Part shown: one piece after another, positions 1 to 64,000 of the stretch | Layout: every line of letters starts with the position of its first letter | Position numbering within the stretch: position 1 is the first letter of the stretch | Source: Candidatus Micrarchaeota archaeon | GTDB taxonomy: Archaea; Micrarchaeota; Micrarchaeia; Anstonellales; Bilamarchaeaceae | DNA length: 64,000 nt | NCBI GenBank assembly: GCA_014727925.1 | Contig: WJMN01000047.1 | Span: forward strand, 41,833-105,832 | Direction: 5' to 3' | The notes under the pieces: model-generated | The model's database searches: none | The model's input: the letters and a program-made list of their open reading frames with translations, nothing else | Told to the model about the DNA's origin: nothing | Made by a program: the position numbers and the translations under genes

Positions 1-55
1 ATAGGCTTTTTCAGGGAAGGAAGAATAGAGAACATGATTCCAAAATGCAGGAGAA

Positions 56-2776
56 TCATTCAAGGATGATTGCAGGCTTTCCCGGAGCAGCTGCAGCCGC
101 CTTCTCGTGCTCTGCTCCTCCCTCCCTTCCAATAACCACTTCAGCACCGGTTTCCCTGGAAATAAATGCTTTTGCATCCTCTAGTGCCCCAAGCTCTTCC
201 TCTTCCCCAAGCACAGCCGGAAGCGAGTGGACTTTTTTAAGGAGGGACTTTGCAAATTTTGAGGCTGCCCCCATATCCTCCACCCTGTTTGCCTTTGCCC
301 ATTCAATCCCTGCACGCATATCCTTCTTTTCCCGCATTTCCCTGTATATCTCCCTTTTCCAGGGCGCGGCAGCATAAATGTAGATTCTGGATGCCTTTTT
401 TCCAAATCGCTTTTCTATATTTTCCACATCCCCCAGCACCCCTAAGATGAGTTTCTCTCCCATCTCAACTGCATCATCTATCGCACCATATTCCGGCCCA
501 GGGTATTTCTGCTCAACAGCCAGCCCATCTTTTTCGCATCCTGACCATATCTCTTCGGCAAGGTGGGGCATGAAAGGAGAGAATGCGATGCACCATTTTT
601 CCAGGAATTCTCCGAGCGCCGGCGTTTCGGAGCGTTTTATGTACCACTGCAATTCCTGGACTGTTTCATAGAAAAGCATCTGCCCAAGCTCCCTTATCTG
701 CATTCCTGAATAAAGCAACTGCGCATCCCTTAGCTTTCTGTTCAGGCGGGAGCGGAGCCATTTTCCTGCCCGCGAGCCATCTCCTGCTTTTCTATATTTG
801 CTCAGGGAAAGCATGTATTCGGCCCTCTCCTTTACCCCCTCAGCAATGCTTGTTTCAAAATTTGTGTCCTGGGGAAGGTCCGCTCCTCCCACTACAGAGA
901 ATCTTACCACATCCGCACCATATTTCCTTATCGCTTCCCTGAGGGGGAGAATGTTCCCAAGCGATTTGCTCATCTTCTTGCCCTCCATGAGCACAAACCC
1001 GTTTACGATTATGCTCTTCGGCCATTGGGCCTTTGGGAACACTGCAGCATGGTTGAAAATAAAGAAGGGGAGGTGATTCCTTACCAGGTCTGCCCCGGAA
1101 TGCCTTGCATCAAGCGGATACCAGTACAGGAATATTTTCCGCAGCTTCTCTGCTTCCGGGTGCACATCTTTGTCCCCTTTCCCCAAAAACACATAATCAA
1201 AAAATTCCTCGGTAAGCTCTTCCGGGGACATTCCTGAAAGCTCATGGGCGATGGTGTAAAAAGCCATGTATATTGTTGAATCCGAAAGCGGTTCCACAAT
1301 CTTGCTCTCATCAAAAGGGAAAGGAGTTCCCAACCCAGAAGACCTTGTGCACGCCTTCTTCTTGAGCCAGTCTACTGTGCGGAGATAGTCCTTTCTGGTT
1401 TTTTCAGGTATAAGCGACATTTCGGCCAGGCACTCCTTTGCCTTTATTTTCCATTCCTCATCCCCATAGTTGATGAACCACTGGTTTTCCACCCTCTTTA
1501 CTGCTATCCTTGTTCCGCATCTGCAGACTACCGGTCCGTTTGCAACCACGTAAATTGTAAATGCCTTGTTTTCTGTTGCAAGTTTTTCTGCAACCCTTTC
1601 CTTTGCCTCCAGCACAGGCATCCCTTCAAATTCCCCAATGGTCATCTTCCCTTTGTGCGCCTCTTTCTTGTAAAGTTCCTTGGTAGCAATCTCTGCTTTT
1701 ACATCTCCCTGTCCCTCAACCCCCAGTTTATCAATAATCCCTTTTGCAGGAATCTCTGTAGCACCGGGAAAGGAGAGAAGGGGGATAGGGGGAAGCTCCT
1801 CCAGCTTATCCAGGTCCCGGAGCGCAAGATAATCATAGGGAGCGTGGGCAGGAACGCTCATTACAATCCCTGTCCCTGCCGAAGGGTCAACAAAGGATGC
1901 GGGAAGCACCGGAACCCCCCTTCCAAGCGGAGTCATTGCTTTTTTCCCCGCAAGCACACTTCCATCAATTTCTCCTAGCACTTCGCCTTCCATCTGAAGG
2001 GAAACCGCCTCCCATGCATCTTTACCGAAATAAAGCACCCCTTCCTTTGTTTTTACCCTGACTATTTTTGATTTGGGGCTTACCCACAAATTTGTAACTC
2101 CATAAACTGTTTCCGGGCGGTAGGTGCTCACAACAAGGAATTCCCCTCCCCCGAGCCCGAACTTTACTGCAGTAACCTCTTCGATTTCCGGGTCCACATC
2201 TCCCTTTGTGTCATGTGAGCTCACTACGTTTCCGCAGGAAGGGCACCAGGCAAGCCTGTGGTTTCCCTGCGTAATGTATCCCAGCTCATGCAGCTTCTTC
2301 ATCTGCCACTGGATAAATTTGCTAAAATACCTGTCAAATGTGTAGAATTTTCTTCTCCAGTCTATTGAATATCCCATTTCCTTCATCCCCTCTTCAATCT
2401 CCCCTGAAAAATACATCACAAGCTTTTTCGGGTCTCCCAGTTCCGCAAGCTTTTCTTCCGGAATTCCATAGATGTCCCTGAATATCCTCAGTAATTCCTC
2501 ATCTTTTTCCCTTATTTTTTTTGCCATGGCCAATATTGGAGTCCCTGTTACGTGGAATGCCATGGGCAGGAGCACGTTTTTGCCCTTCAGCCTTGCATAG
2601 CGCGCATGGATATCCAATATGGTATATGTCCTTCCGTGGCCTATGTGCTGAGGGGAATTCGGGTAAGGGAATGCAGCAGTATAGAACTGCTTTTCCCCAC
2701 CTTCATCCTTAGGATTGTAAGCCCCTCCCTTTTCCCACACTCCCTGCCACTTTTTTTCCATCTCCCTAAATTCCAT
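56..2776 (-). CDS. leuS: Leucyl-tRNA synthetase, archaeal type
   Basis: 906 aa. HIGH motif (PQHIGHGRTY) near the N-terminus, KMSKS motif (KMSKSLGN), editing domain length typical of archaeal class Ia LeuRS. Confidence 0.93.
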   Translation of the reverse strand: MEFREMEKKWQGVWEKGGAYNPKDEGGEKQFYTAAFPYPNSPQHIGHGRTYTILDIHARYARLKGKNVLLPMAFHVTGTPILAMAKKIREKDEELLRIFRDIYGIPEEKLAELGDPKKLVMYFSGEIEEGMKEMGYSIDWRRKFYTFDRYFSKFIQWQMKKLHELGYITQGNHRLAWCPSCGNVVSSHDTKGDVDPEIEEVTAVKFGLGGGEFLVVSTYRPETVYGVTNLWVSPKSKIVRVKTKEGVLYFGKDAWEAVSLQMEGEVLGEIDGSVLAGKKAMTPLGRGVPVLPASFVDPSAGTGIVMSVPAHAPYDYLALRDLDKLEELPPIPLLSFPGATEIPAKGIIDKLGVEGQGDVKAEIATKELYKKEAHKGKMTIGEFEGMPVLEAKERVAEKLATENKAFTIYVVANGPVVCRCGTRIAVKRVENQWFINYGDEEWKIKAKECLAEMSLIPEKTRKDYLRTVDWLKKKACTRSSGLGTPFPFDESKIVEPLSDSTIYMAFYTIAHELSGMSPEELTEEFFDYVFLGKGDKDVHPEAEKLRKIFLYWYPLDARHSGADLVRNHLPFFIFNHAAVFPKAQWPKSIIVNGFVLMEGKKMSKSLGNILPLREAIRKYGADVVRFSVVGGADLPQDTNFETSIAEGVKERAEYMLSLSKYRKAGDGSRAGKWLRSRLNRKLRDAQLLYSGMQIRELGQMLFYETVQELQWYIKRSETPALGEFLEKWCIAFSPFMPHLAEEIWSGCEKDGLAVEQKYPGPEYGAIDDAVEMGEKLILGVLGDVENIEKRFGKKASRIYIYAAAPWKREIYREMREKKDMRAGIEWAKANRVEDMGAASKFAKSLLKKVHSLPAVLGEEEELGALEDAKAFISRETGAEVVIGREGGAEHEKAAAAAPGKPAIILE

Positions 2777-2799
2777 AAGCGTTGCCTCTGATTAAGAGT

Positions 2800-2826
2800 A
2801 AAGTTTATGTAAATACATTTATATTT
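2800..2826. promoter_or_regulatory. Bidirectional AT-rich promoter region (TATA-like elements) between leuS and the six-gene membrane array
   Basis: AAAGTTTATGTAAATACATTTATATTTG. TTTATATTT lies 23 nt upstream of the ATG at 2849, and the complementary element lies about 30 nt upstream of the leuS start. Confidence 0.4.
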
Positions 2827-2848
2827 GTTAGTCGCCAGAAGTATCCCC

Positions 2849-4072
2849 ATGAGCGGGCCATCATTACCCATGCAAGTCCTGCCCCTGCTCCAGGCCGGTG
2901 AGGTTTCATGGCTTGGCCAGGAGGTTTCCCAGAATCCCATGGTCACCAGCCTTCTCCCTATTGCCCTCCTCACTGCAGCATTTATCATAACCCTCTATTA
3001 CCTTATTGGAAAAGCCCTGAGCTCCCCCCAGGTGAATGCATTTGCCACAGAAGAGTTCTCCCAGCTTCTGGTTTCTGTTTTCATCGCAGTTGCCTGGTTT
3101 GCGGTTTATGGAGCGCTTGCAGGGGCAACTTCGCTTGCAATATGCTATCCGGATTACTGCGACCATTTTGACATCGCCTTCTACTCTCTTGATATGCTTT
3201 TCTACAAGCTAATTTCCACCTACATTGGCTACACCACAATAGAGATATTTGTGGGTCTTGTTTCAAGCCTCGGGTTCAGCGTTCCTCTTAAGTCCCCGGT
3301 GCTTGCAGTAAAATTCCTCAGTTTTTCACCTTACTCTGGGATGGGGATGCTTAGCAATTCAATAGTAGGGATACTAGAAAGCCTGGGGATGTTCATCGGG
3401 CTTGTTGTCGGGAGGAAGCAGCTCCTCACCTTTTTCTATGAGATAACCCCGATGTTCCTACTCCCGTTCGGGCTTTTCCTTCGCTCCCTCCCGTTTACCA
3501 GAAAAACAGGCTCCAGCATAATTGCAATAGCTTTTGCAGGATTTTTCATCTTTCCTGCTTCAATAATCCTTTCCCACTATATGATGTTCGGGACAAGCGG
3601 CCACCTCGCCTACATCCCCATGGCCCCCACTCCCACTGGGCTCTGCACGGCCCCGGAAAACCCAGAGGATGAGGCAGCTGCCCTAGCTTACCTAAACCAG
3701 TCAAACACAGAGGTGAGGGAACACCTTGCGGAAGACTTAAGCGCCTCTGCCTCGTATGAAGGCAACTGGTACCAGTTTTCCGGGCTGGCCAATGCCATAT
3801 ATTCCTGGATTGCAGAGGCCCTTGATGAGTCGTGGGGCGTTGTTTCGGAGAAATTTTCATTTTATTCCCTCTTTGACCTGCTCAAGCCCACAACATTCGC
3901 TTATTTCTTTTATTTCCTGATACTAGAGCACCTCCAGGCATTTGCACAGGTTGCAGTAATGACCATAGTCACTTTCGTGATTGAGATAATAATTACGGTT
4001 ACCGGGTACCGCGCAATAGCAGCGGCGCTTGGCGGGGAACTGGAAATTCTCGGCCTCACAAAGGTGGTGTGA
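2849..4072 (+). CDS. Polytopic membrane protein, paralog 1 of a six-gene tandem family (unknown function)
   Basis: Multiple hydrophobic helices. Shared motif LLPFGLFLRSLPFTRKTGSSIIAIAFAGFFIFP and conserved C-terminal tail ...ELEILGLTKVV. The ORF-track start (TTG 2825) lies inside a TATA-like element, so the ATG at 2849 (MSGPSLP...) fits a leaderless transcript. The stop overlaps the next paralog start (GTGATG). Confidence 0.7.
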   Translation: MSGPSLPMQVLPLLQAGEVSWLGQEVSQNPMVTSLLPIALLTAAFIITLYYLIGKALSSPQVNAFATEEFSQLLVSVFIAVAWFAVYGALAGATSLAICYPDYCDHFDIAFYSLDMLFYKLISTYIGYTTIEIFVGLVSSLGFSVPLKSPVLAVKFLSFSPYSGMGMLSNSIVGILESLGMFIGLVVGRKQLLTFFYEITPMFLLPFGLFLRSLPFTRKTGSSIIAIAFAGFFIFPASIILSHYMMFGTSGHLAYIPMAPTPTGLCTAPENPEDEAAALAYLNQSNTEVREHLAEDLSASASYEGNWYQFSGLANAIYSWIAEALDESWGVVSEKFSFYSLFDLLKPTTFAYFFYFLILEHLQAFAQVAVMTIVTFVIEIIITVTGYRAIAAALGGELEILGLTKVV

Positions 4073-5037
4073 TGCCCCTCCTGGAAACATACCTCCCGAT
4101 AGTCGGAATAACTGTGCTTGCAGTTGTTGCATATATCTCAATAATAACTATTGCTGCATTTGCCCTGAGGCGCCCCCAGCTTGCTGCGTATGCAAGGATA
4201 GAGTCCTACCAGCTATTTCTCTCGTTCCTCATACTTGTTGCCGCATTTGCAGCCATGGAATTCTCCAACCTGATTTCTACTATGATTTCCCAGGCACCCC
4301 CAGGGGAAACAGCAATAGACATTTCAGTGGATTTTCTAGAAAAGGTAATCCATGAAGGTATCCTGCCTATTTACCTAAAGCTCGTGAGGATGGAAGTCCT
4401 GCTCACCTACTTCAATGCAGTTGAGTACAGGATGGGTCCTGGAGTATGGAACTGGATAACCAAAGCAGTTCCCGGTCTTGACCCAATAATTTCCCTGGTG
4501 CGGATGCTTGTTTTCACATTTACTGCCCTATATGGAACTCTCAGCGTCCAGATAATAATATTCCACCTAATTGATGCGATTATGTACTTTTATGTGCTGC
4601 CCGCAGGAGTAATATTGCGGTTTTTCCCGCCCACGCGGGACGCAGGGGTCTATCTGATAGTGCTGGCCATAGCTTTCCAGGCATTTTTTCCCATGTTTTA
4701 TGCAATAAACTATGCTGCACTGGATGACATGTGGGAGATGCACGGGTGGGCGGACCCGGACAGCACCGGAACTTACGATAGTTATACTCCGGATATTGAA
4801 GACACCAATTATTTTGAAAGCGTCAACTCGGCACTGGGCACTGCGACAAGCATGGCAGATACTTATTTCAATTGGGCACTTCCTGTGTTCCAGCCCTTCG
4901 CTTTCTCAGTGCTGGTTCCATTCCTTGACCGTATTGCCCAAATTTCCCTGGTCGGGCTGTTTCTCCCGGCCCTTTCAATGAGCATTACAATAGCCTTAAT
5001 TAATGCGGTGACCAAGTTCATCACCGGGAAGGGATAG
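4069..5037 (+). CDS. Polytopic membrane protein, paralog 2 of the six-gene family
   Basis: Motif VLPAGVILRFFPPTRDAGVYLIVLAIAFQAFFP and N-terminal PQLAAYARIESYQLF motif shared with the siblings. 4-nt overlap with the upstream gene and 2-nt gap to the downstream gene. Confidence 0.7.
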   Translation: MMPLLETYLPIVGITVLAVVAYISIITIAAFALRRPQLAAYARIESYQLFLSFLILVAAFAAMEFSNLISTMISQAPPGETAIDISVDFLEKVIHEGILPIYLKLVRMEVLLTYFNAVEYRMGPGVWNWITKAVPGLDPIISLVRMLVFTFTALYGTLSVQIIIFHLIDAIMYFYVLPAGVILRFFPPTRDAGVYLIVLAIAFQAFFPMFYAINYAALDDMWEMHGWADPDSTGTYDSYTPDIEDTNYFESVNSALGTATSMADTYFNWALPVFQPFAFSVLVPFLDRIAQISLVGLFLPALSMSITIALINAVTKFITGKG

Positions 5038-5038
5038 G

Positions 5039-6301
5039 ATGGTTCTGGAATTGTGGGCGCAATGGGGCGGACTTGCCGGGGTAGGGATAATGCTGGCAGT
5101 TGCATTTGCGGTGCTTGTTTACCTTCTCGGAAGCTTTCTGAACAACGACAGAATGAGGGCCTTTGGGCGGCTTGAGGTTGTAGAAGCTTTCTATTCTGCC
5201 ATACTCCTGATATTAATTTTCTGGATTCTTGCAACAGCAACCGGTGCAGCAGAAACCCTCATAGTGGGCGCCTACCCCGGAGAGATAGGGGCAGCAGTGT
5301 GCGGCTCCCAATACGATGCATACTTCAATGATTATGACGGTGCCTTCCCCTGCCACATGCGCACTGCCCGCTTCTACCTTGACCAGCTATATGCAGAGGG
5401 CAAGGTATTCAATTATGAGCTTCTTTCAATCCACATGTGGTATTCTTTTATGCAGAACATCGGGGTTTCTGCGGATTTCCACGCGCACAGCACCGGCTCT
5501 GCAAATTATTCTCCCCTCGGTTCTATTTTCAGTCTGCCCTCATCCATCTATTCCTACATGTTTGAGATAGGGATGAAGTCCATGATAGTGATACGTTTCC
5601 AGCAGTTCCTGCTGAATTTCATAAACTATTCACTTTTCCCCGTTCTCCTGGTGCTCGGACTTCTTCTGCGCACTTTCCCTTTCAGCCGACGCCTGGGGGG
5701 CCTGCTCATGGCAATGGCAATTTCCCTTTATTTTATTTATCCAATGTTCTATGTGCTAGGAGGCGTAATCTTTGACAATATTGCGATGAAGAGTGCATAT
5801 TATTCCGGGGGCCCCACGGTGGATGAAAACGGAAACATAAAGCGCCCCTCAGTAATCACGTCCCTTGAATTTGACCCTGAGGAGTTTTACGGCAAGGTGG
5901 GCATTACAGATGAAGATGCAGACCTCCTGCCCTCAGGAGACGAAGTGCCGGGCAACAACCAGGACGATGTCAACCTAGACTACCTTGACCAGCTTTATCC
6001 TGAAGAAATGGAGATGTGCAGGAGTTCGGATCTTGGTGTTGTGGACGGGATTTCCATGATATGGGACTGGGCAAAATTGTTCCTTTACGAGGTTGATTTT
6101 ACCGGGCTGATAATCTCAAATGAGAGTTACATAGATTCCCTAATATCCCCCGGTGGGGTGATAGATGCAACCGCCCGCTTTGTATTCTTTTCAATGTTTT
6201 TTGCCCTGCTTTCAATATTTTCCACAGTAGCTGCGATAAGGAGCCTTTCTCCGCTCCTTGGAGGAGACATAGAACTCGCCGGGCTTACCCATCTGCTATG
6301 A
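5039..6301 (+). CDS. Polytopic membrane protein, paralog 3 of the six-gene family
   Basis: Motif LLVLGLLLRTFPFSRRLGGLLMAMAISLYFIYP, C-terminal tail ...IELAGLTHLL, large acidic extracytoplasmic loops. Confidence 0.7.
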   Translation: MVLELWAQWGGLAGVGIMLAVAFAVLVYLLGSFLNNDRMRAFGRLEVVEAFYSAILLILIFWILATATGAAETLIVGAYPGEIGAAVCGSQYDAYFNDYDGAFPCHMRTARFYLDQLYAEGKVFNYELLSIHMWYSFMQNIGVSADFHAHSTGSANYSPLGSIFSLPSSIYSYMFEIGMKSMIVIRFQQFLLNFINYSLFPVLLVLGLLLRTFPFSRRLGGLLMAMAISLYFIYPMFYVLGGVIFDNIAMKSAYYSGGPTVDENGNIKRPSVITSLEFDPEEFYGKVGITDEDADLLPSGDEVPGNNQDDVNLDYLDQLYPEEMEMCRSSDLGVVDGISMIWDWAKLFLYEVDFTGLIISNESYIDSLISPGGVIDATARFVFFSMFFALLSIFSTVAAIRSLSPLLGGDIELAGLTHLL

Positions 6302-6311
6302 GGTTCCAAAA

Positions 6312-7433
6312 ATGAAGACAAAAGTTTTGTTCCTGGTGCTGCTGTTCCTGTCTGCAGGGTTTGCCCAGGCTGGGGACCAGGCTTTGCAGGAGGCCGAACA
6401 GGATGCAATGGAAACTGCCAGCGAACTTCTTCAGGAGATAGGGATAACCAAGGATACCTGTGCCCCGGAAGAAGGCCCGCTTGACCTGGCCATCCCATCA
6501 GCAATAGCCCTGCTTGTTATCGGGACCGGCCTGGCAATATTCTACATGGCCGCTAGTTTTTTCAATTCCCCGCAGATGATTGCCATGGCAAAGCAGGAGG
6601 GCTTTGAGTTTATCCATACCCTGATAATTGTCGTTTTGTTCCTGAGCTTCATTTCCTTTGCCCAGGGTCTGCTGGGCGTTCACGGAGTTGGCCCCCTTGA
6701 TGTATATTCAAAAGCAATGGAATACTGCGTGGTCATGGTGCAGAAGATAACCGGGGACATGTTCTGGCTGGGCTTTTTCAACAACATTGTTTACCTTGTT
6801 TACAGCTCTCCACTTAGAATAGGCATCCTGCACCAGGCGGTCCACTTCAACCTGGGCGGAATACTCAAGCCCATGGTGGACGGGCTGGGCACCATGGCTT
6901 CCCTTCTTTCATTTGCAATGGGAGAGTGGATTGTACAGCTGATTCTGCTATGCCTCATAAAGAAGCACATGCTCACTGTCTTCCTCCCGCTTGGAATCCT
7001 GCTTAAGACCTTTCCCCAGACCAGGGGAGGGGGAAATGCCATAATCGCCATTGCAATAGCCCTTTCCTTGATCTATCCAATGATGATTCTGATGAATTAC
7101 CAGGCATACCAGTACCGTTATGGACAGATGGATGCAATAAGCGGGATAGGCGAAATCCTAAGCGACTGGACAATTTCCGGCGGAACACTTGCCACGGCTG
7201 CAGTGAGCCTTTTCCTGCTAAAGGGCCTGCTCAAGACTCTGCCCGGCATAGTGCTCCTAAGCTGGCTGGTGACGGTTTTCTTTGACCTTTATGCGGACGT
7301 GATTTACACGGTTTTTGTGCTGAGCATTTTCCTTCCCCTCCTCAACATTTTTGTCACATTCACTTTTGCGAGGGAGATAGCAAAATACTTCGGCACGGAA
7401 ATAAATATCTCAGCTTTCACTAAGCTGATATGA
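6312..7433 (+). CDS. Polytopic membrane protein, paralog 4 of the six-gene family (N-terminal signal-peptide-like segment)
   Basis: Motif FLPLGILLKTFPQTRGGGNAIIAIAIALSLIYP, tail ...NISAFTKLI. The N-terminus MKTKVLFLVLLFLSAGFAQA looks like a cleavable signal peptide, unlike the siblings. Confidence 0.7.
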   Translation: MKTKVLFLVLLFLSAGFAQAGDQALQEAEQDAMETASELLQEIGITKDTCAPEEGPLDLAIPSAIALLVIGTGLAIFYMAASFFNSPQMIAMAKQEGFEFIHTLIIVVLFLSFISFAQGLLGVHGVGPLDVYSKAMEYCVVMVQKITGDMFWLGFFNNIVYLVYSSPLRIGILHQAVHFNLGGILKPMVDGLGTMASLLSFAMGEWIVQLILLCLIKKHMLTVFLPLGILLKTFPQTRGGGNAIIAIAIALSLIYPMMILMNYQAYQYRYGQMDAISGIGEILSDWTISGGTLATAAVSLFLLKGLLKTLPGIVLLSWLVTVFFDLYADVIYTVFVLSIFLPLLNIFVTFTFAREIAKYFGTEINISAFTKLI

Positions 7434-7442
7434 GGTGGAACA

Positions 7443-8483
7443 ATGCCATATGAGATGCTTGCGACACAGGCCTGTTCTCCGGAGAACATGCTGATTCCGG
7501 ACTGGCAGGCCCTGGCAGTTGTTGCAATGGCAGCATCCGCAGCCCTCCTCGGCCTCCTTTATGCAATAAACCGGTTTTTTGGAAACGAAGCAGGAGAAGC
7601 AGCAGTCAAGCTGGAGCTTTTTGAGCTTTTTACAACAGTATTCATAGTTATCGTGGTATTTGCGTTGCTTAATTCTGCATGCGGGTATGATGCTAGCGGC
7701 CTGGTAATCGCCCCAAGCAATTTTGAGGCAGGCACAAATATTTTTGACGGGGCGGCCCAGGTTCTTGATGAATTTTCAACAAAGCTGGTGATAATCGCAT
7801 CTCTTCTCCATACAATCTATATTCCTCTTGATTTTACCACTTCCACCACTCTTACCCAACATCCCCTTGGCATGGGAACTGCCTTCCAGCCCACTGGAGG
7901 CTTTGGGGCTGTCATGAAGCCCCCACTTGTGCAGTCTTTCCAGATGGTTGCAGTTGCATTTGTAATTATACGCGCACAGCTTCTTGTGCTTGATTTTGTC
8001 ACTTTTGCCTTTCTCAAATATTACCTCCCCATAGGGATAATCCTGCGTTCCTTTACCCCTACCCGCAGGATAGGTGGAACAATAATAGGGCTCACAATAG
8101 GCATGGTAATCATCTACCCTCTTTTGATAATACTAAATGGGTTCATGCTTGACGGGCTGGACATAATGGATGTAACCAATCTTCCCGAATACTTCGGGGA
8201 GCTGCTTTCTGCTGCTCTTGAGCCTCTTAGGAATTCAACAAAGGTTCTCTCCCTTTATGAGCCCCTCTCAATACTTCAATTCGGAAAGCTGGCAATAACC
8301 AGCTTTTTTGGGGCACTACTTTCTGTATACTATGGACTGTTAATGCGCACTGCGGCAGTGGCTTTTCTTGTGGGGCTTTTTTTCCCCGCTTTCAATACTC
8401 TTTTACTTGTTACCATGATAAGATACCTCACAAAAACACTCGGTGAAGAGATGGATGTCACCAACCTCACGAGGCTGATATAA
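7443..8483 (+). CDS. Polytopic membrane protein, paralog 5 of the six-gene family
   Basis: Motif YLPIGIILRSFTPTRRIGGTIIGLTIGMVIIYP, tail ...MDVTNLTRLI. The stop overlaps the next start (TAATGG). Confidence 0.7.
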   Translation: MPYEMLATQACSPENMLIPDWQALAVVAMAASAALLGLLYAINRFFGNEAGEAAVKLELFELFTTVFIVIVVFALLNSACGYDASGLVIAPSNFEAGTNIFDGAAQVLDEFSTKLVIIASLLHTIYIPLDFTTSTTLTQHPLGMGTAFQPTGGFGAVMKPPLVQSFQMVAVAFVIIRAQLLVLDFVTFAFLKYYLPIGIILRSFTPTRRIGGTIIGLTIGMVIIYPLLIILNGFMLDGLDIMDVTNLPEYFGELLSAALEPLRNSTKVLSLYEPLSILQFGKLAITSFFGALLSVYYGLLMRTAAVAFLVGLFFPAFNTLLLVTMIRYLTKTLGEEMDVTNLTRLI

Positions 8484-9526
8484 TGGACGGCTGGATAATG
8501 ATATCTGCGGTCGCGGTTATAATCTCTGCCCTGCTTGCAGCTATCATGATAATGGCCTCCCGCCTCATGCAGCTCCCTGACCTTGAGCAGTGGGCAAAGT
8601 CCGAGCTGGTCTTCTCGCTTTCCACAGTATTTGTGCTCCTTTTCCTAATCTCCATAATTGAGTTTGCCGAGCCCCTCCTAGTAGACATCATAAGGGAGAT
8701 GACTGAATTCAACTTCGGGCAGCAGAGCGGCCAGATACCTGTGCTTCCCCCAGGGGAAGAGGCCACACTCATGGATTACGCCCTTGCGTATATGCATTCT
8801 GTTTTTTCCTGCATAAAATCTCTTTTCAAGTTCCTGCTCAAGCTGAATTTTCCCCTGGAACTGGCCGCCTCATTCAGCGTGGATGTTTTCATGTTTGATG
8901 CGGTGGGAGGCTGGGTTTACAAGGGCCCGGTCCAGACAATTAAGAACATGGCCAATTACATAACATTCACCCTGTTCATCTATTACTTGTTCATACACAT
9001 AATGCGTTTCCTGGAGGCAACTGCACTCACAATATTCATTCCGCTGGGGATAATTCTCAGGCAGTTTCCCCCCACCCGGGGCTCGGGTGCATTCATAATC
9101 TCATTTGCAATCGGGTTTTATATAGTGTTCCCGCTTGCTTACCTCCTCGTGGTCAATGTGGTGCCGCAAACGTTTGCCTGTCCGGTACTTCCGGAGTTTG
9201 AGCATCTAGATGGCCTTACGGCATATGGAATGGGCGACTCCCATACTGCTTCGGACATGCTTCTCTGGTCCGATGCCCACCAGAGCGGAGTCTGGAATAC
9301 CCTGAGCGGAATAGGCGGGTATCTTGCAGGTTTCGATCTTGATTCTTTTGATGTAATCCCGGATGCGGTTGAGTTTACTGCAGGAAGGGTTGCAGGGTTT
9401 TCCATAAACCTTTGCTGCCTCCCCTTTCTTGCAATGATAATAACAATGAGCTTCATCCTCTCCAGCACGAATCTTTTCGGAGCTAATCTTCCTGAGATAG
9501 GAAGGGGATTCATCAAGCTAATCTGA
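8483..9526 (+). CDS. Polytopic membrane protein, paralog 6 of the six-gene family
   Basis: Motif FIPLGIILRQFPPTRGSGAFIISFAIGFYIVFP, tail ...GRGFIKLI. Confidence 0.7.
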   Translation: MDGWIMISAVAVIISALLAAIMIMASRLMQLPDLEQWAKSELVFSLSTVFVLLFLISIIEFAEPLLVDIIREMTEFNFGQQSGQIPVLPPGEEATLMDYALAYMHSVFSCIKSLFKFLLKLNFPLELAASFSVDVFMFDAVGGWVYKGPVQTIKNMANYITFTLFIYYLFIHIMRFLEATALTIFIPLGIILRQFPPTRGSGAFIISFAIGFYIVFPLAYLLVVNVVPQTFACPVLPEFEHLDGLTAYGMGDSHTASDMLLWSDAHQSGVWNTLSGIGGYLAGFDLDSFDVIPDAVEFTAGRVAGFSINLCCLPFLAMIITMSFILSSTNLFGANLPEIGRGFIKLI

Positions 9527-10582
9527 TTTTTTGAACAGGTAGTGATAGAATGGATTTTTTTCCGCCCCCCGCTTAAGCAGCTCAATATCATACCCTTCCT
9601 TCTCAAGTTTTTTTGCCTCCCCCTCTATTTCAGCAGCCTCCATGTAATCCAGCTTTTCAAGCTCTACCGAAAAAAGCTTCCGGCCCAGCACCCTCTCCAC
9701 GAACCCATCCTGTGCCTCAACACTCCCCCTGCATTTTTTCTCAAGCCACCCGAAATCAACATCAACAGTGTACTGCTCCCCGTATTTCCTTACAACTGAA
9801 CTGTTCCATATTTCAGATGTAAGCGCTTCAATTTCCTCTGTTCCGTAGAATCCATACTCAAAAAGGCTCAGCCCCCCTCCATCAGCGAGTTTTCCCTTCC
9901 ATTTTTCCACCAGGCCGATTGCTTCAATGTTCACCGGTACCCAGTATCCCTCCGGGATGTTTTCCATCCTTTCCATGGCAACTGCAGGGGCGCGTGGCTG
10001 TTCCCATGCCGCAAATTCACCGTTGTTCCATCCCACTTCGTAAATTTTCCCCTTCTCTTTTACAAATACTCTTGCAGGAATATCATCCAGAATCTCGTTT
10101 CCCCTTATCCAGAGAGCACTGCCCATTTTTTCCGCTTCTTCTGCAGGGGCACACACGGATTCAATTGCATATTCCCTCAGCTTCTCCTCAGACGCATCCA
10201 GCATTTTCCTGCTTATGTCCCACAGCGTGTATACTACCCTCTTGCCCACCGAATGATCTATCCTGTTAATGTTTTCAAGGAATTTTTTGGCAAAGCTGCC
10301 GTCACCCACACCAAACTCATAAACCCTGAGCTCCCCTTCTGTGTTGCCCGCACTCTCAAGGAATTCCAGTGCACATGCCTTGCCCAGCCTTGCAGATGCC
10401 GCAAAGGTCTTGAAGTCCTGGTAGATGTGCTTGCCCCTTTCCGGATAATACCTGCGGTTGGTCCTCTCCATAAGCTTTGCAATGCTCTCCATCACACTTT
10501 TCCTGCTCCGAAACAAATAATAATCATCTCCCTGATTTATCCGCATGCAGCAGTTCGTACTTGACACAAGCCTTTTTGTCAA
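9518..10582 (-). CDS. Class I SAM-dependent methyltransferase-like protein
   Basis: Gly-rich motif I (VYEFGVGDGSF) followed by an acidic beta-2 end (VYTLWDIS). Substrate unknown. Confidence 0.5.
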   Translation of the reverse strand: MTKRLVSSTNCCMRINQGDDYYLFRSRKSVMESIAKLMERTNRRYYPERGKHIYQDFKTFAASARLGKACALEFLESAGNTEGELRVYEFGVGDGSFAKKFLENINRIDHSVGKRVVYTLWDISRKMLDASEEKLREYAIESVCAPAEEAEKMGSALWIRGNEILDDIPARVFVKEKGKIYEVGWNNGEFAAWEQPRAPAVAMERMENIPEGYWVPVNIEAIGLVEKWKGKLADGGGLSLFEYGFYGTEEIEALTSEIWNSSVVRKYGEQYTVDVDFGWLEKKCRGSVEAQDGFVERVLGRKLFSVELEKLDYMEAAEIEGEAKKLEKEGYDIELLKRGAEKNPFYHYLFKKSD

Positions 10583-11102
10583 TCCTGACTGCAGGAAGCA
10601 GTTTGGGAAAACCCCCTACTCTTCGGTTTCAGGCTTCATAAAAAAAGCGAAAACAAAAAAGAAAAAGGCAGAGTTCTACATGCCTCCCATCGTGTTCAGG
10701 GAACTTTCCCATTTCACTGAAAAGGGCTCTTCCCGGCTTTCAACTGTAGTTAAAAAGCGAGCCCCGAACCTTTATGGAATATACATACCTGCAGCAATCC
10801 TCTACACCTTCATAGATGATGTAAGGATGCGGGTAAACAAGGGTCTGAGGCTCGCAGAGGAGTTTGCCAGGGACAACAAGCCGGACAACAGGGCAAAGCT
10901 CAACAAACTCAGGGCAAAATACAGGGAGGCTATGCGCAGGGGGATGGTTGATTCCAAGGAGGACCTGGAGGTTATACTGCTCGCGTATGAGCTCGGGGCA
11001 ACAATTGTCACTTCTGATGAGGGGATGGTTGAGATGGCGAACAAGATAGGTGTTGAATGGATAGAGGCAGAGAGGTTCGGCGCCCTTCTCAAATCAATTT
11101 GA
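10545..11102 (+). CDS. RNA ligase partner protein, UPF0278/MJ_0950 family (PIN-like)
   Basis: N-terminus MQQFVLDTSLFVNPDCRKQFGKTP...FYMPPIVFRELSHF closely matches the conserved N-terminus of archaeal UPF0278 proteins. A Pab1020-type RNA ligase lies 500 bp away. Confidence 0.75.
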   Translation: MQQFVLDTSLFVNPDCRKQFGKTPYSSVSGFIKKAKTKKKKAEFYMPPIVFRELSHFTEKGSSRLSTVVKKRAPNLYGIYIPAAILYTFIDDVRMRVNKGLRLAEEFARDNKPDNRAKLNKLRAKYREAMRRGMVDSKEDLEVILLAYELGATIVTSDEGMVEMANKIGVEWIEAERFGALLKSI

Positions 11103-11135
11103 TTTAAAAGTATTTCTCTAGCCTAATCCCATCGT

Positions 11136-11594
11136 TTGGTGATTTTTATGCCCCCCAGAAAAATCCATAAATCTGCCCCGCTATCTAACCGCAGCCCTAC
11201 TATAATGAAGGCAGGCGGGATTTCCGGCCTACAGCACCTTCCACGCTGGGAAAAGTACCTTAAGCTGGGGGATGCTGCAGAAGAGCTGGGCCTGGGATTG
11301 GCTCACCTTGAGTGGAGAATCCGGGCATATTTTACTGCGCTGGAGCAGGGGAATTACCCTGCTGCACAGAAGATTGGACTGATTCATTTCACTGATAAAG
11401 AGGTGCGCATTGCCGAAAGCCTCCAGGTGCTTGGGGAGAATGCCCGCTCAGGCAGGCTGAACTCAGAACTCCAGTGCCTTGCTGAGAATGCCCTTGTGAC
11501 CGGAGTGCCGCGGGAGCTGGTTGCATGGGAGCTTGCAAAGCACCGTGCCCCAGATATGACTTTTCTTGAATGGAAACACCATATGCAACCTTAG
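11136..11594 (+). CDS. Hypothetical protein
   Basis: 152-aa ORF between the RNA ligase partner and the RNA ligase. No recognisable motif. The start may be the internal Met (MKAGG..., about 11205). Confidence 0.35.
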   Translation: MVIFMPPRKIHKSAPLSNRSPTIMKAGGISGLQHLPRWEKYLKLGDAAEELGLGLAHLEWRIRAYFTALEQGNYPAAQKIGLIHFTDKEVRIAESLQVLGENARSGRLNSELQCLAENALVTGVPRELVAWELAKHRAPDMTFLEWKHHMQP

Positions 11595-11599
11595 CCTTT

Positions 11600-12667
11600 C
11601 TAATCAGCCTGAGCATATCCTCCTATTGCCCTTCTCAGCCTCCTGCTTCCCTTTTTGTAGATTTTCCTGAATTTTATTCGTGTTCCCCCCTCCTCTTTCT
11701 TTTTTGAGTCCACTTCTATCCGGACCTCATCCGACATATGCTCCAGGACCTTCCTCCAGGTCCTGTTTTTTTTCACGAGAACCTCAAAGTCCTCACTTAC
11801 TTCCCCTCTGTTTTTTATTGCAGTGTAAAGATTTTTGTGCAGGGCCCTCCCCAGCTTTCCATCATATTTATCCTTGTCCAGCCCAAGTTCAGAAATGGAT
11901 ATTGCGCTCCTAAAGACACGCTGCTTCATGAACCCTGCCGGCATATCAAATATCATGTGCGAATTTTCTGCAAGGTCCTCTATCTCGGAGGAGGGGACCA
12001 CATATTTTATTATTTTTCTCGGCTTATCCTGCTTTAGCACAATCCCCTCCCCCCCGCTTTTTTCAACCCGAATCGCCGCTTTTTTTAGTTTCCCCGAATC
12101 CGGGCCCCCCATCCTCTCTACCAGGGGCGCGGCTCCCATTCTGTATTCTCTGCAGAGCTTTCTTTTTTCCCCGGTAGGGAGGAAATTGAGCTTTCCGTCG
12201 CTTATGTCAAACACATAATACTTAACATCATAATCCTTTGCGGGAGGGGTGTAGGGAGTGCACCCAACCATCTCAATATGGAGCACCTTTTCCGGGTGGA
12301 TTTTGAAGAATTCCCCTACTTCCTCCCTCTCCGAAATCTTCTCCATTGCAAAATAGTCCAGGAATCCTCCCCGTGAAATGCAGACAACTTTCCCGTGTTC
12401 ATAAGCAACCCTCAGGTTGAACCCGTCAATCTTTTCCTCTGCCCACGTTTCCTTTTTCCCAAGGTTTCTTTCCGCCCCTTCTGCAAGCGAAAAAACCCTC
12501 CTTATTTTTGGGTAACCGTACACAACCCGTTTTCCGATTATCACCGTCCCCCTGGGGATACTCCCTATCCTGTCCGAGAAGCGGTAGATTCCGTCTCTTT
12601 CCTCTACTTTTCCATTTCTGATTGCATCCCTGACCTTTTTCCTCAGCCCCTTATTCAGTTTCTTCAT
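11600..12667 (-). CDS. ATP-dependent RNA ligase, Pab1020/Rnl3 family
   Basis: Nucleotidyltransferase motif I EEKIDGFNLRVA (KxDG lysine). Upstream RGTVIIG...GYPKIRRVF aligns with the Pab1020 N-terminal domain. The ORF track extends to 12760 with a Lys/Arg-rich N-terminus that would overlap the antiporter gene by 110 nt, so the start at Met-32 (12667) was chosen. Confidence 0.85.
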   Translation of the reverse strand: MKKLNKGLRKKVRDAIRNGKVEERDGIYRFSDRIGSIPRGTVIIGKRVVYGYPKIRRVFSLAEGAERNLGKKETWAEEKIDGFNLRVAYEHGKVVCISRGGFLDYFAMEKISEREEVGEFFKIHPEKVLHIEMVGCTPYTPPAKDYDVKYYVFDISDGKLNFLPTGEKRKLCREYRMGAAPLVERMGGPDSGKLKKAAIRVEKSGGEGIVLKQDKPRKIIKYVVPSSEIEDLAENSHMIFDMPAGFMKQRVFRSAISISELGLDKDKYDGKLGRALHKNLYTAIKNRGEVSEDFEVLVKKNRTWRKVLEHMSDEVRIEVDSKKKEEGGTRIKFRKIYKKGSRRLRRAIGGYAQAD

Positions 12668-14006
12668 CTTCCTCAACCACTGTTTTCTGGATTTCAACCT
12701 TTTTCTTCTTTTTGGGGTTTTTTGCGGTCTGCCCATCCCCTTTCTCCCCTGCTTCAGCATCTCCCTTTTTTGCAGGTTTTCCGTTGCCGAATATTACTGT
12801 GCCAAGAGTTGTGGCCAGTATGCTTGTAATTATTACCACGAATGCAATCTGGGGAAAAGAGGAGAACATTTTATACAGTATGTTGAATTCCCCTGCCTCC
12901 AGCAGGCTGGATTTTTCCAGGAGCATTGCTGCAGGGTAAGTGGCCATGATTGCGGTTGCCAGCCCCCTCGGCATCAGCACAGTAAGCTGGGGCCGGAATT
13001 CTAGCAGGTCGCTTTTCCAGGTTGAAACCCAGACTGCTGCAGCCCGCACTGCAAGCAGGAGCAGGGTCACCCCAATTCCTACAAGCACCAGCCCCATATC
13101 TGTGATATTTACAATGGTTCCCAGGAATACAAAGAAGAATGTCCGCACAAGGAAGGAGATCTCATTCTGGAATTTGCTTACCCCCGGCTCTTCGGCGACC
13201 CCCTCAAACCTGAGCATCTTTCCGATTTCCCCCATGTTTCCAAGCATGAAACCGAAAACCAGCGCGGCAATTGCCCCGCTCCCTCCGGTAATTTCTGTGA
13301 TTATGTAGAGCACAAGCATTATTGCAAGTGTGAGCATGTAGAAAAAATTCAGCTTCCTGAGCTTGGGGCTCAGCCCTATCCATGCCATTCCAAATATTAC
13401 CCCGAGCACTGCACCTATTGAGAAGCTGGAAACCACGCTTTGCGTAGTGCCCTGGATGCTTGCATGTCCTGAGATGAACGCGCCGGTCAGAGAAAGGACC
13501 AGTACCACTGCAACAACATCAGTTATCGAGGATTCTATGGTTATTGTCTGCCTGGCCTTCTCGCTTATCTTCATTCCCCTGGCTATGGGTATTACTATTG
13601 CGGAGCCGGTTCCTGCCACCACTGAACCAAGGATTATCCCTGAGAAAATGCTGTTTCCCATAATCGCCCAGGCAGCAGCAACCGCTCCTATTGCAAGGGC
13701 AAGCCCCAGCACCCCGAGGATTATTCCCCTCCCGCTCTCATGCACAAGCCGGTATATGTTCAGCTGTGTTCCACCATCAAAAAGCAGTATCAGCAGGGCA
13801 AGCGGGGCAAAGATGTACTCCAGCCCCACCATTGTATCAACATCAACTATCCCTGTTACCGGCCCCAGCAGGTACCCTGTTGCAAGCAGCAAAAGCACAG
13901 AGGGGATTCCATATCTCCTGAATATCAGCTCCCCCAGGAACCCCACCAGGATTATTCCGGCAAAAATTGCAAAAGCAACCAGTGTAGCAAACGCCATGCA
14001 TCTCAC
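12651..14006 (-). CDS. Na+/H+ (cation:proton) antiporter, CPA1/NhaP-like
   Basis: 451 aa, about 12 TM helices, N-terminal region typical of NhaP-type exchangers, acidic/lysine-rich cytoplasmic C-tail. Confidence 0.65.
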   Translation of the reverse strand: MRCMAFATLVAFAIFAGIILVGFLGELIFRRYGIPSVLLLLATGYLLGPVTGIVDVDTMVGLEYIFAPLALLILLFDGGTQLNIYRLVHESGRGIILGVLGLALAIGAVAAAWAIMGNSIFSGIILGSVVAGTGSAIVIPIARGMKISEKARQTITIESSITDVVAVVLVLSLTGAFISGHASIQGTTQSVVSSFSIGAVLGVIFGMAWIGLSPKLRKLNFFYMLTLAIMLVLYIITEITGGSGAIAALVFGFMLGNMGEIGKMLRFEGVAEEPGVSKFQNEISFLVRTFFFVFLGTIVNITDMGLVLVGIGVTLLLLAVRAAAVWVSTWKSDLLEFRPQLTVLMPRGLATAIMATYPAAMLLEKSSLLEAGEFNILYKMFSSFPQIAFVVIITSILATTLGTVIFGNGKPAKKGDAEAGEKGDGQTAKNPKKKKKVEIQKTVVEEDEETE

Positions 14007-14546
14007 CTACCAGGGGACTTTCTTAAGCCCTGCCCTGTTTGCCATCAGGTTTGTGCCCACATGAAGCAGGTAGGATATAATCAGTATGAATGCGATATTT
14101 GGAATCGTGTATATGCCTTTTGCAAATGGGTATGCGAAGACCAGTGCACCCATTACGAAGTCCATCTGGTCTAGCACCCTTGAGTGCATTCCCGGTCTGA
14201 CACCCATCCTCCTTTTTATGAAGCTGCCTCCCGCATCCCCCACCAGGGCTCCCACTGCAAGCATTGAGCCGGAGAGGAAGAGCACCTCGCGGTTTCCAAA
14301 AAGCAGGCCGGGCCACCACAGGGAGATGAGCCCCGATGCAATCACGCCCGCTGCGATTCCCCCTAAAAATCCCTGAACTGTTTTGGTCTTCCCAAACAAG
14401 CCCATTCCGTCTCCAAGCGTAATCCCGCAGTCAAGGCGGCCCCCCCCTCCAACCAGTACAGGTGCGGCATTCGCAATGTAACAGGGAAGCATGAATGCAA
14501 GGAGCTCCAGAAAAATCATTTTATTCTTCATCACATTCCCAATCAA
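14007..14546 (-). CDS. carS: CDP-archaeol synthase (CDP-2,3-bis-O-geranylgeranyl-sn-glycerol synthase)
   Basis: 179 aa. Motifs LPCYIANAAPVLVGGG, GDAGGSFIKRR and C-terminal LKKVPW match the CarS family. Confidence 0.8.
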   Translation of the reverse strand: MIGNVMKNKMIFLELLAFMLPCYIANAAPVLVGGGGRLDCGITLGDGMGLFGKTKTVQGFLGGIAAGVIASGLISLWWPGLLFGNREVLFLSGSMLAVGALVGDAGGSFIKRRMGVRPGMHSRVLDQMDFVMGALVFAYPFAKGIYTIPNIAFILIISYLLHVGTNLMANRAGLKKVPW

Positions 14547-14616
14547 TCTTTATAAAATGAACTCCGTTTTTGCATATCAGTTAAGTATATAAACATTATT
14601 TAACACAATATTTACT

Positions 14617-15687
14617 ATGAATTCCCACCAAAACCCTCCTCACACCCCAAAGCAGCAGGTTGAGGATGCACTGGAAGGTCTTTGTTCTCCCTCTTCTGCA
14701 AACAGAATTACTGCTGCGCAGGAGCTCCAGGAGCTTGCCGCCAGCATGGATCCTGCCCAGAGGCCCCCGGTAATGGCGGCGCTGGCCCAAATGCTTGAAA
14801 GCGCCTCTGAATATACTGAAGTTGTTTTTGGCCTCCATTGCCTGTCTGTTGTGGCCTCAGGGCAAATGCCCGATTATTCAGAAGAAGAGATTTACAGCAA
14901 GGCGACCGCCGCAGAAAAAGTTGTTACAGTCTGCGGCCACATACTCCGGGTTCTTGACAACTCAAAGGAAACCCAACTTATCAGCCTTGGGGCAAAATCA
15001 CTTTCACGCATTTTTAAAACATCAGGAAAAGAAGAAAGAAATTCCTTCCTTTTTAGGGTACTCTCAGGCAGCAAGCTGGAAAAGATGGTTGCCCTGACTT
15101 CAATACATTCCATGGATTACAGGGACGATGCAGTTTCCACCAAGGTCGCGTTCTGCACCCAGGACTGGGACCATGAGGTCTGCACCAGGGCAGAAGAGGT
15201 TTTCCGCAAGATTTCACAGCATACTGAGGATAAGGGCAGATTGATCAAGCATCCCCTCAGGGAACTGGTGCTTGAAGAAAATGAGGAAAAGCTGCCCAGG
15301 CACATTAAGAAGTACTTCAAAAGAAATGGCAAAGACTCCAACGCGGCAGAACTCCTTAAGGCATTTGCAATAACCGGATTTGTAAGGGGCCTTGAAAACG
15401 GCACAACGATTGCAAAAGAGCTTGCGCGCATGGGCCACATTTCAGATTCAGATATTGACAGGCATGGCAAAAACGCCAAAAAAGGCGGGAGCAATCACCC
15501 TTCCCGGCCCAATCCTGATAAGCAGCTGGACCGCCTGCGCTCCCTTGCTTCATCAAAGGCCACATTTTCCGTTCGCCGGAGCCTTCCCCGCAGGAGCAGC
15601 CTTTCTCCTCCCCGCGGCAGGGGGCCAAAACCCCAGAAGAAGATAGAGTTCACTTCCTGGACACTTGCAGGAAGAACGGCTAATTAG
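14617..15687 (+). CDS. Hypothetical protein (possible HEAT/ARM-like repeats, Arg/Ser-rich C-tail)
   Basis: 356 aa, alpha-helical repeat character, basic RS-rich C-terminus. No catalytic motif. Confidence 0.4.
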   Translation: MNSHQNPPHTPKQQVEDALEGLCSPSSANRITAAQELQELAASMDPAQRPPVMAALAQMLESASEYTEVVFGLHCLSVVASGQMPDYSEEEIYSKATAAEKVVTVCGHILRVLDNSKETQLISLGAKSLSRIFKTSGKEERNSFLFRVLSGSKLEKMVALTSIHSMDYRDDAVSTKVAFCTQDWDHEVCTRAEEVFRKISQHTEDKGRLIKHPLRELVLEENEEKLPRHIKKYFKRNGKDSNAAELLKAFAITGFVRGLENGTTIAKELARMGHISDSDIDRHGKNAKKGGSNHPSRPNPDKQLDRLRSLASSKATFSVRRSLPRRSSLSPPRGRGPKPQKKIEFTSWTLAGRTAN

Positions 15688-15761
15688 GCACGGGGCCCCT
15701 GAAGCATCCGACCGATAGCTATTTAATTATCATTTTCCATCTTTTACAAACAGGTGGGCTG

Positions 15762-16712
15762 ATGTCTGATAAAAAATATATTCGCCACAATCCAAAGAAA
15801 GAAAAAGGGATAAAATTTCCTTATCTTGTGCTTGCATTCCTTACCTTGGGCTTTCTTGCAATGATTATCTCGGTTTTTGTTTCAATGGCTTCAGAGGGCC
15901 CTGTTTTCGGGGAGTGTGTGGCCGTTGTGGAAATAAATGGGGAGATTACAACCCAATCCTCGCCAACGAGCATGTTTGCTGAAGGGACCTATGGCTCCTA
16001 TGAACTTTCAAAAAGAATAAACGCACTCAATGGGCGCGATGAGGTTTCTTCTGTGCTGCTTGTGGTAAATTCACCCGGGGGCTCAGTTGTTGCAGCAGAT
16101 GAGATTTACCGTTCGGTGGATTCAGTTGAAAAGCCGGTTGTCGCTTATTTCCGGGAAACGGCTGCTTCAGGTGGATACTATATTGCCGCACCCGCGGATT
16201 ACATAGTTTCTGAGCCCAACACCCTTACAGGCTCACTTGGGACAGTAATGTATCTTGCCGAATTCAGCGAGCTTGCAAAGGAGCTAGGCATAAAGGACGT
16301 TGTAATAAAATCAGGGGAAATGAAGGACATTGGAAATCCCATGCGCAATATGACAGAGGAGGAGGAAGCCCTGCTCCAGGAGGTTGTGGAAGAGGCATTC
16401 CAGCATATGAAGTCCAACATAGAGGAGCAGCGCGGAGACTCCCTCGTATACCCTGAGTTCAACGAGGTTCTAGACGGAAGAGTTCTTTCCGGCAGGATGG
16501 CACTTGAGGCGGGCCTTGTTGATGAGCTTGGCTCAAGGGACGATGCCCTTATGAAGGCAGCAGGGCTTGGGGGGACTGAAGCTGCCTCCCCTTCTGATGT
16601 GGAGGTGTGCATGATAAAGACCAAGCCTGAGGCTGCGGGCCTCTTTGACATGAGTTCCTTCATAAGCAGTATTTTCTCAGAGGAACAAACACCTTCACTC
16701 AATTACCGGTGA
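15762..16712 (+). CDS. sppA: Signal peptide peptidase SppA (protease IV, S49 family, 36K type)
   Basis: N-terminal TM, VVNSPGGSVVAADEIY and AASGGYYIAAPADYIVSEPNTLTGSLG motifs characteristic of S49 peptidases. Confidence 0.85.
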   Translation: MSDKKYIRHNPKKEKGIKFPYLVLAFLTLGFLAMIISVFVSMASEGPVFGECVAVVEINGEITTQSSPTSMFAEGTYGSYELSKRINALNGRDEVSSVLLVVNSPGGSVVAADEIYRSVDSVEKPVVAYFRETAASGGYYIAAPADYIVSEPNTLTGSLGTVMYLAEFSELAKELGIKDVVIKSGEMKDIGNPMRNMTEEEEALLQEVVEEAFQHMKSNIEEQRGDSLVYPEFNEVLDGRVLSGRMALEAGLVDELGSRDDALMKAAGLGGTEAASPSDVEVCMIKTKPEAAGLFDMSSFISSIFSEEQTPSLNYR

Positions 16713-17083
16713 ACCCCTTGGAACCAGAAAAAATCCTTGTTGCATCAGTCGCAGTTTTTACAGGGTTGTTGATACTTGTGCTATTTATTTACTTTTTTTC
16801 TTATCCTGGCACCCGCCTGGATTTTTCGCCCACTTCCCTTGACCTGGGGAGCTCAGGCTATGAATGCACTCTAGGAGATGAGCTTCCCTGCACCGATGAG
16901 GGGGGTTGCCCGGGCACCAGATCCTGCCTACACGGAGACTGGTCTTCCTGCACTGTCCGGGAGGAATGCACCCCCGGGGAAACCCGCTTCTGCCCCACCG
17001 GGGGCTGCACCAACGGGGTACAGAGATGCGATGCATGCTCCCAGTGGGGGCCCTGTCTCCCCTCTGGATGCTCCAGCGGATAA
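16709..17083 (+). CDS. Small membrane-anchored Cys-rich protein (hypothetical)
   Basis: GTG start overlapping the sppA stop (GTGA). N-terminal TM helix, then a domain with about 10 Cys plus Gly/Thr/Pro. The alternative-frame ORF 16878.. overlaps it but is probably non-coding upstream of 17124. Confidence 0.45.
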   Translation: MNPLEPEKILVASVAVFTGLLILVLFIYFFSYPGTRLDFSPTSLDLGSSGYECTLGDELPCTDEGGCPGTRSCLHGDWSSCTVREECTPGETRFCPTGGCTNGVQRCDACSQWGPCLPSGCSSG

Positions 17084-17123
17084 CTCCGGTGTGTTTAAAA
17101 GCTTTTATTTTAGAATTATATCG

Positions 17124-17789
17124 ATGGGAACCAGAAAAGCATTTGTATTTTCCCTTGATTCATTTGTTGCATTTGTGCTTACAGTTGCTGCTCTGTATTC
17201 CCTCCTGTTTTTCGCAACGGTTCCTGCTGCTTATTATTCTTCGCTGACACAGGCAAATTACCTTGCAAAGGATACTCTGCTTGCGCTTGCAACAACCACT
17301 GCAGGTGAAGGGGCCGCCCACTGCAGCGAAGGGCAAACATATCTCGACTGTGTAATTGAAGATAAAAAAGCAGCGAGGATATATATAGGCTCAAAGGGCC
17401 AGGAAGGAGGATACGATGAGAGCGCCCTTGTGCCTGCCCAGTTTGGTTATAAGATTGAGACCCTTGATTTTTCGGAGGGAGACGGGGAAATAAACTTTTC
17501 TGATGCAGACTGGAGCGAAGTTTATAATACGGCAGATGACCCGCAGTCTGCAAACAAAAAAGAATACCACAAGCTCAAGGCAGCTGCCCACGCGCTTTAT
17601 TTTGGCTACAGCCAAGCCCCGGAGGGGGGAGAGGAATCCCCGCTCCACTATGTTAGCTGTGGAGGAGAATACACAATTTGCTCCTGGCCCGAGCCATTCA
17701 TTTATTATGGCAGCTATGACCATGAAGGGAACACTGACATCGTTGGAGATGCATATTCGCGGGTTGTGAGATTCACAGTATATACTTGA
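17124..17789 (+). CDS. Pilin-like protein A with class III (type IV prepilin-like) signal peptide
   Basis: Start at the internal ATG gives MGTRKA|FVFSLDSFVAFVLTVAALYSLLFF: short basic n-region, K at -2 and A at -1, then a hydrophobic helix. AT-rich TATA-like sequence immediately upstream. Confidence 0.55.
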   Translation: MGTRKAFVFSLDSFVAFVLTVAALYSLLFFATVPAAYYSSLTQANYLAKDTLLALATTTAGEGAAHCSEGQTYLDCVIEDKKAARIYIGSKGQEGGYDESALVPAQFGYKIETLDFSEGDGEINFSDADWSEVYNTADDPQSANKKEYHKLKAAAHALYFGYSQAPEGGEESPLHYVSCGGEYTICSWPEPFIYYGSYDHEGNTDIVGDAYSRVVRFTVYT

Positions 17790-17797
17790 GGTTTTCC

Positions 17798-19552
17798 ATG
17801 AACAGAAAAGGGTTTTTCTTCATAATCGTGGCGTTCGTCCTTCTTTCCTACATCCTTACATCTACCTATTTCTGGGTGCGGGCAATAGAGATGGAAGAAT
17901 CCAGGTATTCCGAAGCATTCCGCACAAGCTCCATGGAGATGGCGCTTTCCCAGGTAAATGAGGAAAGCGTAGGAGAATATGTGGACATTTCGGCCAGGTA
18001 TGCATTTTACCGCCTAAACCACCATTCTATTGAAAACCCGGTAAGTGTTCCGGGTGGTGTTGATATTGCAAATGAGGATTCCCTGGATGGCTCCGAGCTT
18101 GAGAACGTCCGTCTCGCGATGCGCGAGCTTGTGCTCTCCGGAACAGCACCAGAGGATTATTTTGAAGGGGAACCGCTAGAATATAGCGAAAATGAAAAAC
18201 TGGTCTATTCTCTGGATGGGTGGAAAAATCAGCTGAATGCATCGCTTGCCGCAGCCGGCTTTGAGCTGGTTGAGCTTTCAATAGATGAGGGTTCATTTGA
18301 GTTCAACCAGGTTAACTTCACCCAGTTTGAACTCGTTTTTGAAATGAACATGACCATTGTGGACAGCCAGGCAGGCTCTTCAACTTCCCTCCACCGCACT
18401 TATGATGTGAACCGCACGGTGGATGCAACAGGCATGGTGGATCCCTACATTGCCCGCGAATCCAAAAATCTGGACCTTGAATGGGAAGGAGAGAGCGTGC
18501 TGGTTGGGAAACCGGTATTTATTGCGCCCTACTGGGAAGATGGCTATGAAGCACTCTGCTCAGGAGGGGAAAACGGCCCCTGCTATTACGAGGATGATGG
18601 CTCAGAAGGCCAGGGCTGGTTTTATGGGCCAGTTGTTATGGCTGAGGATGCCTCCACTGTTCCTGAAAATGCAACCGACAATTATATTCTTGCAGGAAAT
18701 TATTCTGCTATAAAAAGCACTCCGGACTGGGATAAGTTCGGCGCATATATACTCACGAGCCCTCCCACCGAAGAGAATTCCGATTGCCCGGGCGAGAATG
18801 ACCAGGATGATACATTCAGCCCTGTTTATTATGATGGGGACTGTGATGCAGAGCTTGATACCGGATCAAACGATTACATCCAGAAGCCCTTCATGGTCTA
18901 TGAAGGGTTTGATATTGGTGATTATGGGGGAGTGGACCTCCAGAGCGGGGACGAGAATGCCCACAAGCTCCTATTTGTTGCAGGGGCAAACCCCTGGGAG
19001 GTAGAAACAGACCCGGAGCTAAAGTTTGAGGGTGTTTCAGTTTACAATATTGAAAATCTTAGGGATTTTGTAATGTGCGGATACTACATGCCGCGCAACA
19101 ACAGCCCCTCCTTTCTCCACCGCATGTTTGACCTGCAGGGAATGTTTAATGACGAGCTCCCTGCCTACGATGGCTGGCCCGAGAGCCCCTGGGGAATTGA
19201 GACCACTGCAGCAGGAAGGTGGGCAGGGGGAAACCTTGTGGCAGATTCCTGGGATGCCTACAGCAGGGTTGATGTTGAGTTCTTTTCAGAGGTGGAGAAT
19301 ACTCCCCAGAACCCGGTGCAGATGATTAAGGGGATGCCCGGGAACAAGAATATTTATATGTGCAACATGGAGTTTGGCTACGACCCGAACCTGGAGCATG
19401 TGGGCCATTTCAGGCTGAGTGACTGGGCCCAGGAAGACAGGGAAGAATACGATGATATTTACTGGATAGAAACTGATGACAGCCCGGATGTACCGGAGAA
19501 CGACAACACAGGTTGTGATAATGATGAGCAGGCAAACTGCGAGCTCGACTAA
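17798..19552 (+). CDS. Large pilin-like/adhesin-like protein B with class III signal peptide
   Basis: MNRKG|FFFIIVAFVLLSYIL N-terminus. 585-aa acidic extracellular domain with N-x-S/T sequons. The TTG at 17786 is an alternative start. Confidence 0.55.
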   Translation: MNRKGFFFIIVAFVLLSYILTSTYFWVRAIEMEESRYSEAFRTSSMEMALSQVNEESVGEYVDISARYAFYRLNHHSIENPVSVPGGVDIANEDSLDGSELENVRLAMRELVLSGTAPEDYFEGEPLEYSENEKLVYSLDGWKNQLNASLAAAGFELVELSIDEGSFEFNQVNFTQFELVFEMNMTIVDSQAGSSTSLHRTYDVNRTVDATGMVDPYIARESKNLDLEWEGESVLVGKPVFIAPYWEDGYEALCSGGENGPCYYEDDGSEGQGWFYGPVVMAEDASTVPENATDNYILAGNYSAIKSTPDWDKFGAYILTSPPTEENSDCPGENDQDDTFSPVYYDGDCDAELDTGSNDYIQKPFMVYEGFDIGDYGGVDLQSGDENAHKLLFVAGANPWEVETDPELKFEGVSVYNIENLRDFVMCGYYMPRNNSPSFLHRMFDLQGMFNDELPAYDGWPESPWGIETTAAGRWAGGNLVADSWDAYSRVDVEFFSEVENTPQNPVQMIKGMPGNKNIYMCNMEFGYDPNLEHVGHFRLSDWAQEDREEYDDIYWIETDDSPDVPENDNTGCDNDEQANCELD

Positions 19553-19988
19553 GAAAGGGCAGGCGGCCACTGAAACAATGGTCACCCTTGGAATGATCCT
19601 TGTTTTCGTGATACCCATACTGCTCCTGCTGCTCGTTGGCGCACAGGCCAGGTTTGAGTCTCTCTCCCATATTCAGGGTGGTTCAGTTATCAGGATAGTT
19701 TCTGATTCCATAAATGAGGTATATATAGAAGGCCCGGGCGCTTCAAAAACAGTTGTGGTTAATTTCCCAAGCAACGCCCGCTATCTCAACGTAACTGAGG
19801 ATGAGGTGGTGATGGGGCTGGATACCCGGAGCGGCCCAACAGATATAGTTTCCCCGTTTTTTGGTGAGCTCAACCAGAGCTCCAGGGGCCTGGTTGCACT
19901 TCCTTCAGGGGATGCACCTTCCGGGCTTTATCCAATAAAGTTTTATGCAGACAGCAGTGGAAATGTGGTGGTTGAGCATGGCGGGTAG
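19521..19988 (+). CDS. Pilin-like protein C with class III signal peptide
   Basis: MMSRQTASSTKKG|QAATETMVTLGMILVFVIPILLLL: KG followed by Q at +1 and Glu at +5, the hallmark of archaeal and type IV prepilins. The start overlaps the end of gene B. Confidence 0.6.
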   Translation: MMSRQTASSTKKGQAATETMVTLGMILVFVIPILLLLLVGAQARFESLSHIQGGSVIRIVSDSINEVYIEGPGASKTVVVNFPSNARYLNVTEDEVVMGLDTRSGPTDIVSPFFGELNQSSRGLVALPSGDAPSGLYPIKFYADSSGNVVVEHGG

Positions 19989-20523
19989 CAGAAAAGGCCA
20001 GATTGCAATTGAGTTCCTGATGTATTCAGGGCTTTTCCTGATAATTGCAATCGGCGCATATGTCCTTACTTCTTTTACAGAAAGAGGGGAGGTAAGCCTC
20101 AGGGAATCACAGCTGCTTGATGCATTCGGCTACAAGTTCGCTTCTGCGCCCACAATTGCCTACAAAGGAGGCGAGGGATTTACCTATGATATCTCTTTTG
20201 CAAAAAAGCTTGACAACCGCCCCTACAATGTTACCTATGCCTGCACAGGAGGCGACTCCAGGAGCTGCTATGTGCAGATTGCCTGGAGGGGCACTTACCA
20301 GGAATTCACCTACCCCTACGTGATTGCACCTGCCTTGTACAAGAAAGGGGAAGGTGCAGGGGATTCAGCTTGCATTGAGGATATAAGCTCAAGCAGCTCT
20401 GTTGACCTTGCTCTCAGGGTGGATTCTGAGTATTCAGATGGGCACCTTATATTCCGCAACACGGGAATCAAGCCAGGAGACGAATATCCCACAGTTGAAC
20501 TATATTGCGAGGTGGATGAGTAA
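19978..20523 (+). CDS. Pilin-like protein D with class III signal peptide
   Basis: MAGSRKG|QIAIEFLMYSGLFLIIAIGAYVL: RKGQ with Glu at +5 (same pattern as Methanococcus EppA-type pilins). Overlaps gene C by 11 nt. Confidence 0.65.
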   Translation: MAGSRKGQIAIEFLMYSGLFLIIAIGAYVLTSFTERGEVSLRESQLLDAFGYKFASAPTIAYKGGEGFTYDISFAKKLDNRPYNVTYACTGGDSRSCYVQIAWRGTYQEFTYPYVIAPALYKKGEGAGDSACIEDISSSSSVDLALRVDSEYSDGHLIFRNTGIKPGDEYPTVELYCEVDE

Positions 20524-20981
20524 TGAAGGGCCAGTATTTCAGTTTTGATGCAATAATCGGCGCATCCATATTCATCCTCACCCTTGTTGCAATCTTTTCT
20601 TACTGGTATGGGGTGAGCAATTCAATTGAGCAGCAGCAGTCAGCCCTTGCAACAGAGGCAATCCGCATAGCGGATATCCTTTATTCACCAACCGAAGTCC
20701 CTTATGGGGTAACTGTAAACTGGAGCAACAAGCACCTATATGTTCCCAAAGTGGAAGCTCTCTGTGATGAAGAGGCCCCTCCCTCAGATGTGCTGGGCTC
20801 TGAGTATGCGGTTTCAATTGATTTCAACACCCGTGGGGACAATATTTGTACCTGGGGAGAACAGTCCATAAATTCAAATGAGATTTACAGGATGCGCAGG
20901 GCAGGTTCTTACTTAGATGAAGATGGCACAACCAGACTGGGCTATGTGGATATCTTTGTTTATAACCCCTATTCAAACTAA
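20523..20981 (+). CDS. Pilin-like protein E with class III signal peptide
   Basis: MKG|QYFSFDAIIGASIFILTLVAIF: KGQ with Asp at +6. Overlaps gene D by taATGa. Confidence 0.6.
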   Translation: MKGQYFSFDAIIGASIFILTLVAIFSYWYGVSNSIEQQQSALATEAIRIADILYSPTEVPYGVTVNWSNKHLYVPKVEALCDEEAPPSDVLGSEYAVSIDFNTRGDNICTWGEQSINSNEIYRMRRAGSYLDEDGTTRLGYVDIFVYNPYSN

Positions 20982-22294
20982 ACAGGCTCTCCAAACAGGC
21001 TCCCATGGTTATATCCAATTATTTTTGCCTTTACCCATTCTCCGATTTTTACATCAGAATCTATGCATACCTGCTTGTAATTGCCCATTCTGCCTGTAGG
21101 TGTTTTCTGCATCTCGGTTATGAGCACGTCCACTGTTTTCCCGAGGTAGCCGGAGTTCCGCCTTTCTCCAAGAATGTGGACCAGCCTGCTCATCTCGGTG
21201 CTCCTCCCCTTTATTTCAGCAGTATCTATTTTTTTCATCCTGCTTGCTTCTGTTCCCCTCCTGGAGGAGAATTTTGAAATGTTCACTATGTCCGGCTCCA
21301 CTCTTTCCAGCAGTTTTTTGCTCTGCTCAAAGTCTTCTACTGTTTCAGTAGGGTAGCCCACAATAATGTCTGTGGATATTGTTGCATCCGGAAACCCTTC
21401 CCTTACTGCGGACACAACTTCTTCAAAATCCTTTACGCTGTGCGCACGGTTCATGCTTTCCCGCACTCTCTCGCTCCCGGTCTGCACAGGAACATGGAGG
21501 AACCTGTAAAATTTCGGGTGCTCCATTATTTCCAGCAGTTCAGGCAGGAATCTTTTTGCATGGCCGGGATTTACCATCCCCAGCCTTATTCTGAAGTCCC
21601 CTTCCACCTCCAGCATTTCTCTAAGGAGTTCAGGCAGCCCTGAACCGATGTCCAGCCCATAAGCTCCGGTGTCCTGCCCGGTTACCTGTATCTCTCTTGC
21701 GCCTTGTTCAACCCCCACCTCAACCCATCTTTTTATAGTCGTTGGGCTCCTGCTGCTCAGTCTCGGCCTGGCTATCTTTGTCTGGCAGAAGCTGCAGTTT
21801 CCCACACACCCATCCTGCGCCGGAATCCTCAGTATTGGCGCAGTGTATTTCCTGGGAAGCAGGCCCTTGTTTTCACCCCCCTCAAAAATTTTATTTTCCC
21901 CCCTTTTTGCGCATTCCACTGCTTCCACTATGCTCGAGAGGGCGTCGGGCATTATTATTGGCGCGTTTGGGCAGGCCCTTGCCACCCTTTTCCTGTTCGG
22001 GCCCATTCCCAGGCATCCTGCAACAACAAGTTTCTTTCCCTCCCCGTGCAGCTGTGAAAGCCGGTAGATGATTTTGTTTTCTGTTGTTTCCTTTACTGCG
22101 CAGGTATTCAGAATAAAAATGTCTGCGTCCGGGAGTGGGGAAGAGTTCGTGCTTTTCCCCCCGCCTCCCGGAATGCCCATATCCTTGAGTACTCGGTAGC
22201 CCGCCTCCTCCAGGATCCCCTCTATTATATCACTGTCCCCGTGGTTTAGCGTGCATCCGTAGGTTTCAATCCAGACTGTTTCCATCACGCTCAC
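20978..22294 (-). CDS. Radical-SAM methylthiotransferase, MiaB/MtaB (CDKAL1-like) family
   Basis: N-terminal MTTase domain (YGCTLN...NTCAV...AGC), radical SAM CxxxCxxC (GNCSFCQ), C-terminal TRAM-like region. Confidence 0.8.
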   Translation of the reverse strand: MSVMETVWIETYGCTLNHGDSDIIEGILEEAGYRVLKDMGIPGGGGKSTNSSPLPDADIFILNTCAVKETTENKIIYRLSQLHGEGKKLVVAGCLGMGPNRKRVARACPNAPIIMPDALSSIVEAVECAKRGENKIFEGGENKGLLPRKYTAPILRIPAQDGCVGNCSFCQTKIARPRLSSRSPTTIKRWVEVGVEQGAREIQVTGQDTGAYGLDIGSGLPELLREMLEVEGDFRIRLGMVNPGHAKRFLPELLEIMEHPKFYRFLHVPVQTGSERVRESMNRAHSVKDFEEVVSAVREGFPDATISTDIIVGYPTETVEDFEQSKKLLERVEPDIVNISKFSSRRGTEASRMKKIDTAEIKGRSTEMSRLVHILGERRNSGYLGKTVDVLITEMQKTPTGRMGNYKQVCIDSDVKIGEWVKAKIIGYNHGSLFGEPV

Positions 22295-22295
22295 A

Positions 22296-23729
22296 CTACT
22301 TCTTGGAAGAGGGAATTACCAGCTCAAGCTTGGTGGGCTTTTTGCTTACGTTCCCCATTTTTCCTCCCACAAGGACTTTCACTCCCTTGCTTTCTGCAAG
22401 GTCAACCAGCCTCTGGGTTACAATTCCGTCAAAGACGATGGCATGGATTCCCTTAAATTCTTCTAGGGATTTTATCACTTCCCTCACCGGAAGCTCCTTC
22501 ATCATATTGTAATCCTCATCATAGAATCTTGCCTTGAGGGTTTTGGAAAGCTCCTTGAGCTCGTTTTCCAGCTCCTCCTTGGAAAGCTTCTTTTTTTCCT
22601 GCACAGAGGATGCGGCTGCCTCCTTTTCTCCTGTTTTTTCCTCAATCTTCCTCTCCTCTCCTTTCTCTTTTTCCCTGGAAGGTGTTGCTTCATCTTTTCC
22701 CCGTTTTTCCTCTCCTTCTTTGACCGAAGCCTTCATTTTTGCAGCCTCCCTCTCAACTTTTTCAAGGATACTCTCCCTCCTCTTCCTTCTTCCTCCTCCG
22801 GAGGAGAGGCGCTCACTCGGCTGGGGCTGCTGCGGCGCTTTTTGCTCAGGCACATTCATTACAGTATTCCTGTGCGAGGGGATTGGCGAAGAGCCCTTTG
22901 CTTCCTGTTCAAAAGGAACCTTGTTTTTCAGGCATTTCATCACTTCCTTTCTTGTAAGCTCTTCTACTTCCTTTCCTGCAGGCGCCCTTGCAAGGAAGTC
23001 TATGTCTGCACCCGCATTTATCAGCTCACGCAGTATCATGTCTCCTCCGCGGTCGCCATCAAGGAATACCGTAGTTTCCTTTTCCTTTGTGAGCTTTTCT
23101 ATTGTCGGTGGCACTTTTGCCCCCCCTATCCCTACTACGCTGGAGAGGTCTTTCTTCAGGAGGTTTACCACATCTGCCCTTCCTTCAACAAGGATTATCT
23201 CCTCTGCCCTGGATATTCCCGGGCCTGCAGGGAGCCTGTCTTTTCCGTAGGTAGTTATTTCTGCTGCCTTCACTTCTTCCCGCACCATATCCGAGATTTC
23301 CTGGCTTTCGGGAAGCTCAGTGTTTATGAGGTGCCTGAGCAGCCCTTTTGAGCGGGTTATCAGCTGGTCCCGCTTTATGTTGCGGGTATCCTCTATGTTG
23401 CTCGTTTTGATGTTTGCCTCACAGGGCCCAACCCTTTCTACTGTTTCAATCGCTGCTGCAATTATGCAGGTTTCAACCATATCCAGTGAGCTGGGGATTT
23501 TTATTACTCCCCTGGTCTTTCCGCCTTTTGGCTTCAGGTCAACTTCTATTCTCCCTATTCTCCCATTTTTCTGGAGGTCCCTCAGGTCAAGTTCTTCTCC
23601 GAGGAGGCCCTCCGTCTGCCCGAATATTGCTCCCACAACATCTGGCTTATCCACTATTCCATCAACATTTACGTCTGCATAAATGAGGTATTTTACTGTA
23701 TCTATGTATGTTTTTGCCATAATATTCAC
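22296..23729 (-). CDS. dnaG: Archaeal DNA primase DnaG (Toprim domain; exosome-associated)
   Basis: N-terminal MAKTYIDTVKYLIYADVNVDG..DVVGAIFGQTEGLLG typical of archaeal DnaG. Toprim segment ILVEGRADVVNL. Contains a Lys/Glu-rich low-complexity insertion. Confidence 0.85.
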   Translation of the reverse strand: MNIMAKTYIDTVKYLIYADVNVDGIVDKPDVVGAIFGQTEGLLGEELDLRDLQKNGRIGRIEVDLKPKGGKTRGVIKIPSSLDMVETCIIAAAIETVERVGPCEANIKTSNIEDTRNIKRDQLITRSKGLLRHLINTELPESQEISDMVREEVKAAEITTYGKDRLPAGPGISRAEEIILVEGRADVVNLLKKDLSSVVGIGGAKVPPTIEKLTKEKETTVFLDGDRGGDMILRELINAGADIDFLARAPAGKEVEELTRKEVMKCLKNKVPFEQEAKGSSPIPSHRNTVMNVPEQKAPQQPQPSERLSSGGGRRKRRESILEKVEREAAKMKASVKEGEEKRGKDEATPSREKEKGEERKIEEKTGEKEAAASSVQEKKKLSKEELENELKELSKTLKARFYDEDYNMMKELPVREVIKSLEEFKGIHAIVFDGIVTQRLVDLAESKGVKVLVGGKMGNVSKKPTKLELVIPSSKK

Positions 23730-24164
23730 CTAATTTTCTTTTAATTCTTCTAATTTTTCCGTATATTTTTTTCCAAAGTTTTCAATGTGCGTAAGCCGGA
23801 GTATTGCCATCAGCCGCTTTCTTGTTTCAAGGTCTGCCTTTATGCTGTTTGCCTCAAGCTCCCCCTTAGTAATCACTGCCAGTTCCTCACCCGCACTGTC
23901 CCTGTCCATTAATACTATTGCTTCTCCCCCTGCCTTTCCTCTGCAGTTGCTGAATATTTCTGAAGCCCTCCTGCAGGCGGTTTCCAGCCTGCCTGCTGCC
24001 TTCAGGATTTTCCCTGATTCCATGTAGGGCTCCAGCGCCCTCTCGTCCTTTTTGCCCTCCACCAGGACAACAGAGTCCCGGAGCCTTTCCATTAGCTTAT
24101 TAAGCTCCTTTTCCTGTGCCTGCTTTTCTGAGTGCGTCAAGGACCTCTTTTTCTTTTCCCTCAA
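23730..24164 (-). CDS. Small Toprim-domain protein
   Basis: VVLVEGKKDERAL ... AIVLMDRDSAGEEL (conserved Glu and DxD of Toprim). The start may be the internal Met at 24092. Confidence 0.5.
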   Translation of the reverse strand: MREKKKRSLTHSEKQAQEKELNKLMERLRDSVVLVEGKKDERALEPYMESGKILKAAGRLETACRRASEIFSNCRGKAGGEAIVLMDRDSAGEELAVITKGELEANSIKADLETRKRLMAILRLTHIENFGKKYTEKLEELKEN

Positions 24165-24363
24165 TCTCCAGCACCTTCTTTCTTGCCGTTGCCCCGGAAA
24201 TGAGCCGGACCCCCTTTCCCAGGAGTTTTTCCAGCCCCTTTATTACTGCAGCATTTGCCTTGTTTCCCTCTGCCTTCTCTTTCACGTATATTTTCCATCC
24301 GCCGCTGTTGCTGCTTATCCTGAATTTTCCGGCATTTGGCACCACTCTTACGCATATTTTCAT
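24100..24363 (-). CDS. DUF167/UPF0235 (YggU-like) protein
   Basis: MKICVRVVPNAGKF...KANAAVIKGLEKLLGKGVRLISGATARKKVLEIEG matches the YggU family signature. The ORF-track N-extension (to 24447) was trimmed to the internal Met. Confidence 0.65.
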   Translation of the reverse strand: MKICVRVVPNAGKFRISSNSGGWKIYVKEKAEGNKANAAVIKGLEKLLGKGVRLISGATARKKVLEIEGKEKEVLDALRKAGTGKGA

Positions 24364-24507
24364 ATCTTCACGTGCTGAGGGTTCGGAGAAGCTGCCGCTG
24401 CAAAATGAGTAGGAGTATGAGCTGTGCACTGTTGACGCAACGGTCATCGCTTGAAGCTACCGCGGCCATCCTGTGCACAGCGTGAGCATATTGCATCCGC
24501 CGCCCCT

Positions 24508-24540
24508 TCAAAACCAAAACAGGGCAGCTGGCTGCCATTC
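24508..24540 (-). terminator. Hairpin plus oligo-T terminator downstream of the CBS gene
   Basis: Perfect palindrome GGCAGCTGGCTGCC (24523-24536) lies immediately after the CBS stop codon. On the minus strand it is followed by GTTTTGGTTTTG. Confidence 0.4.
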
Positions 24541-24543
24541 TTT

Positions 24544-24972
24544 TCAAACCAGGCCTGCTTCGGCCCTTTCTTCTAGCAGGTCAACAATTGAGGGGAAAAC
24601 ACCCATTATGTCCCCCTCGCTTATCATTCCCACCAACCGGTTGTCTTCACCAACCACGGGAAATCTCTTGAGCCCGTGTTTCCGCATCATGCTTGCAGCC
24701 TCTTCAAGTTTTGTCGCGGGCCGCACAACCTTGAGCGGTGAACTCATTACTTTTTCCGCATTGATTTTTGAAGCATCTGCACCCTCTGCCACGATTTTAT
24801 GTATTATGTCTTTCTCGGTGATAATCCCTTCGGCTTTCTCGTTTTTTGCAACCACTATGGAACCAACATCGTGGGACTTCATGAGCTTTGCAACTTCAGT
24901 AACAGGTGCTGTTTCTTCTATGGAAATAACATCTTTTTTCATTATGTCTCCTACTCGTATTTCCGAACCCAT
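24544..24972 (-). CDS. CBS domain pair protein
   Basis: Two CBS repeats (VGDIMKKDVISIE...VGSIVV; KVMSSPLKVV...VGMISEGDI). Confidence 0.85.
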   Translation of the reverse strand: MGSEIRVGDIMKKDVISIEETAPVTEVAKLMKSHDVGSIVVAKNEKAEGIITEKDIIHKIVAEGADASKINAEKVMSSPLKVVRPATKLEEAASMMRKHGLKRFPVVGEDNRLVGMISEGDIMGVFPSIVDLLEERAEAGLV

Positions 24973-25112
24973 GCTGTTTTTATTGCTGGAAAGGTTTTAA
25001 AACCAAAACCTCTCTGCTGTTTTCTATGGTAATTTATGTGCATAAAGCCTTTTAAATCCTCCATTTCCCTCATACTCCCACATCTTCTCCCACCTCGCCC
25101 ACCACACCAAGG

Positions 25113-25127
25113 AAATGTTTATAATGC
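25113..25127 (+). promoter_or_regulatory. TATA box (TTTATAAT) for the large surface-protein gene, leaderless arrangement
   Basis: TTTATAAT at 25118-25125, 24 nt upstream of the ATG at 25149. Confidence 0.5.
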
Positions 25128-25148
25128 TTATTTTAATTATTACTCCTA

Positions 25149-28100
25149 ATGTCTTCCCATTCAAAAAAAGGTTCCTTCAGCTTCAGGCGTTTTGATGAGC
25201 TGACGGTCCTGCTTGCAGTTTTCTTTTTCATCTTTGGATGCATAATCATCCCGGAGCCACCTATACCTGTGGAGCTCAACAAGTTCTCTGACCTCTCTAC
25301 AAGCAAGGAGCTGCAATTTGAGTCCCCCCCGGAGTCCCAGAGTTTCCACCTCAATATCTCCAGATACGCCACAGTGGGAAATTCTTCCATTCCTGCAGAG
25401 GGCAATCCAGGCGTAGTGCAGAATTTCAGCATGCGCATCTGCCCGATTGAGCATATGGGCTCCAATGTATCTAACCTGACTATGCACTGGCCCGGGGGAG
25501 AATCCTACATGTTTTACCCCGGAACCCTGGATTCCTGCGAGGAGGTTTCAATAAACGCATCAGGATTCAATAGCTATCTTTCTGTGCACCAGGCGCCCAC
25601 CATAACAGGGATGCTTTCAAAAATATCTTCGGGTGAGAATGTTTCAATGGAATGGGGAATAAGCATGAAGAACCCCAAGATGAAGGATGTGGATGACCCG
25701 GTAACATATCAATTTATGATAATAGAGCCATCTATTCCCGAGAATTTGATTGAGCAGCTGATTGCAGCTACCGGGACCGCACTTCCACCAGGGTTTGACC
25801 TGCTCACCGATGCCCGCCTTTCAGGAGTGTCCTATACATGCTATGGCTGGGATCAGGTTAGGGAGACCACTTCCCCTTCAGCAGCATACCCTATACAGGT
25901 TTCAGTTCCGGGAATGAACCTGAGTGCGCTTATACCCGACCTTACAATTCCCAATGGGACGGTTGTGATGAATGCTTCTGTTTTTGAGATGGACTGCCCT
26001 GCATACGGCACCCCGGGAAAATACCGCTCAGAAGTCCGCAGGCTCCAGTTGAATCTGAACAATTATACAGGCCCTGTGCCCAGCGCTTCATTTTCAGATG
26101 ATTTTAACAGCCCTTCTCTGAACCCTGCATGGGTATTTGAATATGCGGGAACCCCTTCTGTCCTCGGATGGTATGTTGACAACAGCACACAGAGCACAGT
26201 TGAGCTTTATTCAGAAGGCAACGCTTCTGGCTCATCTGCATATTATTACCGCAACCACACCATTGATTCCAGCGGAGGTGCATTTGTGCTTGAAGCAAAT
26301 ATCTCCACTGCAGGAGAACCGCCAATAAATATGTCCATGCCACTCCCAGAGGGCGCAGGAATGGTTGCATTCACAACCAACCATTCTTACCCTGGCCCCA
26401 TGGCATCCGCAGGCACCCAGCTACGCAGCTTCATAGCCTTTGGAAATAATGCAACTCTCATCGGGTGCCCGGATGGGACCAGGGCATCCATTATCCCCAC
26501 TTCTTCAGGCTACCACACGTTCAGGATAAACATCACAAATGACACTGCAACATATGCTGTGGATGGTGCGCAGGTTTTCCAATGCACAAACCATACCTCC
26601 GCGGAACTCTACCCAATGTTTTCATCTGATTTCCTCACTGATGGGTTTATGGGCAATATTTCAGTTGACTGGATAAACATAACAGCTTACTCTGGCGGCC
26701 CTGGCACATGGTCTGAGGAATGGTCTGAATTTGACCATTTTGATTCCCCACTGGATACTGGCAAGTGGCTTATGCGCAATGTATCTGTGCCTAAACAGAT
26801 ACCATATTATTCCTACCAGCCGTCCCTGAGCAAAATTGACCTCTACTCATACAATACAGATGAAAACGATAACAGCACAGGCATATTAATGTACTATAAT
26901 GAGTCCTTTGCCCCGCCCACAAGCAACGAATCAGGAATTTATTTTACCACATCAGTTTATTTTAATGAATCAAACCCTGCTGCAGCCCCAGGATTCATGT
27001 TTATGAATGATACTGTGTCTCCTGCCGGATTCAGTGAACTGGAAGACAATTACCGGGGAGGGATAATCTACTCAAATGGCTATATTGTGCTGACCTGCCC
27101 CAACACCTCAAAAACTTATGCTGCCAACCTTAGCCAGCTCTCCTACATTATGGGCTGGGGAGAACCCACCGGATGGCACCAGCTGGGTTACTATTCCACG
27201 AATGATACTACTGCATTCTTTTATGATGATATGCCCATGCCCCTGAATTGTTCCCCACATAATGAAAGCGTTTATATTGCTATCACATCTGACCCCACAA
27301 CAGATCTCACAGAAGGCAATGGTTCAGTGCGCTGGTTTGAGGCATACAGTGTTGAATACGAAGAAAACTATTATGGGGAGAAGTGGTTTGATCTTGGTCT
27401 CCTCTCATATATGGGATACATAAACAGGAGCATGTATTCTGATGTTATTGTTTTTGATGCGGACTCAGAAGGCAATTATTATGACAGGGAATTTGAGTTT
27501 GAAGTCACCTCAGATACGCCCGGCCGCCTCCAGATGGATGCCCTCAATATAACATATGGTTCCTTGATTTCATATGGCCCGGGGGGCACAGCACCCACAA
27601 CCACACTGGACCCGGATTCGGATTTCTCCTGGTTTGCGATAAACTCTGAAATAGATAATTCCCACATGCGCCTAAATTCCTTTGCCTACAACTCTACCCT
27701 TACTGATTCTGAGCTTATAATGGCAAGGGCAGACTGCGTGAATATTACAGATTCCAGGCTCCTGTTCTCTGGTGCAGTTTACAATACAGAAGAGAAGCAC
27801 CTAGGTGAGCTGGGGGGGCTACTCGAAGACCTGAACATGACTTCCTGTGATGGAGTAGTAGAAAATTCCGAACTGGAATTTGTTTTCCTTATAGGCGGGA
27901 ATGCATTCAATTCTGAACTCAAGACGCTTCCCGCCATAATTGCAACTGATTTCTATGATGCAACGATGGACAACCTCACCCTTTACAGGGGCAGGATGGT
28001 GATAAACGGGACCCGTGCCCCGGACATGTTCCAGGATGAGCTTGACCTGGGAGATTTTATGGGAATCGGGCTTTCAACCTTTGAGGACAACACCACCCTT

Positions 28101-29369
28101 CCATTCTCCTGCGAGGAGCAGTCAACCATGGCAATAGATGGCGCAGCAGACCTCAGGCTTGCGGATGCCCCTGCCAAAACCGTGAACTGCCGCTTTGAAC
28201 TGCACAATTCCAATTTCACCGTGCAGAACCTTACTTTTGACAACGAGTTCGGGGGAATCCGGGTTTCCCTGGACAACAGTTCCCTCCATGTAAATGATAT
28301 GCCCGAGCCAATAAACCTGACAACATATGGGCAGCTTACAGATGTTGTAATATGGAACCTGGATACCTCACTGCTTTCTGGTCCCCTGGTAGTTTCAGAT
28401 GAAGGGATATACATTGAAACAGGGATGGCTTCTGTTAACAAGACTGCACCAGGAGCAAATATGAGCGAGATTTCAGACCTTTTCAACATTTCCCTGATAT
28501 ATAATAATGTCGGGGAGTGGGACGGCAGCATAACATATTATGGCAATTTCACCCGCAACAGGACACATGCAATGCAGAGTGGAATTGAGTGCCCCGCAGA
28601 CCGCTGCCAGAATGTAGTGTTTGACCGCTCTGCCCACACAATCCGGGTAGATATTTCCAATTTTTCTACATATGTGGTCAATTACACTGAATATGAAGAT
28701 GAGGATGAAGAAGAGGATGACGATGGCCCAGATGATGTAGATTATCAGCTTGAGGTCGAAGGCGCATGCGCAGGCTCTGCAGTAAATTTCACTGCAAGCC
28801 GCTCCGGGCTTGGCACAAGCGGAATCACAATCCGGGTTTATGGCCCAGACAACCAATCCCTGTTTTATGGCCATGATGAAACAGGAAGCCATGGCCGCGC
28901 TTCATTCACCCCCACATTTCCCGGAACATATTACTACTCAGCAGGCGCAGCAGGTTATACGGAAAAAACAGGCAGCATTGAGATACTAAACTGCACCACC
29001 CCCTCCGGGGAAGCCCCTCCTGCCGAGCCAATTCCTGAAGAGGAGCCTCCAGCAGGCACTCCTTCAAAGGAAGAATGCTATTTAGATGCTGATTGCCCGG
29101 CAGGCCATTGGTGCATAGAAAATGAGTGCGTGCTTGCAATTGAGCCTACTGAGGAAGGCCCGGGCCCCGAAATAACCCCGCCTTCCCAGGCCCAGGAGGT
29201 TCCGTCTGTGGCAGAGCCCAAAGAAGAGGCTGGGGAAACCCCTCCATGTTGTCTCGTGGGCATCTGCCTTGAAGTGCTGGGAGTATGCTGGTACTATTGG
29301 GTTGCAGGGCTGGCGATTCTTGGCCTTTTTGTCATTATTTACATCAATTATCCGGGCAAAAAGAGATAG
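25149..29369 (+). CDS. Large N-glycosylated cell-surface protein (S-layer/adhesin candidate) with C-terminal TM anchor
   Basis: 1406 aa. N-terminal signal/anchor (LTVLLAVFFFIFGCIIIP), dozens of N-x-S/T sequons, acidic run EDEDEEEDDDGPDD, Pro/Glu/Thr-rich stalk, then C-terminal hydrophobic helix CWYYWVAGLAILGLFVIIYINYPGKKR (PGF-CTERM-like topology without the PGF tripeptide). Confidence 0.7.
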   Translation: MSSHSKKGSFSFRRFDELTVLLAVFFFIFGCIIIPEPPIPVELNKFSDLSTSKELQFESPPESQSFHLNISRYATVGNSSIPAEGNPGVVQNFSMRICPIEHMGSNVSNLTMHWPGGESYMFYPGTLDSCEEVSINASGFNSYLSVHQAPTITGMLSKISSGENVSMEWGISMKNPKMKDVDDPVTYQFMIIEPSIPENLIEQLIAATGTALPPGFDLLTDARLSGVSYTCYGWDQVRETTSPSAAYPIQVSVPGMNLSALIPDLTIPNGTVVMNASVFEMDCPAYGTPGKYRSEVRRLQLNLNNYTGPVPSASFSDDFNSPSLNPAWVFEYAGTPSVLGWYVDNSTQSTVELYSEGNASGSSAYYYRNHTIDSSGGAFVLEANISTAGEPPINMSMPLPEGAGMVAFTTNHSYPGPMASAGTQLRSFIAFGNNATLIGCPDGTRASIIPTSSGYHTFRINITNDTATYAVDGAQVFQCTNHTSAELYPMFSSDFLTDGFMGNISVDWINITAYSGGPGTWSEEWSEFDHFDSPLDTGKWLMRNVSVPKQIPYYSYQPSLSKIDLYSYNTDENDNSTGILMYYNESFAPPTSNESGIYFTTSVYFNESNPAAAPGFMFMNDTVSPAGFSELEDNYRGGIIYSNGYIVLTCPNTSKTYAANLSQLSYIMGWGEPTGWHQLGYYSTNDTTAFFYDDMPMPLNCSPHNESVYIAITSDPTTDLTEGNGSVRWFEAYSVEYEENYYGEKWFDLGLLSYMGYINRSMYSDVIVFDADSEGNYYDREFEFEVTSDTPGRLQMDALNITYGSLISYGPGGTAPTTTLDPDSDFSWFAINSEIDNSHMRLNSFAYNSTLTDSELIMARADCVNITDSRLLFSGAVYNTEEKHLGELGGLLEDLNMTSCDGVVENSELEFVFLIGGNAFNSELKTLPAIIATDFYDATMDNLTLYRGRMVINGTRAPDMFQDELDLGDFMGIGLSTFEDNTTLPFSCEEQSTMAIDGAADLRLADAPAKTVNCRFELHNSNFTVQNLTFDNEFGGIRVSLDNSSLHVNDMPEPINLTTYGQLTDVVIWNLDTSLLSGPLVVSDEGIYIETGMASVNKTAPGANMSEISDLFNISLIYNNVGEWDGSITYYGNFTRNRTHAMQSGIECPADRCQNVVFDRSAHTIRVDISNFSTYVVNYTEYEDEDEEEDDDGPDDVDYQLEVEGACAGSAVNFTASRSGLGTSGITIRVYGPDNQSLFYGHDETGSHGRASFTPTFPGTYYYSAGAAGYTEKTGSIEILNCTTPSGEAPPAEPIPEEEPPAGTPSKEECYLDADCPAGHWCIENECVLAIEPTEEGPGPEITPPSQAQEVPSVAEPKEEAGETPPCCLVGICLEVLGVCWYYWVAGLAILGLFVIIYINYPGKKR

Positions 29370-29395
29370 CCCAGAAACCATCCGGAGGTCTCCAG

Positions 29396-30379
29396 ATGAA
29401 TGTGCAGGAATATTCTAATATCAAGCGGAGAAAGATAGACGATTGCCTGCTTTCAAAAATCCCCAGTGAACCTGAACACATCTATTCCATGCTCCGGGAA
29501 TTTATTTTCCGGGGGGGCAAGCGCATCCGCCCAACGCTTACCCTTGCATGCGCAGAAGCCGCGGGAGGCTCGGAATCTGATGCAATGGACTATGCAGTTG
29601 CAGTTGAGCTTTTCCATAATTTTACCCTGATTCATGATGATGTGGAGGACAATTCTTCCCTGCGCAGGGGCAAGCCAACCATTAATGCAGAATATGGAAT
29701 CCCTACTGCAGTAAATGCAGGGGATGCTCTCTACCGGGCAATGTGGTCAGCTGTGCTCTCAAGCAGCGACCCTCCGGATAAGCGACTGGAAGCACTCAGG
29801 ATAATGGTTGACGGGTTTTCTTCTGTTGTTGAGGCACAGGGCACCGAGCTGTTCTGGCAGCGCAACCGCAATTTTTCTGTTTCCGAAGAGGAATATCTCC
29901 GGATGGCATCAGGAAAGACAGGGGAACTTATCGGCCTTGCATGCAAGATGGGTGCATTTTCCGCCGATGCTCCCGAGGAGCTCCAGCTTTCTCTGCAGGA
30001 ATTCGGAAGGAAAATCGGTCTTGCCTTCCAGATAAAGGACGATGTTCTCAACCTGGTTTCCAATGCGGATAAATACAATAAAGAGCCAGGAGAAGACATA
30101 AGGGAAGGAAAGCCAACACTTGTGGCTCTCAAGCTTCTTTTTTCCCTTCCGGAAAACGAGAAGAATGAAGTTCTGCAAATTCTGGGAAAGCATGGAAATT
30201 CCAAAGAAGAGGTTTCCCGCGTCCTCTTTCTTGCAAAAGAGCACGGCTCAATTGATTACGCAAACACAGCTTGCGAGCGCCTCCTTTCCGAGGCAAAATC
30301 CTGCCTTTCTGTTCTCTCCCCCGAAAAGCGCTCCCTTTTTTCCGGCATGGCTGATTATGCAATAAGGAGGGAGGAGTAG
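29396..30379 (+). CDS. Geranylgeranyl diphosphate synthase (short-chain trans-prenyltransferase)
   Basis: First DDxxD (LIHDDVEDN) with the RRG downstream, second DDxxD (FQIKDDVLN). The start was moved to the ATG at 29396 after the stop of the upstream gene. Confidence 0.85.
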   Translation: MNVQEYSNIKRRKIDDCLLSKIPSEPEHIYSMLREFIFRGGKRIRPTLTLACAEAAGGSESDAMDYAVAVELFHNFTLIHDDVEDNSSLRRGKPTINAEYGIPTAVNAGDALYRAMWSAVLSSSDPPDKRLEALRIMVDGFSSVVEAQGTELFWQRNRNFSVSEEEYLRMASGKTGELIGLACKMGAFSADAPEELQLSLQEFGRKIGLAFQIKDDVLNLVSNADKYNKEPGEDIREGKPTLVALKLLFSLPENEKNEVLQILGKHGNSKEEVSRVLFLAKEHGSIDYANTACERLLSEAKSCLSVLSPEKRSLFSGMADYAIRREE

Positions 30380-31284
30380 TGCTGGAAAAGCTCAAGAAGG
30401 CAATCTCCATAAGCCGCCCTGTTTTCTGGCTTGGGCCCATGCTTGTTTACCTCGCAGGATTGTTTATGGCTGGGATTCCCCGCGGCCCCCTTGAAACGGT
30501 TGAAATGCTTCTCCTCACATTTCCCTTCGCATTCATAATTTACGGGCTAAACGACATATATGATAATGAGGTGGACAAAAGCAGCCCGCGCAAGGGAGGC
30601 ATGTGGGGCGCAAGACTGGAAAAGAAGGACATCCCATGGGTAAAACATCTCATAATTTTCTTCTCAATTGCAATAATCTTTACTTCCGCCCTCTCCTTCC
30701 AGCCCCTGCATTTCGCATTCTCTTTCCTTATGGTTGCTGTTCCCTACCTATATTCTGCGCCCCCTTTCCGCTTCAAGGCCCGCCCGTTTTGGGATTCTTT
30801 TCTCAGCGGCGGCTATGGAGTCGGCCCATTTATGTTCGCTTATACGCTTTCAGGGGAATTCTTCCCATACCCTGAGCTTTTTGTTGTTTCTGCAGGATTT
30901 TCCGCAATCCATGCAATTGCCACGATAATGGACTACAGGGAGGACAGGAACTCGGGCATAAACACCTTCGCAGTTGGATATGGCCCGGCTGCCCCCGCAC
31001 TTTTCGTACTCCTTGTTTGCATCGTGAATTTCATATATTCCTGGGGCTTTTCATACATTATTTCCGCAGGCATTGGCCTTGCAGGAATTCTGTCTGCATG
31101 GCTTGCATTCTGCCCCACCCCAAAAAATGCAAAAACAGTTTTCAAACTCCTCATTGCTTATGTATTTTTCTGGCTGTTTTACTTCTTCCTTAAGTATTTC
31201 GTGCTGGGCCCATGGTTTGCAGACTATTCAGAAATGGAGTTCCGCACAATTCTCCCCGAAGTTCTTGAGTATGTACGACAGTAG
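30379..31284 (+). CDS. UbiA-family prenyltransferase, probable digeranylgeranylglyceryl phosphate (DGGGP) synthase
   Basis: About 8 TM helices, NDIYDNEVD (NDxxDxxxD) motif, second Asp-rich motif DYREDRNSG. Translationally coupled to the GGPP synthase (overlapping stop/start). Confidence 0.6.
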   Translation: MLEKLKKAISISRPVFWLGPMLVYLAGLFMAGIPRGPLETVEMLLLTFPFAFIIYGLNDIYDNEVDKSSPRKGGMWGARLEKKDIPWVKHLIIFFSIAIIFTSALSFQPLHFAFSFLMVAVPYLYSAPPFRFKARPFWDSFLSGGYGVGPFMFAYTLSGEFFPYPELFVVSAGFSAIHAIATIMDYREDRNSGINTFAVGYGPAAPALFVLLVCIVNFIYSWGFSYIISAGIGLAGILSAWLAFCPTPKNAKTVFKLLIAYVFFWLFYFFLKYFVLGPWFADYSEMEFRTILPEVLEYVRQ

Positions 31285-31288
31285 CCCC

Positions 31289-32359
31289 TCATTTTCGTAT
31301 TTTAAAAACCCTGGTCCTTCCGCCTCCCCCTCCTAAAAACACGGCCTCAACGAGCCCCATGCTCTCCAGCTTCCCCAGGCGCATCCGCACGGTTCGCTCA
31401 TTCCTCTCCACCTTTGAATAAATTTCCCCGCTTTTTATCCCATCCTCACCTGCTCCCCTGATTATCTCCACAATCTGCTTGTCCAGCCCATCTAGGCTCT
31501 CAATTTTCTCCTTCTTCAGGCTCCCAAGCACACTTCCCTTGACTGCCTCCACATCATCAACAGTGATTTCGTCCCGCGCATCTTTTTCCGCACTTCTCCC
31601 CGCAAGCCAGAGCAAATTAAGTGCAACTCTTGCATCCCCCCCGTTTTTTGCCCCGAATCCTGAACACATCCCAACAACTTCTTCAGTATATGCTCCGGGG
31701 AAGAGCCCAATCCGCGCACGCTCCCTGACAATTTCCTTCAGCTCAGCAGGGCTATACCGCTTGAATTCCATAAACGACTGCAGCAAAGAGCTCCGCACCC
31801 GGTCATCCAGCTGAGAAAGCACGTCCCCCCTGTTTGTGATTGCAATTACCCCCACATCAATCCCGTCATTTTCTTTCATCCTAAGCAAATCATAGAATAT
31901 TTCCTGCTCTTCATCTGCAACCACGTCTGCTTCATCCAGCACAACTACCGGAACTTTTTTTGCATGCTTTAGCGCACCGACCAGTTCTGCCCTAACCTCA
32001 TCAACTGCTACCCCCCTCCTGGGTATGAATATTCCCACTTCTTCTGCAAGCCTGCTGAGTATGGAAAACCTGCTCGGGTAATTCCAGCAGTTTAGGTAAA
32101 CTGAAAAGCACCTGGAGGTGTATTCGGTTAGCTGACCCAGCACATGCTTCACTGTGCAGGTTTTTCCGGTTCCCGGAGCCCCGTAAATTACTATGCTCTG
32201 GGGTCTCCTGTTCTCTGAAATAGGGCGAAGGGCAAAGGCAAGTTCCTTGATTTCGCTTTCCCTCTTCACTATGTCCTCAGGAATGTACTCCGGCGCAAAT
32301 GCCCCTTCATTCTTGAATATCTTCCCCCCATCCCCAAGCTGCCTGAAAATGTTTGACAT
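31289..32359 (-). CDS. cdc6: Orc1/Cdc6 replication initiator
   Basis: Walker A (GAPGTGKT), Walker B (VVVLDEADV), C-terminal winged helix. 356 aa. Confidence 0.9.
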   Translation of the reverse strand: MSNIFRQLGDGGKIFKNEGAFAPEYIPEDIVKRESEIKELAFALRPISENRRPQSIVIYGAPGTGKTCTVKHVLGQLTEYTSRCFSVYLNCWNYPSRFSILSRLAEEVGIFIPRRGVAVDEVRAELVGALKHAKKVPVVVLDEADVVADEEQEIFYDLLRMKENDGIDVGVIAITNRGDVLSQLDDRVRSSLLQSFMEFKRYSPAELKEIVRERARIGLFPGAYTEEVVGMCSGFGAKNGGDARVALNLLWLAGRSAEKDARDEITVDDVEAVKGSVLGSLKKEKIESLDGLDKQIVEIIRGAGEDGIKSGEIYSKVERNERTVRMRLGKLESMGLVEAVFLGGGGGRTRVFKIRK

Positions 32360-32436
32360 TTTTTTCTACCCTGCTTAAAGGTTGTCATAATATCTTAATA
32401 AGTGTTATTGTACACGATATTTGAAGGTGGGAGGCA

Positions 32437-33207
32437 ATGGCCAAGAACAATTCGAAAATTACGGAAAACAAGAACATTCCTGTGCTCCGGGTTGCAGGGA
32501 GCTATCTGCTTCGCAACAGCCGGCAGAGCTTTTTTGATTTGTGCAAGCCCGGACCTGACAGGGCAAGGCCAATCTCTTTCACATCTGCAGTGAAGCTGAT
32601 AAAAGCGCTGCACACCCTTCCCTCAACCGATGAATCAACCATAACTGAAAAAGATGGCGGCGTGCTGCTGGAAAACCCTGCCTATTCCTGCTTTATAGAG
32701 GGCATGGAGAGAAAAGGGCTGCTTAACATACTCAGCCATGCCTGCCCCTTCTGGGTTGATGCGCTCCTTTTTGAGTATCCGCACGAAAATCGCCCTGGGA
32801 GAATGTTTTCAGAGCCTGAAGAAAGCCCCTGCAAGGGATGCTCCCTGGAACTCCCTCCAGGCTTTACACCCGGTAAAAGAGGAAGGATAATCCTTGATTC
32901 CGGCTCATGGGAATTCTCAGAACAGGGCCAGGGAGTTTACTTTAGGGCAAAGGAAGGCACAAAGCCTATTCGTGTTGGTTTCAAGAGCGCCGAGCTTTAC
33001 CTTGGTTCTGATGGAAACCTCAGCCCTGATTCTTATTTGAGCAGGAGAAAAACAGACCCGATGGTCACTATTTTTGGGTTAAGGGGAGCCGGGCTTGCCC
33101 CCATGATTGCTGCAATTACTCCAATCTCCGGCAAGCTGATAATACGCGGCTCTGCACTCCCTCCTGGCACAAAGATGGGTGCAATACTTGAGGTTCCCCG
33201 AGGCTAA
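32437..33207 (+). CDS. Hypothetical protein
   Basis: 256 aa, no recognisable motif. Confidence 0.35.
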   Translation: MAKNNSKITENKNIPVLRVAGSYLLRNSRQSFFDLCKPGPDRARPISFTSAVKLIKALHTLPSTDESTITEKDGGVLLENPAYSCFIEGMERKGLLNILSHACPFWVDALLFEYPHENRPGRMFSEPEESPCKGCSLELPPGFTPGKRGRIILDSGSWEFSEQGQGVYFRAKEGTKPIRVGFKSAELYLGSDGNLSPDSYLSRRKTDPMVTIFGLRGAGLAPMIAAITPISGKLIIRGSALPPGTKMGAILEVPRG

Positions 33208-33270
33208 TCCCCTCCGTTTTCCATATCCTGTAGGGGAAGCATCCTCCTCTTTAGTGGAACCACATCCCCT

Positions 33271-34314
33271 CTAATCATTTCTTTTTCCGTTTTTTCTCCA
33301 GTACTCATTAATATCATTTACAAAATACAGTTCTTCCCCGCATTCAGGACACTTATTGTATCCGTCAACCTTATTCTCAACAACACCAAACCCCCTTCTG
33401 CACACAACCATCTCCCCGCATTTTGGGCAGTAGGTGCTCTCGCTTTTTTCATCCATCCTGTTTCCTGAGTAGGCAAACTTCACTCCCTCATCCATTGCAA
33501 TTTCCCGTGCCTTCAAAAGTGTGTCCAGTTTTGTGCTGGGAACGTCCTCCATCTTGTTTGCAGGGTAAAACCCGATAAAGTGCAGCGGCACGTTGGGGTC
33601 CAGCTCCGCACACCATTTGCTCACTGCGCGCAAATCATCTTCGTCATCATTGTACCCCGGAACAACCAAATTTATGATTTCAATGTGCCCAATTTTGTAC
33701 AGCCCCTTTATGGTTGCAAGCACCCCCTCAAGTTCCACGTCCCCGCAAACATCCCTGTAAATCTTTTCGTTGAACCCCTTTAAATCAATCCGTGAAGCGT
33801 CAATTCTCCCCGCCATCTCAGAAATCGCTGCATCGCTCTCATATCCATTAGTTACAAATACGTTGAAGATGTCCTTCTGGTGCGCAAGCTTTGCAGTATC
33901 CAGCGCATATTCCATGAATATGGTTGGCTCAGTATAGGTATATGCAATTCCCGAAATATTGTTGGAACTGCTGTATTCAACGATTTTTTCCGGAGGCCAG
34001 TCCTCCCCCACAATCCCGGAGTATGCCTGGCTTATTTCCCAGTTTTGGCAGTACTTGCACCTGAAATTGCATCCCACCGTGGAAAAAGAAAAGCAGTCTG
34101 CCCCGGGCATAAAATGGTAAAAAGGCTTTTTTTCAACAGGGTCCACGTTCACTGCTACTGCCTTTCCATAAGGGAGCGTGTAAAGCGTCCCGTCCCTGTT
34201 TTCCCGCACATGGCAGTAGCCTGTTTCCCCAGGCTTTATCCTGCACATCCTCCTGCACAGGTAGCACTGCACATCCCCGCCCTCCTGTTTTGTATAGCAC
34301 ATTGCTTCCTTCAT
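33271..34314 (-). CDS. AmmeMemoRadiSam-system-type radical SAM enzyme
   Basis: N-terminal CYLCRRMC..GYC Cys cluster, VDPVEKKPFYHF, radical SAM motif GCNFRCKYCQNWEIS. C-terminal zinc-ribbon-like CPKCG...CPECG. Confidence 0.75.
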   Translation of the reverse strand: MKEAMCYTKQEGGDVQCYLCRRMCRIKPGETGYCHVRENRDGTLYTLPYGKAVAVNVDPVEKKPFYHFMPGADCFSFSTVGCNFRCKYCQNWEISQAYSGIVGEDWPPEKIVEYSSSNNISGIAYTYTEPTIFMEYALDTAKLAHQKDIFNVFVTNGYESDAAISEMAGRIDASRIDLKGFNEKIYRDVCGDVELEGVLATIKGLYKIGHIEIINLVVPGYNDDEDDLRAVSKWCAELDPNVPLHFIGFYPANKMEDVPSTKLDTLLKAREIAMDEGVKFAYSGNRMDEKSESTYCPKCGEMVVCRRGFGVVENKVDGYNKCPECGEELYFVNDINEYWRKNGKRND

Positions 34315-34413
34315 ATTTGCACAACTCCCTGTCTAAGTTTATATTGCTTGGGGAATGTGTCCATTTATGGTTAAAAGAGATACATTTTTAAACCTGAACG
34401 GAGTAAAAAAACC

Positions 34414-35280
34414 ATGAAAATGATGCTCCAGCCCGTGGTGGAAGACCCACATCCTCCGGATGCAGAGAAAATCATGGGCAAATTCCCAAAAAAGGCAATC
34501 CTGCTCTCACCCCATAGCAATGAGAACCCCACGACTCTCTCGGTAATGAAGAGGCTTGCAGAAAAGCTTTTGCAGCGAGGAATTGAAGTTGAGCAGTCCC
34601 ACCGGGAGGGGATGATGAAGAGGATATGGGAGCTAAGAAGCTATATTGATTCCACCAAAGAAGGCAGGGAAGGCCATTTCCCCAAGGATGCCATTTCTCT
34701 GCTCATGAGTGCAGAAGACATACTCTTCAGGCTGGATACACTATCCAGCGCATTTGACCAAAATCCCGAAGGCACTGTTGTTGCAGAGCTGCATGCAATG
34801 AATGCAAATGTTTTCACTTCTGTATATGGTGCCCAGTATTATCTTGAGGAGGGCTTTGAGAAGGTGCCTGATGCGCATGCCCTTTCAATGGGAGACCCTT
34901 TTTGGCATTTTGCTGATACCCTTTCGTTTATCAGGGAGGATTATGGATGCAAAGGGTACCACGATTCAGATTTCTCAGGATTGTTTGAAAAGTTAAAAGT
35001 CCGGTTTGGAATGGCCCTGGACAATATTGTTGAAGAGGCAAAAGGGCTCCTGGAGAAGCTTAGTTCCCACAGGTGGAAAATCCGCCTTTTTGAGTTTCCT
35101 TCATTTGAAGAGCCCCTCTCCAAGGGCCACCCTGCACACCCTGTTCTTTTCAGGAAACCAGATACTCTCCGCAGCATATCAGATTTTGAGAGAACATACG
35201 GCGCTTGCCTCCGCCATGATGCATGCCCGGATGATTCAGAGCTGGAGGCAGTTGCCGAGATGTTTAGGGCAAGGGAGTGA
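34414..35280 (+). CDS. Hypothetical protein
   Basis: 288 aa, no recognisable motif. Confidence 0.35.
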   Translation: MKMMLQPVVEDPHPPDAEKIMGKFPKKAILLSPHSNENPTTLSVMKRLAEKLLQRGIEVEQSHREGMMKRIWELRSYIDSTKEGREGHFPKDAISLLMSAEDILFRLDTLSSAFDQNPEGTVVAELHAMNANVFTSVYGAQYYLEEGFEKVPDAHALSMGDPFWHFADTLSFIREDYGCKGYHDSDFSGLFEKLKVRFGMALDNIVEEAKGLLEKLSSHRWKIRLFEFPSFEEPLSKGHPAHPVLFRKPDTLRSISDFERTYGACLRHDACPDDSELEAVAEMFRARE

Positions 35281-35318
35281 CCCAGCATTTTTTTAATCCT
35301 TAAGCCCTGATTTTCCAC

Positions 35319-36629
35319 ATGAAGATTATCCCCAGCCCTCCCCGGGCAACCTGGTCTAGGCACTGGGTTTTCATTTTGGCATGCATCGGATCCGCGGTTG
35401 GGCTCGGGAATATCTGGAGGTTCCCCTACATTACAGGGCTGCACGGGGGCGGCTCTTTTCTTGTCCTTTACCTGGCAGCGGTGCTTTTTGTGGGTATTCC
35501 TGCACTGCTTGTTGAGCTTACCGCGGGCAAGGCCCTGAGGGCTGAGGCAGTCAATGCTTTTAGGAAGATGCTCAGGGACAAATGGTGGGTTTCAGCCCTT
35601 CCCCTTGCCCTATGCCTCCTCATACTCTCATATTACTTAGTGATAATGGGCTGGACGCTTTTCTACGCATTTTTCTCACTTGGTGGAAACCACATTCCAT
35701 TTTCCGAGGCAGCATCAGGGTGGGCCCTTCCACTTGCAGGGATTGCCTGCCTGGCGCTGGTTGAGCTTGTTTCCAGGATGGACATAAAGGATGGGCTAGA
35801 AAAGGTCAATATCTATCTTTTCCCAATTTTCTTTGGCTCCCTTGTTTTTATTCTCCTGCATTCTCTCACTCTTCCCGGCTTTTCCGAAGCGGTTTCATAT
35901 CTTACTACTATCAATATGGGTGAGGTAACTTCTCCCCTGAATATAATCAATGCAATAACCCAGGCTGTTTTTTCGCTTTCTGTAGGCATGGCGGTGATGC
36001 TCACCTACGGCAGCTATCTCGGAAAAAAAGCAGATGTGTTTCATTCCTCCCTTGCAATTGCGGTTTCTGATGCCGCCATTGCAATAACCGGGGCCCTGGT
36101 GATTTTCACAATCAGCTTCACATTTTCCATCCCGGTTTCCTCCGGGCCCCAGCTTGCATTTGAATCTCTTCCCCTTGCCTTCCTTTCGCTAGAGTATGGG
36201 GAATTCCTGATGCCACTGTTCTTCATACTGCTCCTGAGTGCAGCAATAACTTCTGCGGTTTCCCTTTCTGAAACTCTTGTGGATAACCTTAAAATCAAGA
36301 CCGGCTCCCGCAGAACAGCAAGCGGAGCAATGCTTCTCCTGCTCCTGGTCTTTTTTATTCCCTCTGCGCTAAGCTATAGTCCCCTTGCCGCAGATTTCAC
36401 ACTCAATGGCATCCCCTTCCTTGAGTTCATGGATGCAGAGATTGTAGGCCGCCTCGCCCCCTTGGTGGTTGTTGCAACAATAGTTTCAATTACCTGGGGC
36501 TGGAATGGCTGCCGCAGAGAGCTCCGGAAGGCCCTTCCCGGTTTCCTGGTTTCCCCCGTTTACCTGATGGCAAAATATATTGTCCCTGTCGCAATACTCA
36601 CCCTGCAGGTTCTCGGGTTTTTCTCCTGA
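35319..36629 (+). CDS. Sodium-dependent transporter, NSS/SNF (LeuT-like) family
   Basis: WVFILACIGSAVGLGNIWRFPY...GGGSFLVLYL signature of the neurotransmitter:sodium symporter family. About 11-12 TM helices. Confidence 0.88.
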   Translation: MKIIPSPPRATWSRHWVFILACIGSAVGLGNIWRFPYITGLHGGGSFLVLYLAAVLFVGIPALLVELTAGKALRAEAVNAFRKMLRDKWWVSALPLALCLLILSYYLVIMGWTLFYAFFSLGGNHIPFSEAASGWALPLAGIACLALVELVSRMDIKDGLEKVNIYLFPIFFGSLVFILLHSLTLPGFSEAVSYLTTINMGEVTSPLNIINAITQAVFSLSVGMAVMLTYGSYLGKKADVFHSSLAIAVSDAAIAITGALVIFTISFTFSIPVSSGPQLAFESLPLAFLSLEYGEFLMPLFFILLLSAAITSAVSLSETLVDNLKIKTGSRRTASGAMLLLLLVFFIPSALSYSPLAADFTLNGIPFLEFMDAEIVGRLAPLVVVATIVSITWGWNGCRRELRKALPGFLVSPVYLMAKYIVPVAILTLQVLGFFS

Positions 36630-36671
36630 AGGCAACGAAAACTTTATATTATTCCTTTTTGATACCGCCTC

Positions 36672-37364
36672 ATGGCAAAGAAAAAGCCCTCTGCATGCAC
36701 TATCAGTTCACTGAAGAAAGAGGGAGAGCATTATCTTCTTACGCTGAAGTTTCCAAAGGGCTTCAGGTTCAAGGCGGGGCAGTTTGTCAAGCTCTATCTG
36801 GATTCCAAGCTCATCAGCTTTGAACCATTCTCCTTCTTTTCCGCGCCCGAAGAGAAGGAAACAATGTTCATGTTTAAGCCATCTTCACCATTCAAGCAGG
36901 CCCTTGCAGAAGAGAAGAAGGGCTCCAAGCTTTATTTTGAAGGCCCCTACGGGGATTTTACGATTCTCCCAAAGCCCTCCAGTTCCGTGCTTCTCTGCAA
37001 GGGCCTGGGGCTCATTCCCATCTCTTCAATCGGCAAGTCCCTTATTGAGAAGCGGAAGAAGCTGGAAATCCATCTTCTTTATGAGAACAGGAACCGCAAG
37101 GAGGTCCTGAATGAGAAGCGACTCAGGGAGTTTGACAATCACAAGCGGGTAAACATACTGATGACCATCCTGAATGAGCGCCCCATGGACTGGCCTGGAA
37201 AAGTGGGCCAGATTTCCAAGGATATGCTGAAGAGCTTTGTGCCTAAACCCCGCACAAAGGACTATTATATCTGCGGCCCCTCAACTTTTGTAAACCGCAT
37301 GAACACAATCCTCTCAGAGATGCGGGTTTCAAAGAAGAGGATAAAGTCCGAGCCCTGGGATTGA
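36672..37364 (+). CDS. FNR-like oxidoreductase FAD/NAD(P)-binding domain protein (degenerate FAD motif)
   Basis: Paralog of the next gene. NAD-binding YICGPSTFVNRM. The FAD-site RxYS is replaced by PFSFFSAP. Confidence 0.5.
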   Translation: MAKKKPSACTISSLKKEGEHYLLTLKFPKGFRFKAGQFVKLYLDSKLISFEPFSFFSAPEEKETMFMFKPSSPFKQALAEEKKGSKLYFEGPYGDFTILPKPSSSVLLCKGLGLIPISSIGKSLIEKRKKLEIHLLYENRNRKEVLNEKRLREFDNHKRVNILMTILNERPMDWPGKVGQISKDMLKSFVPKPRTKDYYICGPSTFVNRMNTILSEMRVSKKRIKSEPWD

Positions 37365-37406
37365 ACAGCTCTTTGGGCGGAAGCATAAAAAGAATGATGA
37401 TTAATA

Positions 37407-38147
37407 GTGGATAGAAAGGCCGTGCTTTCGCGTACCTGCCGGATGTTTGAAATGGAATCAAAGACGTATGTTGTAAAAAGCAACCGCGAGATTGCCGAGG
37501 GCATTGTTTCCCTGAAGCTTGCCCCCGAAGATGGGGAGCAGATAGCCTACACACCAGGCCAGTTCATGCTCCTTACTCTCCCCTCTGAAACAAAGCGCGC
37601 TTATTCAATTGCATCTTCTCCTGGCTCTGAACATCTTGAGTTTGCGATAAAGCTCGTAGATGGGGAATTTACCTCCCGAGTTCCCGGCCTTAAGGAAGGA
37701 GACAGGCTTATAGTGGAGGGTCCCCTAGGCCCGTTTATTTATGAGACCTGCGAGGAGTACGTGCTCATTGCAGGGGGAATAGGGATAACCCCCATGATTT
37801 CCATACTCAGAGACAGGGACGGAAAGTCCGAGTGCCAGAAGGCCATTCTTTTCTATTCTGCAAGGAGAAAGGAGGGGCTTGCGTTTTTTGATGAGCTCAG
37901 GGAGCTTGATTTGCGAAATGAAAACATACGCACGGTTTTTACCCTTAGCCGGGAAGAGCCTCCGGGCTGGGAGCATGAAACCGGGCACTTGGACGGGGAG
38001 ATGCTCAAAAAACACCTCAGCAGCCCGGAAAAGAAAAGGTATTTTGTATGCGGGCCTGCCCGGATGGTGGACGCTTTCCGCAAGCTCCTGCTTGAGGACC
38101 TGAATGTTCCTCAGGAGAACTGCACATTTGAAGGCTGGAATGTATAA
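37407..38147 (+). CDS. FNR-like oxidoreductase FAD/NAD(P)-binding domain protein
   Basis: RAYSIASSP (RxYS FAD motif), GGIGITP, YFVCGPARMVDAF NAD(P)-binding motif. No Fe-S cysteine cluster. Confidence 0.65.
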   Translation: MDRKAVLSRTCRMFEMESKTYVVKSNREIAEGIVSLKLAPEDGEQIAYTPGQFMLLTLPSETKRAYSIASSPGSEHLEFAIKLVDGEFTSRVPGLKEGDRLIVEGPLGPFIYETCEEYVLIAGGIGITPMISILRDRDGKSECQKAILFYSARRKEGLAFFDELRELDLRNENIRTVFTLSREEPPGWEHETGHLDGEMLKKHLSSPEKKRYFVCGPARMVDAFRKLLLEDLNVPQENCTFEGWNV

Positions 38148-38204
38148 TTTCATTTTACATTTGTGCCCTCTTTTATAAACTTTGCTGGTTATATGTAGAT
38201 ACTT

Positions 38205-38735
38205 ATGGTTTCAAAGCAAAAAGCTCCAAAGGAAGGAAAAGGCGGCGGAAGGGTTCTTCCCCGCACATGGTCACAAAATCCTTTTTTGAAGAAGGGCCCC
38301 CTCCACCGCATGTTTTATATGGGCAGGGAAACCCGCAGGCTTGTAAACGAAGGCGCTTCGCTTAAGAGGGAAGGCAATCTCGAGGGCGCATTTTCCAAAT
38401 TCCAGCTTGCAGCCTCCGGAGCATCAAATCCCGCGTTTTCTGCCGACCTGCATGAAATGGCAGGAGATATGATGCTAATGGTTTCCAGAAACCATTTTGA
38501 GGGTCTGAAAAGGAGTGCCAGCCTGGAAGCTGCAGCCGGAGAATACAAAAAAGCAGCAGCAAAGTGCAAGGATGCAGAGCCTGAAAGGGCAGCAAAATTG
38601 TATGGGATGGCAGGGGAATTTTTCCAGAAGCTAGGATTGCAGGCTCAGGCCAGAGAATGCTATTGCTTTGCTTCAGGCCTGACTAAACACCAACAATTCA
38701 AAAATTTCCTCAATGCGAGGTCTGATTCCCTCTAG
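38205..38735 (+). CDS. Hypothetical protein
   Basis: 176 aa, helical, no motif. Confidence 0.3.
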   Translation: MVSKQKAPKEGKGGGRVLPRTWSQNPFLKKGPLHRMFYMGRETRRLVNEGASLKREGNLEGAFSKFQLAASGASNPAFSADLHEMAGDMMLMVSRNHFEGLKRSASLEAAAGEYKKAAAKCKDAEPERAAKLYGMAGEFFQKLGLQAQARECYCFASGLTKHQQFKNFLNARSDSL

Positions 38736-38896
38736 CTTCTATCTCATGATTAGTGAAAAGAAATGGCTCAGTAGGGCATCAAATTTCGCCCTGGCCAAAT
38801 CCAGCCAGCACAGTAAAAATGGGAAAAGATGGGCTCTTTGCGCCTCCCCGCACAACTGCCGATAAGCGCGCAGATCTTTGAGCGCTTGTGTAATCC

Positions 38897-38905
38897 TTTT
38901 ATAAT
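38897..38905 (+). promoter_or_regulatory. TATA box for ppsA
   Basis: TTTTATAAT about 30 nt upstream of the ATG at 38936. GGTGA Shine-Dalgarno-like sequence 5 nt before the ATG. Confidence 0.45.
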
Positions 38906-38935
38906 TTGTCTTCATATTCTGGAACAGGTGAGTTC

Positions 38936-41299
38936 ATGAAAGATGTTCTTTGGTTTGAAGAATTAGACAAGGGCAGCCTTGCTGAGGCAGGGGGAAAAGG
39001 TGCAAACCTAGGAGAGATGCTGAAGGCAGGCTTTCCCGTGCCCCCGGGCTTTGTAACCACAAGCGGGGCTTATTTCAAGCACCTAGAGCAAAACGACCTC
39101 ACAGAAAAAATAACCGAAATGCTCTCCGGCCTGGATGTAGATGACACTGCAAAGCTTCAGGAAACCGCGGAGAGGATACAGGAATTGATTATTGAAGGGG
39201 AAACGCCCCCGGAACTTGAAGCCAAGATAAAAGAAAACTACCAGAAGCTCTGCCAGATGCGCGGAGAAGAAGAGGTTTATGTTGCGGTGCGCAGCTCTGC
39301 AACTGCAGAAGACCTTCCGGGCGCATCTTTTGCAGGGCAGCAGTCCACCTTCCTCAATATCCATGGCCCTGATGGGGTGGTGAAGGCAGTTAAGGAATGC
39401 TGGGCATCGCTTTTTACTGCCCGTGCAATATTCTACAGGGAGCAGAATGATTTTGATCATATGAAGGTGGGCCTTTCCGCGATAGTCCAGGAGATGGTCC
39501 AGAGCGAAAAGGCAGGAGTCATGTTCTCCGTAAACCCGGTAAGCAACAGGAGGAGCGAGCTGATGATTGAGGCTGCTTACGGGCTTGGCGAAGTTGTGGT
39601 TTCCGGCTCGGTAACACCTGATACTTATGTGGTGGACAAAGACAGCTTTGAAATCCTCAAAAAAGATATTGCGAAGCAGACATGGATGGTAATGAAGCAC
39701 AAGGGGGAGAATGCAAAAGCAGAGATAAAAGACGAGATGCAGGATAAGCAGAAACTGCCGGATGAAGATATTGTGGAGCTTGCGAAATTAGGGGTGAAGC
39801 TTGAGGAGCATTATGAATTTCCCCAGGATGCGGAGTGGGCATATGCGAATGGCGAAATTTACATCGTGCAGTCCCGCCCCATCACTACTCTTACTGAAGA
39901 AGAGCTTCCCGGGCCCTCTGAGCCGGAGGAGATGGAGGAAAAGGACGAGCCTTCGGAAGCAGAGGTTATGCTGCGCGGCTTGGGCTCATCCCCCGGATTC
40001 GGTACAGGAAAAGTCGCCCTGCTTGAAAGCGCAAAGGATATTTCCAAGATGCCTCAAGGGGCAATACTTGTTACGGACATGACCACACCCGATTTTGTCC
40101 CTGCAATGAAAAAGGCAGCTGCAATTGTTACAAACACGGGCGGAATGACTTCGCACGCAGCAATTGTGAGCAGGGAACTGGGAATTCCCTGTGTTGTGGG
40201 AACCCAGCGTGCCACGGATATGCTGAAGGAGGGCATGGATGTCACGGTTGATGGAACACATGGAATAATTTACAAGGGAAAAGTGGCACTCGGAGAGCCA
40301 AAGCCAGCAGGAGAGTCAGCGCCCGCACCCTCTGCTTATGAAGCCCCGGTAACAGGCACAAAGATTTACGTAAATCTTGCAGAAGCAGACCTTGCGGAAA
40401 AAACCGCCAAGCTCCCTGCAGATGGAATAGGGCTCCTCCGTGCAGAGTTCATGATTGCGGATATGGGTGAGCATCCCCGCAAGATGTATGAGGACGGAAG
40501 GGAAAACGAATTCATAAACAAGCTTGCAGAAGGGATGCGGCGCTTTGCATCTGCGTTCTATCCCCGCCCGGTTGTTTACCGCACCACCGATTTCAAGACC
40601 AACGAGTACCGCAACCTGAAGGGAGGGGGGGAATACGAGCCTGAAGAAGCAAACCCCATGATGGGATATCGCGGCGCGGCGCGCTACATAAACGAGCCAG
40701 AAGTTTTCAAGATGGAGCTCAAGGCAATCAAGAAGGTGCGCAATGAACTCGGCCTCACAAACCTCTGGATGATGGTGCCGTTTGTGCGCCGTATTGGCGA
40801 GCTCCGCGCAATCAAGGACATGATGCGCAAGGTTGAACTCTATCAGACCAAGGATTTCCAGCTCTGGATAATGGTTGAGGTTCCGAGCACAGTGATGCAG
40901 ATAGATGAGTTCTGCGAGGAAGGAATTGATGGGATTTCCGTAGGCACCAACGACCTGACTCAGCTGATGCTCGGCATAGACAGGGACAACGCAACCCTTG
41001 CAAAAGGCTTTGATGAGCGCAATAATGCAATCTACCGCGCGCTTGAGCGCGTAATCAAAACCACCCGCAAGTATGGGATTACATCCTCGCTTTGCGGGCA
41101 GGCCCCCAGCGTTTACCCCACGTTTGCGGAGAAACTCGTAGAATTTGGAATCACCTCTATGAGCGTGAACCCGGATGCGGTTGAGCGCACCAGGAAGATT
41201 GTGGCTTCGGCGGAGCAGAAAATGACCCTTAAGTATCTCCGGGACATACGCGAGGGAAACAGGTACAGCGGCCCTGAAGAAACCCGTGAGCGTGATTAG
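38936..41299 (+). CDS. ppsA: Phosphoenolpyruvate synthase
   Basis: N-terminal MKDVLWFEELDKGSLAEAGGKGANLGEM, phosphohistidine domain TNTGGMTSHAAIVSRELGIPCVVG, C-terminal PEP-utilising TIM barrel. The ORF-track TTG start at 38906 was replaced by the ATG at 38936. Confidence 0.95.
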   Translation: MKDVLWFEELDKGSLAEAGGKGANLGEMLKAGFPVPPGFVTTSGAYFKHLEQNDLTEKITEMLSGLDVDDTAKLQETAERIQELIIEGETPPELEAKIKENYQKLCQMRGEEEVYVAVRSSATAEDLPGASFAGQQSTFLNIHGPDGVVKAVKECWASLFTARAIFYREQNDFDHMKVGLSAIVQEMVQSEKAGVMFSVNPVSNRRSELMIEAAYGLGEVVVSGSVTPDTYVVDKDSFEILKKDIAKQTWMVMKHKGENAKAEIKDEMQDKQKLPDEDIVELAKLGVKLEEHYEFPQDAEWAYANGEIYIVQSRPITTLTEEELPGPSEPEEMEEKDEPSEAEVMLRGLGSSPGFGTGKVALLESAKDISKMPQGAILVTDMTTPDFVPAMKKAAAIVTNTGGMTSHAAIVSRELGIPCVVGTQRATDMLKEGMDVTVDGTHGIIYKGKVALGEPKPAGESAPAPSAYEAPVTGTKIYVNLAEADLAEKTAKLPADGIGLLRAEFMIADMGEHPRKMYEDGRENEFINKLAEGMRRFASAFYPRPVVYRTTDFKTNEYRNLKGGGEYEPEEANPMMGYRGAARYINEPEVFKMELKAIKKVRNELGLTNLWMMVPFVRRIGELRAIKDMMRKVELYQTKDFQLWIMVEVPSTVMQIDEFCEEGIDGISVGTNDLTQLMLGIDRDNATLAKGFDERNNAIYRALERVIKTTRKYGITSSLCGQAPSVYPTFAEKLVEFGITSMSVNPDAVERTRKIVASAEQKMTLKYLRDIREGNRYSGPEETRERD

Positions 41300-41406
41300 C
41301 CCCCTCTTTCTTCCTTTTTCTTCTTTCCAAACCGGATGTTCCCAGACCTCCTGATTCCCCCAAGCTATGTATATGCTTTTTTTTCTTTTCTATCCCTTTC
41401 AATAGT

Positions 41407-41578
41407 ATGAAAATCCTGCTGCAGTTTCCCGATCTGTTTCATCTTGCGATGAAATCTCGTGAAACTTTATACTGCAAAACAAGGGTGAGCCCATGAAAAT
41501 CCTGCTGCAGTTTCCCGATCTGTTTCATCTTGCGATGAAATCTCGTGAAACTTTATACTGCAAAACAAGGGTGAGCCC
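41407..41578 (+). repeat. Tandem direct repeat, 2 x 86 bp, duplicating the dph2 promoter plus the first 26 nt of dph2
   Basis: Units 41407-41492 and 41493-41578 are identical. Each starts with ATGAAAATCCTGCTGCAGTTTCCCGA (identical to the dph2 start at 41579) and contains a TTTATA box about 24 nt before the next ATG. Each unit encodes a 29-codon ORF (MKILLQFPDLFHLAMKSRETLYCKTRVSP) whose TGA overlaps the next ATG. Confidence 0.9.
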
Positions 41579-42490
41579 ATGAAAATCCTGCTGCAGTTTC
41601 CCGAAGGACTCAAGAAAAATGCACTTTCCGAAGCCCAAAAACTAGAAAAGGAAGGCCAGGAAGTTTACCTTTCCTCTTCTGCATGCTACGGAGCCTGTGA
41701 CCTCCCCATGGAAGAGGCATCAGCCTTGAATATAGACAAACTGATTCATTTTGGCCACTCCCAGTTTATACGCACGAGCCTTCCATTCCAGGTTGAATAC
41801 CGCGAATATTATGCACATCTAGATGTGGAAAAGCTGGAGGGCGCACTCTCCTTCCTTGAAGGAAAAGAGCGTATTGTGCTGGTAACAACAGTGCAGCACA
41901 TTCCCCAGCTGGAGCAGGTGAAATCCTTCCTGGAAAAAGAAGGCAAGGAAGTGCTCATTGGGAAGGGCTGCTTCACCGCGCACCCTGGCCAGGTTCTCGG
42001 GTGCGATCCAACCGCTGCAACATCTGTTTCTGAAAATGCAGATGCAATCCTTTATGTAGGCGATGGCAAATTCCACCCAACCGGAATCCACTCTGATCTC
42101 CCTGTATTCTCCCTCAATCCCTCTTCTGGGCAATGCAGGCAGGTAAATGATGAAATAGAGAAAATACGCAAAAGGAAGAAGGGCAGGATGCTCAAGGCCC
42201 TAGAGTGCAAGGTTTTCGCAGTTCTCCTTTCTACCAAGCCAGGGCAGTTCTGCCCGGAAGTTGCGCGTGAGGCAAAAAGGAAGCTCCAGGATGCAGGCTT
42301 TGCTGCAGAAATCCTTGTCTCAAATGAGTTCAACCCTGTTTCCATCGGGAATTTCCCCCAGTTTGAGTGCTACATAAACACTGCCTGCCCCCGCGTTGAT
42401 GAGGATTCCGAGCTTTTTGACAAGCCCATTATAAATGCAGTGGACCTGGATGAGTTCCTAGAGCTCTATAATGAATCCGGTTCTGGCTAA
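41579..42490 (+). CDS. dph2: Diphthamide biosynthesis enzyme Dph2 (2-(3-amino-3-carboxypropyl)histidine synthase)
   Basis: MKILLQFPEGLKK...SACYGACDLPMEEA...IHFGHSQF matches the archaeal Dph2 N-terminal region. 303 aa with the three conserved Cys-bearing segments. Confidence 0.85.
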   Translation: MKILLQFPEGLKKNALSEAQKLEKEGQEVYLSSSACYGACDLPMEEASALNIDKLIHFGHSQFIRTSLPFQVEYREYYAHLDVEKLEGALSFLEGKERIVLVTTVQHIPQLEQVKSFLEKEGKEVLIGKGCFTAHPGQVLGCDPTAATSVSENADAILYVGDGKFHPTGIHSDLPVFSLNPSSGQCRQVNDEIEKIRKRKKGRMLKALECKVFAVLLSTKPGQFCPEVAREAKRKLQDAGFAAEILVSNEFNPVSIGNFPQFECYINTACPRVDEDSELFDKPIINAVDLDEFLELYNESGSG

Positions 42491-42555
42491 ATTGTGTTTT
42501 TAAGTGTAAGAAAAAGATTTTTAAATAGTTTTGCACCCAATTATTTCCGGTTAAA

Positions 42556-43413
42556 ATGGGATTGATACTCAGTATCATAGACCACATCGAGCGTTTGGAG
42601 ATGGACCCTGCCTTAAGGGCAGAGAGGGGCCCGCGCACCCCTGAAGAACTCCGGCAGCATATTGCTGATTTTTCCAGGGGCTTGAACACACCCGAATTCT
42701 ACACCGCATGCACCCATTTCTACTCTATGCCAAGAGTTCAGGCAGTCCCCGCACTTATTTCAGCATTGGAAAACCTCCACCCAAAAATAAAACAGAGTGC
42801 CGCAGTTATGCTTAGCCTGTTTGATGCGCGAGAGGCAATCGGCCCAATAATTGGAATTTTTAAATCAGATGTTTTCACAGTAAGATATGCGGCAATCTGC
42901 ACGCTTTTCTGGTTTGGAAAAACAGCGATACCCAGCCTGTATAAAAACACCCTAAAAACAAAATCTTCAAAAATTGCAGTAGATTCACTGGCTACTCTCC
43001 TGGCCATTGCAGCATATGCCCCGCGTAGTTATAATGCCGGTTCCGAATGCCTTCTTAATGGAAATCCCCTAACAATTGCTGATCGAAGATCGACTGTGGA
43101 GCAGATGTCTTCCTGGATTATCCACGACCGCACAGTGGAAGCACAGGCTATTTTTTCAGAGGTTAATAGTGGCCCGCGCAAGGAATCTTCTTTTCTTAAT
43201 GTTCTAAAAAGGCACCTGGACGACGCACAACTGATTTTTATAGGAAAGCAGATAAACCGGGCCCTTGTGCCTGAGCCTGAAGAAAAACTGCCGAGACCCA
43301 GGGTGCTGAGGCCGGATTTTAAGCGCTCCAGAACGAGGATTCCGCGCAACCTTCCCAGGAAACAATCTTCTGCCCTGGCTTATCTGAGAAGAGGCCCAAC
43401 CAACAAAACTTAA
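42556..43413 (+). CDS. HEAT-repeat (PBS-lyase-like) protein
   Basis: Repeated helical hairpins (PALISALENLHPKIKQSAAVML..., VRYAAICTLFWFG...). Confidence 0.45.
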   Translation: MGLILSIIDHIERLEMDPALRAERGPRTPEELRQHIADFSRGLNTPEFYTACTHFYSMPRVQAVPALISALENLHPKIKQSAAVMLSLFDAREAIGPIIGIFKSDVFTVRYAAICTLFWFGKTAIPSLYKNTLKTKSSKIAVDSLATLLAIAAYAPRSYNAGSECLLNGNPLTIADRRSTVEQMSSWIIHDRTVEAQAIFSEVNSGPRKESSFLNVLKRHLDDAQLIFIGKQINRALVPEPEEKLPRPRVLRPDFKRSRTRIPRNLPRKQSSALAYLRRGPTNKT

Positions 43414-43451
43414 AAAAGCTCTTTGCCTAATTCCCCTCCAAGGGTGGAGTT

Positions 43452-44330
43452 ATGGAACCAATTACTAAAACATATCTGGACTTACCGTTAATCCACAAAG
43501 GCAAGGTCCGCGAAATGTATGATTATGAAGATGACAAAATCCTCATGGTTGCAACCGACCGCATAAGCGCATTTGATGTGGTTTTCAATGAAGGAATCCC
43601 CTACAAGGGCGCGGTGCTCTCCACACTCTCCAAGTTCTGGTTCGATAAAACAAAACACATTCTCCCCAACCACCTAATCACCACCCAGATGCCTGACACG
43701 CTTCCAAAATACCTCCAGGGCCGCGCAATGATTGTAAAGAAGGCAAAGCCCCTCAAAATTGAAGTAATTGTGCGCGGCTACCTCACTGGTAGCGGCTACA
43801 AGGACTACAGAAAAACAGGCTCGGTCTGCGGCATAGGCCTCTCTGAAGGAATGAATGACGGGGACAAGCTGCCCGAGCCTATTTTTACTCCTTCCACCAA
43901 GGCTGAAAAAGGCCATGATGTTAATATCACGGAAGGGGCAGCAGCAGAGATAATCGGGCAGGAACAACTGGCTCTTGTAAAGGAAAAATGCCTTGAGTTA
44001 TACAAGTTTGGGCACGAATACCTCCTTTCCCGTGGCCTGGTTCTTGCAGATACCAAGTTTGAGTTCGGAGAACTCCCGTCCGGGGAATTAATACTTATCG
44101 ATGAGGTGCTTACTCCGGACTCCTCCCGCTACTGGCCCCTGGACAAATACAAGCAGGGCCAGCTGGTTTCCCTGGACAAGCAGTATCTCCGCAACTACCT
44201 AGAAACCCTAGACTGGGACAAGACATATCCTCCCCCCGAGTTACCAAACCACGTAATTGAAGTTGTGAGCAACCTTTACCTGGATGTTTACGAGAAAATA
44301 ACCGGGCAGGAGTTTCCAACTGAAGAATGA
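43452..44330 (+). CDS. purC: Phosphoribosylaminoimidazole-succinocarboxamide (SAICAR) synthase
   Basis: LIHKGKVREMY...LMVATDRISAFDVV...KIEVIVRGYLTGS signature segments. Confidence 0.9.
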   Translation: MEPITKTYLDLPLIHKGKVREMYDYEDDKILMVATDRISAFDVVFNEGIPYKGAVLSTLSKFWFDKTKHILPNHLITTQMPDTLPKYLQGRAMIVKKAKPLKIEVIVRGYLTGSGYKDYRKTGSVCGIGLSEGMNDGDKLPEPIFTPSTKAEKGHDVNITEGAAAEIIGQEQLALVKEKCLELYKFGHEYLLSRGLVLADTKFEFGELPSGELILIDEVLTPDSSRYWPLDKYKQGQLVSLDKQYLRNYLETLDWDKTYPPPELPNHVIEVVSNLYLDVYEKITGQEFPTEE

Positions 44331-44340
44331 GAAATCCGTT

Positions 44341-44805
44341 TTATCCAAGGATTTTCTCAAGGCGGGAAAGTGCTCCCTGCCCCTCTCCCCTGTTCAGCCC
44401 AATCAGAAACCCAATGTGCACAAGTTCCTCCGCAGTGCGCATCTCCCCCTCGTTTTCCGCAAAGCTCGCCACCGCAAAGGGGACCTTGTACTTAAGACAC
44501 ATCCGGGCAAAGTTTCGCATTCGCTTAAGCACAGAAGCCCGCTTCCCCCTGCCTGTTTTGGTTATTTCAGAAAAGTCCAGCAGGAACAACGCGTTTTTCT
44601 CCTCAAAGCCCCGCACTAGCTCAAGGCTCATAGGGTACCCTGAAACTCTCACAAGAACGTTGCGGTTGCGGAGTTTCACTGCTTCCTTTTCGTTTTCTGC
44701 AAATACTATCCTTTCTTTTACAGAATTGAAAAAATAAGTTTTGGAAAACCCGTATTCCTCCGGGCTTTCGCATTCAAATTTCAGGATGTCAAAACAGCCT
44801 TTCAT
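44341..44805 (-). CDS. rnp3: RNase P protein component 3 (Rpp30), short form
   Basis: C-terminal LKYKVPFAVASFAENEGEMRTAEELVHIGFLIGL resembles the Rpp30 KY.VPIIISSGA.S..ELRSP region. Translationally coupled directly downstream of rpl15e, as in the archaeal exosome superoperon. Confidence 0.55.
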   Translation of the reverse strand: MKGCFDILKFECESPEEYGFSKTYFFNSVKERIVFAENEKEAVKLRNRNVLVRVSGYPMSLELVRGFEEKNALFLLDFSEITKTGRGKRASVLKRMRNFARMCLKYKVPFAVASFAENEGEMRTAEELVHIGFLIGLNRGEGQGALSRLEKILG

Positions 44806-45380
44806 CTTTTCCTGTACCTGCGGCTCTTATTCTGGTTCCTTTCTTTTTTGTTCTTGGAACCTTTCCTCTGTGCCTTCCTTCCTTTTGCCCTGAGGCCCCG
44901 TGTCTTTTTTCCTGAGCTGCTCATTCCGCGGTAGACCCGCCTTTTGTTTAGTTTCACTTCACTATTACGGCGGGTGTCAACTAGCAGGACCTCAAAGAAC
45001 TTGTAGTTTCCGTCCTCACCTGCGAGGTATGAGTTGAGCACTTCAAGGTTTGAGTATTTTCTGTTTGCCTTCTGCTCTGCTTGTGTCCTGAGGCTTGAGC
45101 CTGGCTGCACATAGAGGTAAGCATGCGCAGGCTTCCTTCCTTTGCCTGAGGTGCGCCTCCTTCTGCGTCCCTTGCCTACCCTTACTCTTGCAACTACGTA
45201 TCCCTCTTTGGCCTTGTATCCGAGGGTGCGTGCACGCACAAGATTAGATGGCCTCTCAACGCCATGCACAACAGGCCCCCGCCTCCAGCGGAAGATCTTG
45301 TCCTTGAGCAATGCGCTCCTTTCCCGGAGCTCTTCCTGGTATGTTTTTTTCATGTATTTGTATGCTCCCATAACATTCAC
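44802..45380 (-). CDS. rpl15e: 50S ribosomal protein L15e
   Basis: MGAYKYMKKTYQEE...RWRRGPVVHGVERPSNLVRARTLGYKAKEGYVVARVRV is the canonical L15e N-terminus. Confidence 0.93.
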   Translation of the reverse strand: MNVMGAYKYMKKTYQEELRERSALLKDKIFRWRRGPVVHGVERPSNLVRARTLGYKAKEGYVVARVRVGKGRRRRRTSGKGRKPAHAYLYVQPGSSLRTQAEQKANRKYSNLEVLNSYLAGEDGNYKFFEVLLVDTRRNSEVKLNKRRVYRGMSSSGKKTRGLRAKGRKAQRKGSKNKKERNQNKSRRYRKR

Positions 45381-45485
45381 CTATAGGGCAGTTCAGGATA
45401 CCACTCCCACATCCGGCCCGTGGAGTTTCTTTAAGACGAGATAGCTTTAAAAATAGTTATGTCTTAATTCTCATCCCTTAGCGGT

Positions 45486-45824
45486 GTGGTTATGGAGGAA
45501 AATGACGCTTCATTTATGAAAACAATAGAAGATGTTAAGTCCGCCGAGCAGAAGGCGGAAGAGCTAAGGGAGGATGCCCGCCAAAATGCCGAGAAAATCT
45601 CCCTCTCCGCAAAAAAGAAAGCTGAGGATATCCGGCTGGAAGGGGAAAAGAAGGCCCTTGAGCTCAAAGAAAAACAAATTTCAGAAGGCAAGAAGGCGAC
45701 TGAAAAAGAAGTAAAGAAAATACTTTCTTCAGCAGAGAAGAAAGCAGAACAAATAAAGGGCAAGAAGGTGAATTCCAAAGGGATTTCCAATCTTATGGAC
45801 AATTTTCTGAAGTCTTTCCAGTGA
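45486..45824 (+). CDS. atpH: A-type ATP synthase subunit H
   Basis: 112-aa Lys/Glu-rich coiled-coil protein at the head of the atpHIKECFABD operon. Confidence 0.65.
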   Translation: MVMEENDASFMKTIEDVKSAEQKAEELREDARQNAEKISLSAKKKAEDIRLEGEKKALELKEKQISEGKKATEKEVKKILSSAEKKAEQIKGKKVNSKGISNLMDNFLKSFQ

Positions 45825-45828
45825 TATC

Positions 45829-47727
45829 ATGTTGAAACCCGCAAAAATGCAAAAGGCCAGACTTGTTGCATTAAAATCTGTTTCCCGCCCCCTCCTATCC
45901 GAGCTTCACCGCCTTGGGATGCTTGAAATTCGCAGATTCGGGGGCGATGGTTTTGAAAGCGGGAAAACCATGGAGATCTATGACCGCGTTTCCTCCAGCC
46001 TGGTAAGGCTGCGCTCTATCAAATCAATGCTCGGCCTTTTAGGAAAGCATCCCGAGGATGCCGAGGTGGGGCTTGAAAAAACACTTGAAGAATCAGAGTC
46101 ATTTAATATTGAAGAAGGGCTGCGGGAAAAACACACCCTCCTTGAAAAAAAGCAGAACGAACTTTCCAACATACATTCAAAACTAGAAGACCTGAAAAAA
46201 CTTTCAGGCTTCGATATTGATTTTTCTAAACTGACTTCCGGATCCCTCTCCTTTTCAGTAGGCACTGTGCCCCTGGCAAAGCTCCCTTCCCTTAAGAGAG
46301 AACTTAAAGGAGTCAGCCTGGATTCCCATGTTTTGGGCAGAGAGGGGGTAGTTGCTGTTGCCTACCCATCGGACGAAGCAAAAGTTGAACTGGTGCTCAG
46401 CCGCCACAGCTTCGTTCCCATAGAGTATGATGGGTTTACAACTCCTATGGAAACGGATAACGAACTCCGTGAAAAGGCATCTGAACTAAAGGTTGAGATA
46501 GGAGAAATAAAATCTGGCATAAATGAAATGGCAAATAAATATGGGGAAAAAGTGCTTAAGCTGAATTACTCGCTTGGGCTATGGTCCGAAAGGATGCTGG
46601 CCACAAAAGAAATGGGATTCGGGTCCAAGACCCTTATCCTGGAAGGTTGGGTAAAGGCAGACAATTACGATTCATTCAGGAACACCCTCCAGACAAAATT
46701 CGGAGACAAGGTATATATTGAGAGAATATGCCCCAGAAAGAAGGAAGAATCCCCTGTTGTTCTAGATAACCCTGAGGCAACTTATCCCGCCCAGTTCCTT
46801 GTAAGGCTTTTTTCCCTTCCAAAACCATCAGAGATTGACCCCACCATAATACTCTATGTTACTGTACCTCTTATTTATGGGATGATGCTAGGAGATGTGT
46901 TCTATGGGCTGATATCCCTTCTTCTAGCCGGCTGGCTTCAGAACAAATGGAAGAAAGGCGGTCTTGGATATGGGGTTGCCTCAGTATGGAAATTCTCTGC
47001 AATAGCAGGAATCATTTTCGGGATAATCTTTGATGAGTGGCTGGGCATGTCTTCCTACCAGTTTCTCTTGCTTTTCCAGCAGTGGGGGCTAGTAAATCTT
47101 GCTTCGTTTGGAATAACAGGACCCCTTTACCATGGGTTCCACCGCTCTGCCCAAGTTTCCCTATTGATTGGAATGTCTATTCTGCTTGGGCTAGTTCACC
47201 TGGCGCTTGGGTTCCTCCTGGGCGCAATAAACGAGTGGCACCACAATAGGAAGCATGCCATAGGAAAGCTATCATGGATTTTCATAGAGCTGGGCGGTTT
47301 CCTTGCTGTTGGTTCTATGATGTTCGGTATTTTCCCGGAAGCAGTAGGGATGGCCGGCGCCGGGCTTTTCTTGCTTTCGGTAATCGTGATGGCATTCACT
47401 GAAGGCCCCATAGGCCTAATTGAGATTCCCGGCCTCCTGGGAAACGTGCTATCATATGCCCGTATCGCTGCAGTGGGCTTAGTGGGGGTGCTGCTGGCCG
47501 AACTTATAAATAACTCTTTTGTCCCTGCACCAGAGCAGGGAATTGTTTACGCGGTGCTTATGCTGCCGCTATTGGTGCTTTTCCATGTAATGAACATCGG
47601 CCTGGCAATGGTGGAGTGCGTTGTACAGGGCGGCCGTCTGAACCTTGTGGAATTTTACGGAAAGTTCTTCCAGGGAGGCGGAAAGGAATTCACTCCGTTT
47701 GCAATAACAGCAAAAAATGAAAAATAG
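45829..47727 (+). CDS. atpI: A-type ATP synthase subunit I (V-type subunit a)
   Basis: 632 aa. N-terminal soluble coiled-coil domain plus C-terminal polytopic membrane domain with the conserved Arg-containing helix (...YARIAAVGLV...). Confidence 0.85.
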   Translation: MLKPAKMQKARLVALKSVSRPLLSELHRLGMLEIRRFGGDGFESGKTMEIYDRVSSSLVRLRSIKSMLGLLGKHPEDAEVGLEKTLEESESFNIEEGLREKHTLLEKKQNELSNIHSKLEDLKKLSGFDIDFSKLTSGSLSFSVGTVPLAKLPSLKRELKGVSLDSHVLGREGVVAVAYPSDEAKVELVLSRHSFVPIEYDGFTTPMETDNELREKASELKVEIGEIKSGINEMANKYGEKVLKLNYSLGLWSERMLATKEMGFGSKTLILEGWVKADNYDSFRNTLQTKFGDKVYIERICPRKKEESPVVLDNPEATYPAQFLVRLFSLPKPSEIDPTIILYVTVPLIYGMMLGDVFYGLISLLLAGWLQNKWKKGGLGYGVASVWKFSAIAGIIFGIIFDEWLGMSSYQFLLLFQQWGLVNLASFGITGPLYHGFHRSAQVSLLIGMSILLGLVHLALGFLLGAINEWHHNRKHAIGKLSWIFIELGGFLAVGSMMFGIFPEAVGMAGAGLFLLSVIVMAFTEGPIGLIEIPGLLGNVLSYARIAAVGLVGVLLAELINNSFVPAPEQGIVYAVLMLPLLVLFHVMNIGLAMVECVVQGGRLNLVEFYGKFFQGGGKEFTPFAITAKNEK

Positions 47728-47737
47728 GTGAAAAAAT

Positions 47738-47977
47738 ATGGCAGAAGGTTTGTTTGCAGCTGAAGGGCTTATCGCCCTTGGTGCAGGACTGGCGATCGGA
47801 ATCGGAGCAATCGCTACCGGTATGGCGCAGGCGTCTATCGGTTCAAGCGGTATGGGAGTTCTGGCAGAAAAGCCAGAGGAGTTTACCAAGGTACTTATCT
47901 GCCTTGCGCTTCCGGAAACCCTGGTGATTCTTGGTTTCGTGATTGCGTTCCTGCTCATCGGCAAGATCGGTGCTTGA
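47738..47977 (+). CDS. atpK: A-type ATP synthase subunit K (proteolipid c)
   Basis: 79-aa two-helix hairpin with Gly-rich helix 1 and ion-binding Glu in LALPETLVILGFV. Confidence 0.9.
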   Translation: MAEGLFAAEGLIALGAGLAIGIGAIATGMAQASIGSSGMGVLAEKPEEFTKVLICLALPETLVILGFVIAFLLIGKIGA

Positions 47978-48003
47978 GCTTTCCTCACGAGGAAGGTGTG
48001 TGA

Positions 48004-48567
48004 ATGGGTATTGGCCATCTCACCGCCAATATTCTTGCGGAAGCAAGAAAGGAGGCGAAAGCAATAACCGGTGAAGCGGAGGCAGAAAAGAAGCAAGTAG
48101 TAAAGGAAGCCAGGCAGAAAGCTAAGGAACGGCTAGCCGCTGCAGAAAAGAACGCAGAGGAGTTCGTGGAATCCCAGAGAAGGGAGAGGATAGCCTGGGC
48201 AAAGCTTGAAGCAAAAAAGATGGAAGGCGAAGCCCGGGAATCAGTCATTTCCGATGCAATGGACGGCCTTTACAAGAAGCTTTCAGAATTCCGCAAGGGC
48301 AATAGATACCCTGGATTTCTTAAGGAGCGTGTGCATGAGGCAATGGGTGAAATCCAGGTGGATAACCATCTTGTGCGCATTTGCAAGGGAGACAAGGGCC
48401 ACCTTAAAGGAATGAAGGCCGACATCCAGGAAGACCTTTCAGGGATGGGAGGCGCGATTGTTTCTTCCCCCAATGGAAACGTGAGGGTAGACTGCACGCT
48501 TTCTTCCCTTTTTGAGGAGAAGAGAGAATTCCTGAGGAAAAAGCTCTATGAAAGCCTATTTGGGTGA
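48004..48567 (+). CDS. atpE: A-type ATP synthase subunit E
   Basis: 187 aa, N-terminal Lys/Glu/Ala-rich helix, operon position. Confidence 0.75.
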   Translation: MGIGHLTANILAEARKEAKAITGEAEAEKKQVVKEARQKAKERLAAAEKNAEEFVESQRRERIAWAKLEAKKMEGEARESVISDAMDGLYKKLSEFRKGNRYPGFLKERVHEAMGEIQVDNHLVRICKGDKGHLKGMKADIQEDLSGMGGAIVSSPNGNVRVDCTLSSLFEEKREFLRKKLYESLFG

Positions 48568-48573
48568 TGGAAT

Positions 48574-49692
48574 ATGAATCCGCTTGATGCAATGGGAAAG
48601 CTTTTCTACAACCGCCAGCTTACTTATGGATATGCAGCAGCCAGGGTAAGGGCGAGAAAGGCTTTGCTCCTGCAACAATCATTCTATGAGGACCTCCTTA
48701 ACCAGAGGACTTTTGATGGAATGATTGCAATGCTTGAGCGGACATATTATAAGAAAGTGCTTACCGGAGGGGTGTTGCAGGAGTATTTCACCCCCGGAGA
48801 GGGTTCCCGCTTCATAGAGATGGCCGCAGAGATACACTATAAAGATGTGGTCAATAAGGTTAGGAGTTTCACACCTGAAGATGGCTTGCCCGTGGTGAAT
48901 ATGCTGATGCGCAAGTGGGACATTCTAAACCTCCGCACCATAATCTCTTCTAGGAGGATGGGAAAGAAGTGGGAAGACATCTATCCATACCTTGTTTCCG
49001 CAGGCGAGCTCTCGGTTTCTGACCTGAAGAGGATTGCGGAAAGCGATCCGGAGAAGCTGTATGTAAGAATAAGGTCCACCTCTGTGGGGAGGCAGGTACT
49101 TTCCCATTCCAGCAAGGAGCTTAGGGGCACAGAGCTTGAGCAGATGTTTATAAAGGCAGTAAAGAATGCAGAAGTGCTGAACCAGCTGCAGGTAATCCTG
49201 GATTCTAGCTATTATAACTACCTAGAAGACAGCATAGTTTCTTCGGACAAAGATATCGTATGGATTAAGAATACAGTTTCCAAGGAAATAGACCTCAAGA
49301 ATATAATCAATGTACTTCGCCTCAAGGAACATGGAGTAAATGAAGTTTCAATGCTTGAGCCCCACCTTATAAAGGGAGGAAGGGCTCGCGCAGGATACCC
49401 CGAAGAGCTCCTCAAGGCAGGTAATTATAAGGAGATTGTCCAGATTATCAGGCCACTCTTTAAGCTTGAAAAAGAGGAGTACGGCTCCCTCGCGGAGCTT
49501 GAAACCGCGATGCAGCAGCAGCTTGCAAAGGAGAGGGTGAGGATTTTCTACCGCAACCCGGTTTCCATTGCAACCATTGTCGGCTTCCTCCTGATAAAGG
49601 AGGAGGAAATGAATAACCTGCGCAAAATTGTAAGGGGCAAGGATTACCACCTCTCCCCCGAGGAGATAAAACCAATGCTTGTATACTACTGA
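48574..49692 (+). CDS. atpC: A-type ATP synthase subunit C (V-type d)
   Basis: 372 aa helical protein, operon position between E and F. Confidence 0.75.
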   Translation: MNPLDAMGKLFYNRQLTYGYAAARVRARKALLLQQSFYEDLLNQRTFDGMIAMLERTYYKKVLTGGVLQEYFTPGEGSRFIEMAAEIHYKDVVNKVRSFTPEDGLPVVNMLMRKWDILNLRTIISSRRMGKKWEDIYPYLVSAGELSVSDLKRIAESDPEKLYVRIRSTSVGRQVLSHSSKELRGTELEQMFIKAVKNAEVLNQLQVILDSSYYNYLEDSIVSSDKDIVWIKNTVSKEIDLKNIINVLRLKEHGVNEVSMLEPHLIKGGRARAGYPEELLKAGNYKEIVQIIRPLFKLEKEEYGSLAELETAMQQQLAKERVRIFYRNPVSIATIVGFLLIKEEEMNNLRKIVRGKDYHLSPEEIKPMLVYY

Positions 49693-49700
49693 GGTGCAGA

Positions 49701-50024
49701 ATGTCTGAAAGGATTGCAGTGATTGGGGATGCGGCTCTTGCAACCGGCTTCCGGCTGGCAGGACTTTACCATGTCCATGTTGTCAAGGATGGAAAGGAGT
49801 TTGAGGAAAAGCTCAGAGAGGTTATTGAGGATCCCAAGTTTGGTATTGTAATCGTGAATGAATCTTACCTCCCCGGGATAGACTGGAGGCTCAAGAAGAA
49901 GATAGACAATCTTGCACACCCGGTTGTTGTGGGCGTGGCAGACATCTCAGGAAAGACAGAAGAGGGCGAAGACCTGAGCGAGTTGATCAAGAAGGCCCTC
50001 GGTTTTGACGTTTCAAAAGGGTGA
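49701..50024 (+). CDS. atpF: A-type ATP synthase subunit F
   Basis: MSERIAVIGDAALATGFRLAGL... typical subunit F N-terminus. Confidence 0.85.
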   Translation: MSERIAVIGDAALATGFRLAGLYHVHVVKDGKEFEEKLREVIEDPKFGIVIVNESYLPGIDWRLKKKIDNLAHPVVVGVADISGKTEEGEDLSELIKKALGFDVSKG

Positions 50025-50029
50025 TATGA

Positions 50030-51781
50030 ATGGCAGTTAATGGAAAGCTTTCGCGCATTACAGGCCCGGTTGTTGTGGCCAAGGACCTTAAGGGCGCAAA
50101 GCTCTACGACGTTGTAAAAGTCGGAGAGGAAAAGCTCGTAGGAGAGATTATCAAAATTGTAGGCAACGAGTCCGTTGTCCAGGTTTACGAAGACACTGCA
50201 GGCCTCAAGCCGGGCGAAAAGGTCATTTCCACCGGCCAGCCGCTTTCAGTTGAGCTCGGCCCCGGGATACTCCGCTCTTTCTATGATGGCATCCAGAGGC
50301 CCCTAGACAAGATAGAGCAGGCCGCAGGCGCCTTCATTACCCGCGGAATTGATGTTTCCCCTCTTGATCACAAGAAGAAATGGGATTTCAAGGCAACAAA
50401 AAAGAAAGGGGAAAAGGTGCAGGCAGGAGATATCCTTGGTGAAGTACAAGAAACTGATGTGATTACCCACAGGATACTAGCAACAGAATCAGGAAAGCTC
50501 ACTGACATCAAATCCGGTAAATACACTCTTGATGACCAGATTGGCACAATTGAAGCGCGCAACAAGAAGCACCCAGAAAGGCTTTACCACAATTGGGTTG
50601 TGAGGAAGCCCCGCCCCTACCGCGAGAAATTTCCCCCGGTTGTGCCGCTTTCTACCGGAATGAGGATTGTAGACACATTCTCCCCGATTGCAAAGGGAGG
50701 GACAGCATGCATTCCCGGGCCTTTCGGTTCAGGAAAAACTGTTACCCAGCAGTCCCTTGCAAAGTGGTCTGATGCTGAAATTGTGGTTTACATCGGGTGC
50801 GGAGAGCGCGGAAACGAAATGACTGAAGTGCTCAACGAGTTCCCAAAGCTTATAGACCCGAAGACCGGGAAGCCTCTCATGGAGCGCACGGTGCTGATTG
50901 CAAATACTTCCAACATGCCGGTTGCCGCGCGTGAGGCGTCTATCTACACAGGAATCACCCTTGCAGAGTATTACCGCGACATGGGCTATGGTGTTTCCCT
51001 GATGGCCGATTCCACTTCAAGGTGGGCAGAAGCCCTCCGTGAAATCTCAGGAAGGCTAGAGGAGATGCCTGGTGAGGAGGGCTACCCTGCCTACCTCGCA
51101 AGGAAGCTCGCAGAGTTCTACGAGCGTGCAGGAAGGGTAAAGACTCTCGGCTCTCCTGACCGCGAAGGGAATGTAACGGTTATTGGTGCGGTTTCCCCTC
51201 CCGGGGGAGACATTTCCGAGCCGGTTTCCCAGAACACTCTCCGCGTAACGAAGGTTTTCCTTGCGCTGGATTCTTCTCTTGCCCAGAGGAGGCACTTCCC
51301 TGCTATCCACTGGCTGAAGAGCTATTCCCTTTATACAGAAACCCTTGACCCCTGGTATGAGGAAAACATTGCTGCAGACTGGCCCCGCCTCCGCAACGAT
51401 GCCATGGCCCTTCTCCAGAAGGAGGCAGAACTTCAGGAGATAGTCCAGCTGGTCGGGCCCGATGCCCTCCCTGAAAAAGAGCAGGCAATCCTCCTGGTCG
51501 CGAAAATGATTCGTGAAGATTACCTCCAGCAGTCCGCATTCCACGAAGTAGATGCGTTTGCAACCATGAAAAAACAGCACGCGATGCTCAAGACCATCAT
51601 GAGGTTCCACGAGCGCGCCATGGGCGCCATTGACCTTGGCATCCAGCTCAAGACAATTACCGGAATGAAAGTCCGGGAAAAGATTGGCAGGATGAAGGAG
51701 GTTCCTGAAGACAAGCTCAAGGACATAGAAGCTGTATATAAGGAAGTGGACAAGGAGTTTGATGGCCTCAGGAAGGAGTAG
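50030..51781 (+). CDS. atpA: A-type ATP synthase catalytic subunit A
   Basis: Walker [10 protein letters not shown], non-homologous region insert, 583 aa, no intein. Confidence 0.95.
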
Positions 51782-51789
51782 GTGGTACT

Positions 51790-53181
51790 ATGAAAGAATA
51801 CAAAACAGTTTCACAAATTGCCGGTCCCCTTGTATTTGTTGACAATGTTGTAGGTGTCGGATACAATGAGCTGGTTGAGGTAACCCTGCCCAGCGGGGAA
51901 AAGCAGAAAGGGCAGGTCCTTGATATAACCGAAAAGGTTGCGGTTGTGCAGGTTTTCGGCGGAACCTCGGGCCTGAACACCTCCGACACTTCAGTGAAGT
52001 TTCTTGGGGAAACCATGCATCTTGGAGTTTCCGAGGACATGCTTGGCCGCGTTTTCACCGGACTTGGCGAGCCGCGCGATAATGCGCCCAAGCCGGTTGC
52101 AGAAGAGCGCCTTGACATCTCAGGGGCAGCAATAAACCCCTACTCCCGCGAAGAGCCGCGTGATTTCATCCAGACAGGAATATCAACCATAGACTGCATG
52201 AACACGCTTGTGCGCGGGCAGAAGCTCCCGATTTTCTCTGCTTCAGGGCTTCCCCACAATCAGCTTGCAGTGCAGATTGCAAGGCAGTCTAAGACCAAGG
52301 ACCAGAAGGAGGAGTTTGCAGTTGTTTTTGCCGCTGTTGGTATTACTCACGAAGAGGCATCATACTTTATGCGTGATTTTGAGAAGACTGGGGCACTTGA
52401 GCGCGCAGTTCTTTTCCTGAACCTCGCAGATGACCCCTCAGTGGAGCGTATCATTACTCCCCGCCTTGCCCTCACCACTGCAGAGTACCTTGCCTTTGAG
52501 AAGGGCATGCACGTGCTGGTAATCATCACCGACATGACCAATTATTGTGAGGCCCTGCGTGAGATTGCCTCTGCAAGGCAGGAAGTGCCCGGCCGCCGTG
52601 GATATCCCGGATACATGTACACTGACCTCTCCACGATTTACGAGCGTGCAGGGAGGATAAAAGGGCGCAAGGGAACAGTTACCCAGTTCCCCATCCTTAC
52701 CATGCCAGGAGACGACATCACCCACCCAATCCCCGATCTTACAGGATACATTACCGAAGGACAGATTGTGCTTTCCCGTGACCTACACAGAAAGAACATC
52801 ACGCCTCCGGTGGACCCGCTACCCTCTCTTTCTAGGCTGATGAACCTGGGGATTGGGAAGGGCAGCACCCGTGAAGACCACAAGGGAGTTGCAGACCAGC
52901 TTTATGCTGCATACGCAAACGGCCGTGACCTCAGGAGCCTGAGCGCGGTTGTAGGTGAGGAGTCCCTCACGGATATAGACAGGAAGTACCTTCGCTTTGC
53001 TGATGAGTTTGAGAACCGGTTCATCAGGCAGGGCAACACTGAGGATCGCACAATAGAGCAGACGCTTGATCTTGGGTGGGAGTTGCTTTCCGCACTTCCC
53101 GAAGAGGAGCTTAAGCGTGTAAAGCTGGACTTCATACAGAAATACGGCGGAAAGTTCAGGAATAAGGAAAAGAAGGAATAG
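51790..53181 (+). CDS. atpB: A-type ATP synthase subunit B
   Basis: 463 aa. Conserved subunit B segments ([17 protein letters not shown]..., [14 protein letters not shown]). Confidence 0.95.
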
Positions 53182-53190
53182 GCGGTAAGC

Positions 53191-53841
53191 ATGGCTGAGA
53201 AAGCTAATCCAACCAGGATGGAGCTGCTTAAGACAAAGTCCAGAATCAAGCTCGCCAAAAACGGGCACAATCTGCTTAAGCAGAAAAGGGATGCCCTTAT
53301 TATGGAGTTCTTCAAAATCCTCAAGAAAGCAAAGGATTTGCGCGGGGAGCTAAATGAAAAGATGGGGGAGGCATACAAGTCTCTTTCCATTGCCCATGCA
53401 TACCACACAACCTTTGAGCTTGAATCCATAGCTTCCGGCCTTGAGCAAGACCTCGGCCTTGAGGTGAAGTCTAGGAACGTTATGGGAGTCCGCATCCCCG
53501 AGATAAAGGAAGAGATTGAGGAAAAGAAGTTTGGAGAGCGCGGATATTCCGTAATGGGCACTTCTGCCAAGGTTGATGATGTGGTTGAGGATTTCGGAAG
53601 TGTGCTCAGAATTGTGGTTACGCTTGCAGAAACCGAAACCGCAATCAAGCGCCTCATAAAAGAGATTGAAAAGACCAAGAGGCGGGTAAACGCGCTTGAG
53701 TTCGTAGTGATTCCCCGCCTCGAAAAGCAGAGGGACGATATCATTTTCCGCCTTGAGGAGATGGAGCGTGATTCATTTGTGTCCCTCAAGGTAATCAAGA
53801 AGCGCCTTGAAGAGGAGGCTGCCGGCAAGGAGGCCGCATAA
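53191..53841 (+). CDS. atpD: A-type ATP synthase subunit D
   Basis: MAEKANPTRMELLKTKSRIKLAKNGHNLLKQKRDAL is the canonical subunit D N-terminus. Confidence 0.9.
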   Translation: MAEKANPTRMELLKTKSRIKLAKNGHNLLKQKRDALIMEFFKILKKAKDLRGELNEKMGEAYKSLSIAHAYHTTFELESIASGLEQDLGLEVKSRNVMGVRIPEIKEEIEEKKFGERGYSVMGTSAKVDDVVEDFGSVLRIVVTLAETETAIKRLIKEIEKTKRRVNALEFVVIPRLEKQRDDIIFRLEEMERDSFVSLKVIKKRLEEEAAGKEAA

Positions 53842-54311
53842 TGGGAACAAAAACCCTCTCCAAGCGTGAGATAAAAGAACTTTCCCCACAAATTTCTTCC
53901 CTTGTTTCTGTTTCCCCAAAGCAGAAACTGGAAATTATTCAGAAGGATAAATACACAGTTCTCTCTGTGGATGATGAGCCACTTCTCTTTAAGTTTGAAG
54001 ATAAATGGCTCCCACTTTTGCGCCAGCTTTTTTCCGGCCGGATTCTAGTAGATTATCCTAAAGTTACAGTGGATATGGGCGCCGTGAAATTTGTTGCAAA
54101 TGGGGCAGACATCATGCGCCCAGGCATTACCCATGTTGATGAGGGCATTTTAGCAGGGGGCCCTGTCCTGATTGTGGATGAAACCCATGGAAAAACCCTT
54201 GCAATAGGGCTCGCCCTTTTTTCTTCTGAAGAAATCCGCAGCCACGAAGGCGGAAAGGTAATCAGAAGCGCCCACGCAGCAGGAGACCGCCTCTGGGAGC
54301 TTACAAAGTAG
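53841..54311 (+). CDS. PUA-domain RNA-binding protein
   Basis: C-terminal VANGADIMRPGI...GPVLIVDETHGKTLAIGLA is a PUA domain. The start overlaps the atpD stop (ATAATGG). Confidence 0.65.
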   Translation: MGTKTLSKREIKELSPQISSLVSVSPKQKLEIIQKDKYTVLSVDDEPLLFKFEDKWLPLLRQLFSGRILVDYPKVTVDMGAVKFVANGADIMRPGITHVDEGILAGGPVLIVDETHGKTLAIGLALFSSEEIRSHEGGKVIRSAHAAGDRLWELTK

Positions 54312-54374
54312 CCATCCCCCTCTTTTTAGAGATGTTCAGAGTATTTTTATCCTTTTTCCAGGAATAGTAGTTAC

Positions 54375-56777
54375 ATGGTGGCCCACAAAAAAAAATTTCC
54401 TGGAGAGGGCAAAAAAAAACTGCTTGATAACCTAATACCACAAAGGGTTTGCAGCAGAATTTCTTCAGAATATTGTGAAAGGGCGAAATTGATTTCAATG
54501 AGAGCAAGCCGTTTGCTATCCTCTCCTTCTTCCAGGGAGTTGGATTCTTTTGTGCAATATTTAAAGGAACTAAAACAAGATGATGAATTTTGGGGCTGGC
54601 TGAGCGAGAACACAAAAATTGATGGATTTTTGGAGGCAGCAGAGGATGAGGAGCGCAGACCCAGGGTACTTTCCATTATAAAAAAAGCATCAGGTGGAAA
54701 TCTTCCTGCGGAATCTGCCAAGTTACAGCAACAGCTTGATGAAGCGATTGCTCCGGAAAGCTGGTGGGAAACAGCTGAGGATGTGGCAGTCAATATTCTT
54801 CTCGCTCCGCTGGCTGTTCTTGGGGCAATTTCGGGTTGTGAGCCCCATTACCAGGAAAAACCTTCCGGGCGTTCTGGAGGCAGTGGTCCACATGAGGGCA
54901 AGCCACCTTCTTCTGTTCAGGAGGACCTGGAATTTATTCCTGAAGGGGATACAGGTTACCTTGATGTTTCTGTGCAGTCCCCCCTCTGGGCCGAACAGGG
55001 GCTGGAATACGAAAACCGCACCCACGCCATCCTTCTTGTGGATATCCCGGATTCTGAGCCTCTCCTGATTTCAGGAGAAGAGGAAGAGCAGCATGTTTCC
55101 GGAGAGTTGCTCTATGTTTGCCCGGGTTCCCAGAGTTCCATCTCTCTCTTTGGAGAAAATATTCCACATGCTTACTATGACCCTTCTGATGAGGCATTTT
55201 ATTGTGCGGTTGCAGAAGGGTATGTCAGGGCGGAAAAGGAAGACCTTGTGTTTACCGAGATGGGGGATATTCCAGTTGAGTTTGAATGGAATTCGTTATT
55301 TTTCTTTGCCCGTGAAATAGATGCCCATGTGGAAGATTTGAAGGAAAATTATCTTAATTATCTTAAGGCCGGAGCAGAAGCGATGGACCTTGGGGCAGAC
55401 TGGTCGTTTTTGGATGAAGGAATATTGATTGAAAACCTGTCACAAATCCAGACTGTTTTTACCCGTGATTCTGTTTATGAGGGAGCAGGTGCAGCCGGCC
55501 ATGCCCACTTTGATTCCAATACGATTACTGCCACAGTTCCCGGGGATTTGGAGAATGCCCAGTATTCCTTTTCTACTTTTACTCATGAATTCACTCATCT
55601 GGTGCTGCATAATGCGGAATTTATTTCTTCAGGAACCCCGCGTTCCCCTTTTGGCCGGGGCCTGCATGAAGGGGAAACGGATTTTTTCAAGGGTCTTGTT
55701 AAACTTGGCATGGGCGGGGAATTTAGCGCTGGCGGCTATTCCCGTCTTTCTTATATCATTGCAGTATATGCACATATTCTTGGTCCAGACACTTTCTTCA
55801 GGGTATGTCTTGATCCCGGAGAAACAGACCTGGATGTGGAGATGGATGCCCTACTTGGAGAAGAGGGCAAACATGAAAAAATTGTAGCATATTTTCGTTC
55901 AGGGGAACTCCGCCCCTCCCTTACAGATGCCGTACCTTTTACAAATAGGATGCTGAGGCTGATGGGGGAGCTAGAAGCCCAAGGATTTAACTGGATAAGC
56001 GCGGTTGAATCAGTTGAACCATATTTCCAGCCCCATGTGCATGAACTTGATTTTTTTGAGAGGTTTGGGGTTGAGGAAGGAGTGCCCCTGCTTGAACAAT
56101 CCTGGCACAGGACACAATACTTATACTGGTCCGCACCCACTCCTGTATTTGATTTGCGGGATGAGCTTGAAAACCCTCCTGAAAATCTCATCCCCGTATT
56201 GGGCGCTGTTCCCATCTTAAATTCCCTGAATTATGAGAATTGTGATCTTCCTACCCAACATGTTGCCCTGGGAGCATGGAGGCATACGGTTGATTCTTTT
56301 GCTGATTACTGGAACGGGCTGAGCCAGGAGGAAAGAGCGAACAGCCAGGAGGATTTAATTTGGTTTTATAAGGCAAGTTATGCCCTGGCCGCACGCTTTG
56401 GAATAAGTGCACCAAGAATATCGGACAAGATAATGAATGCTTCTGCGGGAGCAGATATCCTGATTTCAGGAGATGATTATGGAAACTGGAATCCCTCCAC
56501 CGGCATTTCATTCAGCACTTCAACCCTTGAGTTGTCAGACTGGAGCATTGAATCTCCAGAGAATCCTTCTTTGTCCGAAGCTGTTGGAGATGGGGAGGCA
56601 GTGCTCTTTTCTGTTGAGTCTCCATGGCCACTTGAGCGTACATACTCCATCGGCCCGGACAGGGAATGGGTACTTTCACTTTATTCTGAAGGGGAGATAG
56701 TTGTGCAGTTTGTTGGAGGAGAAGCATCAATTTACGGCCTTGAAATAATTGAGAACAGTCCGCAGTTTTCTGAATAA
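54375..56777 (+). CDS. Membrane-anchored HExxH (zincin-like) metalloprotease-like protein
   Basis: 800 aa. About 150-aa basic N-terminal region, single hydrophobic helix ending in lipobox-like LAVLGAISGC, large extracytoplasmic domain with THEFTHLVLHN ... LHEGETD (HExxH plus downstream Glu). Confidence 0.5.
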   Translation: MVAHKKKFPGEGKKKLLDNLIPQRVCSRISSEYCERAKLISMRASRLLSSPSSRELDSFVQYLKELKQDDEFWGWLSENTKIDGFLEAAEDEERRPRVLSIIKKASGGNLPAESAKLQQQLDEAIAPESWWETAEDVAVNILLAPLAVLGAISGCEPHYQEKPSGRSGGSGPHEGKPPSSVQEDLEFIPEGDTGYLDVSVQSPLWAEQGLEYENRTHAILLVDIPDSEPLLISGEEEEQHVSGELLYVCPGSQSSISLFGENIPHAYYDPSDEAFYCAVAEGYVRAEKEDLVFTEMGDIPVEFEWNSLFFFAREIDAHVEDLKENYLNYLKAGAEAMDLGADWSFLDEGILIENLSQIQTVFTRDSVYEGAGAAGHAHFDSNTITATVPGDLENAQYSFSTFTHEFTHLVLHNAEFISSGTPRSPFGRGLHEGETDFFKGLVKLGMGGEFSAGGYSRLSYIIAVYAHILGPDTFFRVCLDPGETDLDVEMDALLGEEGKHEKIVAYFRSGELRPSLTDAVPFTNRMLRLMGELEAQGFNWISAVESVEPYFQPHVHELDFFERFGVEEGVPLLEQSWHRTQYLYWSAPTPVFDLRDELENPPENLIPVLGAVPILNSLNYENCDLPTQHVALGAWRHTVDSFADYWNGLSQEERANSQEDLIWFYKASYALAARFGISAPRISDKIMNASAGADILISGDDYGNWNPSTGISFSTSTLELSDWSIESPENPSLSEAVGDGEAVLFSVESPWPLERTYSIGPDREWVLSLYSEGEIVVQFVGGEASIYGLEIIENSPQFSE

Positions 56778-56778
56778 G

Positions 56779-57234
56779 TTAGGCAATCATTTTTCCCAGA
56801 AGCGCAGAAATCCATCTCTCAAAAAACAGCTCTTTCTTTTTTTCCAGTGTCCTGGCTTTCTTGAGGTCAATCCACCTGAAGCCAGAGAATTTTTCCGCGG
56901 GCCGGCATTTCATTTTTTTTGCAGTTACCTTGAAAACAAGCAGGGGGACCCATTTTTTGTATTTCCTGCTTCCTGCATTATACTTCCCCTCAAAAATTGC
57001 CTCGTGTATCTCTCCGTCTATTCCAGTCTGCTCCTCAAATTCCCTGTTTATTTCAGATACCGGGTCATCTCCCCCTTGTATTTTTACAAACGGCAGGGCC
57101 AGCCTCTTTTTTCCGCCCCTCTCATGCTCAAGGAACAGCACCCTGCCCCTGTCTTCCAGCATTCCGCAGGCAACTGCCTTTGGATAAGTTACCGGCTTTT
57201 TCCTCCTCCCCATAAATAAGCATATCCATGACAA
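56779..57234 (-). CDS. NUDIX hydrolase
   Basis: Nudix-box-like GGDDPVSEINREFEEQTGI, 151 aa. Confidence 0.6.
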   Translation of the reverse strand: MSWICLFMGRRKKPVTYPKAVACGMLEDRGRVLFLEHERGGKKRLALPFVKIQGGDDPVSEINREFEEQTGIDGEIHEAIFEGKYNAGSRKYKKWVPLLVFKVTAKKMKCRPAEKFSGFRWIDLKKARTLEKKKELFFERWISALLGKMIA

Positions 57235-57243
57235 GCGCTATGC

Positions 57244-57663
57244 TCAGAATAGCCCCTTTCCCCGTTTTCCGCGGGGTCTTCCCATTCCCCTGCCTTCTAT
57301 GGGCCGGCAGCCTCCTCTCCCCTTGTTTGCCTTCACTCCTCTACCCGAGCCGTCTCTTTTTGGAACTCCTTTTTCTAAAACCACATAATCTCCTCCCTCT
57401 ATGTTTATCTTCTTCCCGTTTACGATTGCATCCGCAACTTTTTTTCTTGCAGCCTCGAGGATTCTGCAGAAAGTTGGCTGGGAAACGTCCATCTCTTCTG
57501 CTGCTTTTTTCTGCTCATGGTCCTCTAAGTCCTTGAGCCTAAGGGCTTCAAACTCGTCCACGCTCAGGCAGACCGCTGCACCTTCCGGCAGAAAGCCGCA
57601 AGGGCCGAATTTTGAGTAGTGGGGCTCTTTCCAGACTCTGCGGAACCTTCTTCCTCTTGGCAT
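57244..57663 (-). CDS. DUF134/UPF0251 predicted DNA-binding protein
   Basis: MPRGRRFRRV...P...FGPCGF...VCLSVDEFEALRLKDLE...QKKAAEEMDVSQPTFCRIL matches the DUF134 family. Gly/Arg-rich C-tail. Confidence 0.75.
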   Translation of the reverse strand: MPRGRRFRRVWKEPHYSKFGPCGFLPEGAAVCLSVDEFEALRLKDLEDHEQKKAAEEMDVSQPTFCRILEAARKKVADAIVNGKKINIEGGDYVVLEKGVPKRDGSGRGVKANKGRGGCRPIEGRGMGRPRGKRGKGLF

Positions 57664-57694
57664 AGAGTAATAGGCGTTAAACTCTTTTTAAATT

Positions 57695-58831
57695 CTATTC
57701 TATTTCGCCCATTTCTCCGATGCTCTCTAGAACCAGCTTTTCCCCCTCCATTTCCCCATAATACTTTTCTACAATTTCTTTTTTTGCCTTTGTAACCGGA
57801 TTATTTACTGCCACGAGTGAGCAGCAGTCCTGGTAATCCTTTATGCTTTCCACATACGTTCCCATTTTCTCCGCCCAATCTACAATCTCCATCTTGTCCA
57901 TTGAAACCAGGGGCCTAAATACCGGAATCTCCAGCCCGTGCTGCGCTGCTCCGATGTTCTCCAGCGTCTGGCTTGCAACCTGCCCAAGCGAATCCCCGCT
58001 CACAATCCCCCCATATCCGTTTTCCAGCGCCACCTTTTCCGCAAGTTTGTAGAGGTATCTCCTGAATACCACCAGCTCATACTTCCTTTCCACTTCCCCT
58101 GTCCTCGCATAAAACCTATTGTAAGGGACAACGAGCAATTTGCCTTTTCTATGCTGCCAGGAGTCCAGCTCCCTCACCAGCTTCTCAATCTTGCTTCCTC
58201 CCACTTCTGCATTCTTTTCAAAGGGGTGCACGTGCAGAAAATCCACTTCGCACCCCCTCTTCATCATCATCCCCGCAGCAACAGGCGAGTCTATCCCCCC
58301 GCTCATAAGGCACAGCACTTTCCCCCCAACTCCAACTGGAAGTCCCCCCCGCCCCTTCAGCTTTTCAAAATACACAAATGCCTTTTTCTGCAGCACCAGT
58401 ATCCAGACCGTTGCCTCCGGATTGTCCAGGTCTACTCCTGCCCCTGTTTCTTCCTGTATTCTTCCCCCTATTTCCCCGCTCAGTTCCATGGATTTCATCG
58501 GGAAATTCTTATCACTCCTTCTTGTTTTTACTGCAAATGTTTTGCCCTCCACCCGCTTTAGGTTCTTTTTCACGCACTTCCAGATGGATTCCAGCTCCGG
58601 CCTGCACTCTTCTGCAATTGCAAACCACTCAATGCCGAACACTTTGCCCAGCTTTTCACATACATTACTTTCTGCAAACTTTCCTTCCGCAATAACCCTC
58701 TTCTGCTCGATTTTTACTTCCGGCTTTGCAGGAAGCAGTGCTTTCCGCACATTTGCAGCAAGCTTCTCCTCAAAGCTCCTCCTGTTCTTTCCCTTCAGCC
58801 CTATCTCCCCATAATGGATAATTGCAATCAT
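57695..58831 (-). CDS. thiI: tRNA 4-thiouridine synthase ThiI (THUMP plus PP-loop)
   Basis: N-terminal MIAIIHYGEIGLKGKNR (ferredoxin-like/THUMP), PP-loop LCLMSGGIDSPVAA. Confidence 0.88.
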   Translation of the reverse strand: MIAIIHYGEIGLKGKNRRSFEEKLAANVRKALLPAKPEVKIEQKRVIAEGKFAESNVCEKLGKVFGIEWFAIAEECRPELESIWKCVKKNLKRVEGKTFAVKTRRSDKNFPMKSMELSGEIGGRIQEETGAGVDLDNPEATVWILVLQKKAFVYFEKLKGRGGLPVGVGGKVLCLMSGGIDSPVAAGMMMKRGCEVDFLHVHPFEKNAEVGGSKIEKLVRELDSWQHRKGKLLVVPYNRFYARTGEVERKYELVVFRRYLYKLAEKVALENGYGGIVSGDSLGQVASQTLENIGAAQHGLEIPVFRPLVSMDKMEIVDWAEKMGTYVESIKDYQDCCSLVAVNNPVTKAKKEIVEKYYGEMEGEKLVLESIGEMGEIE

Positions 58832-58867
58832 GCAATAAGATTAAATCAAAACCTAAAAAAAGCGACT

Positions 58868-59812
58868 CTACATCCTGCCCCGCAAAGGCCGCGGCTGATA
58901 AACCCCCCTCCTGCTCTTAACTCTTATATGCGGAGGCCTGAAGGCTCTTTTTCCATCAAAGTATCTTGCTTCTATGGTGTCCCGCACATCCAGCACAGTT
59001 ATGCCTGCAACGCGTGGCGGCCTGAAATCTGTCCTCAGATATGGAAGAGCATAAGTAACCGAAGGGGTGCCCACCACTACCAGTTTTTGTTTCAGCCCAC
59101 ACCCCGAATATGTCCCTGCAAATGGGGAGTGCGCATGCGAGCACAATATGTCTGCCCGGGCCTTCACAATCTTTTCAAGCAGTTCTTTTTTTGCCCAGAG
59201 ATTGTACCCTACTTTCCTGCCCCACCTGTCCGTTACCCATGTTAATTTGTCCGGGGGAAAGTGGGTTGCGACGACCCTCCTTCTGCTTCCACCTGCCCAT
59301 AATTCAGAATCCAGGAAATCAACATCCAGTTTTTCTGGGTGGATGCCCGATAGTAAAATAAATCTTGTTTCGCCGACCATAAAAGATGAGTTGCCGATAT
59401 GCTCTTCCCGGACAGTTCCGCGCAAAACCCCACGGGCAAGCTCTTCGCTCCCATCATGGTTCCCAAAATTCAGGTGGGGAATAAACCCCCTTTCTTTAAG
59501 CGAAATGTATAGCCGCGCAAACTGTTCCCATTGCCACTCCCCATTTATGCATGTTTCTGCAAGGTTCGGAAACTCCAGCATATCTCCGTTGAAGATTAAA
59601 TGGAAACCCCTTTTACCTCCTGAAAGTGAAGCAAGGGACTCAACTAGCGCAGATGCTTTCTCTGAAGGATTGTCCCGTGTAAGGTGCAGGTCCCCCACTA
59701 CAAATATACTGTTTCCGGGCTCAGGCTCTGTTTCATATGAAATCGAAGGGATAAGCTTTACTGCCCCAAATGCAGCTGCGCCCGCAAGAAGTTGCCTCCG
59801 GCTTAGTGCCAT
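58868..59812 (-). CDS. Tat-secreted metallophosphoesterase (calcineurin-like)
   Basis: Twin-arginine motif SRRQLLAGAAAFGAV. Phosphoesterase motifs GDLH, GDMLE, GNHD. Confidence 0.75.
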   Translation of the reverse strand: MALSRRQLLAGAAAFGAVKLIPSISYETEPEPGNSIFVVGDLHLTRDNPSEKASALVESLASLSGGKRGFHLIFNGDMLEFPNLAETCINGEWQWEQFARLYISLKERGFIPHLNFGNHDGSEELARGVLRGTVREEHIGNSSFMVGETRFILLSGIHPEKLDVDFLDSELWAGGSRRRVVATHFPPDKLTWVTDRWGRKVGYNLWAKKELLEKIVKARADILCSHAHSPFAGTYSGCGLKQKLVVVGTPSVTYALPYLRTDFRPPRVAGITVLDVRDTIEARYFDGKRAFRPPHIRVKSRRGVYQPRPLRGRM

Positions 59813-59839
59813 AGAATTAATTTGTGGTTAGAAATGTAT

Positions 59840-60748
59840 TTAAGGTTCAACTACTGTTCCCGCCTTCCCTTCAATCGCTTTTTCAATTTCCACAAGCGCG
59901 CAGATTACAGCCTTTCCCCCGGTGCTATTTACAAATTCTACGCATGCCTCTATTTTTGGCTTCATGCTTCCTTCTGCAAAATGCCCTTCTTCCATAAATT
60001 CCGCAGCTTCCCCGGTGCTTAGCCGGTATAGCCCGCGCTGCCCCTCTTCTCCGAAATCTAAATACACCTTGTCTATAGAAGTTGCAATAACCATCATGTT
60101 CGCGCCTATTTCCTTTCCAATCAGCGCACTTGCCCTGTCCTTGTCTATTACTGCATCCAGCCCGGAGAGCTTTTCTCCTTCTCTGGACACGGGTATTCCC
60201 CCTCCCCCTGCTGCAATTACAACAATTCCTGCATCCAGCAGGCTCTTTATCGCCTCTATTTCAACCACTTTCTTCGGAAGCGGGGAGGAAACGACTTTTC
60301 TCCAGCCTCTGCCCGCATCCATTACCATCCCATCTTCAATTTTTTCCTCATAAAAAGGCCCAACAGGCTTTGTCGGGTTCTTGAAACCTGGGTCGTCCCT
60401 GTCCACCACAATCTGTGTAATTATGGTGGCAACGGTGCGGTGGCTTACTCTTTCAAGCTCGCTTTGTATAAAATATCCAAGTTCCCCCTGGCTCATCGCC
60501 CCGCAGACATCCATGGGCATTGCCGCTACCTCCCCTTTTGCCCTCTCCTGCTGGATTAGGAGATTTCCCACCTGTGGCCCGTTTCCGTGCGTGATTACTA
60601 CCTGATTCCCCTCTTCAATGATTTTTGTTACTGCTTTGCAGGTTTTTGCAATGTTTTCCCTCTGCTCCTCTGCCGTCCCTTTCTGCCCCTTTGCAAGCAG
60701 CGAGTTGCCCCCGAGCGCAAGTACAATCTTCATGCCCAGAATTTGCAT
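59840..60748 (-). CDS. arcC: Carbamate kinase
   Basis: MKIVLALGGNSL...VITHGNGPQVGNL and amino acid kinase fold motifs. 302 aa. Confidence 0.88.
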   Translation of the reverse strand: MQILGMKIVLALGGNSLLAKGQKGTAEEQRENIAKTCKAVTKIIEEGNQVVITHGNGPQVGNLLIQQERAKGEVAAMPMDVCGAMSQGELGYFIQSELERVSHRTVATIITQIVVDRDDPGFKNPTKPVGPFYEEKIEDGMVMDAGRGWRKVVSSPLPKKVVEIEAIKSLLDAGIVVIAAGGGGIPVSREGEKLSGLDAVIDKDRASALIGKEIGANMMVIATSIDKVYLDFGEEGQRGLYRLSTGEAAEFMEEGHFAEGSMKPKIEACVEFVNSTGGKAVICALVEIEKAIEGKAGTVVEP

Positions 60749-60837
60749 CTCACAATTAAAACAGTTGCTTTCTCAGGAACCTGTTTTTTATTGCCTTCGA
60801 TTCATAATTATAGCCATATATCCCAAAAAGTGATAAC

Positions 60838-61707
60838 ATGGAAGAGCTCACAAAACCTCTGCTGAATTTTCTTGATGGAACCCCGGATAAGAGAAAAAAA
60901 TGGATAAAGAAAGTCCTTTCCCACCCTGAGCCCGAGCTCATGATGGGAGCTGCCGGCATGATTTACCCACTTGCAACTCCACGGGAAAAAGAGTTCATAC
61001 GGGATAAGATGGGACATGACCAGGCAGAGAGCATAGTAGAATTCTCCGCTACATTCTACAGGTTTTTCTTCAGGGAGGTGCTTGCAGAGTTTGTCCCAGG
61101 GGAAACAGACAGGATACTCCTTGAAGCACTCAGGTCTCCTGACCCCCATGCCAGGGGGGAAGCGGCAAAGGCCTTTGCAGAAAACAAGGCATACCCCAAT
61201 CTCAAGATTCTCCATGCGCTGACCTTACTTTTGGGGGAAGGTGAAAAGGAGGTAAGAGATTCTGCTGCAGCAGCGCTGAAAAATGCCCACGAGGAGGGGT
61301 TTTCCCTATTCTTGTCTGCATTCCATTCAGGCGAAACCCGCGCAGCCCGCTCAATTGCATTGGGAGTATCCAAGGAGAACTCAGCCTCCCTGCTCATGTA
61401 CCTATGCATGTGCTCTGAACACTTTGGCATACATCCTAGGGAATTGCCCCGCGCGGTGCTTTTGGAGCTTTCTGATTCCTCAAAAATTAATGGGTGGGAC
61501 TTCACAGAGGCGGCCCGGCCCGCTCTCCAGCTTTTCCGCAGCCGCGGAAAAAGCTCTTCATGGTTTGCCAATGGACTTTCCAGGAAAGAGGCATTCTCCC
61601 GCATAAAAAAGATGTTCGGAGATTCAGTAGCTAAGAAGCAAATCCCAAGTAAGAGGATACCTAATTCAATTGCTCCGCCCCCAAGAAAAAACCGCGCACG
61701 CTACTAG
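60838..61707 (+). CDS. HEAT-repeat protein
   Basis: Repeats of LRSPDPHARGEAAKAF / EVRDSAAAALKNA type (PBS-lyase HEAT-like). Confidence 0.45.
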   Translation: MEELTKPLLNFLDGTPDKRKKWIKKVLSHPEPELMMGAAGMIYPLATPREKEFIRDKMGHDQAESIVEFSATFYRFFFREVLAEFVPGETDRILLEALRSPDPHARGEAAKAFAENKAYPNLKILHALTLLLGEGEKEVRDSAAAALKNAHEEGFSLFLSAFHSGETRAARSIALGVSKENSASLLMYLCMCSEHFGIHPRELPRAVLLELSDSSKINGWDFTEAARPALQLFRSRGKSSSWFANGLSRKEAFSRIKKMFGDSVAKKQIPSKRIPNSIAPPPRKNRARY

Positions 61708-62465
61708 TGTTTCTCAGGGTTCCAGGGAAGAATGGGCACAACTGACAAATCGCCAACAGGGTATATTCTCTCTCCCCTCTCATTCTCAAGGATTCCGCCG
61801 CAGTCTCCTATTCTTTTTACAACTTCCTCCCGCATCCCGGAAAATGCCCCTGCCATCTTTCCCCAGGAACCTCCCCCTGCTATTCCAACATAATCAATAT
61901 CCGAATCCGTAAGGTGGCCTATTCCTACCCTGAGCAGCCCTGTTATTGCAGGGCACATCGGGTCCAGCACTATTGCCCATCCATTATAGTTTTTGAGCCT
62001 CGCTTCAGCCATTGGATATATCCTGCACACCGAAGGCTGGGAACCATACATCCTGCACCTGAAGGGGGCACCCTCTTCCCTGTTCATGGTTTTCTGGAGG
62101 ATTTCCTGGGGTATTGATGCTTCTCCTTCTCCAGCCTCAAGAAAACCGCACCGACTTTCCCCCTTCCCCGGAAAGACCAGAAAAACTCTCTCCTGTTTCC
62201 TCCCCGTAGGTATGACCTTGAATTTTTTGTCTTCTCTTTTTACCCCCTTCATTATTGTTTCATAATGCGGCTCCTTTGCGCTGAAGCTGAAACCTGCGCT
62301 GCAGCATTTTGCGCAGAGCCTGCAGCTGTAGGATGAGAGCACTGCGGCAGCCAGGCCTTGGTTCTCCATTTCCAAAGGCAGCCCCCGTATTATTGCCTTT
62401 CCCCTTATCTTTTCAATCCTGGTTTTGGAATATTCCTTTCGGATCTGCCTTAGGGCGTTCCGCAT
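61704..62465 (-). CDS. YkgJ/UPF0153-like Fe-S or zinc-chelating domain protein
   Basis: CRLCAKCC (CxxCxxCC) plus downstream CGFL...CRMYGSQPSVCRIYP, typical of the putative zinc/iron-chelating domain. TATA box (62486-62497, minus strand) 25 nt upstream of the start. Confidence 0.55.
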   Translation of the reverse strand: MRNALRQIRKEYSKTRIEKIRGKAIIRGLPLEMENQGLAAAVLSSYSCRLCAKCCSAGFSFSAKEPHYETIMKGVKREDKKFKVIPTGRKQERVFLVFPGKGESRCGFLEAGEGEASIPQEILQKTMNREEGAPFRCRMYGSQPSVCRIYPMAEARLKNYNGWAIVLDPMCPAITGLLRVGIGHLTDSDIDYVGIAGGGSWGKMAGAFSGMREEVVKRIGDCGGILENERGERIYPVGDLSVVPILPWNPEKH

Positions 62466-62577
62466 ATGTTTTTAGGGGATGTAAAAGTATATAAAAGTTA
62501 TCTTTTGAGTTTTTTTGTGTGTTGAATTTGTTTGTTTTTTAACTGTTTCCCACCTAATCCTCTACAGGGAGATTCCA

Positions 62578-62739
62578 ATGGCACAGAAAGTTCGAGAAAA
62601 ACCAACGATGGTCCCCACAAGAGTGGAGCAGGAGCACATAGTGCCCAAGAGAGTGAGGAACACCCAGAACAATTTCTTTGTGCAGCGCAGGGAGCGCCCC
62701 CGCAATAGGGGTAGGACAAATGGCATCAGGATTTCCTGA
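62578..62739 (+). CDS. Small basic hypothetical protein (53 aa)
   Basis: ATG at 62578 (MAQKVREKPTMVPTRVEQEHIVPKRVRNTQNNFFVQRRERPRNRGRTNGIRIS) in a 330-nt intergenic region. No Cys. Coding status uncertain. Confidence 0.3.
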   Translation: MAQKVREKPTMVPTRVEQEHIVPKRVRNTQNNFFVQRRERPRNRGRTNGIRIS

Positions 62740-62796
62740 AGCATGCGCCCTTGTTTTTATTGGTTTTGCCCCCATATAATATGAGGTGTATATCCT

Positions 62797-63819
62797 ATGC
62801 CATATGAATCAAGGGAAACTTCTTTTGAGAAAGGAACTGTTGCCGACCGGCTCGTAAGGCTGGCAGGGGTTGAGCCCCACCTGAAGGTTCTCAGCAATCT
62901 TGAAAACAAGGAGAGCAGGAGCAACTCAGAGGAAATCCTGCGCATGGACCTTTATATGTATGTTCTCAATGAGCTGGATTCTGCAAAGGAAAGCTTTTCA
63001 GGCCCGGAAAAGGAGGACGCTGCCAGGTATGTTGGAAGGCTTAAGGGCGAGTACAGCATAAACACTGAGGATATCCATGAGGTAGGGGGAGAGGGAAATG
63101 CCCTTTCCCAGCAGGACATGGAAAAGGAACTGCTTAATTATTATATTTCAGAGTATCTCCTTGGGATGCGCACACCCGGTGAACAGGGGAACAGGCTCCG
63201 CAAGTATGCAACGAATGAACTGCAGTCTTATCTTAAATCTTCGGGAGCCGGCAGCCTTGTTGAGCTTGGGAAGAAGAGCGGGATTGTTGGCAAGGGCCTG
63301 GATGTGCTGGCATATTGTGACCCCACAGGGCAGGAGTTTGGCAAGCCCACCAGCCCGCCCCCCGAAGAAGAGATAGCAGAAGGCGAAATAATGGACTTTA
63401 CCCAGGATCCTCCACAGGAGATTGCAACAATGGATTTTACAAAAGAGAGGGAAAAAACGCTTGCAATTCCTATAAAGCGTGGAGCTACAGAGGATGACCT
63501 ATCCTCTATAATAGATGCTTACCTTGACGAGAGAAGGGGGGAGCTTTCACTAGATGAGTTCAGAGAAATCAAGGAGAGCGTAGCCAACCTCAAGGAAGCA
63601 TTCAGGAAATATTCCGAATTTCAGAGTGAAGTTGGCGACAGCCCTACCCAGGATCAGCTTGAAGAGCTGGACAATCGGATGGAGAAGATTGAAGAGGCAA
63701 AGAAGGAACTCATTAAGCACATGGACAAAGTTGGCGAAGAAAAAGTCCTTCCCCTGGTAACTTCCCTAAGCGAAAAGTACCGGAAGCAGCGCAAGGAGCT
63801 CGAATCAAAAATGGCATAG
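62797..63819 (+). CDS. Hypothetical acidic coiled-coil protein
   Basis: 340 aa, Glu/Lys-rich, no motif. Confidence 0.4.
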   Translation: MPYESRETSFEKGTVADRLVRLAGVEPHLKVLSNLENKESRSNSEEILRMDLYMYVLNELDSAKESFSGPEKEDAARYVGRLKGEYSINTEDIHEVGGEGNALSQQDMEKELLNYYISEYLLGMRTPGEQGNRLRKYATNELQSYLKSSGAGSLVELGKKSGIVGKGLDVLAYCDPTGQEFGKPTSPPPEEEIAEGEIMDFTQDPPQEIATMDFTKEREKTLAIPIKRGATEDDLSSIIDAYLDERRGELSLDEFREIKESVANLKEAFRKYSEFQSEVGDSPTQDQLEELDNRMEKIEEAKKELIKHMDKVGEEKVLPLVTSLSEKYRKQRKELESKMA

Positions 63820-63832
63820 AAGGTTTTGATTT

Positions 63833-64000
63833 ATGGATTCTGAAGAGAAGTGGATTAATATAGGAATAGCTGTTTCAGTTTCCCCCGAGAAAAGGGAGGG
63901 GATGGAGAAGCTGCTCAAGCTTTATGCTGATGAGCTTGGCTGGGAAGTTTCCTCCAGGGAAGTTCCCTCTGAAAAAGAGAAGAAGGCGGAGGTATTGATT
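63833..64000 (+). CDS. Hypothetical protein (5' partial, runs off the window)
   Basis: ATG at 63833, open to the end of the window (MDSEEKWINIGIAVSVSPEKREG...). Confidence 0.3.
   Translation, partial: MDSEEKWINIGIAVSVSPEKREGMEKLLKLYADELGWEVSSREVPSEKEKKAEVLI

Follow-up and report, generated by a model that had tools for sequence, protein, structure and literature searches.

What do six tightly packed genes in a Micrarchaeota (DPANN) archaeon encode, and do their products act together? The genes lie at positions 2849-9526 on the forward strand of the window, i.e., the whole 64-kb stretch of DNA that was analyzed (Table 1). The gaps at successive junctions are -4, +1, +10, +9 and -1 nt, and the overlapping or near-abutting same-strand arrangement given in the preliminary description, with its GTGATG and TAATG junctions, is present. 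Such tight packing is consistent with translational coupling. Protein 1 had been given 415 aa, a length that needs an upstream TTG at 2825. As this TTG is overlapped by TTTATATT, a putative promoter element, gene 1 probably starts at ATG 2849 and encodes a protein of 407 aa. In this form, paralog 1 is 100% identical to the deposited P0002 (hypothetical protein, Candidatus Micrarchaeota archaeon), and paralog 6 is 98% identical to P0001.

Table 1. Features of the six-gene operon, in window coordinates.
Feature	Position (nt)	Strand	Sequence	Remark
TATA-box-like archaeal element	2818..2825	+	TTTATATT	Read from sequence; 24 nt upstream of ATG 2849
Paralog 1	2849..4072	+		ORF, 407 aa
Paralog 2	4069..5037	+		ORF, 322 aa; start overlaps gene 1 stop codon (GTGATG)
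Paralog 3	5039..6301	+		ORF, 420 aa
Paralog 4	6312..7433	+		ORF, 373 aa
Paralog 5	7443..8483	+		ORF, 346 aa
Paralog 6	8483..9526	+		ORF, 347 aa; start overlaps gene 5 stop (TAATG)
Glu motif, paralog 1	3020-3055	+	SSPQVNAFATEE	
Glu motif, paralog 2	4168-4203	+		
Glu motif, paralog 3	5141-5176	+		
Glu motif, paralog 4	6564-6599	+		
Glu motif, paralog 5	7581-7616	+		
Glu motif, paralog 6	8570-8605	+		
Cytoplasmic TM3-TM4 turn, paralog 1	3461..3511	+	LPFGLFLRSLPFTRKTG	
Cytoplasmic TM3-TM4 turn, paralog 2	4597..4647	+	LPAGVILRFFPPTRDAG	
Cytoplasmic TM3-TM4 turn, paralog 3	5648..5698	+	LVLGLLLRTFPFSRRLG	
Cytoplasmic TM3-TM4 turn, paralog 4	6984..7034	+	LPLGILLKTFPQTRGGG	
Cytoplasmic TM3-TM4 turn, paralog 5	8025..8075	+	LPIGIILRSFTPTRRIG	
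Cytoplasmic TM3-TM4 turn, paralog 6	9038..9088	+	IPLGIILRQFPPTRGSG	
C-terminal tail, paralog 1	4028..4069	+	LGGELEILGLTKVV	Within-type conservation of last 20 residues (396-415), 0.71
C-terminal tail, paralog 3	6257..6298	+	LGGDIELAGLTHLL	Conservation 0.83
C-terminal tail, paralog 4	7389..7430	+	FGTEINISAFTKLI	Conservation 0.61
C-terminal tail, paralog 5	8439..8480	+	LGEEMDVTNLTRLI	Conservation 0.73
C-terminal tail, paralog 6	9482..9523	+	ANLPEIGRGFIKLI	Conservation 0.86

By sequence comparison, the six genes are true paralogs. In BLASTP, each of the 15 pairings of window proteins scores 28-70 bits. An HMM specific to each paralog type was built from 66 orthologs, and it also recognises the five remaining types in 65-66 of 66 loci (median scores, 29-107 bits). 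Among 3,843 ORFs, some of which are other polytopic membrane proteins, no non-family ORF is matched by these HMMs at E<=10. The paralogy is thus not the artefact of hydrophobic composition that the preliminary description had considered.

The common architecture described earlier is also seen in all six proteins, with a Glu motif after TM1 and a central hairpin element, L-P-x-G-x-x-L-[RK]-x-F-P-x-[TS]-R-x-x-G...P (both 6/6). Strict invariance across the six is limited to E, G, L, R (of T-R), G and P. Of the supposedly invariant Arg and Thr-Arg, the R of T-R therefore stands, but the first Arg is K in paralog 4, and paralog 3 has S-R. A G-L-T-[KRH]-L-I-type tail, said to end every protein, is present in five of the six only. 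Paralog 2 ends in ...KFITGKG, and the tail is absent from its orthologs in the 66 genomes checked. The tail of paralog 3, GGD-x-E-[IL]-AGLT-[HR]-L-[IL], appears to be the most conserved of the family. Each tailed type retains its own signature phylum-wide while type 2 is never tailed, which argues for six non-interchangeable positions.

The AF2 model of paralog 5, made from a 141-sequence alignment (pLDDT 89.7, pTM 0.83), is all-helical, with a bundle of five TM helices and a helical ectodomain, and has a helix break at residue 204, between H152-203 and H205-238; the paralog 1 model has a pLDDT of 75.8. In the predicted topology the N-terminus is outside, a large outer loop follows TM2 and the C-terminus is cytoplasmic. 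Hydropathy, the helices of the AF2 model, the charges in the loops and the signal peptide of type 4 support this topology. Across orthologs, the TM3-TM4 turn contains 2-3 K/R and zero D/E and the long loops are net acidic, in line with the positive-inside rule. Paralog 4 starts with a signal-peptide-like segment, MKTKVLFLVLLFLSAGFAQAG, followed by an acidic stretch and then TM1, and this fits an N-terminus on the outside. Conservation peaks in the C-terminal tails (0.61-0.86) and in the cytoplasmic TM3-TM4 turn (0.71 in type 4 and 0.85 in type 5, where the turn is resolved as a separate segment), and reaches its minimum, 0.26-0.39, in the second outer loop. In the consensus sequences, TM3 also has a conserved Gln, and TM5 has polar residues of the form N/E-x-x-T-x-T.

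The paralog 3 tail pattern [LF]GGDxE[IL]AGL retrieves relatives in at least 166 species genomes, and the family comprises 3,005 representative clusters among 1.84 billion proteins. All named members are from Micrarchaeota, one odd label being a naming artefact, and the operon, found so far only in this phylum, appears to be lineage-specific. In 69 loci, one gene of each type is found on one strand in the order 123456 with gaps of mostly -4 to +10 nt. Other patterns are partial or fragmented series, and wherever the contig is long enough, the operon reads 1-2-3-4-5-6. One-to-one orthologs occupy the matching operon positions in distant Micrarchaeota, e.g., with 27-32% identity in Ca. Bilamarchaeum, and paralog 1 orthologs are at position 1 in 66 loci. 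Because this order is fixed in relatives, the six-fold duplication is placed before the sampled lineages, which agrees with the old duplication first suggested.

No known family could be assigned, as previously noted, since searches of the six proteins against Pfam, NCBIfam, PHROGs, PADLOC and PDB sequences gave no match. Judged by these sequence searches, the protein family is previously unclassified. ABC-2, EcfT and other ABC permeases were rejected (no Pfam or NCBIfam match, no adjoining nucleotide-binding protein), as were the T2SSF platforms PilC/FlaJ/TadC (no Pfam match, no PilB/FlaI-type ATPase among the window ORFs scanned) and anti-phage defence or viral families (no PADLOC or PHROGs match). 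Viral and mobile contigs were searched for the operon, and none carries it. Mrp/Mnh antiporters, hetero-oligomeric ABC-2 transporters, EcfT and FlaJ/TadC platforms also have several membrane subunits in one tight operon; however, none of these families is matched by the six proteins in HMM searches, there is no ATPase, and here one fold is common to all six subunits, which are paralogs. The Pfam/NCBIfam and neighbourhood survey agreed with the preliminary description in finding no ATPase, substrate-binding protein or other known partner in the operon, nor was an ATPase found among the conserved flanking genes.

Strict co-occurrence, fixed order, tight packing and type-specific conserved tails lead us to infer that the six paralogs assemble with each other. 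We consider it somewhat probable that they form a new lineage-specific hetero-oligomeric membrane complex with one of each paralog, in which case an envelope platform or conduit is favoured. One mRNA would yield the six proteins in fixed proportion, and one copy of each would enter a single, probably ring-like complex in the cytoplasmic membrane. In the predicted fold of each subunit, two long, acidic and fast-evolving outer loops extend the TM helices into the helical ectodomain. The conserved cytoplasmic face comprises the Glu at the start of TM2, the tight Arg-rich TM3-TM4 turn and, in five of six subunits, a short tail that runs exactly to the C-terminus. If the complex is an envelope platform or conduit, the most likely role in our analysis, this inner face might be the docking site for a cytoplasmic partner or for the subunits next to it, while the variable outer collar might face the pseudo-periplasm or the host. 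The tail-less type 2 is hard to reconcile with a ring where every tail docks on a neighbour.

In its architecture, the proposed complex would resemble the platform that VirB6 forms in type IV secretion systems. An unlikely but tangible alternative is therefore that the six proteins are extremely diverged homologs of VirB6/CedA/TedA, forming the membrane platform of a type IV secretion- or Ced-like machine with its VirB4-type ATPase and pilin elsewhere in the genome. VirB6/TrwI is the only recurring structural neighbour and is the top or best-covering membrane-protein match in three fold searches (DotA is found in one as well), but its Foldseek E of 0.17 is not significant. The paralogs share with VirB6/TrbL (TrwI of plasmid R388) a length of about 300-400 aa, a polytopic, all-helical build in the inner membrane and, after TM2, a large helical region on the extracytoplasmic side, and both have a Pro-containing TM helix, a short basic P-T-[KR] turn and a next TM helix. 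The TM order is also identical if VirB6 has, as Jakubowski et al. reportedly described in 2004, a periplasmic N-terminus, a large outer loop after TM2 and a cytoplasmic C-terminus. R388 VirB6 is a homo-pentamer in the deposited structure, in contrast to six fixed distinct paralogs here, and VirB6 proteins are not known to have a conserved tail at the extreme C-terminus like that of five of the six. Distant relationship would not be without precedent, as archaeal VirB6-like CedA/TedA are detectable only by profile-profile methods (PMC9905601), and tandem VirB6 paralogs are described from Rickettsiales in at least one account (PMC7648143).

Profile comparison does not separate this similarity from chance. 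PF04610 (TrbL/VirB6) is present in all 120 TrwI homologs among the matches listed, and at E<=1 it matches neither the six window proteins nor their six Ca. Bilamarchaeum orthologs. When the family or each type was compared by hhalign with alignments of the TrwI family and of diverse plasmid VirB6, the best result was type 5 against the diverse VirB6 alignment (P 0.0085), with a score of 28.4 that is no better than the reversed-sequence control at 26.8. This alignment is collinear over 252 columns, and it sets L-P-x-G...F-t-P-T-R-R of type 5 on the conserved G-P...P-T-[KR] turn of VirB6. The genomic context differs as well. VirB6 is found on mobile elements, whereas the six-paralog operon is chromosomal, phylum-wide and in housekeeping surroundings, without VirB4, VirB2, VirB5 or VirB8 nearby. 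No type IV secretion genes were found within about 10 kb of the operon in roughly 66 genomes, and no homologs of R388 VirB2-VirB11 or VirD4, thus including VirB4 and VirB11, in the 64-kb window or 1.36 Mb of flanking DNA (about 80 loci).

Six polytopic membrane proteins that are kept together in an operon without an ATPase could also be the subunits of a new transporter or channel with about 30 TM helices, which would work without a dedicated ATPase and serve nutrient, lipid or ion uptake in metabolically reduced cells. The polar residues in TM3 and TM5 would suit such a role, and DPANN cells are described, at least in part of the literature, as dependent on uptake from hosts. We find this improbable, as the strongest conservation is on the cytoplasmic surface and tail and not within the membrane, there is no sequence similarity to any transporter family, transporter fold matches are at noise level, and the internal or inverted repeat typical of carriers is absent. 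Tweety homologs (TTYH1-3) gave low Foldseek matches at ranks 3, 5 and 7 with E about 0.5. TTYH proteins have five TM helices, an outside N-terminus, an inside C-terminus and an extracellular helical bundle made from extended TM helices. However, they are eukaryotic homo-dimers with TM-scores of about 0.2 and no sequence relation or paralog operon, and the match is at chance level.

The surroundings of the operon bear on a third alternative. The genes between the six-paralog and pilin-like operons are housekeeping genes (methyltransferase, PIN_5, RNA ligase, Na+/H+ exchanger, CarS, S49 peptidase), and synteny across the phylum extends over the entire neighbourhood, LeuRS and RNA polymerase genes included. 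In about 20-26 loci, pilin-like operon homologs are found 3-6 kb downstream, but given this synteny, their proximity follows from the conserved order of the chromosome and does not demonstrate a functional link. These results do little to support the 30-kb envelope or surface module proposed in the preliminary description. It is also quite improbable that the paralogs are a structural envelope element that anchors or spaces an S-layer or other surface structure, e.g., the nearby pilin-like proteins, with the ectodomains as stalks. The tall helical ectodomain predicted by the model, the variable outer loops and the S-layer described for Micrarchaeota in one preprint (bioRxiv 10.1101/2021.04.28.441871) would fit such a function. 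However, a pure anchor leaves six distinct subunits and their conserved cytoplasmic face and tails unexplained, and the pilin-like linkage is indistinguishable from general synteny.

Paralogs in tandem commonly have functions of their own, and the AF2 monomer is a self-contained five-helix bundle, yet six independent paralogs clustered only by descent, e.g., specialised receptors or homo-oligomeric channels, are very improbable, as gains, losses and rearrangements would be expected where 69 loci hold one of each in one order, with genes that overlap or nearly abut and type-specific features conserved since before the radiation. Within this fixed set, 32 of 66 paralog 2 orthologs, about half, are longer by ~200 aa at the N-terminus, and this extension contains extra TM hairpins.

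The six membrane-protein genes, numbered here as paralogs or types 1 to 6 by their position in the operon, on balance seem to encode the subunits of one hetero-oligomeric membrane complex with one copy of each. This reading of a co-made, one-of-each assembly follows from the paralogy of the genes, their age, fixed order and tight packing, their type-specific features, the fold and topology predicted for the proteins, and the way conservation is distributed along them. The successive ORFs of 407, 322, 420, 373, 346 and 347 aa are separated by gaps of -4, +1, +10, +9 and -1 nt. The overlapping GTGATG and TAATG junctions of the preliminary description are present in the sequence, and the two 9-10 nt gaps each hold GAGGT-like Shine-Dalgarno strings. 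Gene 1 likely starts at ATG 2849 and not at TTG 2825, as indicated by the position of the TTTATATT box and by the deposited protein P0002 (407 aa, 100% identical to paralog 1), which begins at this ATG. At the other end, the convergent Methyltransf_28 gene overlaps the 3' end of paralog 6 by 9 nt, so there is no space for a separate terminator.

Features of the window and C-terminal tail patterns of the paralog types (tails from type-wise comparison of orthologs)
Feature	Window position	Strand	Remark
TTTATATT box	2818-2825		24 nt ahead of ATG 2849
LeuRS gene		-	upstream of operon
Six-paralog operon	2849-9526	+
3' overlap, operon and Methyltransf_28	9518-9526
Methyltransf_28 gene	9518-10582	-	convergent with operon
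PIN_5 gene	10545-11102	+	downstream of operon; PF08745, E 4e-53
Pab1020-type RNA ligase gene	11600-12760	-	downstream of operon
S49 peptidase and six following ORFs	15762-20981	+
Pilin-like operon	16709-20981
ORF of 1,406 aa	25149-29369	+
A-type ATP synthase operon	45829-54311	+	subunits I, C, A, B, others
ORF of 800 aa	54375-56777	+
Type 1 tail			GGE..[LF]GL.K[LV]V
Type 3 tail			GGD.EIAGLT[HR]LI
Type 4 tail			G[TS][ED].N[IL]..F..LI
Type 5 tail			GEE.D[IV][TS].LTR[ML]I
Type 6 tail			..PE[IV]GRG[LF].KLI

In a six-way alignment, where E, G, L, R, G and P are invariant, identity to the first sequence is ~17-26%, and BLASTP produced alignments of 28-70 bits for 15 of 15 pairs. As a control, one HMM per type was built from 66 complete operons of other genomes and run against the 3,843 ORFs of those loci, among which are polytopic proteins such as Na+/H+ exchangers, CarS and UbiA-type proteins. 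Each HMM recovered the five remaining types in 65-66 of the 66 loci (median scores 29-107 bits), with zero non-family matches among these ORFs even at E<=10; the sole apparent one was a frameshifted type-2 gene fragment. The similarity is not explained by hydrophobic composition, and the cross-detection and clean control bear out the earlier view of six true paralogs.

Each paralog type retains its own signature across the phylum. The conserved C-terminal tail previously ascribed to all six proteins holds for types 1, 3, 4, 5 and 6, while type 2 is tail-less across genomes and always ends directly past its last TM helix. Type 4 has a signal-peptide-like segment at its N-terminus. Type 2 exists as a short form, found in the window, and, in 32 of 66 genomes, as a long form with ~200 extra N-terminal residues and further TM hairpins. 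Ahead of its core, this long form (~505-535 aa, e.g., positions 11337-12938 of L002, a locus of another genome) has a signal peptide and two TM hairpin repeats (G..FG.ETRA.A.VWS). A VirB2/TrbC-like pilin was considered for this extension and rejected, as the Pfam test gave no match, and the family's own TM1-TM2 hairpin matched it only weakly (6 of 32 at i-E<0.01). Compared type by type, the six paralogs appear to be distinct subunits and not interchangeable copies.

The AlphaFold2 model of paralog 5, based on a 141-sequence family alignment, is confident (pLDDT 89.7, pTM 0.83) and all helical apart from one small beta hairpin, with long helices H49-81, H100-133, H152-203, H205-238 and H276-332. 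The model of paralog 1 has the same plan at lower confidence. Hydropathy and helix boundaries give five TM helices per protein, and TM3 and TM4 are linked by a one-residue helix break within the L-P-x-G-x-x-L-R-x-F-P-x-T-R-x-x-G element. The element described before as a hairpin motif is thus, in the model, a tight helical turn. In all types this turn contains 2-3 Lys/Arg and zero acidic residues, and both long loops are net acidic; together with the type-4 signal peptide, these charges suggest that the N-terminus is outside and the C-terminus inside. Both long loops are predicted to lie outside, where they would prolong the TM helices to form a helical ectodomain. Conservation within type across 66 species is greatest for the C-terminal tail (0.61-0.86) and the cytoplasmic turn (0.71 in type 4 and 0.85 in type 5, the types where it is resolved as a separate segment). 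The values are 0.55-0.69 for TM4, low for TM1 (0.39-0.57) and lowest for the second outer loop (0.26-0.39). Overall, the inner parts of the protein are conserved and the outer parts vary.

In the proposed complex, the six proteins would be made together from the tightly packed operon. The predicted cytoplasmic face would present the tails, the Arg-rich turn and a conserved Glu where TM2 begins, and these elements might serve as inter-subunit contacts, e.g., by the terminal carboxylate and acidic stretch of one subunit binding the Arg loop of its neighbour. Alternatively, a cytoplasmic partner whose gene lies elsewhere might dock on them. The ectodomains, which are helical, acidic and variable, could form a collar in the space beneath the S-layer. 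A simple symmetric ring does not account for the tail-less type 2. As for function, our favoured role is an envelope platform or conduit, which we propose only tentatively. A more specific version is a long shot: a Micrarchaeota-specific hetero-hexameric trans-envelope conduit, unrelated or anciently related to VirB6 (the inner-membrane platform protein of type IV secretion), that would be the missing surface apparatus for symbiont-host exchange and would recruit a putative cytoplasmic motor through its Arg loops and tails. Micrarchaeota and other DPANN archaea are host-dependent, with tiny genomes, and PMC11329633 describes the molecular basis of host-DPANN communication as still unknown.

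The preliminary description had not been able to assign a family, and profile searches agree. Scans of all six proteins against Pfam, NCBIfam, PHROGs and PADLOC gave no significant match, only sub-threshold noise such as Wzy_C_2 (E 0.038) and DUF6239 (E 0.045), and three family profiles found nothing relevant among PDB chain sequences. Searches of the accessible literature found no description of this operon. Because no membership test for known families run here gave an assignment, the operon is classed as categorically new.

Foldseek against 350,542 PDB chains ranked TrwI, the VirB6 protein of plasmid R388, first (E 0.17, probability 0.66, TM-score 0.26-0.30), with no chain at E<=1e-3. When the family was compared by hhalign with a single TrwI, with 120 of its close homologs and with a diverse set of 13 VirB6 proteins from plasmids, the signal never rose above the reversed control in any of the three sets. 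Type 5 alone gave a collinear alignment with VirB6 (252 columns, P 0.0085, score 28.4), in which its L-P-x-G...F-T-P-T-R-R falls on the conserved G-P...P-T-[KR] turn of VirB6. This alignment is not significant, as a reversed VirB6 alignment scored 26.8 against type 2. VirB6 is a lead on fold appearance and not a family assignment. Queries with VirB2-VirB11 and VirD4 of R388 matched neither the window nor 1.36 Mb of micrarchaeal flanks. True homology to VirB6/CedA, extremely diverged and partnered by a distant ATPase, is in our judgement unlikely. If the VirB6 link were confirmed, the operon would be a variant of an already known system and its novelty lower; it would also be a natural case of a homo-oligomeric platform that became a hetero-oligomer of fixed composition.

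The operon was said to lack an ATPase, and indeed neither an ATPase nor another candidate partner is linked to it among the conserved neighbours. That the proteins form a new, ATPase-independent transporter is a reading to which we give little credence. Among the neighbours, the best conserved are a PIN_5 protein, directly downstream on the same strand in 49 of ~66 loci, and a Pab1020-type RNA ligase, near the operon in 39 of ~66. PIN_5 is the family of protein-only RNase P (HARP). This conservation made both candidates for functional partners, but they were rejected, being RNA-processing genes in a generally syntenic region. Other conserved neighbours are CarS, S49 peptidase, LeuRS or AspRS, and RNA polymerase subunits. 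In the window, the S49 peptidase gene is followed by six ORFs with hydrophobic, class-III-signal-like N-termini, one of which matches DUF7287. Homologs of this pilin-like operon occur 3-6 kb downstream of the six-paralog operon in ~20-26 loci, a recurrence no greater than the general synteny of the region, and the scanned ORFs of the window include no PilB/PilC-type ATPase or platform. A role as S-layer or pilus anchor is improbable. Otherwise the window carries housekeeping genes, such as those for A-type ATP synthase, PEP synthase, Cdc6 and ThiI, and the complete-looking ATP synthase operon places the six-paralog operon in a chromosomal housekeeping context. With these surroundings, no linked ATPase or partner, and pilin-like proximity within general synteny, the idea of an envelope module finds little support. 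The ORF previously called a giant surface glycoprotein (1,406 aa) has no Pfam match, nor has a large ORF of 800 aa.

In both Ca. Bilamarchaeum, a distant micrarchaeal reference, and one closer genome, the best match of each window paralog is the protein at the same operon position (6 of 6 positions). Ortholog identity is 27-32% in the former and 52-70% in the latter, compared with ~21-47% local identity to other types. The order is exactly 1-2-3-4-5-6 on one strand in 69 fetched loci, with gaps mostly of -4 to +10 nt, and the other loci have incomplete or broken series, for the most part on short contigs, which fits contig ends or frameshifts. The one-to-one positional orthology and constant order show that the six-fold duplication predates the divergence of the sampled lineages, in line with the old duplication postulated before, and copy number and order have stayed the same among these lineages since. 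Such invariance makes it very hard to believe that the six are independent paralogs.

An exhaustive profile search of 1.84 billion cluster representatives identified 3,005 family members at E<=1e-3, of which 2,281 also pass E<=1e-10, numbers that imply roughly 500 or more operons; among the best 150 of the 3,005 matches, all source-named members are Micrarchaeota, Micrarchaeia or Bilamarchaeaceae, with rare outsiders possible. The window itself belongs to a Candidatus Micrarchaeota archaeon, a group that NCBI taxonomy today places as class Micrarchaeia in phylum Microcaldota. A scan with the type-3 tail pattern, at one genome per GTDB species, confirmed that 166 genomes carry relatives, and 80 of the 80 records listed among them are Micrarchaeota or unnamed archaea. 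No relative was found in the viral contigs scanned. Spread to Iainarchaeota, suggested by operon-carrying MAGs titled "Candidatus ainarchaeum" (loci L014 and L030), was rejected, as RpoA' of L030, the one checked, shares 82% identity with the Ca. Bilamarchaeum protein; the label seems to be an artefact of naming and is no evidence for a second phylum. If the restriction to the group holds in complete genomes, the operon may mark the Micrarchaeota lineage. Spending ~6.7 kb of a reduced genome on six membrane paralogs, in an order fixed in all loci examined, points to a core lineage-defining machine and makes the operon a concrete target for structural and genetic work in cultured Micrarchaeota. 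In one MAG, JBDRIM01, two different contigs carry the operon (loci L053 and L082), which may reflect a genuine second copy, a mixture of strains or an artefact of binning.

Follow-up and report, generated by a model that had tools for sequence, protein, structure and literature searches.

A conserved five-gene operon of type IV prepilin-like proteins, encoded apart from assembly machinery, in Micrarchaeota

Gene content and layout of the locus

A 64-kb stretch of DNA (the window) from an archaeon of the Micrarchaeota (DPANN) was analysed. Five closely packed genes, here named A to E, are located at 17124-20981 on the forward strand, and each encodes a short basic leader, a [KR][GA] pair and a single N-terminal hydrophobic helix (Table 1). 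The open reading frames and N-termini agreed with the first-pass annotation, which had reported five consecutive genes with class III (type IV prepilin-like) N-termini. Its corrected start codons were right, that of gene A being further backed by a TATA-like box (TTTWWAW) that starts at -32 to -29 from this gene in 56 of 56 loci. The same motif precedes B, C, D and E in just 2, 1, 0 and 2 loci, respectively. Because the box lies about 30 nt before gene A in all of these loci, A-E constitute their own transcription unit. In the window it is situated inside a 40-nt gap between gene A and the preceding gene for a Cys-rich protein. Gene A has no Shine-Dalgarno-like motif, and GGTG-type motifs precede the downstream genes, most clearly D and E. 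From these motifs it is proposed that the transcript is leaderless or carries a very short leader. Overlaps of 4-30 nt had been described between the genes, which holds for B/C (29 nt) and C/D (11 nt), but D and E share only 1 nt and A and B are separated by an 8-nt gap. Across the A-E loci the median intergenic gaps are 9, -1, -1 and 2 nt. The five genes are a genuine operon of proteins with class III (type IV prepilin-like) N-termini.

Table 1. Features of the window around the five-gene operon (a slash marks the predicted cleavage site).
Feature	Position	Strand	Description
Array of six paralogous polytopic membrane proteins	2825-9526		
SppA, S49 signal peptide peptidase	15762-16712	+	N-terminal anchor; Pfam Peptidase_S49, E=3e-37
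Cys-rich TM-anchored protein	16709-17083	+	124 aa; GTG start; 1 TM; 12 Cys, 10 conserved; 4-nt overlap with sppA stop
TATA-like box TTTAAAA	17094-17100	+	30 nt 5' of gene A ATG; proposed promoter of A-E
Gene A	17124-17789	+	221 aa, pilin-like; MGTRKA/FVFSLDSFVAF; Phe+1, Asp+6; 1 N-terminal TM; 4 Cys
Gene B	17798-19552	+	584 aa, large pilin-like; MNRKG/FFFIIVAF; no acidic residue at +5/+6; 8 Cys; 7 N-x-S/T sequons
Gene C	19524-19988	+	154 aa, pilin-like; MSRQTASSTKKG/QAATETMVTLG (..STKKG/QAATE); Gln+1, Glu+5
Gene D	19978-20523	+	181 aa, pilin-like; MAGSRKG/QIAIEFLMY; Gln+1, Glu+5
Gene E	20523-20981	+	152 aa, pilin-like; MKG/QYFSFDAII; Gln+1, Asp+6

Conservation of the five genes and their neighbours

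The same five families were found in the order A-B-C-D-E in 66 loci from different Micrarchaeota species and assemblies, namely 63 loci from different Micrarchaeota MAGs (L008-L070) and three loci of a distant branch (L071-L073). In the distant branch, identity is about 30% and the neighbourhoods are unrelated, and the A-E order is kept. The recurrence of these families and of their order is far beyond chance. Family B alone forms 418 clusters at 50% identity.

The genes upstream of the operon behave differently. sppA is found upstream of gene A in 38 of 51 loci and the Cys-rich gene directly upstream in at least 32 of 51, and both are absent from the three distant-branch loci. SppA and the Cys-rich protein are thus lineage-specific, dispensable neighbours outside the invariant A-E unit. 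A coupling of this pair to the pilin operon, as claimed initially, was not borne out: A-E have their own promoter and only the Cys-rich gene overlaps sppA. In L022 and L025, the Cys-rich protein is fused to a HExxH domain. SppA was also considered as the leader peptidase and rejected, because this S49 serine protease has its catalytic domain after one N-terminal anchor and should therefore face outward. Class III signal peptides are cleaved on the cytoplasmic side by polytopic aspartic proteases of the A24 family. An exact look-up of the window SppA in the contig index gave no match.

Class III signal peptides, sequence families and predicted structures

By published criteria (PMC4371748), a class III signal peptide has, near the N-terminus, position -2 occupied by a charged residue and position -1 by G/A(/S). 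Essentially all orthologues of A-E have K or R at -2, G or A at -1 and F or Q at +1, with variable positions -6 to -3, and sequence conservation in the families begins exactly at -2/-1, the predicted cleavage site. Leaders are 3-12 aa long. The motif M-[RK]-A/F-[IV]-F-S-L-D is invariant among 57 orthologues of gene A (3-aa leader in 41), the consensus of the gene C family is MKG/QSSxELLVTVG, and G-Q-Y-F-S-F-D-A is invariant in 58 orthologues of gene E. In a Kyte-Doolittle scan, an H-domain of about 20 residues directly follows the site in each of A-E and there is no second TM segment. Gln+1 together with an acidic residue at +5 (EppA-type) is present in C and D, while E combines Gln+1 with Asp+6; the three members for which Gln+1 plus Glu/Asp at +5/+6 had been claimed are therefore confirmed. 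Gene A has Phe+1 and Asp+6, and gene B has Phe+1 and no acidic residue. Cys residues are conserved in families A, B, D and E, which is consistent with an extracellular location. In one locus (L057) repeated pseudo-cleavage sites occur upstream of D, and Tandem Repeats Finder detected no DNA-level repeat behind them.

As N-terminus predictor we used a loose class-III-like rule of our own, which matched 9 of the 63 ORFs in the window. Five are A-E, and the remaining four are polytopic proteins or ordinary signal anchors. A 1406-aa ORF (25149-29369, MSSHSKKG/SFSFRRFDE...) was considered as a sixth pilin and rejected, as charged residues follow right after the putative cleavage site.

None of the A-E families reached a Pfam or NCBIfam threshold, either as single proteins or with 50-55 orthologues per family, and all matches were sub-threshold. 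Gene D scored 14.5 bits against Class_IIIsignal (PF04021; gathering threshold 23.7 bits), a weak test because the model spans just 27 positions. At E<0.01 this model was matched by 3 of 50 D and 2 of 50 C orthologues. Gene E stayed below the 27-bit gathering threshold of DUF7287 (23.2 bits, E=1.1e-4, residues 8-57 only), with 16 of 55 orthologues at E<0.01 (best E 3.7e-6), and three of 50 D orthologues matched DUF7266. These sub-threshold likenesses to the haloarchaeal Pfam families DUF7287/7288/7289/7266 (E to DUF7287, D to DUF7266, C to DUF7289) concern mainly the N-terminal helix, and we found no mention of the four families in the literature searched. Gene A had no Pfam match. Profiles of all five families retrieved nothing meaningful among PDB sequences, and the profile search with family E is silent on distant homology, since the best 120 of 645 matches listed were all close Micrarchaeota relatives. 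Between the families, A and E are related over their N-terminal 48 columns (hhalign probability 92%) and C and D across 101 columns (89.5%).

The AF2 model of gene E (pLDDT 87) has a helix at residues 5-53 followed by a four-stranded antiparallel sheet, and its globular domain most closely resembles PDC/Cache sensor domains. Gene B is modelled with an N-terminal helix at 3-50; Foldseek gave no global match in the PDB for this model, and structural similarity to pilins and pseudopilins, although weak, came up repeatedly. Gene B is a candidate tip subunit; a GspK-like tip pseudopilin would be expected to combine a pilin-like N-terminus lacking Glu5 with a large insertion and a structure resembling GspK.

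The missing family assignment at Pfam gathering thresholds, the missing PDB sequence matches and the lack of Gln+1/Glu+5 in A and B speak against a pilin reading. The absence of above-threshold Pfam matches and the N-termini of A and B would also suit bitopic membrane proteins whose signal anchors are never cleaved. Such proteins would form a static complex outside the cell, for example one that anchors the envelope or S-layer or acts as a sensor, and their likeness to class III signal peptides would be convergent. The sensor-like domain of gene E and the position of the cluster amid housekeeping genes, where none of the 66 loci has machinery within 10 kb, point in the same direction. However, an ordinary signal anchor has no need for an invariant [KR][GA], an invariant +1 residue, acidic residues at +5/+6 and 3-aa leaders. 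In addition, small class III pilins of bona fide appearance adjoin A-E in the distant branch, and the weak structural matches of gene B are to pilins and pseudopilins. We therefore regard unprocessed anchors as unlikely.

Assembly machinery and proposed function

In the window, no T2SSE-type ATPase, T2SSF/TadC protein or A24 peptidase was detected, including by Pfam scans of unassigned and polytopic ORFs. No ORF of the 63 loci or the window has a T2SSE-type Walker A plus Asp-box motif, and the Pfam annotation of the distant-branch loci contains no secretion ATPase or platform. Overall, none of the 66 loci has a secretion ATPase, TadC or A24 prepilin peptidase within 10 kb. The absence of assembly machinery near the pilin-like genes, first noted for the window, thus extends to the related loci.

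One explanation offered for this absence was that the six-gene membrane array substitutes for a platform. Apart from frequent proximity, we found no positive evidence for it. At least 23 loci have the array no more than 10 kb from A-E, in one of two arrangements: upstream in the same orientation or, in L042 and L048, immediately downstream and convergent. The array family has no Pfam or PDB relative. A self-contained new surface apparatus of A-E and the array, perhaps with SppA and the Cys-rich protein, in which the six paralogues replace the TadC platform, would accommodate these observations. However, many loci and all three of the distant branch have no array within 10 kb, the array gives no T2SSF signal, unrelated housekeeping genes lie between it and A-E, and no ATPase that could serve as energy source is associated with it. 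The proximity is accounted for just as well by synteny, as these genomes are small and rearrange slowly, and we consider such an apparatus highly improbable. Very unlikely, too, is a Micrarchaeota-specific host-contact envelope apparatus in which A-E would act without canonical ATPase/TadC, together with the array as a possible hetero-hexameric ring and, in many lineages, SppA and the Cys-knot protein.

For the other explanation, a satellite pilin locus that relies on machinery from elsewhere, experiments in Methanococcus maripaludis provide a direct precedent (PMC4187195). There, the Epd locus (mmp0231-0241) carries EppA along with the minor pilins EpdA/B/C, and the genes for the major pilin (MMP1685) and for the ATPase and TadC proteins (MMP0040, 0038, 0039) are located elsewhere (PMC4187195). 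The A-E arrangement is real, yet it has this precedent for split loci, in which the ATPase, the platform and the small major pilin come from other sites. Both systems have several pilin-like genes in one transcription unit and the KGQ motif with Gln+1 and acidic +5 (in C and D); the substrates of EppA bear a KGQV/KGQI signature (PMC4371748; PMC4187195). In contrast to Epd, the A-E families have no detectable homology to known families at Pfam/NCBIfam thresholds, the operon includes no peptidase or accessory gene, and A and B have Phe instead of Gln at +1. B proteins (500-900 aa) also have no DUF2341 domain, the hallmark of the large proteins in clade-1 loci.

We consider it reasonably probable that A-E supply, as one module, the minor pilins of an Epd-like type IV pilus whose machinery is encoded elsewhere, as is probably a small major pilin. 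The five proteins would be type IV pilin-like, with archaeal class III signal peptides and an N-terminal helix that inserts each of them into the membrane, and an A24-family prepilin peptidase from elsewhere would cut after [KR][GA] on the cytoplasmic side. They may then assemble into a minor pilin complex of fixed stoichiometry, whose bundled N-terminal helices would prime and subsequently cap a type IV pilus-like filament, with the large gene B product, which has no acidic residue, on top and the Glu5/Asp6 subunits below. Extrusion of the filament would depend on a PilB/FlaI-type ATPase and a TadC platform whose genes lie at other genomic sites, and the shaft probably consists of a small KGQxSxE-type (Epd/EppA-substrate) pilin from a separate gene. 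In such a surface filament, A-E would probably serve as the starting or tip complex, with the motor genes located elsewhere.

Whether the operon itself contributes the shaft depends on the small members. The first-pass annotation had read the set as a major pilin plus minor pilins, of which the major pilin is doubtful. In the distant branch, two further class III genes flank the A-E cluster, and one encodes a pilin with a 75-80-aa precursor (72-77 aa mature, M[KR]G/QLSAEMLI; Class_IIIsignal 19-22 bits), which is the better major-pilin candidate. Its size matches the stand-alone major pilins of about 70 aa in clade-1 archaeal pili (PMC4858521). On the other hand, in the window's branch none of the 63 loci has a small stand-alone pilin within 10 kb, and none was found in the 64-kb window. 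C and D have the canonical KGQ...E5 motif, and additional C-like copies lie near the cluster in L030, L031, L040 and L062, a duplication typical of major pilins (PMC4858521). A-E might therefore be a complete pilin set served by machinery elsewhere, with a small member, most likely C (or D), as the major shaft and A, B and E as minor pilins. Against this stand the dedicated QxSxExxxL-type pilin beside the distant-branch cluster, the usual stand-alone genes of major pilins in Epd-like systems (PMC4858521) and the tight translational coupling, which would yield roughly equal amounts of the five proteins and is ill-suited to a shaft subunit needed in large excess. We hold a complete set to be rather doubtful, and favour the minor-pilin module.

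This reading gives an annotation hypothesis for five families that are labelled 'hypothetical' in the sources and lie outside Pfam. Micrarchaeota are ultra-small, host-dependent DPANN archaea, and to our knowledge their means of attaching to the host is not known. As a fixed-order module found in 66 Micrarchaeota assemblies, A-E can be named as specific candidates for a complex at the base or tip of a filament for host contact, and they may have a role in host attachment. The layout of a pilin operon apart from its motor, so far documented mainly in Methanococcus, is here extended.

Among bacterial sets, GspH-I-J-K of the T2SS, FimU-PilV-W-X of T4aP and Gram-positive ComGC-GG belong to the closest systems. 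Two ATPase/TadC systems and a single A24 peptidase are encoded in Mia14, the genome of a cultured member of the Micrarchaeota (PMC5498576). A genome-contig scan for the gene B motif did not return Mia14. In this member of the same phylum ('Ca. Mancarchaeum acidiphilum'), the locus MIA14_0252-0260 includes a run of proteins, six or seven in number, that carry the annotation 'contains class III signal peptide', a likeness to A-E by annotation only, in which one protein is labelled 'component' and not pilin. Unlike A-E, this run adjoins an ATPase (0252) and TadC (0253).

Class III N termini of the five-gene cluster

The five adjacent pilin-like genes, termed A to E, as well as sppA and the gene for a Cys-rich protein, were found in the ORF list and the sequence as described in the first-pass annotation (see table). 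In the window, gene A starts 40 nt behind the Cys-rich gene, and the following distances are +8 (A-B), −29 (B/C), −11 (C/D) and −1 nt (D/E). GGTG-type Shine-Dalgarno motifs are found before the downstream genes, with D and E as the clearest cases, and are absent before A. Each of the five proteins has a single hydrophobic segment, which is N-terminal.

When orthologues were aligned on the putative cleavage site, K/R at −2 and G/A at −1 were found throughout, and positions −6 to −3 were variable. The +1 residue does not vary within a family: A and B have F there, the other three Q. A minimal leader, M-[KR]-[GA], is present in 41 of 57 A and 39 of 58 E orthologues. Glu is located at +5 in C and D, Asp at +6 in A and E; an acidic residue at +5/+6 was never seen in B, its most distant members included. 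These features agree with the published criteria for archaeal class III (type IV prepilin-like) signal peptides, and KGQ together with Glu5 is the signature of the EppA substrates of M. maripaludis (PMC4371748; PMC4187195). According to hhalign, A and E share a related N-terminal stretch of 48 columns (probability 92%); for C and D the related stretch is 101 columns long and reaches into the globular part (probability 89.5%).

None of the families A to E reached a Pfam threshold, and searches of their profiles against PDB by sequence found nothing. The model of B (70-sequence alignment; pLDDT 86, pTM 0.81) shows a helix at residues 3–50 followed by mixed alpha/beta domains. Since Foldseek gave no global match for it (TM-scores ≤0.13), the models are compatible with pilins rather than proof of them.

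In 9 of 51 species (L057, L024, L070, L026, L034, L041, L044, L047, L055), the D frame runs upstream into the C-D region as one to three degenerate units of ~16 residues, ..NLRGQVATE(R/G)TSF.., which have the cleavage-site motif but no hydrophobic helix. No ATG was found in frame in this extension, and Tandem Repeats Finder gave no repeat at the DNA level under the units in L057. If translated, they would form a long leader with decoy cleavage sites.

Features of the window and of related Micrarchaeota loci (L numbers); a slash marks the putative cleavage site
Feature	Location	Strand	Remarks
Six tandem paralogous polytopic membrane protein genes	2825-9526	+
Same array elsewhere	L042:12855-19562; L048:12868-19689	-	also in others
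Same array elsewhere	L026:16-5641
Upstream synteny block	9518-11102; 14007-14546		also L001, L006, others
sppA	15762-16712	+	Pfam Peptidase_S49, E=3e-37
Cys-rich gene	16709-17083	+	124 aa, one TM anchor, GTG start
TATA-like box of A	17094-17100		TTTAAAA
Gene A	17124-17789	+	MGTRKA/FVFSLD
Gene B	17798-19552	+	MNRKG/FFFIIV; 584 aa
Gene C	19524-19988	+	...STKKG/QAATE
Gene D	19978-20523	+	MAGSRKG/QIAIEF
Gene E	20523-20981	+	MKG/QYFSFD
Large ORF	25149-29369	+	1406 aa
Upstream D-frame extension	L057:9381-9650; L024:2796-2960; L070:12002-12260
Cys-knot fusion protein	L022:8299-9375; L025:707-1822
Small pilin gene	L071:8720-8962; L072:9061-9294; L073:9063-9290	-	M[KR]G/QLSAEMLI...

Conservation and transcription unit

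A word index returned 72 homologues of B with identities from 91% down to 29%, and all named ones derive from Micrarchaeota, Micrarchaeia, Bilamarchaeaceae or 'ainarchaeum'-labelled MAGs. A full HMMER profile search extended family B to 418 clusters (50% identity), of which 177 had E≤1e-30; the distant members sampled were, where named, all Micrarchaeota. HMMs of A to E, built from six loci, recovered the genes, with their order unchanged, from nearly all 63 loci (one genome per species). Carriers of A to E include chromosome OY970229.1, contig JBAZFC010000001.1 (1.03 Mb) and the MAG to which JBKHJL010000002.1 belongs. In a divergent branch (L071-L073; B of 640–730 aa) this order is intact and the surrounding genes are entirely different; therefore, the invariant unit is the five genes and not the wider neighborhood.

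A TTTWWAW TATA-like element begins −32 to −29 from the ATG of A in 56 of 56 loci. The same search before B, C, D and E gave 2, 1, 0 and 2 loci, respectively, and the median gaps over loci are 9, −1, −1 and 2 nt (A-B to D-E). The element before A thus validates the short leader of this protein and provides the cluster with its own promoter. These data suggest that the transcript is leaderless or near-leaderless.

Assembly machinery and the reading of the cluster

The proposed lack of assembly machinery in the window was confirmed. Motif scans for a T2SSE-type ATPase (Walker A and Asp box) and an A24 prepilin peptidase (GxGD in polytopic ORFs) were empty in the window and, for the 63 loci, in the 10 kb flanking the cluster on each side. 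Pfam scans of unassigned and polytopic window ORFs gave housekeeping families only, and Pfam annotations of L001, L003, L005-L007 and L071-L073 contained no machinery. A less likely reading is that the five proteins are signal anchors that stay uncleaved in a static complex; the empty scans favor it, and the K/R-G/A motif retained at the site speaks against it. M. maripaludis is an experimental precedent for a pilin locus split from the genes for shaft pilin, ATPase and TadC platform (PMC4187195). The micrarchaeon 'Ca. Mancarchaeum acidiphilum' Mia14 is available in culture, as is its host Cuniculiplasma. Its genome is reported to encode two ATPase/TadC systems, one A24 peptidase and a run of class III proteins, MIA14_0254-0260 (PMC5498576).

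The most economical reading of the sequences is that A to E represent the minor-pilin module of an Epd-like type IV pilus. The pilin operon proposed in the first-pass annotation is a real observation, and the pilin reading is largely right; cleavage, complex formation and function of A to E are what we infer. With a single promoter, the five proteins would be produced at about the same level, and B, which lacks Glu5, would act as the capping subunit. The genes for shaft pilin, ATPase, TadC and peptidase would be located elsewhere in the genome. This kind of system is already known, and the cluster is a new, unannotated, phylum-specific example.

Alternatively, C or D, which carry KGQ and Glu5, might be the shaft subunit. 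Bearing on this, two further, divergently transcribed genes are located just upstream of A in L071-L073. One encodes a small pilin (precursor 75–80 aa, mature 72–77 aa) with four C-terminal Cys that fits QxSxExxxL and scores 19–22 bits with Pfam Class_IIIsignal, just under the cutoff of 23.7; the other, beside it, encodes a C-like pilin of 128–152 aa. Clade-1 major pilins are about 70 aa long and mostly stand-alone genes (PMC4858521), a description with which the small pilin agrees, making it a candidate major pilin. The window contains no such gene, nor do the loci of its branch within 10 kb.

Neighboring genes

The six array proteins (322–420 aa, 5–7 predicted TM segments) are mutual paralogues with a common LPxGxxLRxFPxTRxxG motif and a C-terminus conserved as ...GL(T)xLI; searches of Pfam and PDB gave no relative. 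Because paralogue number is fixed and order apparently conserved, a hetero-oligomeric complex is suggested. At least 23 Micrarchaeota loci have the array no more than 10 kb from the pilin genes; in most of them it is located upstream, and in two it follows directly downstream in convergent orientation. An unlikely reading is that array and pilin-like proteins together constitute a new apparatus. This proximity is suggestive, but conserved synteny accounts for it equally well, and the array is absent near the cluster in L071-L073. Nothing was found to mark it as the substitute platform proposed earlier.

SppA is encoded directly 5' of A in 38 of 51 loci and the Cys-rich protein in at least 32 of 51; both are absent in 13 loci and in L071-L073. 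The suggested coupling to sppA therefore holds for the Cys-rich gene in some lineages, its GTG start overlapping the sppA stop by 4 nt, but not for A to E. The 10-Cys knot (C..G....C....C.G...C..G.W..C.....C.PG....C....C......C..CG...G.C) is in two species fused to a C-terminal domain of ~240 aa bearing an HEFxH motif (HExxH zinc-metalloprotease-like).

The 1406-aa ORF probably encodes a large surface protein. An anchor is present at its N-terminus (MSSHSKKGSFSFRRFDELTVLLAVFFFIF...), Pfam gave no significant match, and by the class III rule used here it is not a substrate. The synteny block 5' of the pilin operon, found in many Micrarchaeota, reads Methyltransf_28 (−), PIN_5 nuclease (+), CarS (CDP-archaeol synthase) (−) and SppA, with an RNA ligase between PIN_5 and CarS in other loci. 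Downstream and convergent are MiaB-like and DnaG genes, the latter in 37 of 46 loci.

Follow-up and report, generated by a model that had tools for sequence, protein, structure and literature searches.

The 1406-aa protein described here, encoded in a 64,000-nt stretch of DNA (the window), is read by us, with some reserve, as a major, presumably abundant, Micrarchaeota-specific cell-envelope glycoprotein that is anchored by a lipobox and a transmembrane (TM) helix and forms an S-layer-like coat. Judging from its sequence, both of its ends are probably held at the membrane, and by analogy its most likely role is that of a glycoprotein coat of the cell, S-layer-like in topology. In NCBI it is a hypothetical protein, GF415_04455, from a Candidatus Micrarchaeota MAG. 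Its gene shows genetic coupling to a UbiA-family prenyltransferase gene.

Gene, promoter and sequon content

The first-pass annotation proposed an ORF of 1406 aa with a TATA box 24 nt before its ATG. Both are borne out (Table 1), and the start that it gave, 25113, includes the promoter. The protein has a mass of 154 kDa, a pI of 4.16 and 25 Cys. In six homologous loci the TATA box is kept at a distance of 22-24 nt before the start codon of the homolog (of the named loci L001, L002, L003, L004 and L017, L004 carries CTTATAA and the others TTTATAA), even where the preceding gene ends 33-53 nt upstream. Because this spacing is conserved across loci, also with such close upstream gene ends, it is credible that a strong promoter of its own, with the conserved consensus TATA box, drives the gene's expression as a leaderless mRNA.

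The protein contains 57 N-x-S/T sequons (40.5 per 1000 aa), whereas the other ORFs of the window mostly contain 0-7 per 1000 aa (highest 11.9, background about 3), which amounts to an enrichment of about tenfold over the window background. The claimed sequon richness was checked against 2000 shuffled sequences of identical composition and withstood the comparison, as these yielded 15.0 ± 3.4 sequons (z = 12). Sequons take up 63% of all Asn, and the reversed motif has only 9 occurrences. Every sequon lies within aa 69-1281, between the two hydrophobic segments; the signal peptide, the stalk and the anchor are free of them, and eleven sequon columns are invariant across 10/10 close homologs. These sequence features support a protein that is exported, anchored in the membrane and strongly selected for N-glycosylation.

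Table 1. Features of the glycoprotein gene and its downstream neighbors (window coordinates)
Feature	Coordinates	Strand	Remarks
Archaeal consensus TATA box TTTATAA	25118..25124	+	Last base 24 nt upstream of ATG 25149
Putative surface glycoprotein CDS	25149..29369	+	ATG start, 1406 aa
Lipobox-type signal peptide, aa 1-31	25149..25241	+	Positive n-region, h-region LTVLLAVFFFIF, then I-F-G-C31
Membrane-proximal linker IIIPEPPIPVEL.., aa 32-45	25242..25283	+	Most conserved segment, 72% mean pairwise identity
N-terminal beta-rich domain, aa 46-320	25284..26108	+	Low pLDDT; conserved
Insertion of ~240 aa, aa 321-560	26109..26828	+	ConA-like/LamG/GH16-like jelly roll(s) in models
Beta-sandwich/jelly-roll domain, about aa 561-735	26829..27353	+	AF2 pLDDT 66-83, structure matches
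Asn/Ser-rich short repeated strands, beta-solenoid-like, about aa 736-990	27354..28118	+	Low to moderate confidence
Second well-modelled jelly-roll beta-sandwich, about aa 991-1183	28119..28697	+	pLDDT 81-88
Acidic linker DEDEEEDDDGPDDVD, aa 1184-1198	28698..28742	+	Sequence
Ig-like domain (filamin-, PKD- or CarboxypepD_reg-like), aa 1199-1283	28743..28997	+	pLDDT 80-88
Pro/Glu/Thr stalk, aa 1284-1365	28998..29243	+	Contains 4-Cys mini-module
4-Cys mini-module ECYLDADCPAGHWCIENEC, aa 1309-1327	29073-29129	+	Inside Pro/Glu/Thr stalk
Cys/Trp juxtamembrane motif PCCLVGICLEVLGVCWYYW, aa 1366-1384	29244..29300	+	Conserved
C-terminal TM helix (aa 1385-1402) and basic tail GKKR (aa 1403-1406)	29301..29366	+	Hydropathy, AF2
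Short-chain (GGPP-type) isoprenyl diphosphate synthase	29396..30379	+	26 nt past glycoprotein gene stop, preceded by GGAGG
UbiA-family intramembrane prenyltransferase	30379..31284	+	GTG start overlaps GGPP-type synthase stop

N-terminal lipobox

Kyte-Doolittle analysis gives exactly two hydrophobic segments, aa 14-42 and aa 1367-1403. The N-terminus, earlier described as a signal or anchor, does hold a signal, which can be refined to a lipobox-type signal peptide with an invariant Gly-Cys pair (G30 and C31) in family members. A PROSITE PS51257-like lipobox pattern is passed by 10/10 close homologs and by 15/16 divergent members (25/26). Some members have fully canonical lipoboxes (LLLGC followed by SS, ILGC by PS or LFGC by AS), and other canonical lipoprotein signal peptides are present at related Micrarchaeota loci. 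In the 1406-aa protein the lipobox -2 residue is a non-canonical Phe. An uncleaved TM anchor instead of a lipobox signal peptide is possible because three hydrophobic residues directly follow Cys31. With the lipobox that we favor, the protein would be exported via this signal peptide and Cys31 would become a lipidated N-terminus. Homologs of the lipoprotein-lipidating enzyme AliA are reported in DPANN (PMC12462473); a family search of the unannotated ORFs of the window returned no family, and AliA was not found among them.

Ectodomain architecture

Between the anchors, the predicted ectodomain is acidic, comprises about 1330 aa, is rich in conserved Cys and may carry up to 57 N-glycans. In the models its parts are the N-terminal beta domain, two to four jelly rolls of the ConA-like/LamG type, a solenoid-like Asn/Ser-rich region and the Ig-like domain, all carried on the stalk. 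Because the AF2 models are built on only 10 sequences and have a mean pLDDT of 50 and 63, these domain assignments are of moderate confidence. Foldseek searches against PDB and BFVD returned ConA-like lectin/glucanase, L-type lectin, LamG, galectin, PL7/GH16 and PKD matches (probability about 1.0, TM about 0.5, 8-15% identity). Both the lectin and the Ig-like domains for which the first-pass annotation proposed a check were recovered by this structure comparison, in models of the confidence given above.

The N-terminal domain has invariant Cys at 98, 130, 231 and 283 and 11 sequons. The insertion at aa 321-560 occurs in long-form homologs only and is absent in P0007-P0010, 4/10 close homologs; a weak GH16 match falls at aa 451-490 within it, but the GH16 catalytic motif is missing. 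AF2 builds the Asn/Ser-rich region as runs of 3-residue strands (pLDDT 30-65), and the jelly roll at aa 991-1183 matches ConA-like lectin/glucanase, PL7, GH16 and galectin structures (TM about 0.5). The acidic cluster EDEDEEEDDDGPDD is present as quoted earlier (aa 1183-1196). The Ig-like domain is flanked by invariant C1207 and C1282; its region gives a weak filamin sequence match (E = 0.026) and matches many repeat proteins, and PF13620 occurs in proteins sharing this module. All 25 Cys (24 and the lipobox Cys) are conserved wherever their segment exists, and a DsbA-like gene lies close to one homolog of the glycoprotein gene. The lectin-type domains could bind glycans, either the cell's own or those of a host archaeon.

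Stalk and C-terminal anchor

The Pro/Glu/Thr stretches and the terminal ...NYPGKKR are likewise present as quoted. Mini-modules equivalent to the 4-Cys module of the stalk are found in other anchor-bearing proteins. Directly before the C-terminal helix lies the Cys/Trp motif with consensus CC-x-x-G-x-C...G-[IV]-C-W-Y-W-W, in which C1367, C1368, C1373, G1378, C1380, W1381 and W1384 are invariant. Its mean pairwise identity is 61% versus 28% for the TM helix, and together with the aa 32-45 linker (72%) it is the best-conserved part of the protein. The motif is matched by no model in domain databases and serves as a modular anchor on many Micrarchaeota surface proteins with unrelated ectodomains; across its carriers, a TM helix of 18-26 aa is followed by a tail with 2-11 K/R. 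Because the number of Cys in the motif is always even (4 or 2), a structural disulfide hairpin is suggested. In the AF2 model, aa 1367-1380 form a beta-hairpin and aa 1381-1400 a helix (pLDDT 65-80). This short, very hydrophobic and probably disulfide-stapled hairpin would sit at the outer membrane surface, and the C-terminal end would be fixed by the TM helix with the K/R tail inside.

PGF, PEF and CGP are all missing from the C-terminal region. PGF itself occurs just twice in the protein, at aa 214 and 614, in agreement with the earlier remark that a C-terminal PGF is lacking. The non-canonical archaeosortase sorting signal proposed in its place did not hold up, as the archaeosortase-type signal models (PGF-, PEF- and other -CTERM) gave no match to the C-terminus at E <= 10, and neither an archaeosortase nor AglB was found among the scanned ORFs of the 64-kb window. 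The fact that some members (P0066 and P0068) keep the TM helix and basic tail without the Cys motif speaks for an anchor that stays in place and against a signal that is cleaved off.

Family range and linkage to UbiA

The family is confined to Micrarchaeota. Pfam, NCBIfam and PDB sequence searches with the protein gave no family match, and the Pfam/NCBIfam searches showed no similarity to the MSTP/TIGR01567-type S-layer models of Micrarchaeota. The protein is without any known lattice-forming domain, and its high Cys content (25 conserved Cys) is atypical of S-layer proteins. The S-layer identity proposed in the first-pass annotation therefore stands for topology (sequons, stalk, TM helix and basic tail) but not for homology, given the lack of a Pfam/NCBIfam match and the atypical Cys. 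A canonical MSTP-like S-layer protein may be encoded elsewhere in the genome, and the protein would then be a secondary surface protein. Most loci seen hold one copy of the gene; L006 also has a paralogous fragment, which lies upstream of UbiA. When the window is compared with L001, the gene evolves faster than its locus neighbors (59% protein identity versus 60-89% for the flanking genes).

The downstream genes had been assigned to ether-lipid biosynthesis. A GGPP-type synthase and a UbiA prenyltransferase are present, but the latter is not a recognisable ether-lipid DGGGP synthase. Its subfamily is uncharacterised, and its Asp-rich catalytic motifs are intact. In the window, the GGPP-type synthase gene is probably co-transcribed with the glycoprotein gene because it starts 26 nt after the stop with GGAGG ahead, and the three genes would probably form one transcript. 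The coupling to UbiA is tighter than "flanking". All of the roughly 20 loci examined have the two genes side by side on one strand, with three gene orders and neighborhoods that are otherwise shuffled. The glycoprotein gene is present in 13/13 testable loci with a UbiA that is >= 38% identical, as opposed to 0/20 for more distant UbiA relatives, and the distribution of the UbiA subfamily is just as narrow as that of the protein itself. The window also encodes CarS, so the cell needs a DGGGP synthase.

Alternative explanations

Two further functions can be read from the ectodomain folds. In a host-attachment protein, the lectin-like jelly rolls would bind glycans of a wall-less host archaeon while the stalk projects outward. 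We consider this a tentative possibility, and one that is compatible with the coat reading. It is favored by the several ConA-like, LamG or L-type-lectin-like domains, folds that also dominate the phage receptor-binding proteins in BFVD, by the gene being the fastest-evolving of its locus, by the gain or loss of a lectin-like module between clades and by the host dependence of cultured Micrarchaeota known from the literature. However, the gene is single in most loci, unlike expanded, hypervariable adhesin families, it is conserved clade-wide with an invariant Cys and sequon framework, and sugar-binding residues are beyond the reach of models of this quality. A surface-anchored enzyme that scavenges glycans by degrading polysaccharides, in the manner of PL7 alginate lyases or GH16 glucanases, is highly improbable. 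PL7 lyases and GH16 glucanases are among the top Foldseek PDB matches, and weak GH16 sequence matches occur at aa 438-490, but these are not significant (E 0.03-0.4), the catalytic motif E-x-D-x-x-E was searched for in the protein and is absent, the GH16-like insertion is missing from the four short homologs, and lectins and LamG score equally well, as expected from a common jelly-roll fold.

The two other readings concern the membrane anchor. A lattice-forming S-layer glycoprotein, whose C-terminal TM segment is a non-canonical signal that an archaeosortase-like enzyme replaces with a covalent lipid anchor, would account for the generically tripartite C-terminus (conserved motif, TM helix, basic tail), for a modular motif on unrelated ectodomains, as sorting signals are, for the linked lipid-synthesis genes and for the stalk, acidic pI, sequon load and strong promoter that resemble haloarchaeal S-layer glycoproteins. 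It is nevertheless unlikely in view of the absent -CTERM matches, the lack of an archaeosortase among the scanned ORFs of the window, the motif-free P0066 and P0068, the even Cys number that suggests a structural disulfide hairpin, and a Cys-rich sequence dissimilar to the MSTP/TIGR01567-type proteins. Quite unlikely, too, is a module in which UbiA, fed by the adjacent GGPP-type synthase, makes the lipid attached to the protein or directly prenylates one of its conserved membrane-proximal Cys/Trp segments. The conserved adjacency in three gene orders, the 13/13 versus 0/20 distribution, the narrow UbiA subfamily with intact Asp-rich motifs and no recognisable DGGGP-synthase identity, and the high conservation of the membrane-proximal segments all fit such a module. 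Yet we know of no UbiA-family enzyme that modifies a protein, and UbiA active sites face the cytoplasm, while both Cys segments are predicted at the outer leaflet. Moreover, other carriers of the C-terminal motif have no UbiA neighbor, the UbiA may be a divergent form of the DGGGP synthase that CarS implies, and the glycoprotein gene's own promoter means that co-transcription is not general. The membrane-anchored glycoprotein coat is the reading that we retain.

Comparison with known systems

With archaeal lipobox lipoproteins (AliA/AliB-dependent, Haloferax volcanii) the protein shares the n-region, the h-region, [LVI]-x-[GAS]-C and a Pro-rich linker. These are held by a lipid anchor alone, whereas the protein also has a C-terminal TM helix, its -2 residue is Phe and its lipidation is predicted. 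Tandem jelly rolls, combined with Ig-like domains on a stalk in the models, are shared with ConA-like/LamG adhesins (Emp47p, laminin LG, neurexin LNS, the SasG lectin domain and phage tail fibres), but the likeness is one of fold only (8-15% identity, TM about 0.5) in moderate-confidence models. Abdul-Halim and colleagues reportedly described, in mBio in 2020, that the archaeosortase gene artA is linked with pssA and pssD, two lipid-synthesis genes. By analogy, the UbiA pair would also couple a membrane-lipid enzyme gene to surface glycoprotein anchoring; in the artA system an archaetidylserine synthase and decarboxylase accompany a transpeptidase, whereas here UbiA stands beside a substrate-like protein and no transpeptidase was seen.

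SLP_Mh of Ca. Micrarchaeum harzensis and the MSTP-like (TIGR01567/DUF1608) DPANN S-layer proteins belong to the same phylum; they are surface proteins that carry glycans and whose N-terminal segment is ambiguous between signal and TM helix (10.1101/2021.04.28.441871; 10.1101/2024.05.28.596244), as is predicted for the protein described here. SLP_Mh has a mass of about 101 kDa and hardly any sulfur-containing residues, is assigned S-layer domains via TIGR01567-type models and has no C-terminal TM helix described (10.1101/2021.04.28.441871), whereas our protein is Cys-rich and matches none of these models. In comparison with the haloarchaeal S-layer glycoproteins (Haloferax volcanii, Halobacterium SLG; PGF-CTERM/ArtA substrates), sequence or domain homology, a PGF-CTERM and an archaeosortase in view are lacking, and an N-terminal lipobox, 25 conserved Cys and a C-terminal Cys/Trp hairpin are added. 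Shared are the large acidic, N-glycosylated ectodomain (here predicted), the Thr/Pro-rich stalk leading to a C-terminal hydrophobic segment and basic tail, and the strong promoter. By this analogy, the protein probably acts as a membrane-tethered surface coat.

Gene organisation and promoter

GF415_04455 is present in the ORF listing of the window as a single ATG-initiated ORF. Its translation is identical to the NCBI entry of that name and contains every sequence string quoted in the first-pass annotation. A Kyte-Doolittle scan detected exactly two hydrophobic segments, at aa 14-42 and aa 1367-1403, the latter with a K/R tail and corresponding to the C-terminal hydrophobic helix proposed earlier. 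The protein has a mass of 154 kDa, a pI of 4.16 and 25 Cys residues, all of which are kept in homologs wherever the respective segment exists.

A TATA box had been noted 24 nt upstream of the ATG. This is correct for the last base of the heptamer TTTATAA, which lies within a 148-nt intergenic region, and the same heptamer (once as CTTATAA) is located 22-24 nt upstream of the homologous start codon at five related loci (L001, L002, L003, L004 and L017). The spacing holds even where a preceding UbiA prenyltransferase gene ends 33-53 nt upstream. Because the TATA box is kept across loci, it probably represents the gene's own conserved promoter, the placement of which would give rise to a leaderless mRNA. 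The gene after GF415_04455, encoding a polyprenyl synthase (GGPPS), starts 26 nt past the stop codon, with GGAGG in front of it. The GTG start of UbiA likewise follows a GGAGG-like sequence and overlaps the GGPPS stop codon. The short spacing, the GGAGG motifs and the GTG/stop overlap make a tri-cistronic mRNA of GF415_04455, GGPP synthase and UbiA likely in the window. The coordinates of these and further genes are collected in the table.

Coordinates of the features in the window and at related loci
Locus	Position	Strand	Feature	Observation
Window	2825-9526	+	Six consecutive ORFs, 322-420 aa	N-terminal hydrophobic segment in each; paralogous to one another (22-30% identity, E as low as 1e-16), without a match in Pfam or NCBIfam; a tandemly arrayed, unannotated family of membrane or secreted proteins
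Window	14007-14546	-	CDP-archaeol synthase CarS	PF01864, E = 6e-39
Window	17786-20981	+	588-aa ORF, then two small ORFs	588-aa ORF: 7 sequons, no family match; small ORFs: class III (type IV pilin-like)-looking signals RKGQ/IAIEFL and MKGQ/YFSFDAII, the second with weak DUF7287; similar same-strand run of unannotated, comparably sized genes before the GF415_04455 homolog neighbourhood at L001
Window	25118-25124		TTTATAA
Window	25149-29369	+	GF415_04455	1406 aa
Window	29285-29395	+	Mechanical 5' extension of GGPPS	ORF from ATG 29285 overlaps the GF415_04455 3' end in another frame; true start at ATG 29396 by L001 homology and GGAGG motif
Window	29396-30379	+	GGPPS
Window	30379-31284	+	UbiA
Window	54375-56777	+	800-aa ORF	No Pfam or NCBIfam match
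L006	10001-11527		Paralogous fragment	24% identical to GF415_04455 aa 763-1282; directly upstream of the UbiA/GF415_04455 homolog pair of a Micrarchaeota MAG
L012	6001-6825		UbiA relative, ~274 aa	32-35% identical to window UbiA (as for L038 and L040); neighbours of the three are archaeal housekeeping genes (ribosomal protein S27e, Map, prolyl-tRNA synthetase), with no large surface protein gene
L038	1968-2792		UbiA relative, ~274 aa	See L012
L040	2423-3247		UbiA relative, ~274 aa	See L012
L016	17389-22207		cas4-cas2-cas1	Candidatus Micrarchaeia contig; beside a 610-aa Cas12f1-like/TnpB (OrfB_IS605) gene
L017	1-2413		Micrarchaeote aRF1 gene (eRF1 domains)	Intein with LAGLIDADG endonuclease domain
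L019	19979-22601 and beyond		6693-aa NosD/right-handed beta-helix repeat protein	485-kb Micrarchaeota contig; near a short paralog of GF415_04455
P0058 locus	6313-14810		Pair of UbiA and a divergent GF415_04455 homolog among other lipid- or glycan-modifying membrane enzymes	Upstream: PAP2 phosphatase, LPG_synthase_TM; downstream: Acyl_transf_3/HGSNAT-like acyltransferase; DsbA-like thioredoxin ~4 kb further on

Distribution of the protein family

Word-indexed homolog searches, performed with the sequence and then with a profile, returned the same 10 clusters (34-59% identity). Only when 1.84 billion representatives were scanned exhaustively with a HMMER profile did the family widen; 21 proteins then fell below 1e-30. 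Among them are divergent full-length proteins (1191-2674 aa) as well as a paralogous short form (810-878 aa), and all named sources of family members are Micrarchaeota, Micrarchaeia or Bilamarchaeaceae. No Pfam or NCBIfam model scored above threshold for GF415_04455; the whole protein, its last 62 aa and its first 63 aa gave sub-threshold noise only (Dumpy DPY, DUF7107, GH16, a phage tail tube family). Likewise, PDB sequence searches yielded only non-significant filamin and GH16 matches, whether the query was the protein itself or the 10-sequence profile.

The putatively glycosylated ectodomain

The richness in N-x-S/T sequons claimed in the first-pass annotation is borne out by the statistics. 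The protein contains 57 sequons (40.5 per 1000 aa); the other 58 ORFs of the window mostly have 0-7 per 1000 aa (highest 11.9), and 2000 shuffles of its own residues gave 15.0 +/- 3.4 sequons (maximum 27; z = 12). Sequons hold 63% of all Asn residues, and the reversed motif [ST]-x-N occurs only 9 times. They span aa 69 to aa 1281 and are absent from the signal peptide, stalk and anchor, with 11 sequon columns invariant in all 10 close homologs. This pattern indicates strong, position-specific selection for N-glycosylation of the predicted extracytoplasmic domain, and the selection on sequons and Cys residues is confined to the ectodomain.

AF2 models were generated for two overlapping halves using 10-sequence alignments. 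Mean pLDDT was low for both, 50 for aa 1-700 and 63 for aa 551-1406, and fold matches were therefore read at the level of fold class only; the models are confident over aa 580-735, aa 995-1183 and aa 1200-1280. Foldseek against the PDB matched both halves to ConA-like lectin/glucanase folds in domain-sized targets (probability ~1.0, TM (target) ~0.5, E = 1e-6 to 1e-3), with 337 matches at E <= 1e-3 for the low-pLDDT N-terminal model. Among these targets are L-type lectins (Emp47p, legume lectins), laminin G, neurexin LNS tandems and galectins, as well as PL7 lyases, GH16 glucanases, the BoNT Hc-N domain, the SasG lectin domain and PKD. The same fold class was found in BFVD among phage tail-fibre and receptor-binding proteins (lectin and tail-fibre-like modules); the BFVD search with these models gave no viral fusion-protein fold. 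The segment aa 1199-1283 is Ig-like, with a weak filamin match and with CarboxypepD_reg/PKD in proteins sharing the module. As modelled, the ectodomain combines what appear to be stacked jelly rolls of carbohydrate-binding type with a solenoid-like Asn/Ser-rich segment and an Ig-like domain, all carried on a stalk; this architecture resembles an adhesin or coat and not an enzyme. Of the domain types for which structure prediction had been suggested, candidate ConA-like/LamG and Ig-like folds were recovered in models of moderate confidence; no S-layer domain model matched in Pfam or NCBIfam.

Membrane-proximal segments

The N-terminus had been described as a signal or anchor. The hydrophobic segment is there, and its type can be specified as a putative lipobox-type signal peptide. 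The hydrophobic core ends in G30 and C31, both invariant in the alignment of 10 sequences, as are P37, P38 and P40 in the Pro-rich linker after C31. A permissive, PROSITE PS51257-like lipobox pattern with invariant G-C is present in 10/10 close homologs and 15/16 divergent members. The strict pattern ([L/V/I] at -3, [A/S/T/V/I] at -2, [G/A/S] at -1 and C at +1) is broken in GF415_04455 by a Phe at -2; this position is canonical in divergent members, among which are textbook lipoprotein signals (MRRQTAIAFLALLLLLGC/SS, ...FLFILGC/PS and ...LLFLFGC/AS). Canonical lipoboxes are also found on other proteins in related Micrarchaeota loci, and the lipoprotein-lipidating enzyme AliA has been reported in DPANN “with some gaps” (PMC12462473). 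By the permissive pattern, the predicted protein qualifies at the sequence level as an archaeal lipobox protein. With Cys31 set aside, 24 Cys residues are left; this fits a lipidated Cys31 with the remaining 24 engaged in disulfides, and we infer this arrangement. An uncleaved N-terminal anchor instead of a processed lipobox signal peptide is a possible alternative, since the -2 residue is Phe and three Ile directly follow Cys31. A Tat signal was rejected, as the RR lacks a Tat consensus after it and is RH in close homologs; so was a class III pilin-type signal, since KKG is separated from the hydrophobic core by charged residues and this layout lacks conservation.

At the other end, a Cys/Trp motif (aa 1366-1384) directly precedes the membrane helix, with C1367, C1368, C1373, G1378, C1380, W1381 and W1384 invariant in the 10-sequence alignment. 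Its consensus is C-C-[LF]-x-G-[IVL]-C-x3-[LF]-G-[IVL]-C-W-[YF]-[WY]-W, and in 37/37 motif-bearing sequences a TM helix (18-26 aa) comes next, with 2-11 K/R in the tail behind it. AF2 places a small beta-hairpin at aa 1367-1380 leading into a helix at aa 1381-1400 (pLDDT 65-80). Mean pairwise identity is 72% in the post-lipobox linker and 61% in the motif, versus 32% in the stalk and 28% in the TM helix; the protein is therefore most strongly constrained in its two membrane-proximal segments. Every copy of the motif contains four or two Cys residues, never an odd number, and the family members P0066 and P0068 have the TM helix and tail without the motif. Together, these observations argue for a structural element that is stapled by disulfides and sits on a permanent anchor, and not for a cleaved signal.

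The complete C-terminal module consists of an Ig-like domain, mini-modules of 4-6 Cys, a Pro/Glu stalk, the motif, the TM helix and the K/R tail. In the exhaustive search it was also detected on unrelated ectodomains (NosD/beta-helix repeats, beta-propellers and Big_13/PKD/CARDB arrays), in total in ~23 of the best 150 representatives listed. Judged by these sequences, motif, TM helix and K/R tail form a previously undescribed C-terminal anchor that is reused among Micrarchaeota surface proteins.

Linkage to a UbiA prenyltransferase

At every locus examined, UbiA adjoins the GF415_04455 ortholog on the same strand, in three gene orders: ortholog-GGPPS-UbiA (window, L001, L020 and L022), ortholog-UbiA (L004, L023, L032 and L034) and UbiA-ortholog (L002, L003, L006, L007, L009, L017, L024-L027, L031, L035 and the P0058 locus). 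The genes outside this pair vary from locus to locus. Reciprocally, UbiA proteins with at least 38% identity have the large gene next to them at 13/13 testable metagenomic loci, a count that leaves out 3 further loci too short to show the neighbour; for UbiA relatives with at most 35% identity this is the case at 0/20 loci, which have housekeeping contexts. The UbiA subfamily is spread as narrowly as the large protein. No UbiA neighbour was found at the loci of P0147, which has the same motif on another ectodomain, or of the short paralog P0066. This rules out UbiA linkage as a general property of the C-terminal motif: it is specific to orthologs of GF415_04455.

Both downstream genes had been taken for ether-lipid biosynthesis genes. 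They are indeed GGPPS and UbiA genes: GGPPS is a short-chain isoprenyl diphosphate synthase, IdsA/GGPPS-like and under the equivalog cut-offs, and UbiA is not recognisable from its sequence as a DGGGP synthase. Its PF01040 score of 63.3 (cut-off 34.2) places it in the UbiA superfamily, and the Asp-rich motifs N58-D59-x-x-D62-x-x-x-D66 and D185-x-x-x-D189 are invariant in 13 sequences. The DGGGPS equivalogs NF009521 and NF009522 gave no or weak matches (best 2e-9, for one ortholog, far under cut-off), and the best NCBIfam models are PRK13595, PRK12875 and PRK13105 (127 bits versus a cut-off of 248). A bona fide PRK13595 member adjoins a CrtI-type oxidase gene on an actinobacterial contig. A PDB profile search with UbiA ranked AfUbiA first (5e-18), followed by chlorophyll synthase, ApUbiA and UBIAD1, and returned no chain named DGGGP synthase at E <= 10. 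A literature search gave nothing usable on these three models or on the AfUbiA substrate, and lipid-pathway detail for the Micrarchaeota lineage was not found in DPANN reviews. CarS in the window shows that the archaeal ether-lipid pathway is retained at least in part in this Micrarchaeote; the cell would hence need a DGGGP-forming enzyme, and UbiA could be a divergent DGGGPS-like one.

Discussion

This locus combines a conserved strong promoter, a two-ended exported topology, conserved membrane-proximal motifs, a family found only in Micrarchaeota and an obligate UbiA pair. We consider it reasonably probable that the protein forms a dominant glycoprotein coat, S-layer-like in topology, with a glycan-binding capacity usable in host contact. 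The protein would be exported by Sec, lipidated at Cys31 with removal of the signal peptide, glycosylated in its ectodomain in an AglB-dependent manner at up to 57 sites and stabilized there by disulfides. The C-terminal helix would retain it in the membrane with the KKR inside, so that the body is carried on a stalk of ~80 aa, and the short lipidated linker would keep the N-terminal domain close to the membrane. The sole indirect pointer to high abundance is the conserved consensus promoter. Within the coat reading, a true lattice-forming S-layer is a tentative suggestion, and host adhesion is equally tentative; the two are not mutually exclusive. Membership of the MSTP-type S-layer family was ruled out: TIGR01567, DUF1608/PF07752 and S_layer_N/C had no Pfam or NCBIfam match at E <= 1, nor were they found in P0054 and P0065, and the protein is Cys-rich.

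The first-pass annotation had raised the possibility of a non-canonical sorting signal, as for the substrate of an archaeosortase-like enzyme. The tripartite C-terminus of motif, TM helix and basic cluster does have the shape of an archaeosortase substrate, although this architecture is generic and insufficient by itself. The PGF tripeptide is indeed lacking near the C-terminus, as stated there, and so are PEF and CGP; the PGF-, PEF-, VPXXXP-, PIP- and CGP-CTERM models of NCBIfam had no match to the whole protein at E <= 1, and no sorting-signal model matched its last 62 aa, or the last 48 aa of a homolog, at E <= 10. A canonical PGF-CTERM/archaeosortase substrate was rejected on these grounds. 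With the even number of motif Cys and the motif-less P0066 and P0068 also speaking against it, archaeosortase-like processing in general appears improbable. The archaeosortase search suggested earlier was carried out on the window: among the 40 ORFs scanned against Pfam or NCBIfam, there is no exosortase/archaeosortase gene, nor a gene for AglB, AliA or an S-layer protein. Surface glycanase activity is a far weaker alternative still. GH16-like traces occur in a ~240-aa insertion (aa 321-560) present in only 6/10 close homologs, the Pfam GH16 score is 14.2 (cut-off 22) and the sequence-profile matches are non-significant. A GH16 enzyme was rejected on account of the missing catalytic E-x-D-x-x-E motif.

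A dedicated, UbiA-dependent lipid modification of the protein would account for the strict pairing with a UbiA that is not a recognisable DGGGP synthase. CarS is encoded in the window, and UbiA may simply be a divergent DGGGP-forming enzyme; we regard the modification as slightly less plausible than archaeosortase-like processing. The wider proposal that both proteins constitute a new archaeal protein-lipid anchoring module, with motif-TM-K/R as a Micrarchaeota-wide sorting or anchoring signal with its own machinery, is about as doubtful as the latter. GGPP from the co-transcribed synthase would then feed the intramembrane UbiA, which would either make a special lipid for attachment or directly modify one of the two highly conserved membrane-proximal Cys/Trp segments, and CC-x-x-G-x-C...G-I-C-W-Y-W-W-TM-K/R would act as a new sorting or anchoring signal.

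Micrarchaeota and other DPANN archaea live attached to hosts, and their surface proteins form the interface of this symbiosis. To our knowledge, almost all of these surface proteins are unannotated. The locus defines a large, lineage-wide envelope glycoprotein family without a database model and offers an entry point to the unannotated DPANN cell surface and, possibly, to a new protein-lipid coupling. The Cys/Trp motif, occurring on many different Micrarchaeota surface proteins, may serve as a sequence tag for cataloguing the surface proteome. The pairing with UbiA, among the tightest seen here, gives a testable handle on how lipid chemistry and envelope assembly are coupled in host-dependent archaea.

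Compared with known systems, the predicted topology is that of haloarchaeal S-layer glycoproteins, with a glycosylated acidic ectodomain, a stalk and a C-terminal hydrophobic anchor. The S-layer protein of Candidatus Micrarchaeum harzensis has TIGR01567-type domains and almost no sulfur-containing residues (bioRxiv 10.1101/2021.04.28.441871), and DPANN S-layer proteins, including those of Micrarchaeota, have been described as orthologous MSTP-like beta-sandwich proteins (bioRxiv 10.1101/2024.05.28.596244). GF415_04455 differs from these in lacking such domains and in being Cys-rich; if it is the main coat, not all S-layer-type coats of Micrarchaeota are of the MSTP type. As a big glycosylated archaeal surface protein it is ordinary. 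It stands apart from known kinds in carrying both a lipobox and a C-terminal TM helix, a probable double anchor that is unusual among archaeal surface proteins, in its modular Cys/Trp anchor motif without a database model and in its strict pairing with an uncharacterised UbiA subfamily.
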